A stretch of 52,734 nt of DNA from Candidatus Oleimmundimicrobium sp. (GTDB lineage Bacteria > Actinomycetota > Aquicultoria > UBA3085 > Oleimmundimicrobiaceae). The stretch's first letter is position 1. The number at the start of each line of letters is the position of its first letter. A program made the position numbers and the translations under genes. Below the pieces are notes generated by a model. That model was not told the origin of the DNA, did no database searches, and saw nothing but the letters and a program-made list of their open reading frames with translations. Below, piece by piece: positions 1 to 52,734 of this stretch. The DNA lies in contig NZ_JAUSCH010000057.1 of NCBI RefSeq assembly GCF_030651595.1, forward strand, positions 1 to 52,734. The letters are read 5' to 3'.

Positions 1-4
1 TCAT

Positions 5-76
5 TATTTTTTTGCTTTTTAGAACCCGGTGAGTTATTTATGGGCGACCCTCCTACGGCAGGCAAGCCGGGTAAAC
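5..76 (+). repeat. Partial copy of the intergenic repeat module (GCGACCCTCC...GGCAGGCAAGC core)
   Basis: tttttagaacccggtgagttatttatgggcgaccctcctacggcaggcaagc aligns with the reverse complement of ~31590-31660 and with the GCGACCCTCC cores at ~18169 and ~36459. Confidence 0.65.
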
Positions 77-151
77 CAGTGATTTATAGCACCAACTTGC
101 AACCCCCCCTTTCTTTCTGCAACCCCATGAAAAATCGAGTAGAATCAAGAT

Positions 152-436
152 ATGGAAGATTATAAAAAGATTCAAAGGATAAAAAAACAAAATGAACCAC
201 GTCTGATGAAACACTCGCATGTTGTGGGAATCGGTATTGGAAAGAAGAAAGTTAAAAGCGAAGTCCTGCACCAGGAAACCTATATTAGATGCATAAACAT
301 CTATGTCACAAAAAAGCTTCCCGAAGAGAAACTTTCTAAAGATGAAATAATCCCCAAAGAAATTGAAGGCATACCGACGCGCGTTATCGAAGTAGGAGAA
401 GTTAAAACCTATCAAGACAAGGAGAGAAATGAATAA
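152..436 (+). CDS. Stand-alone homolog of the N-terminal domain of the adjacent NAL1-like serine protease
   Basis: VVGIGIGKK...IYVTKKLPEEKLSKDEIIPKEIEGIPTRVIEVGEV aligns with IVGVGFGPK...YYVEKKLPVDELLKKDIIPK...TDVIEIGKI of the next ORF; 8-nt overlap with it. Confidence 0.8.
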   Translation: MEDYKKIQRIKKQNEPRLMKHSHVVGIGIGKKKVKSEVLHQETYIRCINIYVTKKLPEEKLSKDEIIPKEIEGIPTRVIEVGEVKTYQDKERNE

Positions 437-1400
437 TCCAAAACTTTCCCCCATTGAAAAAATAATAAGAAGCGCGGAACCAGAAATCGGAACAAAAAAC
501 ATCGTCGGTGTCGGTTTTGGCCCAAAAATTGTCGAAGGAAAAATAACAAAAGAAAAATCCTTAAGATACTATGTTGAGAAGAAACTTCCCGTTGATGAGC
601 TCCTAAAGAAAGATATCATTCCAAAAACCTTATCCGTATCCACATTTGGATTAAGAAAATTCAAACAAAAAAAGAAGATTGTAACGGATGTAATCGAAAT
701 TGGGAAAATTGAAGCTCTTGCCTATCCCTCCATGGCTTACCGGGAAAAAATTAGGCCCGCGCCGGGCGGAGTAAGCATAGCTCATAAAAAAGTAGGAGCG
801 GGAACACTTGGCGTCGTCGTAAGGGATAAAAAAACAGGCAAAAAACTAATTTTAAGTAATAACCACGTTCTGGCAAACGAAAACAGGGCCAAAAAGGGCA
901 ACCCGATAATTCAACCGGGCATATTGGACGGTGGCCACAAAAGAAAAGATGTCATAGCAAAATTACTAAGGTGGGTTAAGATTGATTTTTATAATCCAAA
1001 CACCGTGGACGCGGCGTTGGCGGAGCCCTTGAGCGAAGATTTGGTGGAGGAAACAATCCTCGACATCGGAAAAGTAGGCGGAGTTACCAAAGCAAGGGTT
1101 GGTATGATAGTTCAAAAGACCGGGCGCACAACGGGCCACACATACGGGGAAGTTTTAGATACTAAAGCATCCATACGAATACATTATGACAAAGGTGTGC
1201 CGCTTTTTAGAAATCAAATTCTTACAACTTTCATGTCCCAACCAGGCGATTCCGGTTCTTTGGTCTTAACAAGGGATAAAAAAGCATGCGGTCTGCTCTT
1301 TGCCGGCTCCGATATCGTCTCAATTCACAATCACATCGCAGAAGTTCTTAAGCAATTGGATGTTGAGATATTTATTGATTATGAAGATGAAAATATCTAA
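429..1400 (+). CDS. Trypsin-like (S1/PA clan) serine protease, NAL1-like, cytoplasmic
   Basis: Triad motifs LSNNHV, TVDAALA and PGDSGS; KTGRTTG motif; no signal peptide. Confidence 0.85.
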   Translation: MNNPKLSPIEKIIRSAEPEIGTKNIVGVGFGPKIVEGKITKEKSLRYYVEKKLPVDELLKKDIIPKTLSVSTFGLRKFKQKKKIVTDVIEIGKIEALAYPSMAYREKIRPAPGGVSIAHKKVGAGTLGVVVRDKKTGKKLILSNNHVLANENRAKKGNPIIQPGILDGGHKRKDVIAKLLRWVKIDFYNPNTVDAALAEPLSEDLVEETILDIGKVGGVTKARVGMIVQKTGRTTGHTYGEVLDTKASIRIHYDKGVPLFRNQILTTFMSQPGDSGSLVLTRDKKACGLLFAGSDIVSIHNHIAEVLKQLDVEIFIDYEDENI

Positions 1401-1423
1401 AACTTTGTGGTTAAAATAGATAC

Positions 1424-1653
1424 GAGATTGCCACGCCGTGCCTACCGGCAGGCAGGTCGCTTACGCTCCTCGCAATGGCAGAAAGCGGAAGCTCAAGCGC
1501 AGCTCCTGTGCCAGGCAATGACGTTTTTCTTCTTTTGTCATCACGAGTGAACGAAGTGAGCGTGGTGATCTCGAAGCTCCTGGTAAACAGAGATTGCTTC
1601 GTCCTGATAAACATCGGGACTCGCAATGACAGGAAATGGGAGCTCGCAATGAC
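1424..1653. repeat. Cluster of REP-like palindromes (GAGATTGC...hairpin...CTCGCAATGAC) in alternating orientation
   Basis: Copies at 1424-1479 (+), 1537-1572 (-) and 1590-1630 (+); extra tails at ~1513-1521 and 1643-1653. Confidence 0.8.
1436..1456 (-). mobile_element. 21-bp micro-insertion CCTGCCTGCCGGTAGGCACGG, copy 1
   Basis: Exact reverse complement of 36371-36391 and 36802-36822; interrupts a REP-like unit. Confidence 0.7.
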
Positions 1654-1689
1654 AGCAGGCAACCAATAACTTCATTATAAGGAACCAAG

Positions 1690-2235
1690 ATGAACATAAA
1701 AGTAAATAAAACTACCCTTTCTTTAATCCAAGGAGATATAACCAAACAAGATACCGAGGCCATAGTAAATGCCGCAAACAGTTCTCTTATTGGTGGCGGT
1801 GGCGTGGACGGCGCAATTCACAAAATCGGCGGACCCAAAATTCTCAAAGAATGCAAAGAGATAATCAAGAAAATCGGACGACTTCCTACAGGTGAGGCAG
1901 TTATAACAACCGGAGGGAGCCTCCTTGCCAAATACGTGATTCACACTGTAGGTCCCATTTGGAGAGGTAGAAAAAACCGAGAGCCGGAGCTTTTGAAAGA
2001 TGCCTACACAAATAGTTTAAAACTTGCCATGAAAAAAGAGATTAAAACCATCGCTTTCCCGTCAATCAGCACAGGGGCTTACAGGTATCCACTCAAAGAA
2101 GCAGCAAAAATCGCCTTAAAAACAGTAGTAGATTTCTTAAAAGAAAACAACAAATTTGATGAGGTGAAATTCGTTCTCTTTACCGAAGAAACTTATCTTG
2201 TATACAAGGAAACTTTAAATCTAATTAAAGGTTAG
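1690..2235 (+). CDS. Macrodomain protein (O-acetyl-ADP-ribose deacetylase / ADP-ribosyl hydrolase, YmdB/MacroD-like)
   Basis: QGDIT, IVNAANSSLIGGGGVDGAIH, VIHTVGP and FPSISTGAY motifs. Confidence 0.92.
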   Translation: MNIKVNKTTLSLIQGDITKQDTEAIVNAANSSLIGGGGVDGAIHKIGGPKILKECKEIIKKIGRLPTGEAVITTGGSLLAKYVIHTVGPIWRGRKNREPELLKDAYTNSLKLAMKKEIKTIAFPSISTGAYRYPLKEAAKIALKTVVDFLKENNKFDEVKFVLFTEETYLVYKETLNLIKG

Positions 2236-2576
2236 GCTGTCTTTTTCGCAAAACCTCCAAGAATTTTCCCGGCTCCTAAAATCAATACAGCAATCGCAAC
2301 CAGAATCGCCACATCAACAACCGCGGGAATTTCAATACCTTCTTCCACTTCATGTTCATCTTCTCCATGCTCGATTGTTTCATGCTCTGCCTCTTCTGCC
2401 TCATGCTCTATTACAATATGTTCCTCTTCGTGTTCCGCTTCTTCATGGACTTTTTCTCCATGCTCCACGGCTAAAACAAGATTACTATTAAGCGATGTGA
2501 TTGAAAAAATAGCCAGTAACGCGACTAATAAAACCAATACGGACAACCCTTTATTAGATAGCCTTCCTGACATCAT
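2232..2576 (-). CDS. Small membrane-anchored protein with a His/Glu-rich segment
   Basis: Hydrophobic N-terminus, central region with 8 His among acidic residues, C-terminal hydrophobic helix; GGAGG RBS upstream. Confidence 0.7.
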   Translation of the reverse strand: MMSGRLSNKGLSVLVLLVALLAIFSITSLNSNLVLAVEHGEKVHEEAEHEEEHIVIEHEAEEAEHETIEHGEDEHEVEEGIEIPAVVDVAILVAIAVLILGAGKILGGFAKKTA

Positions 2577-2688
2577 TTCCTCCCAAACGCTTTATTTAAA
2601 TTCCATTAATAAAATTTTTCAAATCCTTTTTCTTTTCTTGTTTATTTTTAAATCGAGCTAAAATTTATACTTAAAAGAGCATTGAATT

Positions 2689-3201
2689 TTAGGATTTCTT
2701 TTTCTTGGCAAATCCTTCTTCCCAGGAGTCAATAAGAAGTTTTTTTGCTTTTGTCTCACTTGTTTGTTTAGTATTCATTATTAAACTACTCAATATACAA
2801 AGCCCTCTTTTTAACAAATCATCCTCAACCCTGCTCAATTTACTACTTTCTTTTTTGTATAACAGATCACAAACCCCTTCGACCACATCAAAAACCGATG
2901 AACTCCCTACCATATCCAGATAATAAGAACGAGCAAAAGCGCCTTCTTCCTCTTTGGATTTTGGCTTACTTGCTTTTTCTTTAAGAACGTTTAAAACCTC
3001 TTTGATTTCTTTTTTTGACAAAACACTTCTTAATCCTAATTCATCCGCCTTCTCAAATGGCACCATTATCTTCATATTTTCATCTGAAAATAATAATACA
3101 TAATATTTCTTTTTCTCATCATTAAATTTCTTGGTTGTTACATCCTCAATAATTCCAATTCCATGATATGGATAAAAAACTTTCTCTCCCTTTTTATGCA
3201 T
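2689..3201 (-). CDS. CarD-like/TRCF-domain transcriptional regulator (divergent)
   Basis: KGEKVFYPYHGIGII and MKIMVP...GLR motifs of the CarD RNAP-interaction domain. Confidence 0.8.
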   Translation of the reverse strand: MHKKGEKVFYPYHGIGIIEDVTTKKFNDEKKKYYVLLFSDENMKIMVPFEKADELGLRSVLSKKEIKEVLNVLKEKASKPKSKEEEGAFARSYYLDMVGSSSVFDVVEGVCDLLYKKESSKLSRVEDDLLKRGLCILSSLIMNTKQTSETKAKKLLIDSWEEGFAKKKKS

Positions 3202-3399
3202 AATTTTTCCCCTAACTAACGGTTTTTTTTAATCTCATCATTTGTTAATAATAACGCAAAATCGACCTTAATCCACGAAAAAAAATGCTTAATACCGTTT
3301 AGCTGGCAAAATAACACATGCGTTTAATCCCGGCTCTATGTTAAGCAGCAATAAGCAAAATTTAAAAAGGAATTAAAAAGCATCGAAATTAACAGCCAC

Positions 3400-4446
3400 T
3401 CAATCATTCTCAATTTCATCCGAAGTTTTGCCGACGTTTAAAAGCTTGTCACCCAAACGCTCAAGCTTTCTTTCAGACTCTTCATATTTATTTTTTGCAT
3501 TTGAGATGTGTCTTCCAACAACCTCAAAATCGTCTCTAAAACGAGTAAGATCTCCTTGCAATCGCCCCAAATAATTCATTACCTTTTTAGCATTTTTCTC
3601 AATCGAAAGACCCTTTAACCCCATGACTATAACCTGCAAATAAGCAAGAAACGTGTTGGGTGATACAGGAATTACCCTTTTTCCGACAGCGTAATCACAA
3701 ATGTTCTCCTCGGAATTATCACCTGACACTATGACCTCATAATAAACATTTTCAGCCGGGATATACATGAAAGCAAAATCTGAAGTTCCTTCATCCGGAA
3801 GAATATACTTCTGAGCAATGGCATCTACATGTTTTTTTACATCACGGGCAAAACTTTTCCGGTTAATTTTACGTTCCTCCTCCGTTTGGCTTTCAATTAA
3901 ACGTCTAAAATTTTCAAGAGGAAATTTTGAATCGACCGGCACTAACATCTTGCCGATATAAACAATGGCATCAACCTTTTCGCCACTTCGAAAACTATAT
4001 CCCATCTGAAAATATTTTTTTGGAAGAACTTGAGACAATAATTCTTCTAAGAACATCTCACCCATCATCCCACGCAACTTGGGCGCTTGCAAAATATCCT
4101 GAAGTTTTGAGATGTCTTTTCCCACATCAATCATCTGGTCAGTAGCTTTAGAAAGTTCACCTAAGCCCTTTTGAACATCGCCTACAACCCTGGTTGCTCC
4201 TTGAAGCCGTTCTCCTAAGGTTTTATTTGAATCAGCCATAAGCTTGCTGATGCTTTCAAGTCGCTCATCCATACGCTTATTACCTTCACTTAAACTATCG
4301 CGTACCTGTTTTTGAAGTTCTAAAATTTGTTGCTGTAAAAGAGGAATTGACGTCCCTTCTTGTTTAGACCTAAAGACAAGCCCAAAAAACCCAATACAAA
4401 ACAAGATGGCTATAAAAACGAGCAAAGCAACGAAATATGTCTCCAC
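3400..4446 (-). CDS. rmuC: DNA recombination protein RmuC
   Basis: N-terminal TM and coiled coil; RGMMGE, VPVDSKFP, YILP..GTSDFAFMYIPAE and SPNT motifs. Confidence 0.92.
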   Translation of the reverse strand: METYFVALLVFIAILFCIGFFGLVFRSKQEGTSIPLLQQQILELQKQVRDSLSEGNKRMDERLESISKLMADSNKTLGERLQGATRVVGDVQKGLGELSKATDQMIDVGKDISKLQDILQAPKLRGMMGEMFLEELLSQVLPKKYFQMGYSFRSGEKVDAIVYIGKMLVPVDSKFPLENFRRLIESQTEEERKINRKSFARDVKKHVDAIAQKYILPDEGTSDFAFMYIPAENVYYEVIVSGDNSEENICDYAVGKRVIPVSPNTFLAYLQVIVMGLKGLSIEKNAKKVMNYLGRLQGDLTRFRDDFEVVGRHISNAKNKYEESERKLERLGDKLLNVGKTSDEIEND

Positions 4447-4559
4447 TTAATTGCCTCCATGTATTTTTATTACCAATAACCTCATTATACCTGGCGAAAC
4501 AGCATACAGCAAACAAATGTTCTCACGAGGAAGCTAAAACAGTAATCTCTTATAAAAAA

Positions 4560-5036
4560 TCAATCTTCAACCTTTTTTGCTTTCAATAGTTCTTCAAGAA
4601 TACAAAGATTTAACACATCTTCTTCATTATATTTTAAAAGCACTTCAAGCGCTTTTCTATCACTACGCGTTTCATATTTAGACCAAAGTTTAACTGCATC
4701 ATAACCATTCATATCAGGTAAATCTCTGTGAATTCCAAGCTTTTTTTCCACTTTCTTTAAACCACCATACAAATTATGTTCCCAACAATCGTACATTAAA
4801 TCAAGCGACTTAAAACAGCCCATCAAATCCAATCCCAGATGTTTATAAATAACAGGGAGGTCGAAACGGTCGCCATTGTAAGTAACAATTGCTTCAGCAT
4901 CATTTAAAAAATCAAGTATTTCTTGGGAAGTAATGTTTGGTAAAACAAGCTGCTTTAAATCTTTGCTGGGTCGATACATACCAACAACAGTTATTCTCCC
5001 ATCAGAGGATGTTTCAATATCCAGATATGCCTTCAA
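4560..5036 (-). CDS. RNase H-like / DEDD exonuclease (YprB-like)
   Basis: YLDIET, TYNGDRFDLP, GGLKKVEKKLG and YNEEDV motifs. Confidence 0.85.
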   Translation of the reverse strand: MKAYLDIETSSDGRITVVGMYRPSKDLKQLVLPNITSQEILDFLNDAEAIVTYNGDRFDLPVIYKHLGLDLMGCFKSLDLMYDCWEHNLYGGLKKVEKKLGIHRDLPDMNGYDAVKLWSKYETRSDRKALEVLLKYNEEDVLNLCILEELLKAKKVED

Positions 5037-5232
5037 ATTCTGCCCCTAAACTTCACTTAAACTTTTTTAATTTTATATCTTTTTAAATAGTTATTTAATC
5101 TTTAAAGCTTTTGTTCCATATAAATCACAATAAATTTATTGCCTTTTTGATTAAATGCTTAAGATAATGTTTTAGTAAATTTCTTTGGGAAATTAACCTT
5201 GTCTAAACAAAGTTAGATTAAATTTAACTGTA

Positions 5233-6003
5233 TTAACCTATATCTTTCCCAAGAGCTTTAGCCACGGGCCGAATTTCCTTAATTAGTTGCTCAAGCTCGA
5301 TAGGAGTTAGTGATTGGGCTCCATCACATAAAGCTTTTTTAGGGTTTGGATGCACCTCAACCATTATTCCATCAGCCCCCGCCGCAACAGCGGCTCTGCT
5401 CATTGGGATAACCATATCCGCGTGACCCGTCGAATGACTGGTATCAACTACTATTGGATGAGTACTTAATTTTTTAACCACCGGAACAGCATTTAAATCA
5501 AGTGTAAATCGCGTGGCAGTTTCAAAGGTTCTTATCCCACGCTCACACAAAACAACATTTGGATTTCCCGCCGAAGTAATATACTCGGCTGCAAGCAGCC
5601 ACTCTTCAATTTTGGCTGAAAACCCTCTTTTAAGTAGAACTGTCTTTTTATTTAAGGCCGTTATCTTGCCAAGTTTTTTAAGAAGCGAGTAATTATCCAT
5701 GTTTCGTGCCCCAACTTGAAGAACATCAACATATTTTGCAACAAGTTCGGCAAGTTCAGAGTCGGTAACCTCAGTTATAGTCGTGAGCCCAAAGCGCTTT
5801 CCGGCTTCAGAAAGATACTTTAATCCTTCTTCTCCAAGGCCTTGAAAACTATAAGGAGATGAGCGTGGTTTATAAGCCCCACCTCTTAAATATTTTATAC
5901 CGGCCTCTTTTACCGCTTTAGCCACTTCAAGTAGCTGTTCCTTGCTTTCAATTGCACAAGGACCAGCTATTACAACAACTTTTTTTGAGTTAAAAGCATC
6001 CAT
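5233..6003 (-). CDS. aroF: Type I-beta DAHP synthase (3-deoxy-7-phosphoheptulonate synthase) without a fused regulatory domain
   Basis: [38 protein letters not shown] and EVHPNP...DG motifs. Confidence 0.92.
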
Positions 6004-6273
6004 TTATTTCTCCAAATCTTTCATACAATGCAGAATTACCTCGTATATTTCATGGATTGCATCATCATAAAGAGGGCCTGAGTTACAGGCCGAAATCTTC
6101 TCAAATATCTCTTCCTCCCGACGAGGATCATAAACGGGAAAAGCTCCTTCGGCTTTCAATTTTTTTACCTTTAAAACTATTTTTGTCCTCTCATTTAAAA
6201 TTTTTACCAGGTTCTCGTCTATTTTATCAATTTCTTCCCGAAGCTTTTCCAGCTCCTTTTCAATTTCCGTCAT
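6004..6273 (-). CDS. Chorismate mutase, AroQ (type II) class
   Basis: LREEIDKIDENLVKILNER and YDPRREEEI motifs. Confidence 0.88.
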   Translation of the reverse strand: MTEIEKELEKLREEIDKIDENLVKILNERTKIVLKVKKLKAEGAFPVYDPRREEEIFEKISACNSGPLYDDAIHEIYEVILHCMKDLEK

Positions 6274-6285
6274 AAAACCCCCTTG

Positions 6286-6361
6286 TAGTCGGTAGTCGGT
6301 AGTCGTTAAGGAATCTCCAATTTGTTCTTGATTCCTAACTACTTACTACTGACTTTCCACT
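6286..6361. repeat. Inverted arrays of 7-bp repeats around a short IR
   Basis: TAGTCGG TAGTCGG TAGTCGT TAAGGAATC ... GATTCCTAA CTACTTA CTACTGA. Confidence 0.65.
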
Positions 6362-6364
6362 TAT

Positions 6365-7924
6365 CTATTCCCACTCAATTGTACTCGGTGGTTTTGAGCT
6401 AATATCATATGCGACCCGATTTACCCCTGAAACTTCATTTATTATTCGATTGGATAATCTCTCTAAGACATCATAAGGCAATCTTGCCCAATCCGCTGTC
6501 ATAGCATCTTCAGATGTAACCGCCCTAATAATTATTGGATAAGAATAAGTTCTTTCATCTCCCATAACACCAACACTTTTAACACATGCCAAAACCGCAA
6601 ACGACTGCCAGAGACTCCGATAAAGATTTGCTCTTTTTGTCTCTTCCGTTACTATGGCATCGGCTTGTCTTAAAATTTCCAGCCGTTCAGATGTAACCTC
6701 CCCAATTATTCTTATGGCCAGTCCCGGGCCGGGGAATGGTTGTCGCCAAACAATCTCTTCAGATAAACCAAGCTCCTCGCCCATCGCCCTAACTTCATCT
6801 TTAAAAAGCAATCTAAGAGGCTCAATAAGTTTAAAGTCCATTTTCAACGGCAACCCACCCACATTGTGATGGGTTTTTATCTTAGCAGCATCCCTGGTTC
6901 CGCTCTCAATTACATCGGGATATAAAGTTCCTTGAACTAAAAAATTTACATCTTTAAGTTCATGGGCAAATTCTTCAAAAACCCTAATAAACTCCTCACC
7001 AATAACAACTCTTTTCTTTTCGGGGTCAGTAATCCCCTTAAGTTTTTTTAAGAAACGCTCTCGGGCATCTATTTGAACCAGGTTAATCTTAAAATTTCTT
7101 CTGAAAGTTTCTTCTACCTGCTCGGCCTCCCCTTTTCGAAGTAGACCATGATTAACAAAGACACAAGTAAGTTGGTCCCCGACGGCCTTGTGAACCAAAA
7201 CTGCCGCAACCGCGGAATCAACGCCACCACTTAACCCACAAATTATCTTATTTTTGCCCACCTTTTCTTTAATATCCTTAATGGACCTCTCAATAATGGA
7301 AACCATTGTCCAAGATGGATTACATTGACAAGCAATATAAAGAAAGTTCTTTAAGATATCGAGGCCAAAAGGAGTGTGAGCCACTTCAGGGTGAAATTGA
7401 ACACCATAAATGTTTTTCTCCACATTCTCCATGGCGGCCACCTTGGTTGATTCAGTGCTTGCAACAAGCTCAAACCCGGTTGGCATAGTTTTTACTGAAT
7501 CACGATGGCTCATCCAAACACTTTGCTCAAGGGGAATTTCTTTAAAAAGTAGTGTATCTTCTTTGGCAAAAAGTTTAGTCTTCCCGTATTCGCTCTTTCC
7601 TGTTTTAGCAACTTCTCCACCCAACATCTTTGCCATAAGCTGCATCCCATAACAAATACCAAGAATGGGAATTCCAAGCTCAAATATCTTTTTGTTGTAT
7701 AACGGAGAACCCGGAACATGGACACTGGCAGGGCCACCTGAAAGTATAAGGCCAACGGGATTAATTTTTTTTATTTCATCAACTGAAATATCATAAGGAA
7801 CAATTTCAGAATAAACTTTACATTCCCTGACACGCCTGGCAATTAGCCGGCTATATTGAGCCCCAAAGTCCAGCACCAGCACCTTTTGTATGTTTTTGCC
7901 TTGATTCCCGCCCATCACAATCAC
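6365..7924 (-). CDS. guaA: GMP synthase (glutamine-hydrolysing)
   Basis: [34 protein letters not shown] and KPPSTIEWE motifs. Confidence 0.97.
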
Positions 7925-8010
7925 CTTGCCTCTTAGTTGTTAAATAACAAAAGTTTAAAAAATAAAAATGAGAACTAACAGCTTTTATCTGCCAGCCCTT
8001 TACCCTCACC

Positions 8011-8145
8011 AAATAACCCGGCCTTATCGTCAGACCAGTATCTGGTGGCCTCAATAGCCGATAAGCTCTTAACCTGTATATCTTAACCTATATACTGTAC
8101 AGTTTAGCTCTATGCTCTATCTGTCATCAGCCATCTGCCATCAGC
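8011..8145. repeat. AAATAACCCGG...CTCAATAGCC element followed by degenerate 7-bp repeats
   Basis: Ends shared with 17951-18012 and 25482-25540; followed by CTATGCT CTATCTG TCATCAG CCATCTG CCATCAG. Confidence 0.55.
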
Positions 8146-8147
8146 TT

Positions 8148-9305
8148 CTAACCCATCCCAACGCCCTGAGTTCGTTGAAGAAGTTTCCCCTCAGTTTTAA
8201 AAGAGGGAGCAATCATTACTTCTGCTTGTTGAAAATCCTTTATATTTTTATATCCGCAGGTAGCCATTGATGTTCTAAGCGCTCCAAATAAATTCAAAGT
8301 TCCGTCATTTTCGTAAGCGGGACCAAGAAGTATTTCCTTTAAACTTCCGGCAGTACCGGTATAAACTCTGGTTCCACGAGGAAGATCGGGATGAAATGTT
8401 GCCATTCCCCAATGATAACCTCGGCCGGGTGCCTTTTTTGCGCGCGCTAAGGGTGAACCGATCATTACCATGTCAGCCCCGCAAGCAATTGCCTTCGCAA
8501 TATCTCCACCCGTTCTCATCCCCCCATCAGCTATCACTTTGACATACTTTCCGGTTTCATCTAAATAATGTGTTCTCGCAGCTGCAGCATCAGCAATTGC
8601 TGTAGCCTGCGGCACCCCAACTCCTAACACTTGACGAGTAGTACAAGCAGCACCTGGACCAACTCCTACGAGAATCCCCACCGCGCCAGTTCTCATTAAG
8701 TGAAGCGCTGCAGAGTAAGAACAACAACCGCCGACAATAACGGGAATGGAAACTGACTTAATAAACTTGTTTAAATCTAAAGGCTCACTGGTACTGCTCA
8801 CGTGTTCCGCGCTTACCACCGTTCCCTGAATAACCAATATATCTAAGCCTGCGTCCAACACGATTTTGTAATACTTCATTACGCTCTGAGGCGTAAGTGA
8901 AGCAGCAGCGATAACTCCGCCCTTCTTTATCTCTTTAATTCTTTCATCTATCAACTCAGGTTTTATGGGTTCTTTATATATCTCTTGCATTTTATGAGTT
9001 GCTTCTTCTTTAGAAAATTTTGCAATCTCATCAAGAATAGTGGAAGGATTTTCATATTTTGTCTGAATTCCCTCAAGGTTTATTACAGCTAAACCACCTA
9101 GTTTACCCATTTCAATGGCAAGTTTAGGATTAACTACACCGTCCATTGCTGAAGCCATAACCGGTAGATTAAATTTAAAATCACCTATTTTAGTACTAAT
9201 GTTTATATCTTGGGGGTCTCTTGTTCTCCTACTTGGAACTATTGCGACATCATCGAAACCATAAGCTCTTCTTCCAAATTTACCTTTTCCGATTTCAACT
9301 TCCAT
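8148..9305 (-). CDS. guaB3: IMP dehydrogenase family protein GuaB3
   Basis: GRRAYGFDDVAIVPSRRTRDP, IQGTVVSAEH, GVGPGAACTTR (catalytic Cys) and HWGMAT motifs. Confidence 0.9.
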   Translation of the reverse strand: MEVEIGKGKFGRRAYGFDDVAIVPSRRTRDPQDINISTKIGDFKFNLPVMASAMDGVVNPKLAIEMGKLGGLAVINLEGIQTKYENPSTILDEIAKFSKEEATHKMQEIYKEPIKPELIDERIKEIKKGGVIAAASLTPQSVMKYYKIVLDAGLDILVIQGTVVSAEHVSSTSEPLDLNKFIKSVSIPVIVGGCCSYSAALHLMRTGAVGILVGVGPGAACTTRQVLGVGVPQATAIADAAAARTHYLDETGKYVKVIADGGMRTGGDIAKAIACGADMVMIGSPLARAKKAPGRGYHWGMATFHPDLPRGTRVYTGTAGSLKEILLGPAYENDGTLNLFGALRTSMATCGYKNIKDFQQAEVMIAPSFKTEGKLLQRTQGVGMG

Positions 9306-9337
9306 ACAATTGCCTCCTAAAATAAATTAAAATTTTT

Positions 9338-9388
9338 AAAAAATAACCCAGACTCGCTCAGCTTGATAGCTAAGCTAAGTTCTGGGTT
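9338..9388 (-). terminator. Terminator-like hairpin with U-run in the guaB3 leader
   Basis: Minus strand AACCCAGA..CTTAGCTT/AAGCTGAG..TCTGGGTT followed by ATTTTTT. Confidence 0.5.
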
Positions 9389-9435
9389 TGTTTCATTCTT
9401 AAAAATTCCTTCCCATAAAGTTCTAAAATTAATTA

Positions 9436-9464
9436 ATCTTACCCTTCTCTAAAAAAACTGTCAA
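9436..9464 (-). promoter_or_regulatory. Sigma70-type promoter for guaB3-guaA
   Basis: TTGACA-N17-TAAGAT on the minus strand. Confidence 0.65.
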
Positions 9465-9491
9465 GAATAAGAAGGCAACAAACATAAAGTT

Positions 9492-9537
9492 AGATAAAAG
9501 AAAATCCCTTATTAAAATAAGGGATTTTCTTTTATCT
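9492..9537 (-). terminator. Intrinsic terminator after groEL
   Basis: Perfect IR AGATAAAAGAAAATCCCTTATT / AATAAGGGATTTTCTTTTATCT. Confidence 0.8.
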
Positions 9538-9563
9538 TTTTACTAAATTAATTAGAGAAGAGC

Positions 9564-11192
<1,629 letters not shown>

Positions 11193-11216
11193 TTAGCTCT
11201 TTCGCCTCCTTTAAAA

Positions 11217-11507
11217 TTATTTTTTTACGATAGCTAAAATATCGCTTTCTCTTAATATGAGATATTCTTTGCCTTCTACTTTAGTTTCTGTCCCACCGTA
11301 CTTTGAATAAAGGACTTTGTCGCCCTTTTTTACTTCAAGAGGAATTTTTTTGCCACTCTCGTCTCGATTTCCGCTGCCTACGGCAACAATCTCACCCTCT
11401 TGAGGTTTTTCCTTGGCGGTATCTGGAATAACTATTCCGCTTTTGGTTTTCTCCTCGCCTTTATCAGGCTTCACAACCACACGATCTCCTAAAGGCTGTA
11501 AATTCAT
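11217..11507 (-). CDS. groS: Co-chaperonin GroES
   Basis: [23 protein letters not shown]; start set at the second Met, after a GGGGG RBS. Confidence 0.97.
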
Positions 11508-11540
11508 AATCAACCCCCCTATCAATAATATTTATAATTT

Positions 11541-11567
11541 TTAGCACTCTTACAAGTAGAGTGCTAA
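11541..11567. promoter_or_regulatory. CIRCE element (HrcA operator)
   Basis: Perfect TTAGCACTC-N9-GAGTGCTAA upstream of groES. Confidence 0.95.
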
Positions 11568-11583
11568 TTTAATTAACAAAAAT

Positions 11584-11612
11584 ATATTACAACAACAAAA
11601 TTGTAAAATCAA
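11584..11612 (-). promoter_or_regulatory. Sigma70-type promoter for groESL
   Basis: TTGATT-N17-TAATAT just upstream of CIRCE. Confidence 0.65.
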
Positions 11613-11615
11613 CTA

Positions 11616-13154
11616 TCAATAAGCTCGGTTTTTAGAATAAATAATAAAGAGGAAACAACCAAAAGAAATTAAAATGCAACAGTAGGAAAAGAGATTGCCA
11701 AATCTTCTATAAAAACTCTTCCCTTCTTTTAACGTAACTTCGTCTAACAAATATCTTCTTTCAAAGAGAGCCGTTTCTGACAATACTCGTCCTCTTGAAT
11801 CTATAACCGCAGATATGCCGGTGTTTGCCGCTTGAACCACAAAGAAATCATTTTCAACTGCCCGCAGCACCGCCATGGATAGATGCTGCTCCGCTGCTGC
11901 TGTTCTTTTAAACCAACCATCGTTTGTTATAACCACAAGCATCTCCGCTCCTTTTGAAGCTAAACGATGAACAAGAAGAGAATCGGCTGATTCAAAGCAG
12001 ATAACTGTCGAAAACTTTCCTCTATCAGTCTCAAATACCGCCAATTTATCACCGGCTGACATATCCTCGGTAACAGCAGCAACGGCTTTAATATTAGAAA
12101 AAAGCGGTCTTAGGGGAACATATTCTCCAAATGGAACTAAATGTAATTTATCATAATGACCCAATTTTTCACCTTCGGGAGAAAAGATAAAAACGGAATT
12201 AAAATAACAACCCTTTTCTTCACGAAGTCCTCCCACTATAAGATAACTGTTTGTTTCTTTAGCAAGACTTTTAATCTCTTTTAGGTACTCTTTTTCCCTC
12301 ATCAAATAGGCCGGAGTCGCTGTTTCGGGCCAAATTATAAATTGTGGCTTCTTTTCAGCCGCCTTCCGGGCTAACTTAAGATGAATGTTAAAAATATCTT
12401 CTTTTTTCATTGGTTCCCATTTTATTTCCTGCGGAATACTCGGCTGTAAAATTGCGATTTTAGTTGTATTTTCATTTTTTTGAGAGCCCAATAAATTAAA
12501 ATACCCGATCCCTGTCAGCAAAAAAACTCCAATCAATACCACAATTATATTTTTCGAAAAAACCTTAACAGAATTTTTTAAAGACCAGCTTGGGCAAAAA
12601 GCAGATATATAACTTTCGGCAATAAACTCGTTAACAAAAACCAGAAGAAACGATATTCCAAAAACTCCGGCCCATCTTGCAATTTGAATGACAGGAAGAA
12701 AATTATGCTGGCTATAGCCGAGAACCCCCCACGAAAAACCCCAGGGGCCAATTGAACGAATAAATTCTATGGAGACCCAAAGAGCAGGAATAAAAATTAA
12801 TCTAAGCGGTTTTTTAAAATAACTGTGGATAAGTTTTGCTCCCAATCCAAAAAGCAAAATGAAAATGGCTTGGCATAAAATTAGACTAAAGCCCGCAAGT
12901 AATCCAAAAATGAATAGCCAGTAAAGGAGGCCTCCGAAAAAAACTATTCCTGCCATCAAGCTACAAAACAAGGCGCCTTTGAAAGAAGAATGATAAATGG
13001 CAAAAAGTAATGGAGCTAAAGCAAACCAAGCCACAAAAAACCAGTTAAACCTGGGGAAAGCCAAAACCAACAAACATCCCGACATTGCCGCTAAAAATAA
13101 ATTAATAATTCCCAATTTGTTTTTCGTGATTTTTTGAGTATCCATTAATGACAT
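11616..13154 (-). CDS. lnt: Apolipoprotein N-acyltransferase
   Basis: Multiple TM helices plus nitrilase triad motifs IWPETA, YDKLHLVPFGEYVP and ICFES; TNDGWF. Confidence 0.93.
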   Translation of the reverse strand: MSLMDTQKITKNKLGIINLFLAAMSGCLLVLAFPRFNWFFVAWFALAPLLFAIYHSSFKGALFCSLMAGIVFFGGLLYWLFIFGLLAGFSLILCQAIFILLFGLGAKLIHSYFKKPLRLIFIPALWVSIEFIRSIGPWGFSWGVLGYSQHNFLPVIQIARWAGVFGISFLLVFVNEFIAESYISAFCPSWSLKNSVKVFSKNIIVVLIGVFLLTGIGYFNLLGSQKNENTTKIAILQPSIPQEIKWEPMKKEDIFNIHLKLARKAAEKKPQFIIWPETATPAYLMREKEYLKEIKSLAKETNSYLIVGGLREEKGCYFNSVFIFSPEGEKLGHYDKLHLVPFGEYVPLRPLFSNIKAVAAVTEDMSAGDKLAVFETDRGKFSTVICFESADSLLVHRLASKGAEMLVVITNDGWFKRTAAAEQHLSMAVLRAVENDFFVVQAANTGISAVIDSRGRVLSETALFERRYLLDEVTLKEGKSFYRRFGNLFSYCCILISFGCFLFIIYSKNRAY

Positions 13155-13297
13155 AAATTTTATCGCCTTTTAAACTAGATATCCAAATGTGCTTTTAAAA
13201 AATCTTTTCCATAGGGACACAACTTCATAAAAAGGAGAAATCAAAGTTATCCACATTATCCACAGATAAGAGAAATATTAAATTAGTTTACATAAAT

Positions 13298-14356
13298 CTA
13301 AATTTCCTTTACCAAAGACAGGTTTGGATCAGCATTTGCGTCTAGCGAACAAACTATTTCTTCCCCATATTTATCTGCCTTCCGGTAACGATAGTAACCC
13401 ACACAAGCAATCATAGCAGCATTATCGGTACAAAGAGGAAGTGAGGAATAAAAAAGTTCTTTGCCTATCTTGGCTGCTTCCTTTTTTAATCGCTCTCTAA
13501 GAGATTTGTTCGCGGCAACTCCTCCAGCCAAAACTATCTCATCAACAGTTCTTTCTCTGGCTGCTCGAAGAGTTTTATGAATTTGAACATCTATTACCGC
13601 AGCTTGAAAACTTGCGCATAAGTCGGGAATATTTACTTCTTTACCTTCCGCCTTAAGTTTTGAAATATAATTTAAAACGGCTGTCTTGAGACCGCTTAAA
13701 CTAAAATCATAATTATTGGTATTAATCATAGCTCTGGGAAAATTTATGGCCTTAGAATTTCCTTTTGCAGCCAACTTATCTATTATTGGACCACCGGGAT
13801 AACCTAAACCCAAAAACTTAGCTATTTTGTCAAACGCCTCTCCGGCCGCATCATCCAAGGTTTCTCCAAGAACTTCATATTCTCCAAAATCCCCCATATA
13901 AACCAGAGCCGTGTGCCCACCTGAAACAACGAGAGCAATTAAGGGCGGTTTAAGGTTTGGGTGCTCAAGAAAATTAGCCAAAATATGAGCTTCAATATGA
14001 TTTACACATATAAGAGGAAGTTTTGTCGCATAAGAAAGTCCCTTGGCAACACCTAAACCCACCAACAACGCTCCTACCAAACCGGGGCCCCGAGTAACCG
14101 CGATGGCATCAATATCATCCAAGGTAACATTTGCCTCGAGCAACGCCTCTTCTATAACAGGGCTTATGAGTTCCACGTGTTTTCTGGAAGCAATCTCAGG
14201 CACTACCCCGTTAAACTTTTGATGCCATTTAACTTGAGACGCGATAATATTCGACAAAATCCTCTTGCCATCAGCCACAACCGCCGCAGCGGTTTCATCA
14301 CAAGATGTTTCTATTCCTAAAATTAAAGTTTCCTGGCTCAAATCTGTGTTATTCAT
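13298..14356 (-). CDS. tsaD: tRNA t6A threonylcarbamoyltransferase TsaD
   Basis: [29 protein letters not shown] and CTDNAAMI motifs. Confidence 0.97.
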
Positions 14357-14359
14357 ACT

Positions 14360-14881
14360 TTATACCTCATTAAATTTAATAGAATCTCTAATACTTTGTA
14401 ATTTATTTTTATAATTGGCTGAATTTAAGTCATCAACAACCATAATCACCGCATCTTCTCCACTATCAGAATAGTAATTTTTTCTTAAACCTAACACCCG
14501 AAAACCAAATTTTTCATAAAATTTTAAGGCAATTAAGTTTGATTTTCTCAACTCAAGAAAAAGACGCTTGCTCCCTCTATCCTGAGCTGCTCTTATTAAT
14601 TTTAATAAGAGCATACTGCCAATTTTCTTCCGTCTATAGCTTTCATTAATAGCAATGTTTGTTATATGCGCCTCAATTTTGTTAAATATGGCTCCTGCGT
14701 ATCCAATAATCTTGCCACCAACTTTTGCCACAAAATAAGATGCATAATCAGGCTGTCTTAATTGCTCTTTAAAAACTTCAGCCGGCCAGGGGGAGGAAAA
14801 AACTTTTTTCTCAATTTTAACAACCTCTTCGATGTCACTGAAATGCATGGGCGATATCTTAATCCTTCTCCCTTTCAGCAT
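14360..14881 (-). CDS. rimI: Ribosomal-protein alanine N-acetyltransferase RimI
   Basis: GNAT fold: ITNIAI..YRRKKIG, LELRKSN..A..FYEKFGF, RKNYY; tsaB-rimI-tsaD synteny. Confidence 0.9.
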   Translation of the reverse strand: MLKGRRIKISPMHFSDIEEVVKIEKKVFSSPWPAEVFKEQLRQPDYASYFVAKVGGKIIGYAGAIFNKIEAHITNIAINESYRRKKIGSMLLLKLIRAAQDRGSKRLFLELRKSNLIALKFYEKFGFRVLGLRKNYYSDSGEDAVIMVVDDLNSANYKNKLQSIRDSIKFNEV

Positions 14882-14902
14882 TCTCTTTCGCCTTCCATCG
14901 CT

Positions 14903-15613
14903 TTACTCCTGAGCCTGTGTTTTTTTCCACATTTCCTCGGCAATAGGAATTCGAGCATAAATTGGCACAAGCGTTAGATAGTTATCGTATGCACCACTTT
15001 CTAATCTAATAAACGCCAAATCTTTTATACTCGAGGCCTTGGGGCACCACATCTCCGATGAAGCAAAATTTACTTTTCTTATCCGTTTTTTAAAGAGAGA
15101 CCCATATAACTTTAACCCGTCTCCAACTAAAATAATCTCACCATCCTGATTTATGTTGTTTAACTTATCAGATAACTTTTCAGAAGAAAGAGCTTCATAA
15201 TTAGTTAAACGTTGAATCCCTTCATTAGAACATTTATAAAGACAGGAGTAGACTTCTTTCCTCTTGGCATCCACAACAGCACAAACCAGGCCACTATCAA
15301 GACTGAGATTTTTAGCCAGCGCGTCTAAAGAAGAGATGCCAATAATTGGTTTTTTTAAACCCTGGGCAAGACCTTTGGCAATGGAAACGCCAATCCTTAC
15401 CCCTGTAAAAGAACCGGGACCAAGGCCAACCGCAACTACATCAATATCTCTTATATCACAGCCAACATCGGATAATAATGAATCCACTAAAGGCAAAAGC
15501 TTTTGCATATGACCTTGTGGTGCATAAATACTGCGTTCTCCCAAAAGAACATCTTTTTTGCCTATCGCAACCGTGCAGAAATCACTCGACGTATCGAAAG
15601 CAAGTAACAGCAT
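14903..15613 (-). CDS. tsaB: tRNA t6A biosynthesis protein TsaB
   Basis: LAFDTSS, GPGSFTGVRIG, DAKRKEVY; start moved to MLLL after AAAGGAG. Confidence 0.95.
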   Translation of the reverse strand: MLLLAFDTSSDFCTVAIGKKDVLLGERSIYAPQGHMQKLLPLVDSLLSDVGCDIRDIDVVAVGLGPGSFTGVRIGVSIAKGLAQGLKKPIIGISSLDALAKNLSLDSGLVCAVVDAKRKEVYSCLYKCSNEGIQRLTNYEALSSEKLSDKLNNINQDGEIILVGDGLKLYGSLFKKRIRKVNFASSEMWCPKASSIKDLAFIRLESGAYDNYLTLVPIYARIPIAEEMWKKTQAQE

Positions 15614-15865
15614 GAAATCTCCTTTCTTTATTGAAATCATATCAACTGACAACCTTTTTGAGAACTAAAATGTTATATGCCTGTCAAAACTGCTCTTTCA
15701 GCACAGAAAATTACAGCATTTGTAAACATTTTGGTTATAAACTGAATGGCTTTTAAGATAGAGCAGAATGTTATATATTAAATATAGAGAGGTAGTAATT
15801 ATCGGGTTGTTTGTTCTCAAGTTTTTTTGAAAAGATAGCGTTATTAAACTCTATATTTTTAATTT

Positions 15866-16040
15866 GCCGGAAAGACAGATTAAGGTGTTTCGATTGATAA
15901 CTGCATGACGCGGCTTTAGTTACCGAGCCATGCGGAGATTCATTGAAACATTTGGCATAAGGCATTAGCTTAAGGACGGAACTCCATTGCTTGACACCGA
16001 AAAAGGTAGCCAGCAAGTGGAGGTGCCCGCCGACTGGGCC
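15866..16040. ncRNA. Possible structured RNA of unknown family
   Basis: Locally GC-richer intergenic segment with nested complementary stems (15884-88/15994-98, 15903-15/15926-33, 15934-41/15979-85, 16025-28/16036-39); no family recognised. Confidence 0.25.
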
Positions 16041-16562
16041 TCAAATCTCTGAGGTACTCTTGCCGGAGCGACAGTCTTTCCGGCTTTCTTTTAACCATTT
16101 TTTAGCTATTTTTTTCCAACGTCCACCATGAGGTATTATATCTATTTCTCTAATGTTTTCTTCCAAAAGACGTCTAAATTTTATCTCTAAAAAATCCTTA
16201 GGTAAAAGAGGAGCTACTTTATCACCCCACTCAATAACCGTAATACCATCCCCAAAAAAATATTCTTCATAACCAATATCTAACATTTCTTGCAAAGATT
16301 TAAGGCGATAAACATCAAAGTGGTAAAAAGGTAAATTTGATAAGCTCATATATTCTTTAATTAGAGCGAAGGTTGGGCTGGTTATCTTCATATTAATTCT
16401 CAAACCATGCGCTAATCCTTTGACAAAACACGTTTTACCCGCGCCTAAATCACCCGTTAAGCTAATAACATCTCCCGCTTGAAGAAATTGTGCTAATCCT
16501 TCAGCTAGCTTTTGAGTTTCAGAAACAGATTTTGTTAAAACAATAAGCTCGTTTCCTTTCAC
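16041..16562 (-). CDS. tsaE: tRNA t6A biosynthesis ATPase TsaE
   Basis: GDLGAGKT, SPTF, HFDVYRL and IEW motifs. Confidence 0.96.
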   Translation of the reverse strand: MKGNELIVLTKSVSETQKLAEGLAQFLQAGDVISLTGDLGAGKTCFVKGLAHGLRINMKITSPTFALIKEYMSLSNLPFYHFDVYRLKSLQEMLDIGYEEYFFGDGITVIEWGDKVAPLLPKDFLEIKFRRLLEENIREIDIIPHGGRWKKIAKKWLKESRKDCRSGKSTSEI

Positions 16563-16569
16563 TCTTCTC

Positions 16570-17172
16570 CTAAAAAAACATTAACTGTTCTGTAGTTTCT
16601 TCTTTTTGAGCCAATTTATCAACTTTGCTGCTTAACAACTCTTTAAGTATTAAAAAATCGGCCTTAAGCTTGTCGAGGTTGGTTCTTTGATATAAAGCCG
16701 CAGCTGGGTGATAGATAGGAAATATATAATAGCCGTTACCGTCAAAACACTTGCCCCGAACCTTTGAAATGGGAACATTTTTATCCAAAATAACCTGAGT
16801 CGCAAACCTACCAAGCGTGCAAACAACCTTGGGTTTAATTATCTCTATCTGTTTCAATAAAAATGGTTTACATGTTTCAATTTCACTCGGTAAAGGATCT
16901 CTGTTTTTGGGAGGCCTACATTTTAAAACGTTGGCAATATAAATTTGGTCTCTTACAAGTCCAATTGAGTCCAATAATTTATCAAGTAGCTTCCCCGCGG
17001 CACCCACAAAAGGTTTTCCCTGTATGTCCTCATTGCACCCAGGTGCTTCTCCCACAAACACCAAATCAGCATTTTCATTACCAGCTCCAAAAACAATGTT
17101 TGTCCTCGTTTTACCAAGAGAACACCTCTGACAATCTTTTAACTCTTCATAAAACTCCGCTAAAGTTTCCAC
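16570..17172 (-). CDS. Family-4 (Fe-S) uracil-DNA glycosylase
   Basis: [27 protein letters not shown] and YHPAA motifs; start reassigned to GTG at 17172 after AAGGAG because the upstream extension belongs to the FmdB gene. Confidence 0.92.
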
Positions 17173-17197
17173 CGAAAAGAAACACTCCTTTCTTAAT

Positions 17198-17413
17198 TTA
17201 ACTACAGCCATCACAACTGGAGGCCGAACAAGTGCCTCAGCTCGAAGCAACTCCGCCATTGGTCTCTCCTTTGAGACCAAAGCTGGAAAAGAGCTTTAAT
17301 ATATCCTTTGAGCCACAATGAGGGCATTTTAAATCATTGTTTTCTTTGCCCACACCAACGAGTAACTCAAATTTTTTATTACATTTCGAACATCTATATT
17401 CAAAAATAGGCAT
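17198..17413 (-). CDS. FmdB-family zinc-ribbon protein with in-frame UGA (candidate selenoprotein), 71 aa
   Basis: Manual translation MPIFEYRCSKCNKKFELLVGVGKENNDLKCPHCGSKDILKLFSSFGLKGETNGGVASS-UGA-GTCSASSCDGCS-UAA; AGGTGA RBS; UGA at 17239-17237; absent from the ORF track (58 aa before UGA). Confidence 0.85.
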
Positions 17414-17600
17414 CTTATCACCTTTTCAATTCTATCAATTTAACAAAAAAGCTGCAATTGATAGATTCCCGCGCCTTTAAATTATTAAATCTTCAATTTA
17501 AAAAACTATTAATTTAGCCATTTTTAAACTTTTAGGATTATAATTTATCTAAAGCTAAATAGACAATCAAATTAATTACAATAACTTAAGGAGGCAAACC

Positions 17601-17900
17601 GTGTCTTTTGAAAAGAAAAGAGAGATAAAAGTCAACTTTCCTGAAAGCATGCAAGGCGGAGTCTATACAAACAATACAATTATAACTCACACCAAAGAAG
17701 AGTTTATTATGGATTTTCTTATGGTTGCTCCCCCTTCTGGAGCAGTAACGGCCCGCGTCATCACCAGCCCGGGACACATGAAACGCATTCTTGCAGCTTT
17801 ACAAGAAAACATCTCTAAATATGAACAAAAATTTGGGGAAATCAAAGCTTCAGCGGCACCTATGGAAACTATCGGTTTTGTTCCGCCAACGAAGCATTAA
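17601..17900 (+). CDS. DUF3467 family protein
   Basis: GVYTN...HTKEEFIMDF...ARVITSPGHMKRILAALQENI..YE..FGEI; AGGAGG RBS. Confidence 0.85.
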   Translation: MSFEKKREIKVNFPESMQGGVYTNNTIITHTKEEFIMDFLMVAPPSGAVTARVITSPGHMKRILAALQENISKYEQKFGEIKASAAPMETIGFVPPTKH

Positions 17901-17950
17901 TTGATGGTTTAAGTGTTAGGAGAACGGATTAAAATAAACTACCACTAGCC

Positions 17951-18103
17951 AAATAGCCCGGCTTTACATCCTCGATAGCCAATGGCTCGCTCACTGCCAT
18001 TCGCTCAATAGCTAATAGTTCAAACCATCTGCTATATGCCATTCGCCATCAGCTAGTTGCCATATCATTTAAATACAAACTCTGGTCACCAGCTACCAGC
18101 CGC
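17951..18103. repeat. ~60-bp repeat element plus 7-bp repeat tract
   Basis: 17951-18012 closely matches 25482-25540; followed by CCATCTG CTATATG CCATTCG CCATCAG. Confidence 0.7.
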
Positions 18104-18104
18104 C

Positions 18105-18376
18105 AGGAAAATTAAAAGTATAAACTTTCATTGTTTTTATTTTTTAAACCCCGTGGGCCGGGTAGACAGCGACCCTCCAAAGGCGAGCAAGCCCTCCTGT
18201 GGCGGGTAAACATATGAGCACATTAACCTAATTTATATACCATATCATTTTTAGGCGTAAAAATAGGTTGTTCAGGAAGTGAGTTGAAGCTGTCTGACCC
18301 CGGAGTGAAACAAGGGGGAGTTCTGCCTGGTACAGGCCCGCATCGGGGGCAGGCGATCCAGAGCTGTTATCCGACC
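18105..18376 (+). repeat. Structured intergenic repeat module (MITE/REPIN-like)
   Basis: 18105-18179 matches 36395-36469 at 71/75 nt by eye; similarity continues through CATATGAGCAC and GGTTGTTCAGG..GAAGCTGT. Confidence 0.85.
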
Positions 18377-18391
18377 CACAAAAAAGAAATC

Positions 18392-18913
18392 TCAATCCAG
18401 GTATTCAACAACATCTTCGATTGGCATTCTGCTTGGTTTTACATTCTTACGAACAGGATATCCCAATGGAATTATCGCCAAAGGTTTTAAATTTTTGGGT
18501 AAGTCTAACAACTCTGCCACATTGTCTTCATAAAAAGCTCCTACCCAACAAACTCCAAGCCCTTCAGAGCAAGCTGCTAAAAGAATGTTTTCTGTTGCAG
18601 CAGCAGCGTCTTGAATTGCATAGAGTTCTCTTCCTCGAGTACCATATGCTTCACCACAAACATCTAAATTAGAACAAACAATGATGACTACAGGCGCCTC
18701 TGCTATAAATTGCTGGTTAATAGCGGCTGTTGTAAGCTTGTCTTTTAACTGAGGATTTCTTACAACCCAAAATCTCCAAGGCTGGACATCCCCGGCAGAC
18801 GGGGCCTGGCAAGCAGCCTCAAGAATTTTGTTAACAAGCTCAAGTGAAACATCTCTTGTTTCATCAAAAGACCTTGTGCTGCATCTTTTGTAAATTGCTT
18901 TATAGACATCCAT
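18392..18913 (-). CDS. Nitroreductase family protein
   Basis: IYKRCSTRSF, APSAGDVQPWRF and GLGVCWVG motifs. Confidence 0.9.
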   Translation of the reverse strand: MDVYKAIYKRCSTRSFDETRDVSLELVNKILEAACQAPSAGDVQPWRFWVVRNPQLKDKLTTAAINQQFIAEAPVVIIVCSNLDVCGEAYGTRGRELYAIQDAAAATENILLAACSEGLGVCWVGAFYEDNVAELLDLPKNLKPLAIIPLGYPVRKNVKPSRMPIEDVVEYLD

Positions 18914-18936
18914 AATATTCTCCTTAAAAATTGTTT

Positions 18937-20403
18937 TTATTTTTTAGTGTAATCCTCTATGTATTTTTCTGCAAAAACCAAAGCTTCTTCTTTTGTCGAG
19001 ATTTTACCCTCCGCCCTGGCTTCTTCAATTTCCTCAAGTAATCTTCCAATGAGCTTTCCAGGCTCTAAGTTAAGTTCTTTTATTAAATCATGGCCCGTCA
19101 ACAAAGGCAGTATAGGTTTTTCAATAGTTGAAAAATAGATTTTCATAATATTTTTAACAAAATCTTCATGACGATTAAGGGATTCTTTGGTAGAAAGCGG
19201 CCCTAAAGTAGCCCCGCGATCTGCTAAGGAAAGAAGTAAAATTTCAACAGTTTCATCTCCGGCATCTCTTAAAAATCTTCTTATGGCTTTGTCAGATGAA
19301 CCTTTTTCTTTTGAAAGAAAGCCCGGCCTCATATGTTCGGCAATTAGTTTACCGACAATTTTTGTGCCCTCCTTGCTAATTTTTAAACGCTTGCAAATTC
19401 CATTGGCTATTTTGAAGCTAATCTCGGAATGATGATAGAAACACACTGTTTCTGAAGAATTAACAGATTTAGTTTTCGGTTTTCCGACATCGTGAAGCAA
19501 AACAGCAAATTTAAGGGGTACCACTCGATTAAACTCTCCCTGAAATGGCTGATTTATATGACTTAAAATCTTTTCATGTTCACTCGGAAAAATCTTTTTT
19601 AAATTAGCTAAGATCTCCTCGAGATTTTTTAAAGTAAGCAAAGTATGGCCCCAAACGTCGAGATGATGATAGTTGTTTTGAGTAACACCCTTCATCTCCT
19701 CAACTTCAGGAAGAACAAACTTGATGATATCTAACTTGCCCAGTAGCTCAATTGCTTTGTAAAAATGAGGAAGAGCAAAAATCAAAAATAGTTCCCGTTG
19801 TAACCTTTCAGCAGAAACATTTTTAATTAAATTAACGGACTCTTTCAAAAAAGAAACCGTTTTTAATTCAATGTTAAAACCAAGTTCAACAGATAATCTA
19901 ACTGCTCTCAAAATCCTTAAGGGGTCCTCTTTAAAAGCTTCAGGGCAAACTGCCGAGATATTTTTATTCTTGATATCACGCAAACCCTCGAAAATATCGA
20001 TAACTTGAATAGGCATTGTCTCCTCTGCCAATTTTTTGGCGTCAACAGCGAGAGAATTTACCGTAAAATCTCTCTGCTTCAAATTATCCTCTATTTTCCC
20101 CTGCATAGAGCAGACATCAATTTTTCTTAATTCCTCGTTTTTTACAACTATCCGTGCTACCCCTTTATTTCCTAAAAGAAAAAAACTACCGCCAAGAACA
20201 TCTACAAGCTTCCTGCAGTATTTTTCGACATCACCCACAACAACTAAATCAATATCATTTCCTGTTCGACCAAGAACTTTATCTCTTATATAACCGCCCA
20301 CTAAGTAGGCCTGGTTGGGATTATCTTTCACAAACTCTAAAACTCTCAAAAGAAGCTCATCGCCTGCCGATAAATCACGTAAATTAATTCTGGATATTCC
20401 CAT
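18937..20403 (-). CDS. Class II tRNA nucleotidyltransferase / poly(A) polymerase family protein with HD domain (CC-adding-like architecture)
   Basis: VGGYIRD, DIDL, RDFTVNS, EDPLRILRA, SAER, HH.DVWGH and LLHDVGK motifs. Confidence 0.88.
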   Translation of the reverse strand: MGISRINLRDLSAGDELLLRVLEFVKDNPNQAYLVGGYIRDKVLGRTGNDIDLVVVGDVEKYCRKLVDVLGGSFFLLGNKGVARIVVKNEELRKIDVCSMQGKIEDNLKQRDFTVNSLAVDAKKLAEETMPIQVIDIFEGLRDIKNKNISAVCPEAFKEDPLRILRAVRLSVELGFNIELKTVSFLKESVNLIKNVSAERLQRELFLIFALPHFYKAIELLGKLDIIKFVLPEVEEMKGVTQNNYHHLDVWGHTLLTLKNLEEILANLKKIFPSEHEKILSHINQPFQGEFNRVVPLKFAVLLHDVGKPKTKSVNSSETVCFYHHSEISFKIANGICKRLKISKEGTKIVGKLIAEHMRPGFLSKEKGSSDKAIRRFLRDAGDETVEILLLSLADRGATLGPLSTKESLNRHEDFVKNIMKIYFSTIEKPILPLLTGHDLIKELNLEPGKLIGRLLEEIEEARAEGKISTKEEALVFAEKYIEDYTKK

Positions 20404-20433
20404 TTAATTAGCACCGTATCCTATCAATTTTTG

Positions 20434-20856
20434 TTAACTTCTCTCCCAATTGACCCGAACAAACTTCTCGCCTTCAAGCCATTGAATATCGAGCTTGCCA
20501 GAGAATGCCCTTTCAAACTCCCTGCCAATAAGTTCGGCCAGAGCTTTGTCAGTTGTTTCAATTGAAAAACCTTCCGGCGTTTCTCCCATCTTAAAAATTC
20601 TTGCAGCCACGTTCCTTTTTTTCTTCTTTTCAACAGTATTGTGTATCAAATTTAAGGCCTCGTCTTTATGGTTTTTTATAAAATCTCCCTTGATAAGAAC
20701 CACTCCATCGACCATTTTCTTTTTTAATTTTTCACAACCCAAACATAAACCCATCTCAACATCGGATTTCTTGCTTAGCTTTTCATAAAGATTCTCATCG
20801 TACACCCACTTGCGCCCATCAAATACCGCTTCGCAACTTGAACATAATTTCATCAT
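20434..20856 (-). CDS. BCAM0308 / NMD3-like zinc-binding protein
   Basis: CSSC..V..GRKW, CLGC, G.V.IKG.F, ETT...LA..IG and VRV.W pattern. Confidence 0.65.
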   Translation of the reverse strand: MMKLCSSCEAVFDGRKWVYDENLYEKLSKKSDVEMGLCLGCEKLKKKMVDGVVLIKGDFIKNHKDEALNLIHNTVEKKKKRNVAARIFKMGETPEGFSIETTDKALAELIGREFERAFSGKLDIQWLEGEKFVRVNWERS

Positions 20857-20857
20857 T

Positions 20858-21385
20858 TTAAATCCCCCTTTTCAATATGTTAATAATCTTTTCGGGCATT
20901 TTTTCTCGATTTTCATATGATAATTCAAGAATCATTACATCTTTTCTGGCTTTTATTTGCTCAATAAATTCATTTTTAATCTTTCCGATGGTCGCCAGGA
21001 CAAGATTCGGTGAGTTTAAAATATTTTCTACAACACGTTTAAAATTATCAGAGTGTAGCTCCATCTTCCCAATTTCATCAATTATAATCAAACTATTGTC
21101 GTCAGAAATTCCTTCAAGAGCTAAAACTCCAATTCTTTCAAATTCATCAATATTTACCCCATATCTCCCTACTTTAATGGGACCAGGAAAATTCTCGTGG
21201 GCAAGAATCCCTTCCTTAAGGTTATCTGTATCACCAATTACTTTTATTTTAAAACCTCTTCTTCTACCTACTTCTCTAATTTCTTCGGTATAAAATCCAA
21301 CCACGCGTCCGGAGTAAAGCGTTAAAACCTTCTTTATTAAAGTAGTTTTTCCAACTCCGGGAGAACTAGTTATAAGAATATTCAA
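20858..21385 (-). CDS. NTPase_1 / THEP1-type nucleoside-triphosphatase
   Basis: SPGVGKTT, GFYTEEIRE..RRGF, VGRYGV and IIDEIGKMEL; start moved to TTG after AGGAG. Confidence 0.9.
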   Translation of the reverse strand: MNILITSSPGVGKTTLIKKVLTLYSGRVVGFYTEEIREVGRRRGFKIKVIGDTDNLKEGILAHENFPGPIKVGRYGVNIDEFERIGVLALEGISDDNSLIIIDEIGKMELHSDNFKRVVENILNSPNLVLATIGKIKNEFIEQIKARKDVMILELSYENREKMPEKIINILKRGI

Positions 21386-21396
21386 AAAAACTCCTA

Positions 21397-21897
21397 TCAA
21401 TCAACAATTTTAATCTCTAAATCTAATATGATTTCTCTTAACTCATCTGAAGTTGAGTAACCTTTAACCACATAACTTCCAACCGGAACTCGCTCTCCTT
21501 CAAAATTCTCCTGAGGCCAGACGACTTCATAAACAAGCTCTTCGCCGGGCTCCAGCTTTTTTTCCCGCAAAATCATGGCAAAAACTTTCCCGTATGACCA
21601 GCGCCAAACTTCATTTCCGGAATCATCATTCACTAAAAATTCATATTCTTGCCCCGAAGTAAATGAGAGTTTTTGAGGATTATCACCCGTATTCTTAATA
21701 TTTAATTTCAGAGGAACTTCCTCACCCGAAAAAAACGTTGACTTCGAAATTGAAAACTTAACTTCAAATCCTTTTAATTGTTGATAAGACACCGGAGAAA
21801 CCATATCAGTAGATTTTTTAGAAACACACCCGCCTATAAGTAATAAGGTGAGGAGAGTTAAAGTTATAAAAATAAGATGTAATTTTTTAAGGGTCAT
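21397..21897 (-). CDS. Lipoprotein with BsuPI (intracellular proteinase inhibitor-like) Ig domain
   Basis: Signal peptide ending IGG-C; LSFTSGQEYEF...GNEVWRWS.GK.F motif. Confidence 0.75.
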   Translation of the reverse strand: MTLKKLHLIFITLTLLTLLLIGGCVSKKSTDMVSPVSYQQLKGFEVKFSISKSTFFSGEEVPLKLNIKNTGDNPQKLSFTSGQEYEFLVNDDSGNEVWRWSYGKVFAMILREKKLEPGEELVYEVVWPQENFEGERVPVGSYVVKGYSTSDELREIILDLEIKIVD

Positions 21898-21914
21898 CTC
21901 GAGTTCCTAACTTT

Positions 21915-23030
21915 TTAAGAATTTTGAGAAAGATATCTTCTTGGAACCCTTCCACTTATCATGCAAACTACTTCATAATTTATTGTACCTAAAATTTTTG
22001 CAAGTTCGTCCGCCATAATTTCTTTTTCGCCCTGGCTTCCAATAAGAACAACCTCGTCATCCACTTCAGCTTGATGATTACCTACATCAACCATAAATTG
22101 GTCCATACAAATATTTCCAACCACAGGAAATCTGTCCCCCCGCAACAATACGGAGCTTTTATTCGACAAAAGCCTACTATAACCATCGGCATATCCTAAA
22201 GGCACAGTTGCTATTCTGGTTTCGTTTTTAGCACGATAAGAGTGACCGTAACTTACTCCTTCCCCGGCTGAAATAGTCTTTATAAAGGAAACGCGCGCCT
22301 TAAATCGGAGAGCCGGGCTTAAAGCAATCCTATCCTTCGTTGCTTCCGTTGGATGAAGCCCATAGATAGAAATTCCAACACGCACCATATCTAAGTGAGT
22401 CTCAGGCATTAAAATCGTTGCGGCACTATTAGCAGCATGCTTTATGGGAATAATGCAACCATTATCTTCCAAGTTAGAAATTAAGGAAGTAAACTTCTCA
22501 AATTGTGCTTTTGTGTAATCTGGCGACTTCCCCGCCATCGCAAAGTGTGTGAAGATTCCCTCAACTTCTATAAAATTGAGGGTTTTAATATAGTTTAAAA
22601 AATTAAGTGTTTCTTCAGGAAAAACACCTATTCTATTCATACCGGTATCAACTTTTACATGAACACTAACCTTTTTATTTAATTTCTTTGCTTCTTTAAG
22701 GAGCTCATCTACTACTCGCTTTGAACAAACCGTGGGAATAAGCTCATTTTCAATCACCAATTTTGCAGATGACGGAGGAATTTCGCTTAAAATTTGAATG
22801 GGGCATTTAATTTCCGCCTTCCTGAGTCTGACCCCTTCTTCAGCTGAAGCAACACCCAGTCTATTGGCACCGGCACCTAAAGCAGTTTTAGAAACCTCCA
22901 CATCCCCATGGCCATATCCATTTGCCTTAACTACAGCCATAAGCAAGGTATCCTGCTTTAATTGTGCTTTGATTAAAGATATGTTCTTTTTTATTGCGGA
23001 AAGATCAATCTCCGCCCAAACAGGACGCAA
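21915..23030 (-). CDS. alr: Alanine racemase
   Basis: AVVKANGYGHG, KVDTGMNRIG, GYADG and VGNICMDQ motifs. Confidence 0.97.
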   Translation of the reverse strand: MRPVWAEIDLSAIKKNISLIKAQLKQDTLLMAVVKANGYGHGDVEVSKTALGAGANRLGVASAEEGVRLRKAEIKCPIQILSEIPPSSAKLVIENELIPTVCSKRVVDELLKEAKKLNKKVSVHVKVDTGMNRIGVFPEETLNFLNYIKTLNFIEVEGIFTHFAMAGKSPDYTKAQFEKFTSLISNLEDNGCIIPIKHAANSAATILMPETHLDMVRVGISIYGLHPTEATKDRIALSPALRFKARVSFIKTISAGEGVSYGHSYRAKNETRIATVPLGYADGYSRLLSNKSSVLLRGDRFPVVGNICMDQFMVDVGNHQAEVDDEVVLIGSQGEKEIMADELAKILGTINYEVVCMISGRVPRRYLSQNS

Positions 23031-23060
23031 TCATTTGCTCCTTTGCCGGTTAAACCCAAT

Positions 23061-23519
23061 TTAGCTTTTTACAATTGTCTTCATGATATCGGCTTTCGTT
23101 ATAATACCAACTAATTTTTTACCTTTTAAAACCGGAACCCTGCCTATTTTTTTATCAACCAAGATTGTAGCTGCATCCTTAACAGAGTCATCTTCATTTA
23201 CACAAATAATATTTTCACTCATTACTTCCTTTACTTTTGCCCCAACGGCCTTTTTTAAACCTTCCTCAAACTTCTTTAAGCTTCCTAAATATATGTATCC
23301 ATCTAAAAAATGAAGATATGTTGGGAAATTAAGCTTAACATCCCGCATTATAAGATCGTCTTCCGTAACCATGCCAACCACATCACCGTCATCATCCACA
23401 ACAGGCGCTCCTCCAATCTTGTTATCAAGAAGAATTTGTGCCGCCTCTTTCACAGAAGTATTTTCGTGGATTGTAATTACATTGGCCTCCATAATGTCCT
23501 TAGCTTTCATATTTTTCAT
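23061..23519 (-). CDS. CBS-domain pair protein
   Basis: Two CBS repeats (GGAPVVD..GMVTEDD; RVPV..LVGIITKAD). Confidence 0.9.
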   Translation of the reverse strand: MKNMKAKDIMEANVITIHENTSVKEAAQILLDNKIGGAPVVDDDGDVVGMVTEDDLIMRDVKLNFPTYLHFLDGYIYLGSLKKFEEGLKKAVGAKVKEVMSENIICVNEDDSVKDAATILVDKKIGRVPVLKGKKLVGIITKADIMKTIVKS

Positions 23520-23520
23520 C

Positions 23521-25056
23521 TTAAACTCCCTCCAATATTTTTCTCATAGCTTTCGGCAAATAGTTAATTAAATCTCTCGCTATCACGCAATAAGGGGTCA
23601 TTTCTTCAGCAGCAATATCCCCTGCAAGCCCGTGAAGGTAAGTTCCGAGAACAGCTGCCTCAAAAGAATCAAGACCTTGGGCCATAAAACTACTTATAAA
23701 ACCAGCAAGGATGTCACCCGTTCCCGCTGTAGCCATCCCCCAATTACCGGTAACATTTATCGAAAAATCATCATCGAATCCGATAATGGAGTAAGCCCCT
23801 TTAAGAACAACCGTCGTCTTCCACTCCAATGTGGCACGTTTTACATACCCCAAACGATCTTTTTGAATATCTTGTGCCAAAACCCCAAAAAGACGTGCTA
23901 ATTCCCCCGGATGCGGGGTTACAACAGTCGGCTGTAAACGTTCTGTTAAAAGATGTGTCTTATTAATTATAGCATTTAGTCCATCGGCATCTAACACCAT
24001 TGGAGATTTAATATCAGAAATTAACTTACAAATGAGGGAAAATGTGCTGGCATTTTGTGAAAGGCCCGGCCCCAAGACAACTACATCAAAAGATTTACTT
24101 TCCTTAATTATTTTTTTGTAAGCAGCTAAATCCAAAGAACCAACATCAGTTTCAGGTAGAGGAAGTGTCATAACTTCAGTTAGTTTTTCCTCCAAAATAG
24201 GATTTAAACTTTCAGGGATACCAAGAACAACCAACCCGGCTCCCGCTCTCAAAACAGCGTTAGCCGTTAAAACAGCCGCTCCCGTCATTCCACGAGAGCC
24301 AGCAATAACTAAAACTTTACCCCTGGCTTTTTTGTGAATATCTCCCGGAGGAATGGGAAGTAAATTTTTAATATCACCCGGTAATGATACTCGAGCCAAC
24401 CCTTCTTTTACGGCCTCTAAGGGCAAGCCAAGGTCAGCTATCACAAGCTTACCAACATAGTCCGCCCCCGGATACATAAACAATCCAATTTTGGGCGCTA
24501 TAAACGTCACTGTTTTGGTGGCTTTTATGCAAACGCCGTGAATCTGACCCGTGTCTGCTTCAACTCCGGAAGGAATATCAGCTGACACAACTTTTAAGTT
24601 TGCGGAATTAATCCTCTCCACAACTTTCTCCGCAAATCCCTTAATCTTCCCTTTAAATCCAGTGCCAAATATAGCATCTATCACTAAATCCGCTTCTAAA
24701 AGAGCTGGTCCAAACTCTTTTAAATTAGTTTGATTTAAGATTTTAGGCTCCATAAATCTCTTTAATTCTAGAAATGCATCGTTGGCCTCTCCTTCTATTT
24801 CATTCTCGGCACACAGAAAAAAGGAAGTTACCCTTAAACCTCTCTCGATTAAAACCTTGGCGGCAACAAAACCGTCTCCTCCGTTATTACCTTTTCCAGA
24901 AACAATTACAACTCTTCCTTGCTCCCCCACAATATCAAAGACTTCATTGGCCAAAACCCTGCCGGCTTCCTCCATTAAATCTCTTAGAGAAACTCCCAAA
25001 TTTTTTACTATATTCTCTTCTACTTTTCGCATTTGTCCACTGTTAACAACGAGCAT
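23521..25056 (-). CDS. nnr: Bifunctional NAD(P)HX epimerase/dehydratase (YjeF, NnrE-NnrD)
   Basis: GKGNNGGDG, DAIFGTG, DIPSG, DADGLN, TPHPGE and ATAGTGD motifs. Confidence 0.93.
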   Translation of the reverse strand: MLVVNSGQMRKVEENIVKNLGVSLRDLMEEAGRVLANEVFDIVGEQGRVVIVSGKGNNGGDGFVAAKVLIERGLRVTSFFLCAENEIEGEANDAFLELKRFMEPKILNQTNLKEFGPALLEADLVIDAIFGTGFKGKIKGFAEKVVERINSANLKVVSADIPSGVEADTGQIHGVCIKATKTVTFIAPKIGLFMYPGADYVGKLVIADLGLPLEAVKEGLARVSLPGDIKNLLPIPPGDIHKKARGKVLVIAGSRGMTGAAVLTANAVLRAGAGLVVLGIPESLNPILEEKLTEVMTLPLPETDVGSLDLAAYKKIIKESKSFDVVVLGPGLSQNASTFSLICKLISDIKSPMVLDADGLNAIINKTHLLTERLQPTVVTPHPGELARLFGVLAQDIQKDRLGYVKRATLEWKTTVVLKGAYSIIGFDDDFSINVTGNWGMATAGTGDILAGFISSFMAQGLDSFEAAVLGTYLHGLAGDIAAEEMTPYCVIARDLINYLPKAMRKILEGV

Positions 25057-25058
25057 CT

Positions 25059-25448
25059 CTATTCCTCCAATTTGATGGCCACCGCTGAAGCAATAGCACT
25101 ATGGTGACAAAAAGAAAGACTTATAAGAACATCGCCAATTTCATATTCTTTTAATTTTTTAGCAGCTCCACCAAAAAACTTAACAAATGGTTTGCCAAGT
25201 TTGTCTCGACAAATTTCCAAATCAGTCCACTCAACCCCACGAAAACCTGTTCCTATAGCTTTAAGAATTGCCTCTTTAGCAGCAAAACGAACGGCGAAAT
25301 GGAGAAAAGGATTTGCTTTGCTAAGACAATAATCCTGCTCTGAAGAAGTAAATACACGAACTTGAAACTGAGGGTGACGCTGAATAGCTTTTTTTACGCG
25401 TTCAATCTCAATGATATCGACGCCTATCCCTTTAATCATCTCAATCAC
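25059..25448 (-). CDS. acpS: Holo-ACP synthase
   Basis: GIGVDII and RFAAKEA..KA.GTG motifs. Confidence 0.95.
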   Translation of the reverse strand: MIEMIKGIGVDIIEIERVKKAIQRHPQFQVRVFTSSEQDYCLSKANPFLHFAVRFAAKEAILKAIGTGFRGVEWTDLEICRDKLGKPFVKFFGGAAKKLKEYEIGDVLISLSFCHHSAIASAVAIKLEE

Positions 25449-25481
25449 TCTTTCCTGAAATTCATAATTTTGCTATCAACA

Positions 25482-25661
25482 AAATAGCCCGGTACGACCT
25501 CGATGGCCAATAGCTCGCTCACTACTGTTCGCTCAATAGCCGAATCTCAAACCATAAACCATCAGTCCAAAAATAGTTAGCTTGTTGGTTGCTGGTTTGC
25601 TTTCTGCTTTACCTTTATTTTTACTCTATACCCCATCTGCCATATGCCATAAGCTATCTGC
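25482..25661. repeat. ~60-bp repeat element plus 7-bp repeat tracts
   Basis: Matches 17951-18012; CCATCTG CCATATG CCATAAG CTATCTG next to the glmS stop. Confidence 0.7.
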
Positions 25662-27488
25662 CTATTCAACCGTCACACTTTTAGCTAAATTTCTGGGTTG
25701 GTCCACATTGCAACCTCTTACCTTCGCCATGTGATAAGCTAAAAGCTGGAGGGGAACTACCGCGAGAATAGCCGATATAATTTCGGGCGCCTCGGCAACA
25801 TAAAAAACATGGTCGACAACCTTTTTAATTTCGCCATCTCCACGTGAAGCAACGGCTATTATGTCAGCCCCGCGTGCCTTTACTTCCTGTATATTCCCAA
25901 GAATCTTCTCATATACCTTACTCTTAGTGGCAACAACAACTACCGGCACCCCGTCATCAATTAAAGCTATAGGCCCGTGCTTCATTTCTCCGGCTGCGTA
26001 ACCCTCAGCATGAATATAAGATATCTCTTTTAATTTCAATGCGCCTTCAAGAGCGACCGGCAAACCAACTCCTCTTCCAAGAAAAAGAAAGTCGGCACAG
26101 TCGGCATAATTTTCGGCTACTTCTTTAATTTTCCCGTTACCTGAAAGGATTTCTTCTACTTTATCAGGTAACAGTAAAATATCCTTAATTATTGCCGATG
26201 CTTCTTTTTCATCAAGACACTTATGAATTCTTGCCAAATAAAGAGCGAAAATATAAAGGGCAACCATTTGAGAGACCAACGTTTTGGTGGCTGCGACTCC
26301 GATTTCCGGGCCCGCATGAGTATATACCACCCCATCTGCCTCTCTGGTTATTGTGCTTCCCAAAACATTAGTGATGCCAATAACCTTGGCTTTTTTGCTT
26401 TTCGCCTCTCTCACACCTGCCAACGTGTCCGCCGTTTCTCCGGACTGAGTAATTGCTATAACCAAGGTGTTCTCGTTTAAAATAAGGTCAGAATATCTAA
26501 ATTCTGAAGAAATATCCACTTCAACCGGTATTTTTGCCCAATGTTCAATGGCCGCTTTTCCAACAAGCCCAGCATGATAGGAGGTGCCACAAGCTATAAT
26601 AACCACCTTATTTATTTTAAGTAACTCTTCTTTGTTAAATTGCAAATCATCAAAAAATATTTCGCCGGTTTTATTAAGTTTATCACGCGTGGTTTCCCTT
26701 ATAGCTTTAGGTTGCTCAAAAATCTCTTTGAGCATAAAATCTTCAAATCCACCTTTTTCTGCCGCCTCTTCGTCCCATTTAACCTTAAAGATCTCTTTCT
26801 TAATTTCCTTCCCATCAAAAGTAGCCATATAGACTCCTTCAGGAGTAACTTTTGCCATTTCATAATCTTCAAGAATAAAGATATTCTTCGTATGATTTAA
26901 AACAGCCGGAATATCCGAAGCAACAAAATACTCATTATTGCCAACTCCAATAATAAGAGGGCTATCTTTTCTGGCCACCACAATTAAATTAGGATGGTCT
27001 TGACAAATAACAGCTATGGCAAAAGAACCTTCTAATTTTTTCACGGCCTTTTGAACTGCCTCAAAAAGATCTTTTTTATAGTGTTCTTCTATTAAGTGAA
27101 CTATCACTTCGGTATCTGTTTCCGAGTGAAAGATGTGGCCTTTTTCCGTCAATTGTTTTTTAATATCCAAAAAATTCTCAATTATGCCATTATGGACAAG
27201 GAATATCTTATTTTTACAGTCTTCATGCGGATGAGCATTTTCCTTAGTAGGCCGCCCATGGGTTGCCCATCGTGTATGCCCAATTCCTAAACTTCCACAA
27301 GGTTTATCTTTATTTACAGCGGCTTCAAGATGAGACAAATTTCCAACTTCTCGCATTATGTTAATTTTTCCATTGTCAAAAAAAGCAATGCCTGCTGAGT
27401 CATATCCTCGATATTCTAATTTTTTTAGTCCCTCAATAAGAATTGGAACAGAATTTTTACTACCAATGTATCCTACAATTCCACACAT
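25662..27488 (-). CDS. glmS: Glutamine-fructose-6-phosphate transaminase
   Basis: MCGIVG, LEYRGYDSAG, GHTRWATHG, QSGETADT and NLAKSVTVE motifs. Confidence 0.98.
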   Translation of the reverse strand: MCGIVGYIGSKNSVPILIEGLKKLEYRGYDSAGIAFFDNGKINIMREVGNLSHLEAAVNKDKPCGSLGIGHTRWATHGRPTKENAHPHEDCKNKIFLVHNGIIENFLDIKKQLTEKGHIFHSETDTEVIVHLIEEHYKKDLFEAVQKAVKKLEGSFAIAVICQDHPNLIVVARKDSPLIIGVGNNEYFVASDIPAVLNHTKNIFILEDYEMAKVTPEGVYMATFDGKEIKKEIFKVKWDEEAAEKGGFEDFMLKEIFEQPKAIRETTRDKLNKTGEIFFDDLQFNKEELLKINKVVIIACGTSYHAGLVGKAAIEHWAKIPVEVDISSEFRYSDLILNENTLVIAITQSGETADTLAGVREAKSKKAKVIGITNVLGSTITREADGVVYTHAGPEIGVAATKTLVSQMVALYIFALYLARIHKCLDEKEASAIIKDILLLPDKVEEILSGNGKIKEVAENYADCADFLFLGRGVGLPVALEGALKLKEISYIHAEGYAAGEMKHGPIALIDDGVPVVVVATKSKVYEKILGNIQEVKARGADIIAVASRGDGEIKKVVDHVFYVAEAPEIISAILAVVPLQLLAYHMAKVRGCNVDQPRNLAKSVTVE

Positions 27489-27564
27489 ATAATCTTTCCT
27501 CCAAATGAATTAACTGGTTTATCTGATTGTCAATTTTTAGTTTATAGTTCGTGGTTCATTTCCC

Positions 27565-28902
27565 TTAACTCAATTCTTTCTTAACCGTATCGGCAACCTC
27601 TTCCGCTATAATGTTGGCCTTCTTTTTGGTGTCGCTTTCCACCATCACCCTAATTAAAGACTCAGTCCCAGATGGTCTCACAAGAATTCTCCCTTTTTCT
27701 CCCAGTTTCTTTTCCGCTTCTTCCACGGTTTTCCAGATATTTATGTTTCCTTTTAATCGATCTTTATCAACAACTTCAACGTTTATAAGAACCTGGGGAA
27801 GGCGCGTCATAATAGAAGTAAGTTCTGAAAGCTTTTTGCCTGAGTCTCTAATCACATTCATTAACTGAAGAGCCGTTATAATTCCATCACCAGTGGGATT
27901 ATGTTTAAGAAATATGATATGGCCCGATTGTTCTCCACCAAGAACCGCCCCACATCGCAACATTTCCCTTAAAACATACTTGTCACCCACATCTGTTTTT
28001 ATAACATTTATCCCTTTTGCCCGCATTGCCAAATCAAACCCTAAATTAGTCATTACCGTAGTCACGACGGTATTTTTAGGTAACTGCCCAATTTCTTTAA
28101 GGTAAACCGCGCATATAGCCATAATAAAATCACCGTCAACTAAGTTGCCTTTCTCGTCAACGGCAATAACTCTATCAGCGTCTCCGTCATGAGCTAACCC
28201 AAGGTCAACATCGTGCGACCTTGTAATCTCTTGGATGTTTTCAGGATAAGTTGAGCCACACATCTCATTTATATTTAAGCCATTCGGTTCCGTATTTAAA
28301 GGTAAAACATTTACCCCCAGCTCTCTTAAAATACGTGGAGAAACTTTGTAGGAAGCTCCATTGGCACAATCAATAACCACTCTAAAACCATTTAATTCTC
28401 CGTATATTGTACCTACCGCATGCTCAATATATCTTTCTTTAGCATCCGCCGCCTCTTTTACCACACCGACGTCCCCACCGGTTGGTCTTTCAGCAGACTC
28501 ATCTAAATCCAACTTCATTTCTATTTCATCTTCCAATTCATCGGAAATTTTAAAACCCGAAGGACCAAAAAACTTGATTCCATTGTATTCCGCAGGATTA
28601 TGCGAAGCTGAAATCACAATACCACCATCAGCAGAGTAATCCTTAGTTAAGTAAGAAATAGCAGGTGTGGGAATAATTCCAGCCCTTAAAACATCAACTC
28701 CCGCAGAGCATACCCCGCTTATTAATGCAGATTCTAAAAAGTCTCCCGAAATACGCGTATCTCGCCCAATTACAATTTTCCCTTTTTTGCCAGAAGGTAC
28801 CAATAAAGAAGCTCCCACATAGCCCAAATTGAAAGCCAATTCAGCCGAAAGATCCTTATTAGCTATGCCGCGTACTCCATCTGTACCAAAAAGTTTAGCC
28901 AA
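27565..28902 (-). CDS. glmM: Phosphoglucosamine mutase
   Basis: LFGTDGVRG, SASHNP, DGDADR, GGEQSGH and RPSGTE; TTG start after GGAGG. Confidence 0.97.
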   Translation of the reverse strand: MAKLFGTDGVRGIANKDLSAELAFNLGYVGASLLVPSGKKGKIVIGRDTRISGDFLESALISGVCSAGVDVLRAGIIPTPAISYLTKDYSADGGIVISASHNPAEYNGIKFFGPSGFKISDELEDEIEMKLDLDESAERPTGGDVGVVKEAADAKERYIEHAVGTIYGELNGFRVVIDCANGASYKVSPRILRELGVNVLPLNTEPNGLNINEMCGSTYPENIQEITRSHDVDLGLAHDGDADRVIAVDEKGNLVDGDFIMAICAVYLKEIGQLPKNTVVTTVMTNLGFDLAMRAKGINVIKTDVGDKYVLREMLRCGAVLGGEQSGHIIFLKHNPTGDGIITALQLMNVIRDSGKKLSELTSIMTRLPQVLINVEVVDKDRLKGNINIWKTVEEAEKKLGEKGRILVRPSGTESLIRVMVESDTKKKANIIAEEVADTVKKELS

Positions 28903-28981
28903 AAATACCTCCAAATTTTAAATTTAATAATGCATAATTATAACCTTTATCATGCTTATATGCGAACGCAATCATCTAAAT

Positions 28982-30046
28982 TTAAATGTACTTTTTTAAA
29001 ACAAACGGCGAAGTCATCGCCATCTGAAGAGCATAATATTCCGGAATAACCGACAAAATATCCCCATAGGAAAACGTCTCATTAGCGTCACTTACATCAA
29101 CAATCATGTGGTCCGCCGTCACCCGCAAAATCTTTCCGTTAAAACAAGGTTTTAGTGTCTCGCTTCCCACATCTTGCTTGCCAAGAGCAACCACCGCTTG
29201 TTTAAGCCAGCCCTGGGGATATTTCTTCTCCCTCACTTCAAGAATTTCCGCAAAGAGTACAAAAACATCTTGGTGAGTTCCTTTTATTGGTTTAAAAGAA
29301 GTTGGTTCTTGCCCTAAAAGTATGGCTTCTCCAATGCGTAGCTGATTTATCTCTTTGGGGAGTACCCCTGCCATCATAAGATTCCAAGTGCTTGAACTCC
29401 CTCCGGAAATAACTTCAATCTCAATTCCAAATTTTCTTTTTATCGATTTTGCCAGTTCAACCAAGAGCAAAAAATCATCACCAGCGAGGCCGGGACGAAC
29501 TCGTGTGCAATCAACAACTTCTCCCTGTGAATTGCTTTGATAACTATCTTGAGCAGGCAGAGAACAAATATTGGCGCCTATGCCAAGAAGCTTCACATGT
29601 TTTAAGCCTAAGATTTTATCTGCCGCTCCCAATAAATCCTCGGGGAGTATGCCTTCCCTTAAATCGCCCATCTCCACCATAAGAATGACTTTATACGTTT
29701 TCCCCAACTTTATTGCTTCATCGGACAAGTAAGCGGCCGCCTTGACATCTGAAATTAAGCAAGTTTCTGAATATTTCACCGTTTCTTTCGCTTCGTCACA
29801 CATAGGTTGCCTTAGCGCTATAAGATTATTAAAACCATTTTCGTATAGTTTTTTTATATTAGAAATTCGGGAATCGGCAATCCCGGAAACTCCACCATTT
29901 AACATGGCCCGAGCTACCTCAAGATTGCCTAAACATCCTTTTGTTACGCCAATTACATCTATTCCATTTTTTCGACATTGCTCAACAATTTTTCGCGAAT
30001 TATGCTCAATTTTCTTTAAGTCAATCGTCAAACGAGGATAAATCAA
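28982..30046 (-). CDS. Ornithine-racemase (Orr)-like PLP-dependent racemase
   Basis: YPRLTIDLKKIEHN, GVTK (PLP Lys), DSRI, EMGDLREG, SGGSS, RIGEAILLG and GKQD motifs. Confidence 0.8.
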   Translation of the reverse strand: MIYPRLTIDLKKIEHNSRKIVEQCRKNGIDVIGVTKGCLGNLEVARAMLNGGVSGIADSRISNIKKLYENGFNNLIALRQPMCDEAKETVKYSETCLISDVKAAAYLSDEAIKLGKTYKVILMVEMGDLREGILPEDLLGAADKILGLKHVKLLGIGANICSLPAQDSYQSNSQGEVVDCTRVRPGLAGDDFLLLVELAKSIKRKFGIEIEVISGGSSSTWNLMMAGVLPKEINQLRIGEAILLGQEPTSFKPIKGTHQDVFVLFAEILEVREKKYPQGWLKQAVVALGKQDVGSETLKPCFNGKILRVTADHMIVDVSDANETFSYGDILSVIPEYYALQMAMTSPFVLKKYI

Positions 30047-30108
30047 ATTTTATCACCTCAAGAAAGATAAAATAAATCGGAATTGATAACCAATTAATAT
30101 GATACAAA

Positions 30109-30148
30109 AAAAGAAATAAAAAAGGCAGAAAGTAAAATTCTTTCTGCC
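30109..30148 (-). terminator. Intrinsic terminator after rplM-rpsI
   Basis: IR GGCAGAAAG/CTTTCTGCC followed by a T-run on the minus strand. Confidence 0.75.
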
Positions 30149-30205
30149 CTGTCTCTTAACTTAATGTATCAATAAACCTACACACAAACGTAAAAAAAGA
30201 AAAAA

Positions 30206-30607
30206 TTATCGTTTTGAAAATTGTGGCCGCTTGCGAGCTTTTTTAAATCCGTATTTTTTACGCTCTTTAACTCGTGGGTCCCTAGTTAAAAGACCGAATT
30301 TTTTAAGATCTTTTCGGAAATCCTCATTTACTTTGAGAAGGGCCCGGGAAATTCCATGTCTTAGAGCTCCTGCTTGTCCTGAAATTCCTCCACCAATTAT
30401 ATTAGCTTTAACATCATATTTATTAACCGTGTCCGTGGCTTCAAAAGGCTTTTTAATTAAAACAATCGATGTTTCCCGCCCAAAATATTCCTCTATGCTT
30501 TTACCGTTTATAATAAAATTACCATTACCAGGCATCATTCTTACCCTAGCAACAGATTCTTTTCTACGTCCTGTTCCCATGTATACAACCGCTTTATTGG
30601 CTGTCAC
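30206..30607 (-). CDS. rpsI: 30S ribosomal protein S9
   Basis: [22 protein letters not shown] and QFSKR motifs. Confidence 0.98.
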
Positions 30608-31055
30608 TTACTTCTCCTTTCACATACTTCAACTTATATATCTTTGGATTTTGAGCTTGATGTTTATGATCCGATCCGGCATAAACTTTTAATTTTTTTA
30701 TCATAACCCGTCCCAATCTATTGTGAGGCAACATTCCCTTAACCGCTTTTTTAATCACAAAAGCAGGTTTTTTCTCTATAAGAACATCATAACTAATTAA
30801 TTTTATTCCACCAGGATAACCGGAGTGGCTAAAATGTTTCTTTTGCTCAAGCTTTTTGCCTGTTAATTTTACCTTCTCCGCATTAATCACTATTACATGA
30901 TCACCGGTATCCATGTGAGGAGTAAACATTGGTTTATGTTTTCCCCTAATTAACTGAGCAACCTCGCTGGCTAATCTGCCTAGAGGAACCCCTTCAGCAT
31001 CTACTACATGCCATGCTCTTTGTATATCACTCAGCTTGGCTGAATAAGTTTTCAT
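30594..31055 (-). CDS. rplM: 50S ribosomal protein L13
   Basis: [20 protein letters not shown] and GMLP motifs. Confidence 0.98.
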
Positions 31056-31134
31056 CTTTCCTCCATAAAAACTAAAAATTGGTATGTGTTGTTAACATAC
31101 CAGTCACCAGACTAGTATCTGGCGAACTCTATGT

Positions 31135-31163
31135 ATATTAATGAAAAGGAGGTAGTAAGTCAA
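31135..31163 (-). promoter_or_regulatory. Sigma70-type promoter for rplM-rpsI
   Basis: TTGACT-N17-TAATAT; the -35 lies within an 11-bp IR at 31159-31186. Confidence 0.65.
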
Positions 31164-31199
31164 GGTTTTTGTGATAAAACCTTGACTTTGAAAAGAAGA

Positions 31200-31790
31200 C
31201 TATTTCCTTCATTTTCTTGCGTGCCCAAGAAAACGGAAGCAAAAGAAGGGCAGCCGATCATTTTTTAACGGCTCCAAAATAACGGTTGTTCAGGCGCCTG
31301 CAGAACTCGCCGGGCTAAACTATATCCTTCCCTTTGGCTTTTTGCAAAAAGTCAAAGCTTCCAACTACGTTGTAAATCGGATATAAGCCTAACTCAAACA
31401 GCTTCGGCTTATTCCCTGAACAACCTATTTTTACACCTAAAAATGATATGGCGTTTAAATAAAAAGGCGTACTCAGAGTCGCTCTAAGCAAGAGCCACGG
31501 GGTATTAAAACCCAAAAGAAAAAACCTTTTATACGTTCCTACTGGCAGGCACGGTGCCGCAGATATTCAAACTTCCTTTGCTATACGGCGTGCTCATATG
31601 CCTGCCCGCCTCTGGAGGGTCGCCTACAAACAACCCACCTGGGTTTTAAAAACTAAAAATAAAAGACAGCTTCGGCTTATTTCCCGAACAACCTATTCCT
31701 CCGCCAAAAAATGATATGGCGTTTTAAATTAGGTTAATGTACTCATACGCTTGCCAGTAAACGCAGTAGGCATGGCCGGGGAAACCAGGG
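31200..31790 (-). repeat. Mosaic of three structured repeat modules
   Basis: 31203-31454 is the reverse complement of ~36564-36833; ~31590-31660 matches the GCGACCCTCC module; ~31663-31745 matches ~18213-18294. Confidence 0.85.
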
Positions 31791-31804
31791 GTTTATAATA
31801 TAAA

Positions 31805-33013
31805 CTAACAAACAGGATATTTGCCCTCGATAAGCTCTTGGCAAAATTCACTAATTGTAGAGAGTTCATGGTCAACTACATCTTTGATATCACCTGAAAT
31901 AGATTCAAGAGATACGCCCTTTTTTAAAACAACCTGAACCGAAGCCACCTTGGGCCTGTCTATAGGGCTTCCAATTTGGCTGCAAAGCCAAACATATACT
32001 TCTCTTATTCCCTCAACTCGAGTGTAAATTTCGTTGGCAATCTTATGTGTGAGAAAATTATATATTTTCCCCACATGGCTCACCGGATTCTTTCCGGCTG
32101 CCGCTTCAGTGCCCATCGGTCTGTTTAAGGAAATTACCCCGTTTACTCGATTCCCTCTACCCACTTCCCCGGAATCGGCATCTTCAGCCGACGTGCCCAA
32201 AACGGAAAGATAGATCCCATTCATTCCTCTTCCCCGAGTATCCAAAGTATTTAGCTCAGCATTTATTCTTTCCATTACATCAAAATTTCTCAAGAAATTC
32301 CCAAGATCTTCGGCTATCTCATCCTTTTTTGAAAAATAGTCTTTTTCACTCTTTATAAACCTAGAAATAAGCGGCATCGCCACAGTTAAATTAAGCTCAT
32401 TTTCCACTCGATAACCCATTACCTTTACATCTTCACCAGTTTCAGGAAATCTTTCTTTAAAATCTGAAGAGTTTAAATAGTTCTCCGTTTTTAAAACAAT
32501 CGACTCAGTTTTGGTAAGAGGAGCGTAACCTACAGCAGCCGACGTATCATTAGCCGGCAAGAGTTTATCGCTTCTTAAAAAAATCCCCGATAATTCCTCG
32601 GAGCTGGGATGGAGTTCAGAAAAATACTGCAAATCCTTTTCGGAATCCACAAATCTTAAGTTATCTGCTATCCAATCTTTGGCTGCTCGAACTGCTATCT
32701 CTTCAACCGGTATCTTTATGCCCTTGGCTTCAAAGGTCGCCCTATCTCCAATATAAAGCTTCATCGGACTTTTTACCCGTCCACCGCCAAATTTTCTCTC
32801 TACCTGGCCCGCGACTAAAAGCCCCTTATCGATATTGTGATGAAGAATTCTGCCAAAATTTTTTTGATACTCCTTCGATAGAACCACCGATATTTTTTCC
32901 ATGACCGCGTCACAAATTGAATCAGGATGGCCCTTGCCCTTTCTCTCTACTATCTCAACTTGGTGCTCAAAAACAGGCAAGCCGCTTAAACCCTCAATCA
33001 CAATATTTCGCAT
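31805..33013 (-). CDS. mat: Archaeal-type methionine adenosyltransferase (SAM synthetase)
   Basis: EIVERKGKGHPDSICD, HHNIDK, ANDTS.AVGYAP, GEDVKVMG, D.G.VGRGNR.NG.I and GKNPVSHVGKIYN motifs. Confidence 0.9.
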   Translation of the reverse strand: MRNIVIEGLSGLPVFEHQVEIVERKGKGHPDSICDAVMEKISVVLSKEYQKNFGRILHHNIDKGLLVAGQVERKFGGGRVKSPMKLYIGDRATFEAKGIKIPVEEIAVRAAKDWIADNLRFVDSEKDLQYFSELHPSSEELSGIFLRSDKLLPANDTSAAVGYAPLTKTESIVLKTENYLNSSDFKERFPETGEDVKVMGYRVENELNLTVAMPLISRFIKSEKDYFSKKDEIAEDLGNFLRNFDVMERINAELNTLDTRGRGMNGIYLSVLGTSAEDADSGEVGRGNRVNGVISLNRPMGTEAAAGKNPVSHVGKIYNFLTHKIANEIYTRVEGIREVYVWLCSQIGSPIDRPKVASVQVVLKKGVSLESISGDIKDVVDHELSTISEFCQELIEGKYPVC

Positions 33014-33105
33014 CTTGTTCAGCTCCTATTTTAAGTTAAAGCATAACTTACCCTAGCCAAATGTAATAACAACAAAGTTTTTGATAAGTAAGGTTATAAA
33101 ATGCT

Positions 33106-33543
33106 TTAAGAAAAATCCTTTTCGGGAACCAGAACAATCGGGCAATGTGCCTTCCTGACCACTCTATCGGCCACGCTGCCTATAAAAAAACGGGCAAGAC
33201 CCGTCGTCCCATGTGTCCCCATAACAATTGCGTCAACTTTTTCTTCTTCTGCCAATTCAACTATTCTATCGCTTGGATCCCCGGATACCACCTTAAAATC
33301 CGCTTTAACGCCCTCGTCCAATATCTTTTTTTTGGCGGTTTTAGCAATTTCCATCATTTTATTTTTTAACTCACTCTCAAACCGACTTGCTATCGCTGGC
33401 TGAAATCCAGATAAAGTTGTAGGTGTTGGCGCAACACTTAGAACAATTATTTTAGCAGACGTTGCTTTAGCAATATTGACTGCGAACTCCCGTGCTCGTT
33501 CAGCTGTTTTTGAACCATCTGTTGGAAAAAGAATTTTTTCCAT
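33106..33543 (-). CDS. Universal stress protein (UspA family)
   Basis: ILFPTDGS, GDP...I, IVMGTHG..G....IGSVA..VVR.A.CP motifs. Confidence 0.92.
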   Translation of the reverse strand: MEKILFPTDGSKTAERAREFAVNIAKATSAKIIVLSVAPTPTTLSGFQPAIASRFESELKNKMMEIAKTAKKKILDEGVKADFKVVSGDPSDRIVELAEEEKVDAIVMGTHGTTGLARFFIGSVADRVVRKAHCPIVLVPEKDFS

Positions 33544-33702
33544 TTTTTAACTCCTTTCAATTATTTGTGTATTCGTAAGTATTATTCGATAACAATACAA
33601 ATTTTCCTACTTAATAATATTAAATGAAAAGCAAAAAATTGAGGAGTGAAGCAACAATTGTATCTGAATGAAGTAATTTATCGGCCAGACATTTAATCAG
33701 CA

Positions 33703-34506
33703 TCACAATCTTCCGATATAGATGGCCGACAGTAAAAATATAACTGTGGCCACTCCCGCTGCCCAATCCTTAGAGCGCATCATTAAAACTCGCAACCGAG
33801 TTCTTCCTTCTCCCCCGCGGTAACAACGGGATTCCATCGCCAAAGCCAGCTCATCCGCCCTCCTAAACACCCCGACAAAAAGCGGGATTAATAAAGAGAT
33901 GAGGTTTTTTGCCCTTCTAAAGAGATTCCCCGATTCAAAATCGGCTCCCCTTGAAATTTGGGCTTTCATTATTCTGTCTGTTTCCAAAAGCAATGTTGGA
34001 ATAAACCTTAAAGCAATCGTCATCATCATCGCAAGCTCATGAGCGGGAACTTTAATCTTTTTAAAAGGTGTCAAAAGATACTCTATCCCATCAGTTAGCT
34101 CAACCGGACTTGTCGTAAAAGTAAGAAGTGATGCCCCTACAACCAGCAAAATAAATCGAGCCGAAAGTAATATTCCATTTTTAAAACCTTCCTCCGTTAC
34201 AACAAAAGGTCCAAGACGAGCAATTGGTTCACCAACTGTGAAAAAAAAGTGAACAATAAGCGTAAACAAAATTATGTAAATAAGAGGTCTTAACCCTCTT
34301 AATATCCAAGAAAAAGGAATTCTTGCCACCGCGATAACCGTCAACATAAAAAGGGATAAGTATAAAAATCCCAAAAAATTATTCAAAATAAATAAGGTTA
34401 CTAAAATTGCCATCAACAACACAATTTTTAAGCGGGGGTCTGCTTCATGTATCAGCGACTCTCCGGGATAATATTGACCTATTGTTAACCTCGAAAATGT
34501 CTTCAA
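33703..34506 (-). CDS. ecfT: ECF transporter transmembrane component T
   Basis: DPRLK, ALRFIPTL, AQISRG, A.AMESRCY motifs. Confidence 0.95.
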   Translation of the reverse strand: MKTFSRLTIGQYYPGESLIHEADPRLKIVLLMAILVTLFILNNFLGFLYLSLFMLTVIAVARIPFSWILRGLRPLIYIILFTLIVHFFFTVGEPIARLGPFVVTEEGFKNGILLSARFILLVVGASLLTFTTSPVELTDGIEYLLTPFKKIKVPAHELAMMMTIALRFIPTLLLETDRIMKAQISRGADFESGNLFRRAKNLISLLIPLFVGVFRRADELALAMESRCYRGGEGRTRLRVLMMRSKDWAAGVATVIFLLSAIYIGRL

Positions 34507-35360
34507 GAAATTCTCCTTTTAAGAACAGAAACAATGGCATCTTTAACTTCGTTTAAGTTAAATAGGTCCGGGGGAACATCAAAATCACCTTCATTTAGCA
34601 TAAAAAGTAAAGAAGTAAACTGTGGAACATCAAGCCCAATCTTTAACAAATCATCTCTTTTGGAAAAAACTCTCTTCGGAGAATCATTAAATTCTATCTT
34701 ACCTTCATTTACAACAATTACACGGTCGGCCAGACGAGCTATTTCGTCCATGTTGTGAGAGATTAAAATGATAGTTAACTTTTCCTTTTTGTTCAACCGT
34801 TCAAGATGACTTAAAATTTCACGTGTTCCGACGGAATCAAGACCAGATGTTGGTTCATCTAAAATTAAACAAGACGGATTCATGGCCAAAACACCCGCTA
34901 TGGCCACCCGCCTCATCTCTCCGCCACTTAAAGTAAAAGGAGAGCGATCTTTGAATTTAAAATAATCGAGCCCAACCATCGCCAGCGCCTTTTGAACCTT
35001 CTCTTCAACTTCATCATCTGAATAGCCTAAATTTCGCGGGCCAAAAGCAACATCTTTAAAGACAGTTTCCTCAAAAAGCTGATTTTCAGGAAACTGAAAA
35101 ACTAATCCAATTTTCTGTCTTACCAAACGAGAATTTATTCCCTCGCCTATCTTTTTGCCATCTATTAAAACTTCGCCTTCCAGTGGCTCAAGTAATCCAT
35201 TTAAATGTTGAACAAGCGTAGATTTCCCAGAACCGGTCGGTCCAACTAGACCCACAAATTCTCCAGCTCTCACAGAAAACGTAACATTTTTAAGAGCTCT
35301 TTGTGCAAGAGGCGTATTTGACATATAAGTAAAGCTAACATTTCTCAGTTCAATGAGCAT
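34503..35360 (-). CDS. ecfA2: ECF transporter ATPase A2
   Basis: GPTGSGKST, VFQFPENQLF, SPFTLSGGEMRR and DEPT motifs. Confidence 0.93.
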   Translation of the reverse strand: MLIELRNVSFTYMSNTPLAQRALKNVTFSVRAGEFVGLVGPTGSGKSTLVQHLNGLLEPLEGEVLIDGKKIGEGINSRLVRQKIGLVFQFPENQLFEETVFKDVAFGPRNLGYSDDEVEEKVQKALAMVGLDYFKFKDRSPFTLSGGEMRRVAIAGVLAMNPSCLILDEPTSGLDSVGTREILSHLERLNKKEKLTIILISHNMDEIARLADRVIVVNEGKIEFNDSPKRVFSKRDDLLKIGLDVPQFTSLLFMLNEGDFDVPPDLFNLNEVKDAIVSVLKRRIS

Positions 35361-36169
35361 AAGTTACCAGCCAATTCCTTTATACTTAATGCTTCTTTTA
35401 AATTATATCCTTCATTTTTCAATTCACGACTCAAAAGAACTGCCGGAGGCGGTTCTATCCCGATTTCTTTTAATAGTTTAGTATCACCAAAAAAACTGCG
35501 CGGAGAGGCATCCGAAACAATGGCTCCACAATCCATAGCTACAACTCTATCAGCATAAATAACTTCATCAACAGAATGAGTTATCAATATAACCGTTACC
35601 TCTTGTTCGCTGTTTAATTTGCGAACAATCTCAATAACTTCTTTCTTCCCCTTTGGGTCCAACATCGAGGTGGGCTCATCTAAAACCAGATATTTTGGCT
35701 TCATTGCAAGTACCCCGGCAATAGCCACTCGCTGCTTCTGGCCCCCTGAAAGAAGATGTGGTTCAAAACGAGCATACTTGAGCATATGAACGCTTTTTAA
35801 AGCATTATCGACACGCTCACGAATCTCATTCCTCGGAATTCCCAGATTTTCCAGACCAAAGGCAACATCTTCTTCAACCACAGTAGCAACAATCTGATTG
35901 TCAGGATTTTGAAATATCATTCCCACCCGTTGTCTAACTTTCCAAAGATTTTCTTCAAGGTGCGTTTTTAACCCATCAACCTCAATAATTCCCTTTGTTG
36001 GGGTTAAAAGACCATTTAAATGTTTTGCTAAAGTTGATTTTCCTGAACCATTTCGACCAGCAAAAACAACAAATTCTCCATCATGGATGTTAAGGGAAAT
36101 GTCGTTGAGAGCTACTATCCCGCAGTCGGCTTGTTTGTAAATATGAGTTAAATTTGAAATTTTAATCAT
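35345..36169 (-). CDS. ecfA1: ECF transporter ATPase A1
   Basis: GRNGSGKST, FQNPDNQIV, LSGGQKQR and DEPT motifs. Confidence 0.93.
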   Translation of the reverse strand: MIKISNLTHIYKQADCGIVALNDISLNIHDGEFVVFAGRNGSGKSTLAKHLNGLLTPTKGIIEVDGLKTHLEENLWKVRQRVGMIFQNPDNQIVATVVEEDVAFGLENLGIPRNEIRERVDNALKSVHMLKYARFEPHLLSGGQKQRVAIAGVLAMKPKYLVLDEPTSMLDPKGKKEVIEIVRKLNSEQEVTVILITHSVDEVIYADRVVAMDCGAIVSDASPRSFFGDTKLLKEIGIEPPPAVLLSRELKNEGYNLKEALSIKELAGNLCSLN

Positions 36170-36370
36170 CGTATAACCTCAAAAGTAAATTCCCGCTCCG
36201 ATGTTATCGGGATGACTTTCTTATCCTCAACGCAAGCAGTGTTCTGCCCACTGCGAAAATCATTTTTTAGTTAAATCTTAAGCCAGTACCTGGAATATTA
36301 TATCATTAAAAGCAGCTATCAGCTGCCAATCGTTTTAAATGAAAAAATAAGAAATAAAAAAGAAAAACGA

Positions 36371-36391
36371 CCTGCCTGCCGGTAGGCACGG
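36371..36391 (+). mobile_element. 21-bp micro-insertion, copy 2
   Basis: CCTGCCTGCCGGTAGGCACGG, preceded by GA. Confidence 0.65.
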
Positions 36392-36469
36392 TATAGGAAA
36401 ATTAAAAGTATAAACTTTCATTGTTTTTAGTTTTTAACCCCCGTGGGCCAGGTGGACAGCGACCCTCCA

Positions 36470-36514
36470 CCTGCCCGCCAATGCCTAACGGCATAATAGG
36501 CGTAGGCAGGCGGG
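36470..36514 (+). mobile_element. 45-bp hairpin insertion within the repeat module
   Basis: Absent from the 18105 copy at CCCTCCA|AAGGCG; no target duplication. Confidence 0.65.
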
Positions 36515-36801
36515 AAGGCGGGCAGGCCCTCCTGCGGCGGGTAAACATATGAGCACGTTTTATACGCCATATCATTTTTAGGCGTAAAAATAGGTTGTTC
36601 AGGAAATAAGCCGAAGCTGTTTGAGCCAGGTTTATATCCGACTGACAAAGTAAGTTGGAAGTTTTGGCTTTTTAATGCCAAAGGGAAGGATATAGTTTAG
36701 CCTGGCGAGTTCTGTAGGCGCCTGAACAACCGTATATTTTGGAGCCGTTCAAAAAATGATCGGCCGTCTTTCTTTTGCTTCGTTTTCTTGGACGAGCAAG
36801 A

Positions 36802-36822
36802 CCTGCCTGCCGGTAGGCACGG
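36802..36822 (+). mobile_element. 21-bp micro-insertion, copy 3
   Basis: Filled GCAAGA|insert|AAATGAAGG versus empty site at 31214/31215 in the sister repeat. Confidence 0.75.
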
Positions 36823-36889
36823 AAATGAAGGAAGTAAAGTTTCGAAATAGGAGAATCGACTAAGTAAATTGGTAATTTATAGCACTAAC

Positions 36890-36920
36890 AAAAAAGCAAA
36901 AGCTATTAAGCTTTTGCTTT
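36890..36920 (-). terminator. Intrinsic terminator after rplQ
   Basis: IR AAAGCAAAAGCT/AGCTTTTGCTTT with a T-run on the minus strand. Confidence 0.7.
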
Positions 36921-36954
36921 AAAATAATATATTTTTACTAACTAATGGCCAATT

Positions 36955-37305
36955 TTAAACCAATTCAATTATAACCATTGATGCAGCGTCGCCTTGTCTT
37001 GGACCAAGCTTTAAAATTCGCGAATAACCACCGTTTCTTTCAGCAAAGCGAGGGGCAATTTCCGTAAAGAGTTTATCGGTCAGTCCTCTATCGTTCAACG
37101 TAGCAAGAACTTGCCTGCGAGAGTGCAAATCTCCTTTTTTGCTCAAAGTTATTACTTTATCCAACATGGTTCGCACTTCTTTTGCGCGAGCCTCGGTTGT
37201 TTTTATCCTCTCATGATTGATTATTTCCTTCGTCAATCCCACCATTAAGGCCTTCTGGTGGCTGGCATCAGTTGCCAGTTTCCTGCCTTTATTGCGATGC
37301 CGCAT
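36955..37305 (-). CDS. rplQ: 50S ribosomal protein L17
   Basis: [18 protein letters not shown] and GGYSRI motifs. Confidence 0.98.
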
Positions 37306-37315
37306 TTATCAATCA

Positions 37316-38248
37316 CTACTCCTTTTCCAAGCCAAGATCGAAAGATGCCAATTTTTCTTTTATCTCTTGAATTGATTTGGCACCAAAATTACGAATATTT
37401 ATCAGGTCATTTTCAGTACATTTTGACAATTGCTGCAATGTGCTGATGCCCTGCCTCTTTAAACAATTATAAGAACGAACCGATAAATCCAAGTCTTCTA
37501 TCGGCGCATCAAAAAAGCTTTCTACCACTTCTTCTTTATCTTCAAAAACCGTGCTCTCTGCCTTTTCGGGTGCGCGGTCTATAAATAAATCCATATGTTC
37601 CTTCATAATCTTTGCAGCTAAACTTACAATCTCATCTGCAGTTAAGCTACCATTTGTTTCTACTTCAAGCCGAAGTTTATCGTAATCGGTACGCTGTCCT
37701 ACTCTTGTATTTTCTACCGTATAAGCAACTCTTTTTACAGGAGAAAAGATTGAGTCTATAGGAATCACGCCGATAGGCATTGATGATTTTTTATTTCTTT
37801 CAGCTGTGACATAACCGCGACCCTTTTCGACCACCATTTCCACTTCAAGCTTAGCCCCTTTGTTTAATGTTGCCAGATATAAATCAGGATTAACTATCTC
37901 AATATCGCTAGGGCACTTAATATCTCCCGCTTTTACCTCTTTTGGCCCTTTTACGTTAAGTTTCATGGTTACAGGTTCTTCTGAATAAGACCTTACAACA
38001 ATTTCTTTTATGTTAAGAATTACATCTATAACATCGTCCCGTACTCCAGGGATAGTTGAAAATTCATGCGTAACACCTTCAAATCTTACTGATGTAACAG
38101 CGGCTCCCGGTAAAGAAGAGAGTAGAATCCGTCGCATAGAGTTACCCAAAGAATAACCAAAACCTCTTTCCAGAGGGTCTACAACAAAAATAGCATCAAA
38201 ATCATTCTTTGCTTCAACGCTAACACGCGGTTTTAGAAAATCTATCAT
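37316..38248 (-). CDS. rpoA: RNA polymerase alpha subunit
   Basis: PLERGFGYSLGNSMRRILLSS, EKGRGY and LSVRSYNCLK motifs. Confidence 0.98.
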   Translation of the reverse strand: MIDFLKPRVSVEAKNDFDAIFVVDPLERGFGYSLGNSMRRILLSSLPGAAVTSVRFEGVTHEFSTIPGVRDDVIDVILNIKEIVVRSYSEEPVTMKLNVKGPKEVKAGDIKCPSDIEIVNPDLYLATLNKGAKLEVEMVVEKGRGYVTAERNKKSSMPIGVIPIDSIFSPVKRVAYTVENTRVGQRTDYDKLRLEVETNGSLTADEIVSLAAKIMKEHMDLFIDRAPEKAESTVFEDKEEVVESFFDAPIEDLDLSVRSYNCLKRQGISTLQQLSKCTENDLINIRNFGAKSIQEIKEKLASFDLGLEKE

Positions 38249-38284
38249 ACAACAATGCCTCCTTATAGCACTTTTAGAAATCGA

Positions 38285-38911
38285 TTATTTGGAGTAAAGC
38301 TCCACGATGAGTTCTTCTTTTATTGAAATATCAATTTGTTCACGAGTGGGTAAATTTAAGATTTTTCCAATCACGGCCTTGCTATCTACTTCAAGCCAAG
38401 AAGGAATTTCTGATTTACTGGTTGACTTAAAACTTTCCTTAATCTTTTCAACTTTAGAACCGTGATCCGTTAAACCAATAATGTCTCCTTGTTTAACTCT
38501 GTATGAAGGAATATCGACCCTTCGGCTATTGACCGTAAAGTGGCCATGTTTTACCGACTGACGAGCTTCCGCACGAGATCTAGCAAATCCTAAATGGTAA
38601 ACTATATTGTCTAATCTGGTCTCTAAAATTTTTAAAAGATTCTCGCCCGTTATCCCTTTTTGCTTAGCCGCTATATCGTAATAACGCTTAAACTGTTTTT
38701 CAAGTACTCCAAAGATTCGTTTTGCTTTCTGTTTTTCCCTCAATTGTGCACTATATTGAGATGGTTTAGTAAATCTTTTCCCGTGTTCTCCGGGAACAAA
38801 GGGACGCCTCTCCATAGCACACTTATCGGTAAGACACCTCTCACCTTTTAAAAAGAGCTTTTCTTTTTCTCTACGACATAATTTACAAACTGGACCCGTA
38901 TATCTAGCCAT
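38285..38911 (-). CDS. rpsD: 30S ribosomal protein S4
   Basis: [22 protein letters not shown] and RLDN motifs. Confidence 0.98.
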
Positions 38912-38922
38912 ATTTTAACTCC

Positions 38923-39321
38923 TTAAACCCTTCTTCTTTTTTTAAGTCGGCATCCGTTATGCGGAACCGGTGTAACATCACTCACGTTCCCAATCTCTAA
39001 GCCAGCTGCTTGGAGCGTCCTAACTGCCGTTTCTTTCCCTGCTCCAGGACCTTTTACAAAAACTTCAACTTTTTTCATACCATGTTCTTTAGCTTCCTTT
39101 GCAACAGTCTCTGCCACCATTTGAGCAGCAAAAGGAGTGCTTTTTCTGGAGCCTTTAAACCCCACGCTACCAGCGCTCTCCCAAGCAATAGTATTTCCAT
39201 CTAAATCGGTTATCGTAACTATCGTGTTGTTATAAGTCGATTTAATATGAGCTGCTCCATATGCAACATTTTTTTTCTCTTTACGCTTGACTCTACTTTT
39301 CGAAGTCTTTTTTACTGCCAA
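38923..39321 (-). CDS. rpsK: 30S ribosomal protein S11
   Basis: [20 protein letters not shown] and PHNGC motifs. Confidence 0.98.
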
Positions 39322-39349
39322 CTACTTGCCTTCCCTTCTCTTACTATTT

Positions 39350-39724
39350 TTACTTACTCTTTTTTTTTGCTCCTACCGCTCTTCGTGGACCTTTACGTGT
39401 CCTTGCATTAGTATGTGTGCGTTGTCCTCTGACAGGAAGTCCTCGTCTGTGTCGGAACCCTCTATAACAACCTATCTCCATCAACCGCTTGATATTTTGA
39501 GATATTTCACGGCGAAGATCTCCTTCAATCTGAAAATTTTTATTAATATACTCTCTTAGTCGTGTAGCTTCTTCTTCGGTTAAATTACGAACCCGAGTAT
39601 CTTTATCTACCCCAGTTGCCTTCAAAATTTCATTTGCCCCTGATTTTCCTATCCCATATATATAAGTTAAACCAATTTCAACCCTTTTATCTCTCGGTAA
39701 ATCTATGCCCGCGATTCTTGCCAA
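39350..39724 (-). CDS. rpsM: 30S ribosomal protein S13
   Basis: ARIAG.DLP and [19 protein letters not shown]; TTG start after GGAGG. Confidence 0.98.
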
Positions 39725-39765
39725 TTGTCTTCCCTCCATCAAAATATATCAATGAATAAACTTGT

Positions 39766-39879
39766 TTATCCTTGCCTTTGTTTGTGCCTTGGGTTTTCAC
39801 AAATAACCCGTACGCGTCCTTTTCGCTTTATAATCTTACATTTTTCACAAATCTTTTTAACTGATGGCTTAACTTTCAT
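39766..39879 (-). CDS. rpmJ: 50S ribosomal protein L36
   Basis: Manual translation [37 protein letters not shown]; too short for the ORF track. Confidence 0.97.
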
Positions 39880-39899
39880 AGTTGTATCTCCTGCTTAGC

Positions 39900-40124
39900 T
39901 TATTTATGCCTATATGTAATACGTCCTCTACTCAAATTATAAGGAGAAAGCTCTACAGTAACCTTATCTCCTGGAAGAATCCTAATATAGTGCATCCTCA
40001 TTTTTCCTGAAATATGAGCTAAAATTATATACTCATTGTCAAGCTTTACCCTAAACATAGCGTTTGGTAAAGTTTCTACAACCTCTCCATCTACCTCAAT
40101 TGTTTCTTCTTTTTTGGCTACCAA
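39900..40124 (-). CDS. infA: Translation initiation factor IF-1
   Basis: [28 protein letters not shown] motifs. Confidence 0.98.
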
Positions 40125-40192
40125 AATAAACCATTTCCTTCCACTACTTGCAAGCCACGAAAAGGAATTATAACAAAAATATAATCTTAAGT

Positions 40193-40939
40193 CTACCAGA
40201 AAGTTAAAATATCCGAACCTTCAGGTGTTATTACAACAGTATGTTCAAAATGAGCCGACAAACTTCCATCACAAGTTACAACTGTCCAATTATTTTTCAA
40301 AATTTTTACACTATAATTTCCCATATTTACCATTGGCTCGATGGCAAATACCATACCTTTTTTTAAGGTCGGGCCTCGATTCGGTAACCCATAATTTGGA
40401 ATCGGAGGATCTTCATGCAGCTTCAAACCCACTCCGTGGCCCACAAAATCTCTTACAATAGAAAAACCGGCATTTTCTACCACTTTTTGAATAGCGTGAG
40501 ATATATCATAAAGCTTATTTCCAACAACACACTTTTCAATTCCTGCCGAAAGCGCTTTTCGCGTTACATTAATAAGGGTACTTGCCTGTTCAGAAATTTT
40601 GCCTACAGGAAAAGTTGCAGCTGCGTCTGCGTAACAACCTTGATACTCAACCCCTACATCTATGCCAACAATATCCCCTGACCTGATTTTCCGCGAGCCG
40701 GGAATCCCGTGAACAACTTCTTCGTTTACCGAAACGCAAGCCGAAGCCGGAAATCCCCTATATCCTTTGAACGCCGGCCGGCCTCCCATCTTCGTAATGG
40801 TTGACTGGACAATATCATCAATTTCAGCCGTTGTCATACCGGGCTCTATTAAATTTTCAATTTTTTTAATGGCCGTTCCAACAATCTTTCCTGCTTCACG
40901 TATCCGCTTTATCTCATCAGACGATTTAATTATAATCAC
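40193..40939 (-). CDS. map: Type I methionine aminopeptidase
   Basis: [29 protein letters not shown] and HFEHT motifs. Confidence 0.97.
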
Positions 40940-41586
40940 ATTAATTCCGCAAGTAGCTCAATTACAGAGCACTCTACATCAGCAATAGGTTTCTCTCCGT
41001 TTATAGTCTTTAATATTCCTTCATCTTTATAGTAATCAATTAAAGGAGCTGTCTGTTTGCGATAAACCTCAAGTCTGTTTTTAACAGTTTCAACAGTATC
41101 ATCATCGCGTTGATAAAGCTCTTTACCACAAATATCACATAAACCTTTAATTTTCGGCGGATTAAAAATAAGATGGTACACTTTGCCACAATTTTTACAA
41201 CTTCTGCGGCCTGTAAGTCGCTTAACTAGCTCATCTTCACTCACATTAATGCTTAAAGCCACGTCTATCTTCTTCCCTGCCTCAGCAAGCGCTCTTTTTA
41301 GAGCATCAGACTGAGCAACTGTACGTGGAAAACCATCTAGGATAAAACCTCTTTTACAATCCTCTTCCAATAAACGATCTTTAACAATCCCCACAACTAC
41401 CTCGTCTGGTACAAGCTCGCCTTTATCCATATATTCTTTTGCCTTAATTCCAAGTTTCGTCTTATTTGCAACAGCCAACCTTAACATATCACCTGTTGAA
41501 ATGTGGGACATATTATACTTTTTCGCTATAACTTTAGCCTGTGTTCCTTTCCCTGCCCCAGGCGCTCCAAGTAAAATTATATTTAT
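40936..41586 (-). CDS. adk: Adenylate kinase (apparent AUA start)
   Basis: In-frame upstream extension ATA-NIILLGAPGAGKGTQA restores the P-loop; HISTGDMLR, LDGFPR; zinc lid CKNC...CDIC. Confidence 0.95.
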   Translation of the reverse strand: MNIILLGAPGAGKGTQAKVIAKKYNMSHISTGDMLRLAVANKTKLGIKAKEYMDKGELVPDEVVVGIVKDRLLEEDCKRGFILDGFPRTVAQSDALKRALAEAGKKIDVALSINVSEDELVKRLTGRRSCKNCGKVYHLIFNPPKIKGLCDICGKELYQRDDDTVETVKNRLEVYRKQTAPLIDYYKDEGILKTINGEKPIADVECSVIELLAELM

Positions 41587-41617
41587 CTTTCTTCCTCCTT
41601 AAATTAAATCAACTTTT

Positions 41618-42877
41618 CTATTTAAGAAAGCCCTCATAGTGCCTCATTAACAACTGGGACTCCAGCTGCTGAACTGTTTCTAAAGAAACACCAACTATAA
41701 TCAAGAGAGAAATCCCACCAAAATGTTTAAAAAAAGGAACGTTTAACGTTGCCATTATTACTGTGGGAAGAAGGGCAACCAGAGCTAAAAAAAACGAACC
41801 CGGTAGTGTAATTCTATTTAAAATATGATCTAAATAAACAGCGGTGGGCTTCCCTGGTCTAACTCCAGGGATAAACCCTCCATATTTTTTAATATTATCC
41901 GCAATATCAATCGGATTGAAAGTTACTGCCGTATAGAAATAGGAAAAAAAAATAATTAAAAGACCGTAAATTGTCATATATACCGGAGAAGTAGGTACCA
42001 AAAAATTTGATATAGCTTCAAATGTCTTCGTCGGAAAAAATTGAGCAATCGTTGCGGGAAACATCAAAACTGAAGCAGCAAAGATAATTGGAATAACACC
42101 TGACTGGTTAATTTTAAGAGGAATATATGTACTCTGCCCCCCATACATTTTTCTGCCAACTACCCGCTTTGCATATTGAACAGGGATTCTGCGTTGGCCC
42201 ATTTCCATAACAACAATTGCAAGAAAAACAACCAGTATAACGACGATAAGCAACACAATAAGATATGGACTAACAACCTGAAGTGTTTGAATAACCGCTT
42301 CGGGAAATCTTGAAAGAATGCTCACCGTAATTATAAGTGACATCCCATTGCCAATTCCATGCTGAGTTATTAATTCACCCAACCACATAATGAGAACGGT
42401 CCCTGCCACCAAAGTCATAATGATTAAAAATTTGTCCATCATTGAAAGACCCAACTTTAATTGACGCTCAATAAATACAGTTGTAGCCATCGACTGAACT
42501 ATTGCTAACCCCAAGGTCATATACCTTGTCCACTGAGTTATTTTCCTTTGGCCCGATTCCCCTTCTTTTGACCATTCCTCCAACTTGGGAATCACTATGG
42601 TTAATAACTGCATAATGATTGCAGCTGTAATATAAGGCATTATCCCCAAAGCAAACACGGCAAAATTGGAAAGTGCTCCACCTGCAAAAATATCCATAAA
42701 CCCAAACATGCTCCCCTTTTGGGTAAATTGATTAAACAGTTCCTTTATAATCCCAACATCGATTCCGGGAACAGGCACAAAACAACCAAACCGATAGATG
42801 GCTATTATTAATAAAGTAGCCAAGATGCGTTTCCTTAACTCTGGAACCTTAAAAGCATTTAGCAAGCCTTTTATCAT
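41618..42877 (-). CDS. secY: Preprotein translocase SecY
   Basis: FALGIMPYITA, GIGNG.S, GVIPIIFA and FIPGVRPG motifs. Confidence 0.98.
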   Translation of the reverse strand: MIKGLLNAFKVPELRKRILATLLIIAIYRFGCFVPVPGIDVGIIKELFNQFTQKGSMFGFMDIFAGGALSNFAVFALGIMPYITAAIIMQLLTIVIPKLEEWSKEGESGQRKITQWTRYMTLGLAIVQSMATTVFIERQLKLGLSMMDKFLIIMTLVAGTVLIMWLGELITQHGIGNGMSLIITVSILSRFPEAVIQTLQVVSPYLIVLLIVVILVVFLAIVVMEMGQRRIPVQYAKRVVGRKMYGGQSTYIPLKINQSGVIPIIFAASVLMFPATIAQFFPTKTFEAISNFLVPTSPVYMTIYGLLIIFFSYFYTAVTFNPIDIADNIKKYGGFIPGVRPGKPTAVYLDHILNRITLPGSFFLALVALLPTVIMATLNVPFFKHFGGISLLIIVGVSLETVQQLESQLLMRHYEGFLK

Positions 42878-43320
42878 TAGATTACCTCAACCTTCCCGCC
42901 AGCTTTCTCAATTTTATCAACAGCAATTTTGCTGAATGAATTTGCTTTAACGGTAAATGGTTTTGTAATTTCTCCTTTACCTAAAATCTTAATTAAAATA
43001 CCTTTCTTCCTAACTACCTTCTTCTCGTATAGTTTCTCCGGATCAATAATCGAACCACTTTTAAACGTATTAATCTTGTCAACATTTACGATAGCGTATT
43101 CTTTCTTAAAAATATTTTTAAAACCCGGAAGTCTTGGAAGTCTTCTTTGAAGAGGATTTTGACCCCCCTCAAAACCAAGTCTTGGACCTTTACCAGAACG
43201 AGACTTTTGTCCCTTTTGCCCTCTTCCGCAAGTCTTCCCCATACCGGAACCTTCTCCTCGACCCACTCTTTTTTCTTTTTTTATAGAACCTTTTTCGGGT
43301 TTTAAATTATGAATTTCCAT
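42877..43320 (-). CDS. rplO: 50S ribosomal protein L15
   Basis: RVGRG.GSG.GKT.GRG.KGQ and GFEGGQ.PL motifs. Confidence 0.98.
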
Positions 43321-43346
43321 TTATTCTTCCTCCAACACAAAGTGAA

Positions 43347-43529
43347 CTAACTAATTTCTTCAACTTTCAAAAGATGTGAAACTTTATTTATCATTCCCCT
43401 AATTTCCGGAGTATTATTCTTAATAACAACATCGTTTATACGTTTAAGACCCAAAGCACGAACAGTCTGCCTTTGTGATTTAATGTGCCCTATTATACTT
43501 GCCACTTGTTTTATCTTAAGCTTTGTCAC
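43347..43529 (-). CDS. rpmD: 50S ribosomal protein L30
   Basis: S.IG, TVRALGL and RGMINKV.HL motifs. Confidence 0.95.
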   Translation of the reverse strand: MTKLKIKQVASIIGHIKSQRQTVRALGLKRINDVVIKNNTPEIRGMINKVSHLLKVEEIS

Positions 43530-43531
43530 AT

Positions 43532-44035
43532 CTACCTCCCGATAATCTCCTCAATAGTTTTGCCTCTCATTTCTGCAACATTTTTAGCATTCTTTAAGTT
43601 TTTTAAGCCATCCATGGTTGCAGAAACCATATTAATTGAATTACTTGAGCCAAGTGACTTAGCTAAAATATCTTTTACGCCCGCCAATTCCAAAATAGCT
43701 CTAACTGGACCACCTGCAATAACACCTGTTCCTTTAGCAGCAGGTTTTAAAAGCACTTTTCCTGCTCCAGCTTTTCCAAGAATAGCGTGAGGTATAGTAG
43801 AACCAACTAAAGGCACTTCAATTAGACTTTTTTTGGCGTTTTTAGCAGCTTTTGAAATAGCAATTGGAATTTCTTTGCCCTTTCCTAAACCTACACCAAC
43901 ATGTCCTTCACCATCACCAACAGCAACTAACGCGCTAAGGCTAAACTTGCGGCCACCTTTTACTACTTTAGAAACTCTATTTGTATAAACAACTCTCTCT
44001 TCCAAATTCAACTTATCTGGATTAATTCTCGCCAC
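43532..44035 (-). CDS. rpsE: 30S ribosomal protein S5
   Basis: RVSKVVKGG and GTGVIAGG motifs. Confidence 0.98.
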
Positions 44036-44051
44036 TAAATATCCTCCTTCT

Positions 44052-44423
44052 TTAAAATTTCAAGCCACCGTCGCGAGCTGCCTCCGCCAAAGACTTTACC
44101 TTACCGTGGTAAAGATATCCTCCTCTGTCAAAAACAACCTCTTTAATTCCCTTCTTCTTTGCTTTTTTGCTTATCAACACTCCCACTTCTTTGGCTGCCT
44201 CAATATCTTTTCCGCCTTCTGGAAGCTTTCCTTTAAGCTCTTTATCCAATGAAGAAGCACTCGCTAAAGTAATCCCCTTAGTGTCATCTATTATTTGAGC
44301 ATAAATATTTTTATTGCTCCTATAAACACACAATCTTGGCTTATCTAGAGTTCCTATTAAATTTTTTCTAACTCGTCTATGCCTTCTTTTCCTTGCCAAA
44401 ACTTTTTTGTAAGTTTTCGCCAT
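44052..44423 (-). CDS. rplR: 50S ribosomal protein L18
   Basis: [14 protein letters not shown] and [10 protein letters not shown]; start at Met after GGAGG. Confidence 0.97.
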
Positions 44424-44444
44424 AATACCCTCCAACTTAACTTA

Positions 44445-44981
44445 TTATTTCGCCGTTTTCCCGGCTTTTCTGCGAACATATTCTCCTGCATATTTAATCC
44501 CTTTACCCTTGTAAGGTTCCACCGGACGAACGGCTTTTATTTTAGCAGCAAAATCTCCCAGTATCTCATTATTTATACTTTTAAGAATCACTCGTGTAGG
44601 AACCGGGATTTCAACCTCGACGTCTTTAGGTAACTCTAATAATACCGGGTTCGAATAACCCATTTGAAGTTCAAGACTATTCCCCTTCTGAACTGCCTTA
44701 TAACCCACCCCTACAATCTCAAGTTGCTTTTCAAAACCCACGCTTACACCTTTAACCATATTAGCCACTAAGCTCCTGATTAAACCGTGTAACGATCTTT
44801 GTTCTTTACTATCAAACTCTCTCTTAATGCTAAGTTTATTTTCCTCTTTGCAAATATTTACATTGCTCGTGAAGGTCTTAGTTAAAACTCCTTTGGGACC
44901 TTTCACTGTAAGAGTGTTTCCTTCAATTTGCACTTCCACACCCGCAGGGATCTCCACAGGCAGCTTCCCTATCCTAGACAT
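44445..44981 (-). CDS. rplF: 50S ribosomal protein L6
   Basis: MSRIGK.P, GVGYK and PYKGKG motifs. Confidence 0.98.
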   Translation of the reverse strand: MSRIGKLPVEIPAGVEVQIEGNTLTVKGPKGVLTKTFTSNVNICKEENKLSIKREFDSKEQRSLHGLIRSLVANMVKGVSVGFEKQLEIVGVGYKAVQKGNSLELQMGYSNPVLLELPKDVEVEIPVPTRVILKSINNEILGDFAAKIKAVRPVEPYKGKGIKYAGEYVRRKAGKTAK

Positions 44982-45011
44982 TCTAAACCTCCATCAATTC
45001 TAAAAACATTT

Positions 45012-45416
45012 TTACCATACATAACAAATTACTTCGCCACCCACTTCTTCGGCAGAAGCTTTTTTATCAGTCACAATTCCTTTGGGTGTACTTAAAATAG
45101 CTATCCCAAGCCCACTCAAAACTCTGGGGATTGCATCCTTTTTTGCGTACACTCTCAATCCAGGCTTACTAATTCTTTTTATGCCTGTTATTACTTTTTC
45201 GTGATTCTTTTTATAACGCAAATTTATTCGAATCATATCTTTTCCACTATCTTTTTCTTTTATTGCTCTGTAGTTGTCGATGTAACCTTCCTCTTTTAAT
45301 ACCTTCGCTATCTCAACTTTAATTTTTGAAGCTGGTACATCAACAACATCATGACAAGCATTGCTTGCATTCCGAACTCTTGTAAGCATATCAGCAATAG
45401 GATCTGTCATTCCCAT
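45012..45416 (-). CDS. rpsH: 30S ribosomal protein S8
   Basis: [19 protein letters not shown] and GLGIAILST motifs. Confidence 0.98.
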
Positions 45417-45450
45417 AAAATTTCCCCCTTAACCTCTAACTAAATACTTT

Positions 45451-45636
45451 TTACCAGCTTGCTTTTTTAAGCCCCGGGATTTCTCCTTTATGAGCTAATT
45501 CTCTTAAGCAAATTCGACAAAGTTTAAACTTTTTGAAACAACCACGCGGTCTTCCGCAACGAACACATCTTGTGTATTCGCGAACTGCAAACTTTTGTTT
45601 TCTTTTTTGTTTCTCAACAAGAGCTTTTTTCGCCAC
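45451..45636 (-). CDS. rpsN: 30S ribosomal protein S14, type Z (zinc-binding)
   Basis: RCVRCGRP...CRIC.R..A..G.IPG. Confidence 0.97.
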
Positions 45637-45672
45637 TTACGCCTCCTAAAAATTTAACCGATCATAAATCCC

Positions 45673-46281
45673 TTAACTAACTTTCTTAAATGGAAATCCG
45701 AAATATTTTAATAAAGCAAAACCGTGCTCATCATTTTGAGCTGTTGTAACAATAGTTATATCCATTCCACGAACTTTATCTATCTTATCGTAATCAATCT
45801 CAGGAAAAATTAGCTGTTCATCAACACCTATAGTAAAGTTTCCCTGACCATCAAAAGATTTTGGAGAAAGACCTCTAAAATCTCGAATACGCGGCAATGC
45901 CAAACTAAGCAAACGATCCAAAAATTCATACATTCGGTCTCCCCGAATTGTAACCTTACAACCGATGGGATTTCCTTTTCGAATTTTAAATCCAGCAATG
46001 GATTTCTTGGCTCTCGTAACGGCAGGCCTTTGACCGGTAATAATTGAAATATCTTCAACTATATGGTCAATGACTTTGGGATTCTGAATTGCTTCACCAG
46101 CTCCCACGTTTACTATAATCTTTACAATGCGAGGAACCTCCATAGGATTTTTTAAGGAAAACTCCTTTACAAACTCAGGAATTATCTCTTTCCTATATTT
46201 TACTTTCAAACGAGGAATAACTCGCTTTTCAATTTCACTTGCTTTTTTCTTAGTTTTCGACTGAACCTTTGACTCTGCCAA
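45673..46281 (-). CDS. rplE: 50S ribosomal protein L5 (Lys-rich N-terminal extension)
   Basis: [16 protein letters not shown] and RGMDITIVT motifs. Confidence 0.97.
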
Positions 46282-46314
46282 CTTAACCTCCTACAAAACA
46301 AAAGCTAAAAAGCT

Positions 46315-46635
46315 CTATTTATCAATATCCTGTTTACATTTTTTGCATACTCTTATCTTGCCCTTACCGGTCTCACGCTTCTCAACTCTAGTAGCAGCGC
46401 CACAGCTAGGACAAATTAATTGAACATTAGAAACGTTTATTGAGCCCTCTCTTTCAACTATTCCTCCTTCAGGATTCGTTTGAGTCGGACGCGTGTTTTT
46501 TTTAACTAAGTTTAAACCTTCGATAATAACTCGTTCTTTTCGAGGAAAAACTCTCAAAACTTTCCCCTTTTTACCTACGTCTTTTCCGGCTAGAACCAAC
46601 ACTTTATCGCCTTTTTTAACATGAAGCTTGGACAT
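46315..46635 (-). CDS. rplX: 50S ribosomal protein L24
   Basis: VKKGDKV.V.AGKD.GK.G; start at the Met after AGGAG. Confidence 0.97.
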   Translation of the reverse strand: MSKLHVKKGDKVLVLAGKDVGKKGKVLRVFPRKERVIIEGLNLVKKNTRPTQTNPEGGIVEREGSINVSNVQLICPSCGAATRVEKRETGKGKIRVCKKCKQDIDK

Positions 46636-46652
46636 TAAAAAGCTCCTTTCTT

Positions 46653-47021
46653 TCATAGTACTTCGGGTGCCAGAGAAACTATTTTCATAAAATTTTTATC
46701 TCTTAATTCTCTAGCAACCGGTCCAAAAATTCTAGTGCCCTGTGGATTCTTAGCTGCATCAATAATAACAGCTGCATTATCGTCAAACCTAATATAAGAT
46801 CCATCCGGCCGTCTTATTGTTTTATTCGTCCTAACGACAACAGCACGAACAATATCACTCTTCTTTACCGACCCTCCGGGAATAGCTACTTTCACGGTAG
46901 CAACAATTACATCCCCCACGCTCGCGTATCTTCTTTTGGAGCCACCCAATACTTTAATACATAACATCTCTTTGGCTCCGGTATTATCGGCAACCTTAAG
47001 TCTTGTTTCTTGTTGAATCAT
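46653..47021 (-). CDS. rplN: 50S ribosomal protein L14
   Basis: [15 protein letters not shown] and GTRIFGPV motifs. Confidence 0.98.
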
Positions 47022-47049
47022 CCCAATCACTCCTTAAAAAAGTGGCCAG

Positions 47050-47307
47050 TTATTTAGCCTTTTCTAAAACTGAAACCACTCGCCAACGTTTGGTTTTGCT
47101 TAATGGACGCACTTCCATTATCTCCACAATATCTCCAACTCTGCATTCATTTTTATCGTCATGAGCTTTAAACTTAGATGTCTTTTTAATGATTTTTTTA
47201 TATAAAGGATGCCGCGTTAATCTTTCCACAACAACCACAACGCTCTTATCCATCTTGTCGCTTACTACTTTTCCTGTTCTAGTTTTTCGTAACCCACGTT
47301 CACTCAT
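47050..47307 (-). CDS. rpsQ: 30S ribosomal protein S17
   Basis: G.VVSDKMDK and RPLSKTKRW motifs. Confidence 0.98.
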
Positions 47308-47352
47308 TCTTGCCTCCAATCTATCTACACATTACAGCAAATAAAAATTTAC

Positions 47353-47559
47353 TTATGCTCCTTTTTGTTCTTTTAGCTCTCGCTCTCTACAAACAGTTTG
47401 AATACGAGCAATATTCCTCTTAATTTCTCTTATCTTCATGTGGTTTTCAAGCTGACCCGTTGCCAATTGAAAACGCAAATTAAACAGTTCGTTCTTCGCT
47501 TCTTTTAGCTTTTCTTGCAACTCTTCGTCTTTAAGATTAACCAATTCTTTAACTTTCAT
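47353..47559 (-). CDS. rpmC: 50S ribosomal protein L29
   Basis: [13 protein letters not shown] and ..RNIARI.T motifs. Confidence 0.96.
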
Positions 47560-47980
47560 GAGTTTCACCACCAACAATATGTCTTACAACCTTCGTCTTT
47601 ATCGGCAATTTATGAGAGGCAAGCCTCAAAGCTTCCTTCGCAATATCCTCACTGACACCCGCCAACTCAAACATAATTTTTCCTGGTTTCACTACTGCAA
47701 CCCAATATTCAGGCGATCCTTTCCCGCTTCCCATTCTTGTTTCAGCAGGTTTCTCTGTAACAGGTTTATCGGGAAATATATTTATCCAAACTTTTCCGCC
47801 ACGCTTCATGTGTCTAGTCATTGCAATTCTTGCCGCCTCAATCTGACGATTGGTTATCCACGCAGCCTCAAGAGCTTTAAGTCCATACTCTCCAAAATGT
47901 ATCGAACTTCCGCCCTTTGCCTTCCCTTTCATTCTTCCTCTTTGTACTTTTCGATACTTAACCCTACGAGGTAAAAGCAT
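47549..47980 (-). CDS. rplP: 50S ribosomal protein L16
   Basis: RQIEAARIA and RMGSGKG motifs. Confidence 0.98.
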
Positions 47981-48957
47981 TATTTGGTTGCCTCCTCTGC
48001 ACTTTCTTCTTTTTTACTCTTTTTGGTCCCTTTTTTTATTTCGCTCTTCGCTTTTTTTTCGATTTTATCCGGTGCTTTTTTTGTCTTGATTTTTTTGCTT
48101 TCTTTAGTTTTCTTCTCTTTTGCCTCGGTTTTCACTTTTGCTTTCTTCTTTGCTTCTTCTTTTTCTTCAACTTTTATTACTGGTTTTGCTTCTGCTTTAA
48201 TTACTGCTTTTGCTTCTGCTTTAATTGCCGGTTTTCTTTCCTCTTCCTTTACTTTTACTTTTTTTACTTCTACCGGTTCTTTAACTTTCTTAGCAGTTTC
48301 TTCTCCAACTTTCTCTTCCATTTGTCTTTCTTTTTTGATTATGTCCCCTTTATAAATCCAAACCTTAACTCCAATTGTTCCAAAAACAGTGTTTGATTTA
48401 GCAAAACCATAGTTTATATCTGCACGAATCGTATGAAGTGGAACTCGCCCTTCGCGATACCATTCTCTTCGAGCCATCTCAGAGCCACCTAATCTACCTG
48501 CACAATTTATCCTAACGCCCTTGGCTCCACTTTTCATCGCAGCACCCACAGCTCTCTTCATTGCCCGTCTAAAAGAAACCCGGGCCTCAAGTTGATCTGC
48601 AATATTTTGAGCAACCAAACTTGCATCCAACTCCGGTTTTTTTACCTCTTGGATATTTATCTGTACTTTCTCCCTAGTTATCTTCTCTAGTTTAGAACGC
48701 AATACATCTACCTCAGCGCCCTTTTTACCTATCACAATTCCGGGACGAGCTGTATAAATATCGACTTTTACCCGATCTCCGGCTCGCTCAATTTCAACTT
48801 TTGAAATTCCCGCTCGCTTTGCTTTTTGATTTATATATTCTCTGATTCGTATATCCTTCTCAAGCAAATTACCGTATTCTTTTTTTGCAAACCATCTCGA
48901 CTTCCAGTCGTAAATTATGCCAAGCCTAAATCCATTCGGATTAACTTTTTGACCCAC
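47980..48957 (-). CDS. rpsC: 30S ribosomal protein S3 with long Lys/Glu/Ala-rich C-terminal extension
   Basis: GQKVNP.GFRLG, GRLGG.E and GRVPLHT; GTG start at 48957. Confidence 0.97.
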
Positions 48958-49333
48958 GTTTAACTTCCTCCTCCTGCTCACTTACCACTACCGTAATATG
49001 ACTGGTTCTTTTGTTAATCCTACTTGCTCGCCCCATGGCTCTCGGACGAAATCTTTTAAGTGTAGGACCTTCATCAACATAAGCCTTAGAGACATAAAGA
49101 GTCCCTTTTAAATTCAAATTTATTTCTGCATTAGCTTTCGCTGAATTAACAACTTTGGCAACTTTTTTTGCAGCACCTCTTGGACAAAACTTCAATATAT
49201 TAATCGCTTCATCAACCTGCTTGCCTCTAATCAAATCAACAACTTGACGGGCTTTTTGAGGAGTTACACGAATATACTTTGCCACTGCTCTCACATCTTT
49301 ACTTTCCATTTTCTCCTTTGTTTCTTTTGCCAC
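48941..49333 (-). CDS. rplV: 50S ribosomal protein L22
   Basis: KAR.V.DLIRG, GPTLKR.RPRA.GRA and RTSHIT motifs. Confidence 0.98.
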
Positions 49334-49375
49334 TTTAATCCTCCAATAATACCTTTAAAAATTACTTTTCCAAAA

Positions 49376-49660
49376 TTATTTCAAACTTGTTGCCCGCTCA
49401 ACATGATGTCCGTGTCCCCTAAAAGTTCTAGTGGCAGCAAACTCACCAAGTTTGTGACCAACCATGCTTTCAGTAATATAAATAGGAACATGCTTTCTCC
49501 CATCATGCACAGCAATTGTATAACCAACCATCTCTGGGATTATTGTCGAGCTTCTTGACCACGTCTTAATCACTCTTTTTTCTTTTTTCTTGGTCATTAC
49601 ATGTATTTTTTCTAAAAGCTTCGAATCAACATACGGCCCTTTTTTTATTGACCTACCCAT
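49376..49660 (-). CDS. rpsS: 30S ribosomal protein S19
   Basis: [15 protein letters not shown] and GHKLGEF motifs. Confidence 0.98.
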
Positions 49661-49688
49661 ACATTCCTCCATTACATAAACTTATAAT

Positions 49689-50510
49689 CTATTTTGTCCT
49701 TCTTCTTATAATGTACTTATCTGACAGTTTCTTCTTTCTGGTTCTATATCCAATGGTCGGCTTCCCCCAAGGAGTGCTAGGCAAATGACCTTTCGACTTA
49801 CCTTCTCCACCACCATGAGGATGGTCAACCGGATTCATTGCCGTACCTCTTACCGTAGGTCTTTTTCCCAGCCATCGATTACGTCCGGCTTTACCTAACG
49901 AGATTGTTTCGTGTTCAATATTGCCAATTTGACCAATTGTCGCCTTGCAATCCAAGTGAATCATTCTAACCTCGCCAGACATTAACTTAACCTGAGCATA
50001 ATTTCCTTCTTTTGCTACTAATTGAACAACAGCCCCAGCTGAACGTGCCAACTGTCCGCCTTTCGAGGGCTTTAATTCAATGTTATGAATTAACGTTCCT
50101 AAGGGAATATTTTTTAAAAGAAGGGCATTCCCCGGCTTTATGTCAGCTTCCTGTCCTGAAATAATCACATCGCCAGCTTTAAGTTTAAGAGGAGCCAAAA
50201 TATATCTCTTCTCACCATCTTTGTAATGAAGCAAAGCTATCCTTGCAGAACGATTTGGATCATATTCAATTGATGCAACTTTTGCAGGAATTCCGTCCTT
50301 ATCCCTTTTAAAATCAATGATTCTGTATTTTCTTTTATGACCTCCGCCAATATGCCGAGTAGTAATTCGACCATGAACATTCCTGCCACCACTTTTAGTT
50401 AATGGGGTGGTCAAACTTTTCTCAGGTGTCTTCTTAGTTATTTCCTTAAAATCTGGTATAGTCACAAACCTTCTACCTGGCGAGGTTGGTTTTACTTTTT
50501 TTATTCCCAC
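49689..50510 (-). CDS. rplB: 50S ribosomal protein L2
   Basis: EYDPNRSA and [17 protein letters not shown] motifs. Confidence 0.99.
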
Positions 50511-50537
50511 GGTTATCGCTCCATTCTAAATTGCTAT

Positions 50538-50825
50538 CTATTTACCTTCAAAGAACTCTATGCGATCTCCTTCTCTTAACGTGACAATCGCTTTTTTCCA
50601 ATTCTTTGTTCTACCAGAAGTTCGTCCCTGCCTTTTTAATTTACCCTTTACCGACATGGTGTTAACCTTGATAACTACTACATTAAATATTTCTTCAACT
50701 GCACAACGCACATCACTCTTTTTCGCGTCTGGACAAACTTCAAAGCTATATTTATTCCCTTCTATAGCATCGTAGCTCTTCTCGGAAATTATCGGTCTTA
50801 TAATAATGCTTCTTGGATCACCCAC
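50538..50825 (-). CDS. rplW: 50S ribosomal protein L23
   Basis: P.ISEKS and WKKAIVTL motifs. Confidence 0.97.
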   Translation of the reverse strand: MGDPRSIIIRPIISEKSYDAIEGNKYSFEVCPDAKKSDVRCAVEEIFNVVVIKVNTMSVKGKLKRQGRTSGRTKNWKKAIVTLREGDRIEFFEGK

Positions 50826-51448
50826 TATTTCAGCACCTCCGATAAAGCATTTAAAGCATCTTGGGTAAAAATCAATATTTCATTATCTAAAACATCGTAA
50901 ACATTTATTTGTTCTACATCGATGGCTTTCACTTTTTGAATATTCTTAATAGATTTTTTAGCTATTTCATCTTTGGATGTAAGCACCATCGTCGTTTTCT
51001 TCCCTACGCTTACATTTTTTAATACCTCAACAACATCTTTCGTTTTTGGTTTTTTAAGATTAAAATTCTTTAAAACTAAAATTTGAAAATCTTTAGCTTT
51101 TGCACTTAAAGCCGACCTTAAAGCCAACCTTTTTGCCTTTTTGGAAACCTTAAATGAATAATCTCTCGGAGTAGGTCCAAAAACCGTTCCTCCACCTTTC
51201 CAAAGAGGAGAACGTATGCTCCCAGCCCTTGCTCTACCAGTTCCCTTCTGTTTCCATGGCTTAATCCCTCCACCACTTACATCTTTTCGTGTCTTGGTAG
51301 ACGCATTTCCGCTTCTCTTTTCCGCCAAATGTAATTTTACCATCTGATGAACAAGTGACTCCACTATTTTGGATTCAAAAATTTCTGGTTTTAACTCAAC
51401 TTCACTTATTATTTTTCCCTTATGATCATGAACTGGTACCTTTAACAT
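50825..51448 (-). CDS. rplD: 50S ribosomal protein L4
   Basis: KPWKQKGTGRARAG and GGG.VFGP motifs. Confidence 0.98.
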   Translation of the reverse strand: MLKVPVHDHKGKIISEVELKPEIFESKIVESLVHQMVKLHLAEKRSGNASTKTRKDVSGGGIKPWKQKGTGRARAGSIRSPLWKGGGTVFGPTPRDYSFKVSKKAKRLALRSALSAKAKDFQILVLKNFNLKKPKTKDVVEVLKNVSVGKKTTMVLTSKDEIAKKSIKNIQKVKAIDVEQINVYDVLDNEILIFTQDALNALSEVLK

Positions 51449-51462
51449 GATTCCTAACTCCT

Positions 51463-52101
51463 TTATTTACTGCTTTCCTTAACAGCATTCTTTATCAAAA
51501 CTAAATCTCCATTAGCCCCCGGAACACTCCCTTTAAGTAAAAGCAAATTGCGCTCCTTATCTACTTTGACTACCTCAAGGTTCTGAGTGGTAACTCGCTT
51601 ACCACCCATACGCCCAGGAAATTTTCTCCCTTTTAATACTCTTGAAGGAGTTGCACACATACCTATTGAACCAGTACTTCTATGAAAATGAGACCCGTGA
51701 GAGGCTGGCCCTCCTCCAAAACCCCATCTCTTAACAACCCCGGCAAAACCTTTTCCTTTTGATATACCAACCACATCAGTCTTTTCTCCTTCTGAGAAAA
51801 TATCGACTGTAATTGATTGGCCCAATTCAAAACTTTCGTTTTTGTCTAAACGTAACTCCGCCAAATATCTTTTATAACCCACTTTCGATTTATCAAAATG
51901 ACCTTTAAGCGGCTTATTTACTTTATTCTCTTTTATATCTCCACAACCAATCTGCACAGCATTATACCCATCTTTATCGCAACTCTTCATTTGAGTAACA
52001 ACACAAGGACCCGCCTCAATAACGGTCGCAGGAATAACCCGACCATCTTGATTGAATATTTGCGTCATACCAATTTTTATACCTAAAATTCCCTTTGACA
52101 T
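51463..52101 (-). CDS. rplC: 50S ribosomal protein L3
   Basis: GMTQIF, KGKGFAG.VKR and GRMGG motifs. Confidence 0.98.
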   Translation of the reverse strand: MSKGILGIKIGMTQIFNQDGRVIPATVIEAGPCVVTQMKSCDKDGYNAVQIGCGDIKENKVNKPLKGHFDKSKVGYKRYLAELRLDKNESFELGQSITVDIFSEGEKTDVVGISKGKGFAGVVKRWGFGGGPASHGSHFHRSTGSIGMCATPSRVLKGRKFPGRMGGKRVTTQNLEVVKVDKERNLLLLKGSVPGANGDLVLIKNAVKESSK

Positions 52102-52144
52102 CTCTACACCTCGTTTTGCCCAAATACTGCAGCAATCTCCATAC

Positions 52145-52453
52145 TTAAAGTTTTATTTCTATATCTACCCCTGCTGGTAAATCTAGCCTCATTAAAGAGT
52201 CCACTGTTTTCGGTGTTGGCTCAAGTATATCTATGAGCCGTTTATGTGTATGCATTTCAAAATGCTCTCTCGAATCCTTATTAACGTGAGGAGAGCGAAT
52301 AACACAATAGAGACTCTTTTCTGTTGGCAGAGGAATTGGTCCTGAAATAGTGGCCCCCGTTCTCTTAACGGTTTCTACAATTTTCTTCGCCGACTGATCA
52401 ACAATTTCGTGATCGAACGCTTTCAATCTAATTCTAATTTTTTGGTTGGCCAT
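52145..52453 (-). CDS. rpsJ: 30S ribosomal protein S10
   Basis: [17 protein letters not shown] and RSPHV.K.SREHFE; start at MANQ after GGGAGG. Confidence 0.98.
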
Positions 52454-52547
52454 TCTTTCCTCCCTTAACGCGTAATCCTCACGCAACTTTACCAAATTTA
52501 TGAATTCAGCCAGTACAAAATTAACTACTGGCTTGGCATCATTTTTT

Positions 52548-52734
52548 CTACTTAAGTATCTTACTTATCTTACCAGCTCCAACTGTTCTTCCGCCCTCGC
52601 GGATAGCAAATCTAAGTCCTTCTTCCATAGCAATTGGAGTAATTAACTCCACCTCAAATTCAGTGTTATCTCCAGGCATAACCATCTCAACCCCTTGGGG
52701 AAGAGTAACAACTCCGGTAACGTCAGTAGTTCTG
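52548..52734 (-). CDS. tuf: Elongation factor Tu, 3' end only (partial at the window edge)
   Basis: Manual translation RTTDVTG...EMVMPGDN...[18 protein letters not shown]-stop. Confidence 0.97.

Follow-up and report, generated by a model that had tools for sequence, protein, structure and literature searches.

A UGA codon at a conserved tail cysteine of an FmdB-family zinc ribbon gene from Candidatus Oleimmundimicrobium: candidate selenocysteine or recent truncation

We found that an FmdB-family zinc ribbon gene in the window (the whole 52.7-kb stretch of DNA that was analyzed) carries an in-frame UGA in place of the first cysteine of a conserved C-terminal C-x2-C-x4-C-x2-C tail. Judging from comparison of sequences, we tentatively favor decoding of this UGA (17239-17237, minus strand) as selenocysteine (Sec) at the first position of the tail knuckle, a reading to which we give slightly less than an even chance. 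Plain truncation is almost as likely. Sec is favored because the Cys/UGA pair falls at a conserved ligand, the tail is under selection in frame, the allele is real and fixed in several samples, a hairpin lies at the right spacing, and the family offers precedent. It is disfavored because the UGA is found in one species, the hairpin is weak and nonspecific, the window contains no sel genes or tRNA-Sec, and UGA is an ordinary stop there.

An FmdB gene with UGA at a conserved cysteine codon

The gene lies on the minus strand, with a Shine-Dalgarno sequence (AAGGTGA, 17418..17424, identified by eye) placed 4 nt 5' of an ATG at 17413-17411. This ATG opens a frame of 58 sense codons (17240..17413) encoding MPIFEYRCSKCNKKFELLVGVGKENNDLKCPHCGSKDILKLFSSFGLKGETNGGVASS, which ends in GGVASS and matches both TIGR02605 (E=2e-15) and PF09723 (E=4e-15) over cut-off. 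The frame is interrupted by the UGA (17237..17239), a candidate Sec codon or premature stop. It then continues for 12 codons (17201..17236; GGC ACT TGT TCG GCC TCC AGT TGT GAT GGC TGT AGT) that encode GTCSASSCDGCS, the remainder of the C-x2-C-x4-C-x2-C tail, and closes with TAA (17198..17200), where the read-through form would stop and where orthologs L005, L008, and L143 stop too.

In a profile search, the N-terminal 50 residues scored 56.5 bits against TIGR02605 (cut-off, 31.3) and 55.8 bits against PF09723 (cut-off, 34.4). The ribbon runs M1-P-I-F-E-Y-R-C8-S-K-C11 ... C30-P-H-C33, with 18 residues between the CxxC pairs and a short Gly/Ser linker after the second. The initiator Met opens the domain and two CxxC motifs are present, as expected of the FmdB family, in which the motifs are about 17 residues apart. 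The sequence-only reading had described an FmdB-type gene with a ribosome-binding site, an MPIFEYRCxxC start, and a second CPHCG; the sequence is as claimed, and the profile scores confirm the family. As in TIGR02605 (CxxC_CxxC_SSSS), PF09723 (Zn_ribbon_8), and COG2331, the protein is small, starts with MP[IV][FY]EY-x-C-x2-C, has C-P-x-C-G about 18 residues on, and has a low-complexity tail. The TIGR02605 and PF09723 models span the ribbon only, whereas the Cys-rich tail is a subfamily feature, and it is the first Cys codon of this tail that is UGA in the window. The solved structures nearest to the window ribbon were the archaeal RNA polymerase Rpo12/P zinc ribbons (E=4e-5).

We recovered orthologs with matching synteny from JGI, ENA, Logan, and GTDB genomes (P0002/L005, L008, L143, L141, L001/L007, and L009). 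The codon aligned with the UGA was TGT or TGC in 7/7 related lineages recovered, and the alignment places it at the first Cys of the C-x2-C-x4-C-x2-C motif. The orthologs are 70 to 72 residues long, and after this Cys their tail reads [GST]-T-C-x-A-S-[SN]-C-[DN]-G-C. That the UGA takes the place of the first tail Cys had been proposed from the window alone; P0002, P0003, L008, L009, L141, and L143, all with TGT or TGC there, bear this out. We also sought homologs that combine a Cys aligned to the UGA with a conserved tail downstream, and found them in each of the seven lineages.

The relatives closest to the window are the Actinomycetota metagenome-assembled genomes CSMAG_2342 (Actinomycetes bacterium), Ca. 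Oleimmundimicrobium americanum UBA3085 (Ca. Aquicultoria), and SpSt-1170. The nearest relatives of the window species, with uracil-DNA glycosylases (UDGs) 83 to 85% identical to its own, all have Cys at the UGA codon. Four more diverged runs (X5, X6, X8, and X9) contained Cys-type relatives only or left the codon uncovered. A scan of metagenome contigs gave a broad sample of the FmdB family, in which known close relatives were absent among the matches listed. The C-x2-C-x4-C-x2-C tail is found in at least 38 distinct FmdB proteins of this sample, from Acidobacteriota, Nitrospirota, Actinomycetota, Sumerlaeota, and other groups, and many sampled FmdB proteins have no tail Cys at all. UGA at the window's tail position in another species was found in 0/7 close lineages and in 0/38 same-motif proteins among the matches listed.

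This distribution bears on truncation. According to that reading, a recent nonsense mutation (TGT or TGC to TGA, one transversion) left a 58-residue product, ribbon plus nine linker residues, that lacks the knuckle, and the mutation is too young for the tail to have decayed. A single-species allele with Cys in all seven related lineages is consistent with this, and a ribbon-only protein may be tolerated, as many FmdB tails have no Cys. However, conservation of the tail motif in several phyla implies that its loss should carry a cost, and Mycobacterium tuberculosis Ruc cut back to its ribbon (residues 1-49) no longer acted as a chaperone (PMC7448276).

The TGA itself is real. Four sequencing runs, belonging to two studies (groundwater and subsurface), have Logan contigs that carry it, with 0 variants over 400 nt; the word depths of these identical contigs are about 14, 54, 4.5, and 12.7. 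One of the two Logan contigs encoding the 58-aa ORF is from run SRR34857729. Its recovery in four runs from two studies excludes an assembly or sequencing error. TGT or TGC in the reads at this site had been named beforehand as an outcome that would refute a Sec codon, and the contigs of all four runs read TGA with no variants. The identity of the four contigs over 400 nt also gives no sign of an old allele, a point for a recent truncation, whereas fixation of the allele in populations from two separate studies argues against one.

We also considered whether the organism uses a genetic code in which UGA is a sense codon (code 4 or code 25). We found that UGA is an ordinary stop that ends 11/54 long ORFs in the window, that table 11 gives long intact ORFs, and that no convincing case of an ORF broken by TGA exists elsewhere in the window. 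UGA ending 11 of 54 ORFs, together with the lack of another internal UGA, excludes code reassignment, and we rejected it. The normal use of UGA as a stop in window ORFs also counts toward truncation. Nothing specific speaks for an artifact or for reassignment; the one point in their favor is the origin of the window as a metagenomic contig (G+C content, 38.7%). This explanation of the TGA is effectively refuted.

Selection and folding downstream of the UGA

We compared the 12 tail codons of the window with those of L008, the nearest ortholog, and found 6 synonymous and 2 nonsynonymous differences (pN/pS, 0.10); for the ribbon, pN/pS against L008 was 0.22. Over the final 51 nt there are 11 differences, of which 4, 0, and 7 lie at the first, second, and third positions of FmdB codons. 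Read in either of the remaining frames, these 51 nt gave a pN/pS of ~1 or higher; one of those frames is that of the mechanical udg ORF beginning at TTG 17280. When read from a codon table, the window's own branch shows 4 synonymous and at most 2 nonsynonymous changes in the tail, the latter at sites that vary among orthologs. The window tail has 0 indels, keeps all three remaining Cys and the D-G pair, and shares its TAA with L005, L008, and L143.

These substitution patterns indicate that the tail after the UGA is under purifying selection in the FmdB frame. Since the changes on the window branch are predominantly synonymous, the tail appears to have been translated for most of a long branch. 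Either translation of the tail continues, through Sec insertion or read-through, or the stop is a late event on this branch. A nonsense mutation would have to fall within about the final third of the branch, which counts against truncation. We concluded that a recent nonsense mutation accounts for everything except the price of giving up a conserved motif, provided that the mutation is young. Preservation of the tail region as an N-terminal extension of udg was rejected, as pN/pS in the udg-extension frame is ~1.

If Sec is inserted, a SECIS element should follow the UGA, and the tail-coding sequence contains a SECIS-like hairpin (17205..17226, minus strand; -8.2 kcal/mol, z -1.7). A 5-bp stem leads to a 2x2 internal loop, above which a 2-bp apical helix closes a GUUG loop (17217-17214). 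Counted from the U of the UGA, the hairpin spans nt 14 to 35 and has G23/U24 in the apical loop. The SECIS of E. coli fdhF likewise lies directly 3' of its UGA with G/U at nt 23-24 in the apical loop, so the spacing is the same. In fdhF, four pairs close the loop and are followed by a bulged U17, whereas the window loop is closed by two pairs only and then a 2x2 internal loop. The sequence-only reading had named two weak hairpins (GAGGC/GCCTC and GCC-TC...GA-T-GGC). Both are present, and it is the second (17226-17205) that has the SECIS-like geometry.

Hairpins were scored with a script that required a loop of 3 to 7 nt containing GU, with its G 21 to 29 nt from the UGA. By this measure, 0.9% of all TGA trinucleotides in the window (n = 1663) do as well as the UGA of the FmdB gene. 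In a matched control scored from the first motif Cys codon, -8.2 kcal/mol or better was reached by 5/38 Cys-coding homologs (13%), and the nearest Cys orthologs scored from -7.9 to -8.2 kcal/mol. The matched control makes the SECIS evidence neutral: the hairpin has the right spacing but a poor apical stem and no specificity. A hairpin no better than those of Cys-coding homologs is what truncation would leave.

Without the scoring constraints, Cys orthologs form folds more stable than that of the window because their tail-coding sequence is palindromic. In L005, L008, and L143, the tail DNA (corresponding to window 17198-17250) is a near-perfect palindrome, ACAGCT TCC AGCTGT, and folds at -14 to -15 kcal/mol over 42 nt. 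The coding sequence of a Cys-rich tail forms hairpins regardless of Sec, which calls for caution with SECIS predictors. A search of the whole window against Rfam yielded 0 matches at the gathering threshold, and around the UGA no SECIS family matched at E<=10. We gave this negative result no weight, because Rfam also missed the strong hairpins of other FmdB genes described below.

UGA-tailed FmdB genes and the Sec machinery

The FmdB sample comprised 139 genes among the matches listed, 64 ending in TGA and 75 in TAA or TAG. In many of the 64 TGA-ended genes, 1 to 4 sense codons follow the TGA before a second stop (1 only in L078). We examined a set of 19 such UGA-tailed genes (L028, L038, L042, L061, L072, L075, L078, L079, L087, L090, L092, L105, L121, L122, L132, L133, and L137, and also L030 and L131). 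L028 lies on the complete Zixibacteria chromosome CP070777.1. Their endings include ...GFSuAG-stop, ...GRFTuATNN-stop, ...GPFTuGA-stop, and ...SFGuASC-stop, where u is the UGA; L133 ends U-A-S-C-stop. In others, a second TGA serves as the stop (...GGFTuAN, ...AGFTuAS, ...CGPSuGG, and ...CGPSuGH).

We found a hairpin with GU in its loop, the loop beginning 22 to 26 nt after the UGA, in 15/19 of these genes, with stabilities of -4.7 to -16 kcal/mol and no T-run after it. The loops are GUG, GGUC, GUC, GUU, or GGU. In contrast, none of the 75 control genes ended by TAA or TAG among the matches listed reaches -4.7 kcal/mol, the best being -4.4. The convincing hairpins have 5 to 10 continuous pairs, compared with the 2-bp apical helix in the window, which is thus weak at the place that SelB would bind.

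Four of the genes come closest to the window gene. In L061, L072, L075, and L087, the protein ends C-x2-C-x4-C-G-P-S-UGA-G-[GH]-stop, which is the window motif with its fourth Cys replaced. The L061 group reads CGSCAATSCGPS-U-GH-stop, compared with CGSCAATSCSSCRGH-stop in L070 (...C-S-S-C-R-G-H-stop). Three of the four have 7- to 8-bp GU-loop hairpins at -11.5 to -16 kcal/mol; the loop of L087 is GGG, at -1.5.

From these comparisons, the use of Sec in FmdB tails seems genuine and repeated, and the UGA-tailed genes look to be a form of the family, not yet catalogued, that has Sec near the C terminus. This apparent recurrence raises the prior for the window gene, without proof. The UGA-tailed genes belong to the same family and likewise have a tail Cys changed to UGA, with the motif itself shared by the L061 group. 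They differ in that their UGA is 1 to 4 codons from the final stop and is followed by a strong GC-rich stem in the 3' untranslated region (UTR), whereas the window UGA precedes the stop by 13 codons, and its weak hairpin lies inside the coding sequence.

By form, the UGA-tailed genes resemble the "UXX-star" C-terminal selenoproteins (NF041114 and NF041211). We found that 0/10 UGA-tailed FmdB proteins match the UXX-star or dual-CXXC models and that TIGR02605 is their only NCBIfam match. The window protein likewise has no match to NF041114, NF041211, or NF041197 at E<=0.01, and its UGA is 13 codons, not three residues, from the C terminus. We hypothesize that FmdB/Ruc-type zinc ribbon proteins may have exchanged Cys for Sec repeatedly in their Cys-rich tails, which would make these tails a hot spot of such exchange, an idea that we hold at somewhat less than even odds. 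According to this model, many lineages would carry an uncatalogued ...U-x-x(-x-x)-stop ending with a strong 3'-UTR SECIS, and the window gene would be a young conversion of the first Cys, its SECIS still emerging from the palindromic coding sequence of its Cys ancestors.

Sec decoding would also require the Sec machinery. We found no selA, selB, selD, or tRNA-Sec in the 52.7-kb window, where ARAGORN reported 0 tRNAs and an NCBIfam scan of 29 window ORFs returned housekeeping genes only. That the machinery is not seen in the window is a further point for truncation. Three ORFs sized like selD-selA-selB were considered and rejected, as they are an Orr/alanine-racemase-like gene (below cut-off), glmM, and glmS. 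A query with E. coli SelA returned 120 enterobacterial proteins only and is uninformative on the window lineage. A search for literature on selenocysteine in OPB41, Aquicultoria, Ca. Oleimmundimicrobium, and related names found none.

The udg junction and the meaning of a tail Sec

Downstream of the FmdB gene is udg (16570..17172, minus strand), which encodes a family-4 UDG (TIGR00758, E=2e-66), a class of enzyme known to carry 4Fe-4S. Its most likely start is GTG 17172, at a spacing of 12 nt from a Shine-Dalgarno sequence, AAGGAG (17190-17185). The window order is FmdB, udg, tsaE, with groES/groEL about 6 kb off, and orthologous loci have a nitroreductase gene, sometimes a DUF3467 gene, and then FmdB, udg, and tsaE. 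About 124 nt 5' of FmdB is a promoter-like site (TTGTCT-18-TATAAT, 17537..17566, minus strand), a sigma-70-like candidate that scored 10/12 in a consensus scan and is a consensus match only. No terminator-like site was found among FmdB, udg, and tsaE, and the three genes may be cotranscribed.

The read-through gene had been described as running into udg. We found instead that it ends 25 nt before the likely udg start at GTG 17172, and in orthologs the gap between FmdB and udg is 12 to 20 nt (12 in L005 and L006, 16 in L001-L003 and L141, and 20 in L143). A gap of 12 to 20 nt suggests translational coupling. The long mechanical udg ORF from TTG 17280 did not hold up either, as it lies in a different frame that is not under selection.

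Several side observations were made at this locus. At window 17170-17280, a small indel joins udg in frame to an upstream ORF (ATG 17211, ATG 17259, and TTG 17280) that overlaps the 3' end of FmdB, and gene callers give udg 229 to 236 aa in the window, compared with ~200. FmdB is followed by a family-4 UDG gene at 15/129 FmdB loci among the matches listed, beyond the window's clade too; the loci with this adjacency are window 16570-17413, L001-L003, L007-L009, L013, L037, L043, L063, L064, and L141-L144. The region between FmdB and the nitroreductase gene (17601-18391) holds a DUF3467 gene (17601-17900, plus strand) and ~490 nt with no convincing ORF. Both are also found in L143 and L005 and are absent from the Oleimmundimicrobium-like L001 and L141. 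Within it, L143 shares a conserved block of ~110 nt (~17929-18045) in which GCTATYGAG is repeated and for which Rfam gave 0 matches. Elsewhere, the window encodes an archaeal-type methionine adenosyltransferase (31805-33013, minus strand; NF003363 and PRK04439, E=7e-196) in otherwise bacterial, Actinomycetota-like surroundings.

The udg junction bears on a further explanation, that the UGA is a functional stop. It could be a leaky stop, with near-cognate read-through producing two isoforms, or termination at 17237 could be followed by reinitiation of udg at ATG 17211, because the ancestral udg TTG start has been lost. The udg orthologs are 201 to 202 aa long and start with TTG, and the same codon is TCG in the window, where the spacing from the Shine-Dalgarno sequence to GTG has grown to 12 nt. 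Two ATG codons are available as alternative in-frame starts, one at 17211, which follows the UGA by 25 nt, and one at 17259, which has a good Shine-Dalgarno sequence (GGAG, 17269-17266) inside FmdB and was chosen in the Logan gene call, giving a UDG of 229 aa. A 70-nt fold (-18.2 kcal/mol, z -1.6) pairs the bases just 3' of the UGA with the udg Shine-Dalgarno sequence, but it barely beats shuffled sequences, 15/200 of which are as stable. Low-level read-through would also account for selection on the tail. However, the frame of a udg extension shows no selection, and orthologs provide no precedent for such an arrangement. We know of no indication that the UGA-G context is unusually leaky, which counts against a leaky stop. 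A remodeled udg start tied to the UGA is possible but unsupported, and we consider a functional stop unlikely.

The sequence-only reading had proposed a Sec-containing metal or redox protein next to an Fe-S glycosylase. The FmdB ribbon, the UGA at a conserved Cys, the selection on the tail, and the conserved adjacency to family-4 UDG uphold the setting of this proposal. The Sec decoding itself did not gain from a hairpin no better than those of Cys homologs, a window with no sel gene or tRNA-Sec, and the lack of a second species with the UGA.

If the UGA is decoded as Sec, the product would be a 71-residue FmdB/Ruc-type protein with a four-Cys zinc ribbon, a Gly/Ser linker, and a U-x2-C-x4-C-x2-C knuckle. 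SelB and Sec-tRNA would be recruited by the hairpin at 17226-17205 within the tail-coding sequence, with G23/U24 in its loop. The four-ligand tail could form a second metal-binding or redox-active site, and Sec would lower the pKa and redox potential of this site and so tune a thiol/selenol switch. Such a switch can be modeled on Ruc, in which oxidation of zinc-binding Cys activates a chaperone that needs its C-terminal tail.

Ruc (Rv0991c) of M. tuberculosis, the one studied protein of this build, has a CxxC-N17-CxxC zinc ribbon of ~50 residues and a hydrophilic disordered tail, an architecture common in Actinobacteria (Becker et al. 2020; PMC7448276). Oxidation of its Cys activates a holdase chaperone function for which the tail is required (PMC7448276). 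Compared by description only, the window protein agrees with Ruc in having a four-Cys ribbon followed by a tail. The two differ in that the Ruc tail is Ser rich and has no Cys knuckle and in that Ruc is linked to chaperone genes and the window gene to udg and tsaE.

Whether the FmdB family is catalogued as a selenoprotein had been left as a question by the sequence-only reading. It has been a candidate since 2008, when 2 UGA reads against 807 Cys homologs were found in the GOS metagenome (Zhang & Gladyshev 2008; PMC2398784). The Sec of those sequences, MPIYEYSUQEUG and MPIYDYKCSNUG, is in the N-terminal CxxC knuckle, not in the tail (PMC2398784 supplement), and reviews from 2022 and 2026 still list FmdB without an accession (PMC9312934 and PMC13188914). 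The window gene is of the same family and also has an in-frame UGA at a CxxC metal-ligand Cys, known from two reads there and from one species here. Unlike the GOS sequences, it keeps all four ribbon Cys, and its UGA is 58 codons in, at the C-terminal knuckle.

Gene callers currently annotate the FmdB gene as a 58-residue protein, whichever reading holds, and if the UGA proves to be a truncation only, the finding is an ordinary one. If it is Sec, this would be the first FmdB-family selenoprotein on an assembled genomic locus, the catalogued cases being the two 2008 GOS reads with no accession, and the location of Sec would be new, in the C-terminal Cys knuckle instead of the ribbon. A Sec there would point to the knuckle as a site, redox or metal, in which the chemistry is important, which fits with Ruc as an oxidation-triggered chaperone. 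Its significance would be moderate, as a tail-Sec variant of a catalogued but thinly documented selenoprotein family that matters mainly to selenoproteome specialists. Together with the UGA-tailed FmdB genes found elsewhere, the window gene would then make this small protein, which is widespread, a system for comparing Cys/Sec exchange among several positions.

Follow-up and report, generated by a model that had tools for sequence, protein, structure and literature searches.

The 21-mer palindrome CCTGCCTGCCGGTAGGCACGG, referred to here as H, seems to act as a tiny mobile element with a spread that crosses phyla. New H copies are clean insertions between two adjacent bases, in either orientation, in unrelated contexts and in many phyla. 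Moreover, the 21-nt copies persist in genes as 7-codon insertions, while related 20-nt copies are largely kept out of ORFs. We consider it moderately probable that H is a non-autonomous micro-element and that it belongs, as a 21-nt variant, to the 20-nt GC-rich palindrome family CCTGCCTGCCGG(C/T)AGGCAGG. A broader reading is advanced tentatively, namely, that the 20–21-nt palindromes are a self-propagating DNA parasite across phyla, that they are moved by ubiquitous host enzymes or an undiscovered broad-host-range enzyme, and that H became fixed through a length divisible by three.

The window, i.e., the whole stretch of 52,734 nt that was analysed, is an ordinary piece of chromosome from a groundwater bacterium; its GC content is ~38%, and almost every gene lies on the minus strand. 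It contains the ribosomal-protein, secY, adk, map, rpoA, and rplQ operon, then ecfA-ecfA'-ecfT and usp, and further genes for SAM synthetase, rplM-rpsI, glmS, glmM, alr, tsaBDE, groEL, guaAB, and others. Among the 40 larger window ORFs scanned, all housekeeping or unannotated, no transposase was found. The closest of the fetched loci was that of the MAG CSMAG_2342 (labelled Actinomycetes), which is syntenic with 13090–20922 at ~75% nucleotide identity. The features of the window that concern H are as follows.

1424–1479, plus strand: REP-like host unit of copy 1, from head GAGATTGCCACG to tail CTCGCAATGGC, in a cluster of such units at ~1420–1660
1436–1456, minus strand: H copy 1, exact match, between the head GAGATTGCCACG and the body TCGCTTACGCTCCTCGCAATGGC of the REP-like unit
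18231–18303: partial copy of the repeat M2
31214..31215: empty site in the inverted sister of M2, with the minus strand reading GCAAGA/AAATGAAGG (the slash marks the junction)
~31215–31460, inverted: sister of M2
31532–31554, plus strand: degenerate H-like sequence, 17/23 positions matching, weak evidence
36371–36391, plus strand: H copy 2, exact match, 3 nt outside the left end of a mosaic repeat
36470–36526, plus strand: related palindrome halves CCTGCCCGCC ... GGCGGGCAGG, 37 nt apart
36556–36835, plus strand: host repeat M2, ~280 nt, high copy number, strongly structured
36802–36822, plus strand: H copy 3, exact match, clean insertion in M2

The three identical copies reported in a first-pass annotation of this DNA were all recovered, compared with 0 expected from 100 dinucleotide-preserving shuffles of the window, and no further H-like match was found in the window at ≤3 mismatches. 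H starts with CCTG and ends with ACGG, and GTAG occurs only internally, at H positions 12–15. The two halves, of 10–11 nt each, are inverted repeats of one another. As single-stranded DNA, H folded at -4.1 kcal/mol (z = -0.9 vs shuffles), which is a weak hairpin, and the "hairpin" may not be the property that counts for H.

Copy 3 was compared with the sister of its host repeat. The filled site reads GCAAGA/AAATGAAGGAAG, or more widely ...GGACGAGCAAGA-H-AAATGAAGGAAGT, while the inverted sister, as its reverse complement, reads GCAAGA/AAATGAAGGAAA at 31214/31215, or more widely ...GGGCACGCAAGA/AAATGAAGGAAAT. The boundaries of copy 3 cannot be shifted by one base; therefore, the two sites differ by exactly 21 nt, cleanly inserted or deleted, with 0 target bases duplicated or missing, and the precise empty site claimed by the first-pass annotation was fixed to the base. 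The DNA fold of M2 was -49.6 kcal/mol (z = -5.7), and Rfam gave nothing at the gathering score across the window, with only noise (E ~1) around the M2 repeat.

Both junctions of copy 3 were crossed by unitigs of two independent Logan assemblies from two studies, covering 36770–36826 at a depth of 72 in X1 (genome ~14) and 36772–36836 at a depth of 186 in X2 (genome ~55–64). Contigs of the empty form, running from 36801 straight into AAATGAAGGA, were found in X1, X2, and X4. In public groundwater and subsurface runs, the contig depth of M2 was 10–30x genome depth, and the filled M2 site stood at 3–5x genome depth. The filled form accounted for approximately a quarter to half of the M2 copies, and both forms coexist. 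As the filled M2 site is multi-copy, part of the within-genome spread of H is hitch-hiking on M2 or repeated hits. H entered one M2 copy, and it was then carried by M2 or the same site was struck again. A second filled and empty pair was found across genomes, with TGCCCG-H-CCTCTGGAGGG in one locus (L040) vs TGCCCG/CCTCTGGAGGG at window positions 31605–31620. Contig comparison reported no 21-nt indels between the populations X1–X4 over 1–20000 and 36200–37000, excised or circular forms of H were not seen, and the Logan contigs obtained from the exact rplQ protein ended at the repeat and gave no orthologous empty site.

In the case of copy 1, H splits the REP-like unit directly after its 12-nt head, as had been proposed, and uninterrupted units lie nearby at 1561–1572 (minus strand) and 1590–1630. 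Logan contigs of X1 and of X2 both enter this copy. In unrelated genomes, the REP-like unit bears H or the 20-mer at other positions (L044 and L109; L142 and L160). Copies 1 and 3 are passengers within other repeats. The view of H as a parasite of other repeats held well, with copies in the REP-like unit, in M2, in hairpin loops, and in H itself, and so did its description as one of the smallest non-autonomous mobile units and as a precise insertion without target duplication. The degenerate relative placed at 31534–31554 was left on weaker ground. Its 17/23 matching positions are spread over 31532–31554, it sits in a different module of the mosaic, and its minus strand continues into TATAAAAGG, just as copy 2 continues into TATAGG; its sequence makes an old H copy plausible, if weakly so. 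Within the interval of the related palindrome halves, a segment of ~45 nt (36470–36514) is missing from the sister copies, and Logan contigs skip 45–49 nt there.

The exact-match search in genomes and related MAGs that had been suggested found H widely. It was present at ≥120 loci, that is, at least 120, in at least 93 assemblies (CSMAG_2342 included) of at least about 18 named phylum-level groups (GTDB, one genome per species). The scan covered 596 Gb, for which ~0.3 chance matches of a 21-mer are expected by our own calculation from 4^21, and the phylum labels are those of the submitters. Among the matches listed, H-bearing assemblies belonged to Patescibacteria (25), Bacteroidota including Ignavibacteria (18), Chloroflexota (7), Actinomycetota (5), Pseudomonadota (5), Planctomycetota (4), Acidobacteriota (4), and Margulisiibacteriota (3). 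The other groups listed were Nitrospirota, Omnitrophota, Bdellovibrionota, Spirochaetota, Latescibacterota, Bacillota, WOR-3, Tectomicrobia, Stahlbacteria, and a 'delta proteobacterium'. Carriers included the cultured isolate Flavipsychrobacter stenotrophus RB1R16, the single-cell genome SAG AM-312-K06, and closed long-read MAG chromosomes. The GC content of the loci ranged from 32 to 72%, and the flanks around the 127 copies were unrelated (both among the matches listed), which speaks against the derivation of all copies from duplication of a larger unit. The window lineage and CSMAG_2342 had many copies, while most other genomes had 1–4 among the matches listed.

H was also found at homologous positions in pairs of species (L052/L087, L006/L079, and L013/L062) and in five T9SS C-terminal domains of Ignavibacteria, in which it always lay between the Q and A codons of the RLQAG motif. 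The ±90-nt flanks were only 53–67% identical, while H was identical at 21/21 positions. Under neutral co-divergence, an intact H beside such diverged flanks has a chance of ≤2e-4 per pair, a figure obtained with an exact-match search, which favours pairs with intact H and is skewed to undiverged copies, so that the apparent conservation of H is overstated. Either the same sites were hit repeatedly, or H was homogenised or selected. Phages were considered as the vector and rejected, with only 3 H matches in 2.9 million viral contigs. In one of these viral matches, H lies in a TnpB-like zinc ribbon (L121), which was read as one more in-gene insertion.

Among the matches listed, approximately 40% of H copies were located within long ORFs, in 5/6 frames, the missing frame being the one that reads TAG. 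The peptides encoded by in-gene H were LPAGRHG, CLPVGT(A), PCLPAGR, RAYRQAG, and AVPTGRQ. In the UvrA of L065, H corresponded to an exact 7-residue gap vs the solved structures 3pih and 2r6f (…tlqvkygNLPAGRHgkniadvl… vs …tleity-------kgknisdil…). Similarly, the IleRS of L048 showed a 6-residue gap at H vs solved structures, and further in-gene copies were found in HsdR (L031), ValRS (L113), and a DEAD-box helicase (L115). In L019, H in the stop frame and a (CCTG)n run truncate an IS481-like transposase. The two inverted H copies of this locus were considered and set aside, as they bracket a HEPN/nucleotidyltransferase pair and no transposase.

H is a rare variant of the commoner 20-nt family. 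A metagenome scan was conducted with two irregular positions left open (pattern CCTGCCTGCCGGNAGGCANGG), and the first 120 metagenome loci listed contained H in 0 cases, the perfect palindrome CCTGCCTGCCGGCAGGCAGG (C-variant) in 70, and CCTGCCTGCCGGTAGGCAGG (T-variant) in 42. The 20-mers resembled H in their sites: they shared its hairpin loops and REP-like units and were likewise nested in themselves. After in-silico removal of the element, 72/101 H sites were within ORFs of ≥150 aa (controls 0.87), compared with 20/59 sites of the 20-mers (controls 0.84), and the difference in ORF tolerance was significant (Fisher p = 6e-6). The simplest reading is that insertion is largely blind to coding status, that selection purges frame-breaking 20-mers, and that the 21-nt variant survives. 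An odd T and an extra C, always identically placed, are common to all H copies. The shared extra C indicates a true-breeding lineage, not independent frame-restoring mutations, and true breeding in turn implies copying from existing copies. Insertions of the 20-mer into tRNA D-loops were also considered and rejected, because the 'tRNAs' were 5' fragments and removal of the element restored no tRNA.

The first-pass annotation had placed the insertions next to a short fixed motif, always after GA, and had ascribed them to HUH (IS200/IS605, RAYT) transposition. GA does precede all three window copies, but it precedes only 8/127 of the copies listed elsewhere, so the pattern in the window is either chance or a preference confined to this genome. 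Over these 127 copies listed, the base before H was G in 54% and the base after was C in 69%, giving a weak YG/C preference and a faint CTG/C..T pattern, and neither a fixed 4–5-nt motif 5' of H nor a conserved tetranucleotide was found. The HUH assignment had rested on the GA motif and is not supported. A preference for structured targets was found: after in-silico removal of H, the junction was bracketed by a perfect stem of ≥7 bp in 10% of cases vs 1.8% of controls under the non-coding mask (p = 0.008) and in 7% vs 0.4% under the coding mask (p = 2e-6). The hairpin loops hit by H included those of a tRNA-adjacent terminator (L004), the widespread CCCTCTCCC...GGGAGAGGG hairpin (L010), the GGATTCCCG...CGGGAATGAC units (L107), and the GATTGC...GCAATGAC units (L044 and L109). 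In four loci (L095, L112, L041, and L116), H lay within H, after position 9. Overall, extruded-hairpin loops, H's own loop included, were struck several times more often than controls. Tandem copies also occurred, with four in L014 and a variant beside H in L123. No target-site duplication was present at any resolvable H junction, and orientation showed no bias relative to transcription beyond the missing stop frame.

A single-strand transposase of the HUH/Y1 type (IS200/IS605 TnpA or RAYT), reading the hairpin and inserting 3' of a short fixed motif, is nevertheless the alternative that survives best, although we regard it as unlikely. Such an enzyme would suit the insertions without target-site duplication, the imperfect hairpin with its extrahelical base, and the favouring of single-stranded hairpin loops as targets. 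Moreover, the junctions tend to restore G/C on both sides, as cleavage at one short site would give. However, the flank is not fixed, and H is without distinct left and right ends. The IS200/IS605 family typically shows a strong lagging-strand bias, whereas the orientation of H relative to the sign of local GC skew was 22:36 (p = 0.09), the 8-kb skew being a poor proxy for replication direction. A crude motif scan of 4234 ORFs found no Y1 gene within ~4 kb of ~250 copies, and none was seen among the 40 window ORFs scanned, so that the suggested search for Y1/HUH genes near the copies gave nothing. As for RAYT, REPs are lineage-specific and carry a terminal GTAG or CGTC tag (PMC3733652), while the GTAG of H is internal only.

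The ORFs of ≥90 aa in the 120 loci listed were clustered in search of a gene linked to H, and no H-linked family was found; the recurring families near H were only generic, namely, response regulators and kinases, class I aminoacyl-tRNA synthetases, and ABC ATPases. In the non-autonomous micro-element that we prefer, new copies would be templated from existing copies and not from a built-in template of the enzyme, and movement would occur in trans by an enzyme not encoded beside H. Integration would be of a break-and-join type, preferring YG/C and DNA able to become single-stranded. A founder copy would arrive by horizontal transfer and then be amplified in the genome; the window lineage and its relative CSMAG_2342 are H-rich. 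Copy 2 of the window, with the T-run described below, may by co-option act as a weak secondary terminator behind the rplQ operon. On the broader reading, the length of H, divisible by three, together with the absence of stop codons from 5/6 frames, would allow it to persist in essential genes.

Templated copying is also at the centre of another explanation, to which we give little credence. A short cDNA or oligonucleotide of an existing H would enter a nick or break, by ligation or priming, while DNA is being repaired or replicated. The work would be done by a reverse transcriptase, primase-polymerase, or end-joining enzyme, with no dedicated transposase. The blunt insertions with nothing duplicated or lost, the very weak target specificity, and the presence of both orientations are consistent with such patches. 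In addition, tandem arrays and (CCTG)n extensions (L014, L019, and L123) suggest slippage, and universal host enzymes would account for function across many phyla. However, random break repair would not enrich hairpin loops, would not repeat the same position of homologues, as in the Ignavibacteria T9SS C-terminal domains, and would not always give units of exactly full length. Ku/LigD end joining is commonly lacking in CPR bacteria, to which many carriers belong. Microhomology template switching, considered as a variant of this explanation for the CTG/C context, was rejected because it predicts units shortened by the microhomology length and none was seen.

It is very improbable that H is not independently mobile and is instead a functional motif, i.e., a terminator stem or a protein-binding palindrome, that is selected and spread via larger repeats or gene conversion. 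Copy 2 offers some evidence in its favour. On the minus (transcribed) strand, this copy is followed by a T-run, GGTCGTTTTTCTTTTTT, and 36388–36373 (minus strand) plus GGTCGTTTTT has a weak terminator-like score with 5 base pairs. The strong rplQ terminator at 36920–36893 (minus strand) lies upstream of copy 2 on the minus strand, and the T-run is absent after copies 1 and 3. The unit AAAAACGA-H-TATAG of copy 2 was found again in CSMAG_2342 (L086), whose units of this kind often have H nested in H, giving a 42-nt hairpin of -12 kcal/mol. The multi-copy filled M2 site and the invariance of H beside diverging homologous flanks would also fit a functional motif. However, the flanks of the 127 copies listed are unrelated, a 7-codon insertion in UvrA, IleRS, HsdR, or ValRS cannot be a terminator, and convergence on an irregular 21-mer in at least about 18 phyla is not credible given ~0.3 chance matches per 596 Gb. 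The functional-motif reading is largely refuted by the in-frame gene insertions. Lastly, a technical artefact, whether an adapter or linker or a fold-back of the assembly at the palindrome, can hardly be entertained. Many matches do lie near contig ends, and palindromes can confuse assemblers. However, any repeat is expected to produce contig ends, and the flanks of H run on without interruption and in frame, with no target sequence lost. H occurs in assemblies of Illumina, long-read, single-cell, and isolate data, produced over many years by many laboratories, and the same site was found in two independent studies of the window organism. The isolate, single-cell, and closed chromosomes together with the filled and empty unitigs rule out a library or assembler artefact.

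Mobile DNA is normally held to require two or more recognisable ends, along with a transposase that is linked or lineage-specific, and its sequence is expected to decay between phyla. H keeps every base, its odd bulge included, in Patescibacteria, Bacteroidota, Chloroflexota, Acidobacteriota, Planctomycetota, Pseudomonadota, and others. The surprising parts are this identity across phyla and the in-frame residence in essential genes. The cross-phylum identity, the in-frame hits in essential genes, and the commoner 20-nt family are points beyond the first-pass annotation. If the broader reading is true, the 20–21-nt family would be the smallest horizontally spreading replicator known. If these results hold up, H would define how small a genetic parasite with horizontal spread can be. 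It would also point to a new DNA break-and-join activity common in environmental bacteria, and it would explain the recurrent 7-residue inserts (LPAGRHG, AVPTGRQ, RAYRQAG, and CLPVGTA) and many "hypothetical" metagenome ORFs. In practice, H can serve to mark contig breaks, and also recent exchange of DNA, in communities of groundwater and soil.

H was compared with known systems. A literature text search found the 21-mer, its complement, the 20-mer, the 12-mer cores, and the peptide LPAGRHG in no paper on such an element, and two 12-mer matches were rejected as mammalian primers. A keyword search for very small mobile palindromes returned only REP, REPIN, and SDR (small dispersed repeat) literature.

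Among palindromic elements residing in genes, those of Rickettsia are 100–150 bp long and confined to Rickettsia and relatives; as reportedly described by Ogata et al. in Science in 2000, they are inserted in frame in protein-coding genes, where the peptide is tolerated. H is like them as selfish palindromic DNA that lies in frame in genes, and it differs in being 21 bp long and in spanning phyla. In AT-rich genomes, the GC clusters and byp elements of yeast mitochondria form short insertions that are GC-rich and palindromic; they occur inside genes and nested in one another. They are organellar and eukaryotic, have variable lengths and other sequences, and some need translational bypass. H resembles them in gene-dwelling and nesting, but it is bacterial and is read through as 7 codons. 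Compared with a MITE, a derivative of a DDE transposase, H has inverted-repeat halves but no target-site duplication. With IS200/IS605 elements and PATEs, H shares the lack of target-site duplication, the hairpin, and the affinity for single-stranded DNA. IS200/IS605 elements have distinct left and right ends (>100 bp in total) a fixed 4–5-nt target 5' of the left end, and a strong strand bias, whereas H is without distinct ends or a fixed target and shows no clear strand bias by the rough 8-kb skew proxy.

H is like REPs and REPINs in being a short GC-rich imperfect palindrome in intergenic mosaics with a possible terminator role. REPs are species- or genus-specific and extragenic, have the terminal tag, usually form inverted doublets, and flank a RAYT gene (PMC3733652), and REPINs are non-autonomous and moved in trans (PMC3116915). 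Unlike these, H is a singlet that lacks a terminal tag and a RAYT gene nearby, and it extends across phyla and into genes.

The small dispersed repeats (SDRs) of heterocystous cyanobacteria offer a further comparison. In the account of Elhai et al. in 2008, they are said to be 21–27 nt long, dispersed, in several cases palindromic, and sometimes tandem or nested, and they were reportedly judged mobile from filled and empty sites. To our knowledge, no enzyme is known for them. As far as this account goes, H is like them in having a unit of ~21–27 nt, in dispersal, in filled and empty sites, and in nesting and tandem arrangement, a likeness by behaviour only. On the same account, SDRs belong to one cyanobacterial lineage and have other sequences, whereas H and its 20-nt relatives are identical across at least about 18 phylum-level groups, and H lies in frame inside essential genes. 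The SDRs of Elhai et al. 2008 are cited in PMC3116915, PMC2884548, and PMC3733652. One of the passages speaks of repeats 'some 20 bp long ... which might be mobile' (PMC2884548), and another calls them REP-like and lacking terminal tags (PMC3733652). Going by those passages, the class of very small mobile repeats is formally described (Elhai et al. 2008), while the H sequence is not, and small dispersed repeats, as those passages depict them, are by behaviour the closest described class to H.

H, the 21-bp palindrome found three times in the window, was also located within genes of other genomes. In the case of a Planctomycetaceae contig (L014, 2228-2311), four copies of H were arranged head-to-tail near the contig end, and this tandem array lay within a long open frame, where it was read as (AVPTGRQ)4. 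In CSMAG_2342, the closest public relative among the fetched loci, an IS481-like (rve) transposase gene was cut short by H and a (CCTG)n run (L019, 4480-4515; ORFs 4486-5408, minus strand; TAG frame), so a conventional IS was also disrupted by this micro-element. More H-like peptides (PCLPAGR and CPAYRQAG) were present in the upstream ORF. Only three viral-contig matches to H were obtained. In one of these (L121, IMG/VR, 5420-5440), a TnpB/OrfB-like ORF had H inserted in frame within its C-terminal zinc-ribbon region and read ...TSRTCPDC[RAYRQAG]G...FQCIACG...DADTVGALNI.

Five Ignavibacteria T9SS C-terminal sorting domains (L005, L017, L059, L063, and L064) contained H at the identical codon junction, RLQ/AG, with flanks of only about 60% identity. 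The shared junction reflects either a hotspot, as ACCTG/CTTG at the insertion junction resembles the H 5' end, or conserved ancestral copies of H.

REP-like units comparable to those of the window were detected in four other public loci (L044, L109, L142, and L160).
About 1420-1660: cluster of REP-like units, GAGATTGC(C/T)(A/T)CG...CTCGCAATGAC
Near-identical copies of these units were carried by unrelated phyla, so further small modules, in addition to H, appear to be common to different phyla.

Other features of the window were as follows.
9492-9537: perfect 22-nt inverted repeat with a 2-nt spacer, AGATAAAAGAAAATCCCTTATT / AATAAGGGATTTTCTTTTATCT, just downstream of groEL
20434-20856, minus strand: NMD3-family domain gene
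20858-21400, minus strand: NTPase_1 gene (PF03266)
31805-33013, minus strand: archaeal-type SAM synthetase (PF01941, E = 4e-164)
The inverted repeat is probably a bidirectional terminator. The three genes sit in a bacterial housekeeping region, and their complement is unusual given the Actinomycetes label of the nearest MAG.

The host repeat of the third H copy, M2, is adjoined by a second dispersed unit, M1, built as CCCCGTGGGCC...GCGACCCTCCA...GGGTAAACATATGAGCAC.
1-67, inverted: M1
18146-18225: M1
31590-31660, inverted: M1
36437-36556: M1
36470-36514: GC-rich palindromic segment of ~45 nt, CCTGCCCGCCAATGCCTAACGGCATAATAGGCGTAGGCAGGCGGG
36556-36835, plus strand: M2, ~280 nt
About 31215-31460: M2, sister copy in inverted orientation
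18231-18303: M2, partial copy
An M1-related unit in an unrelated MAG (L040) carried H between TGCCCG and CCTCTGGAGGG, and the same site was empty in the window (31605-31620). The GC-rich segment is a second insertion polymorphism; it was missing in the sister M1 copies, and some Logan contigs, which are independent public assemblies, skipped 45-49 nt there. Together with the GGCGGGCAGG that follows, this segment resembles a 20-mer relative split in two; the 20-mers are the commoner palindromes of which H is a variant.

Within M2, GGTTGTTCAGG...CCTGAACAACC forms a long-range inverted repeat; M2 also contained a UUCG-type loop, and its DNA fold gave z = -5.7. Its depth in public runs was 10-30 times the genome depth. 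No Rfam family covers M2, which could be an unknown structured RNA or a MITE-like element.
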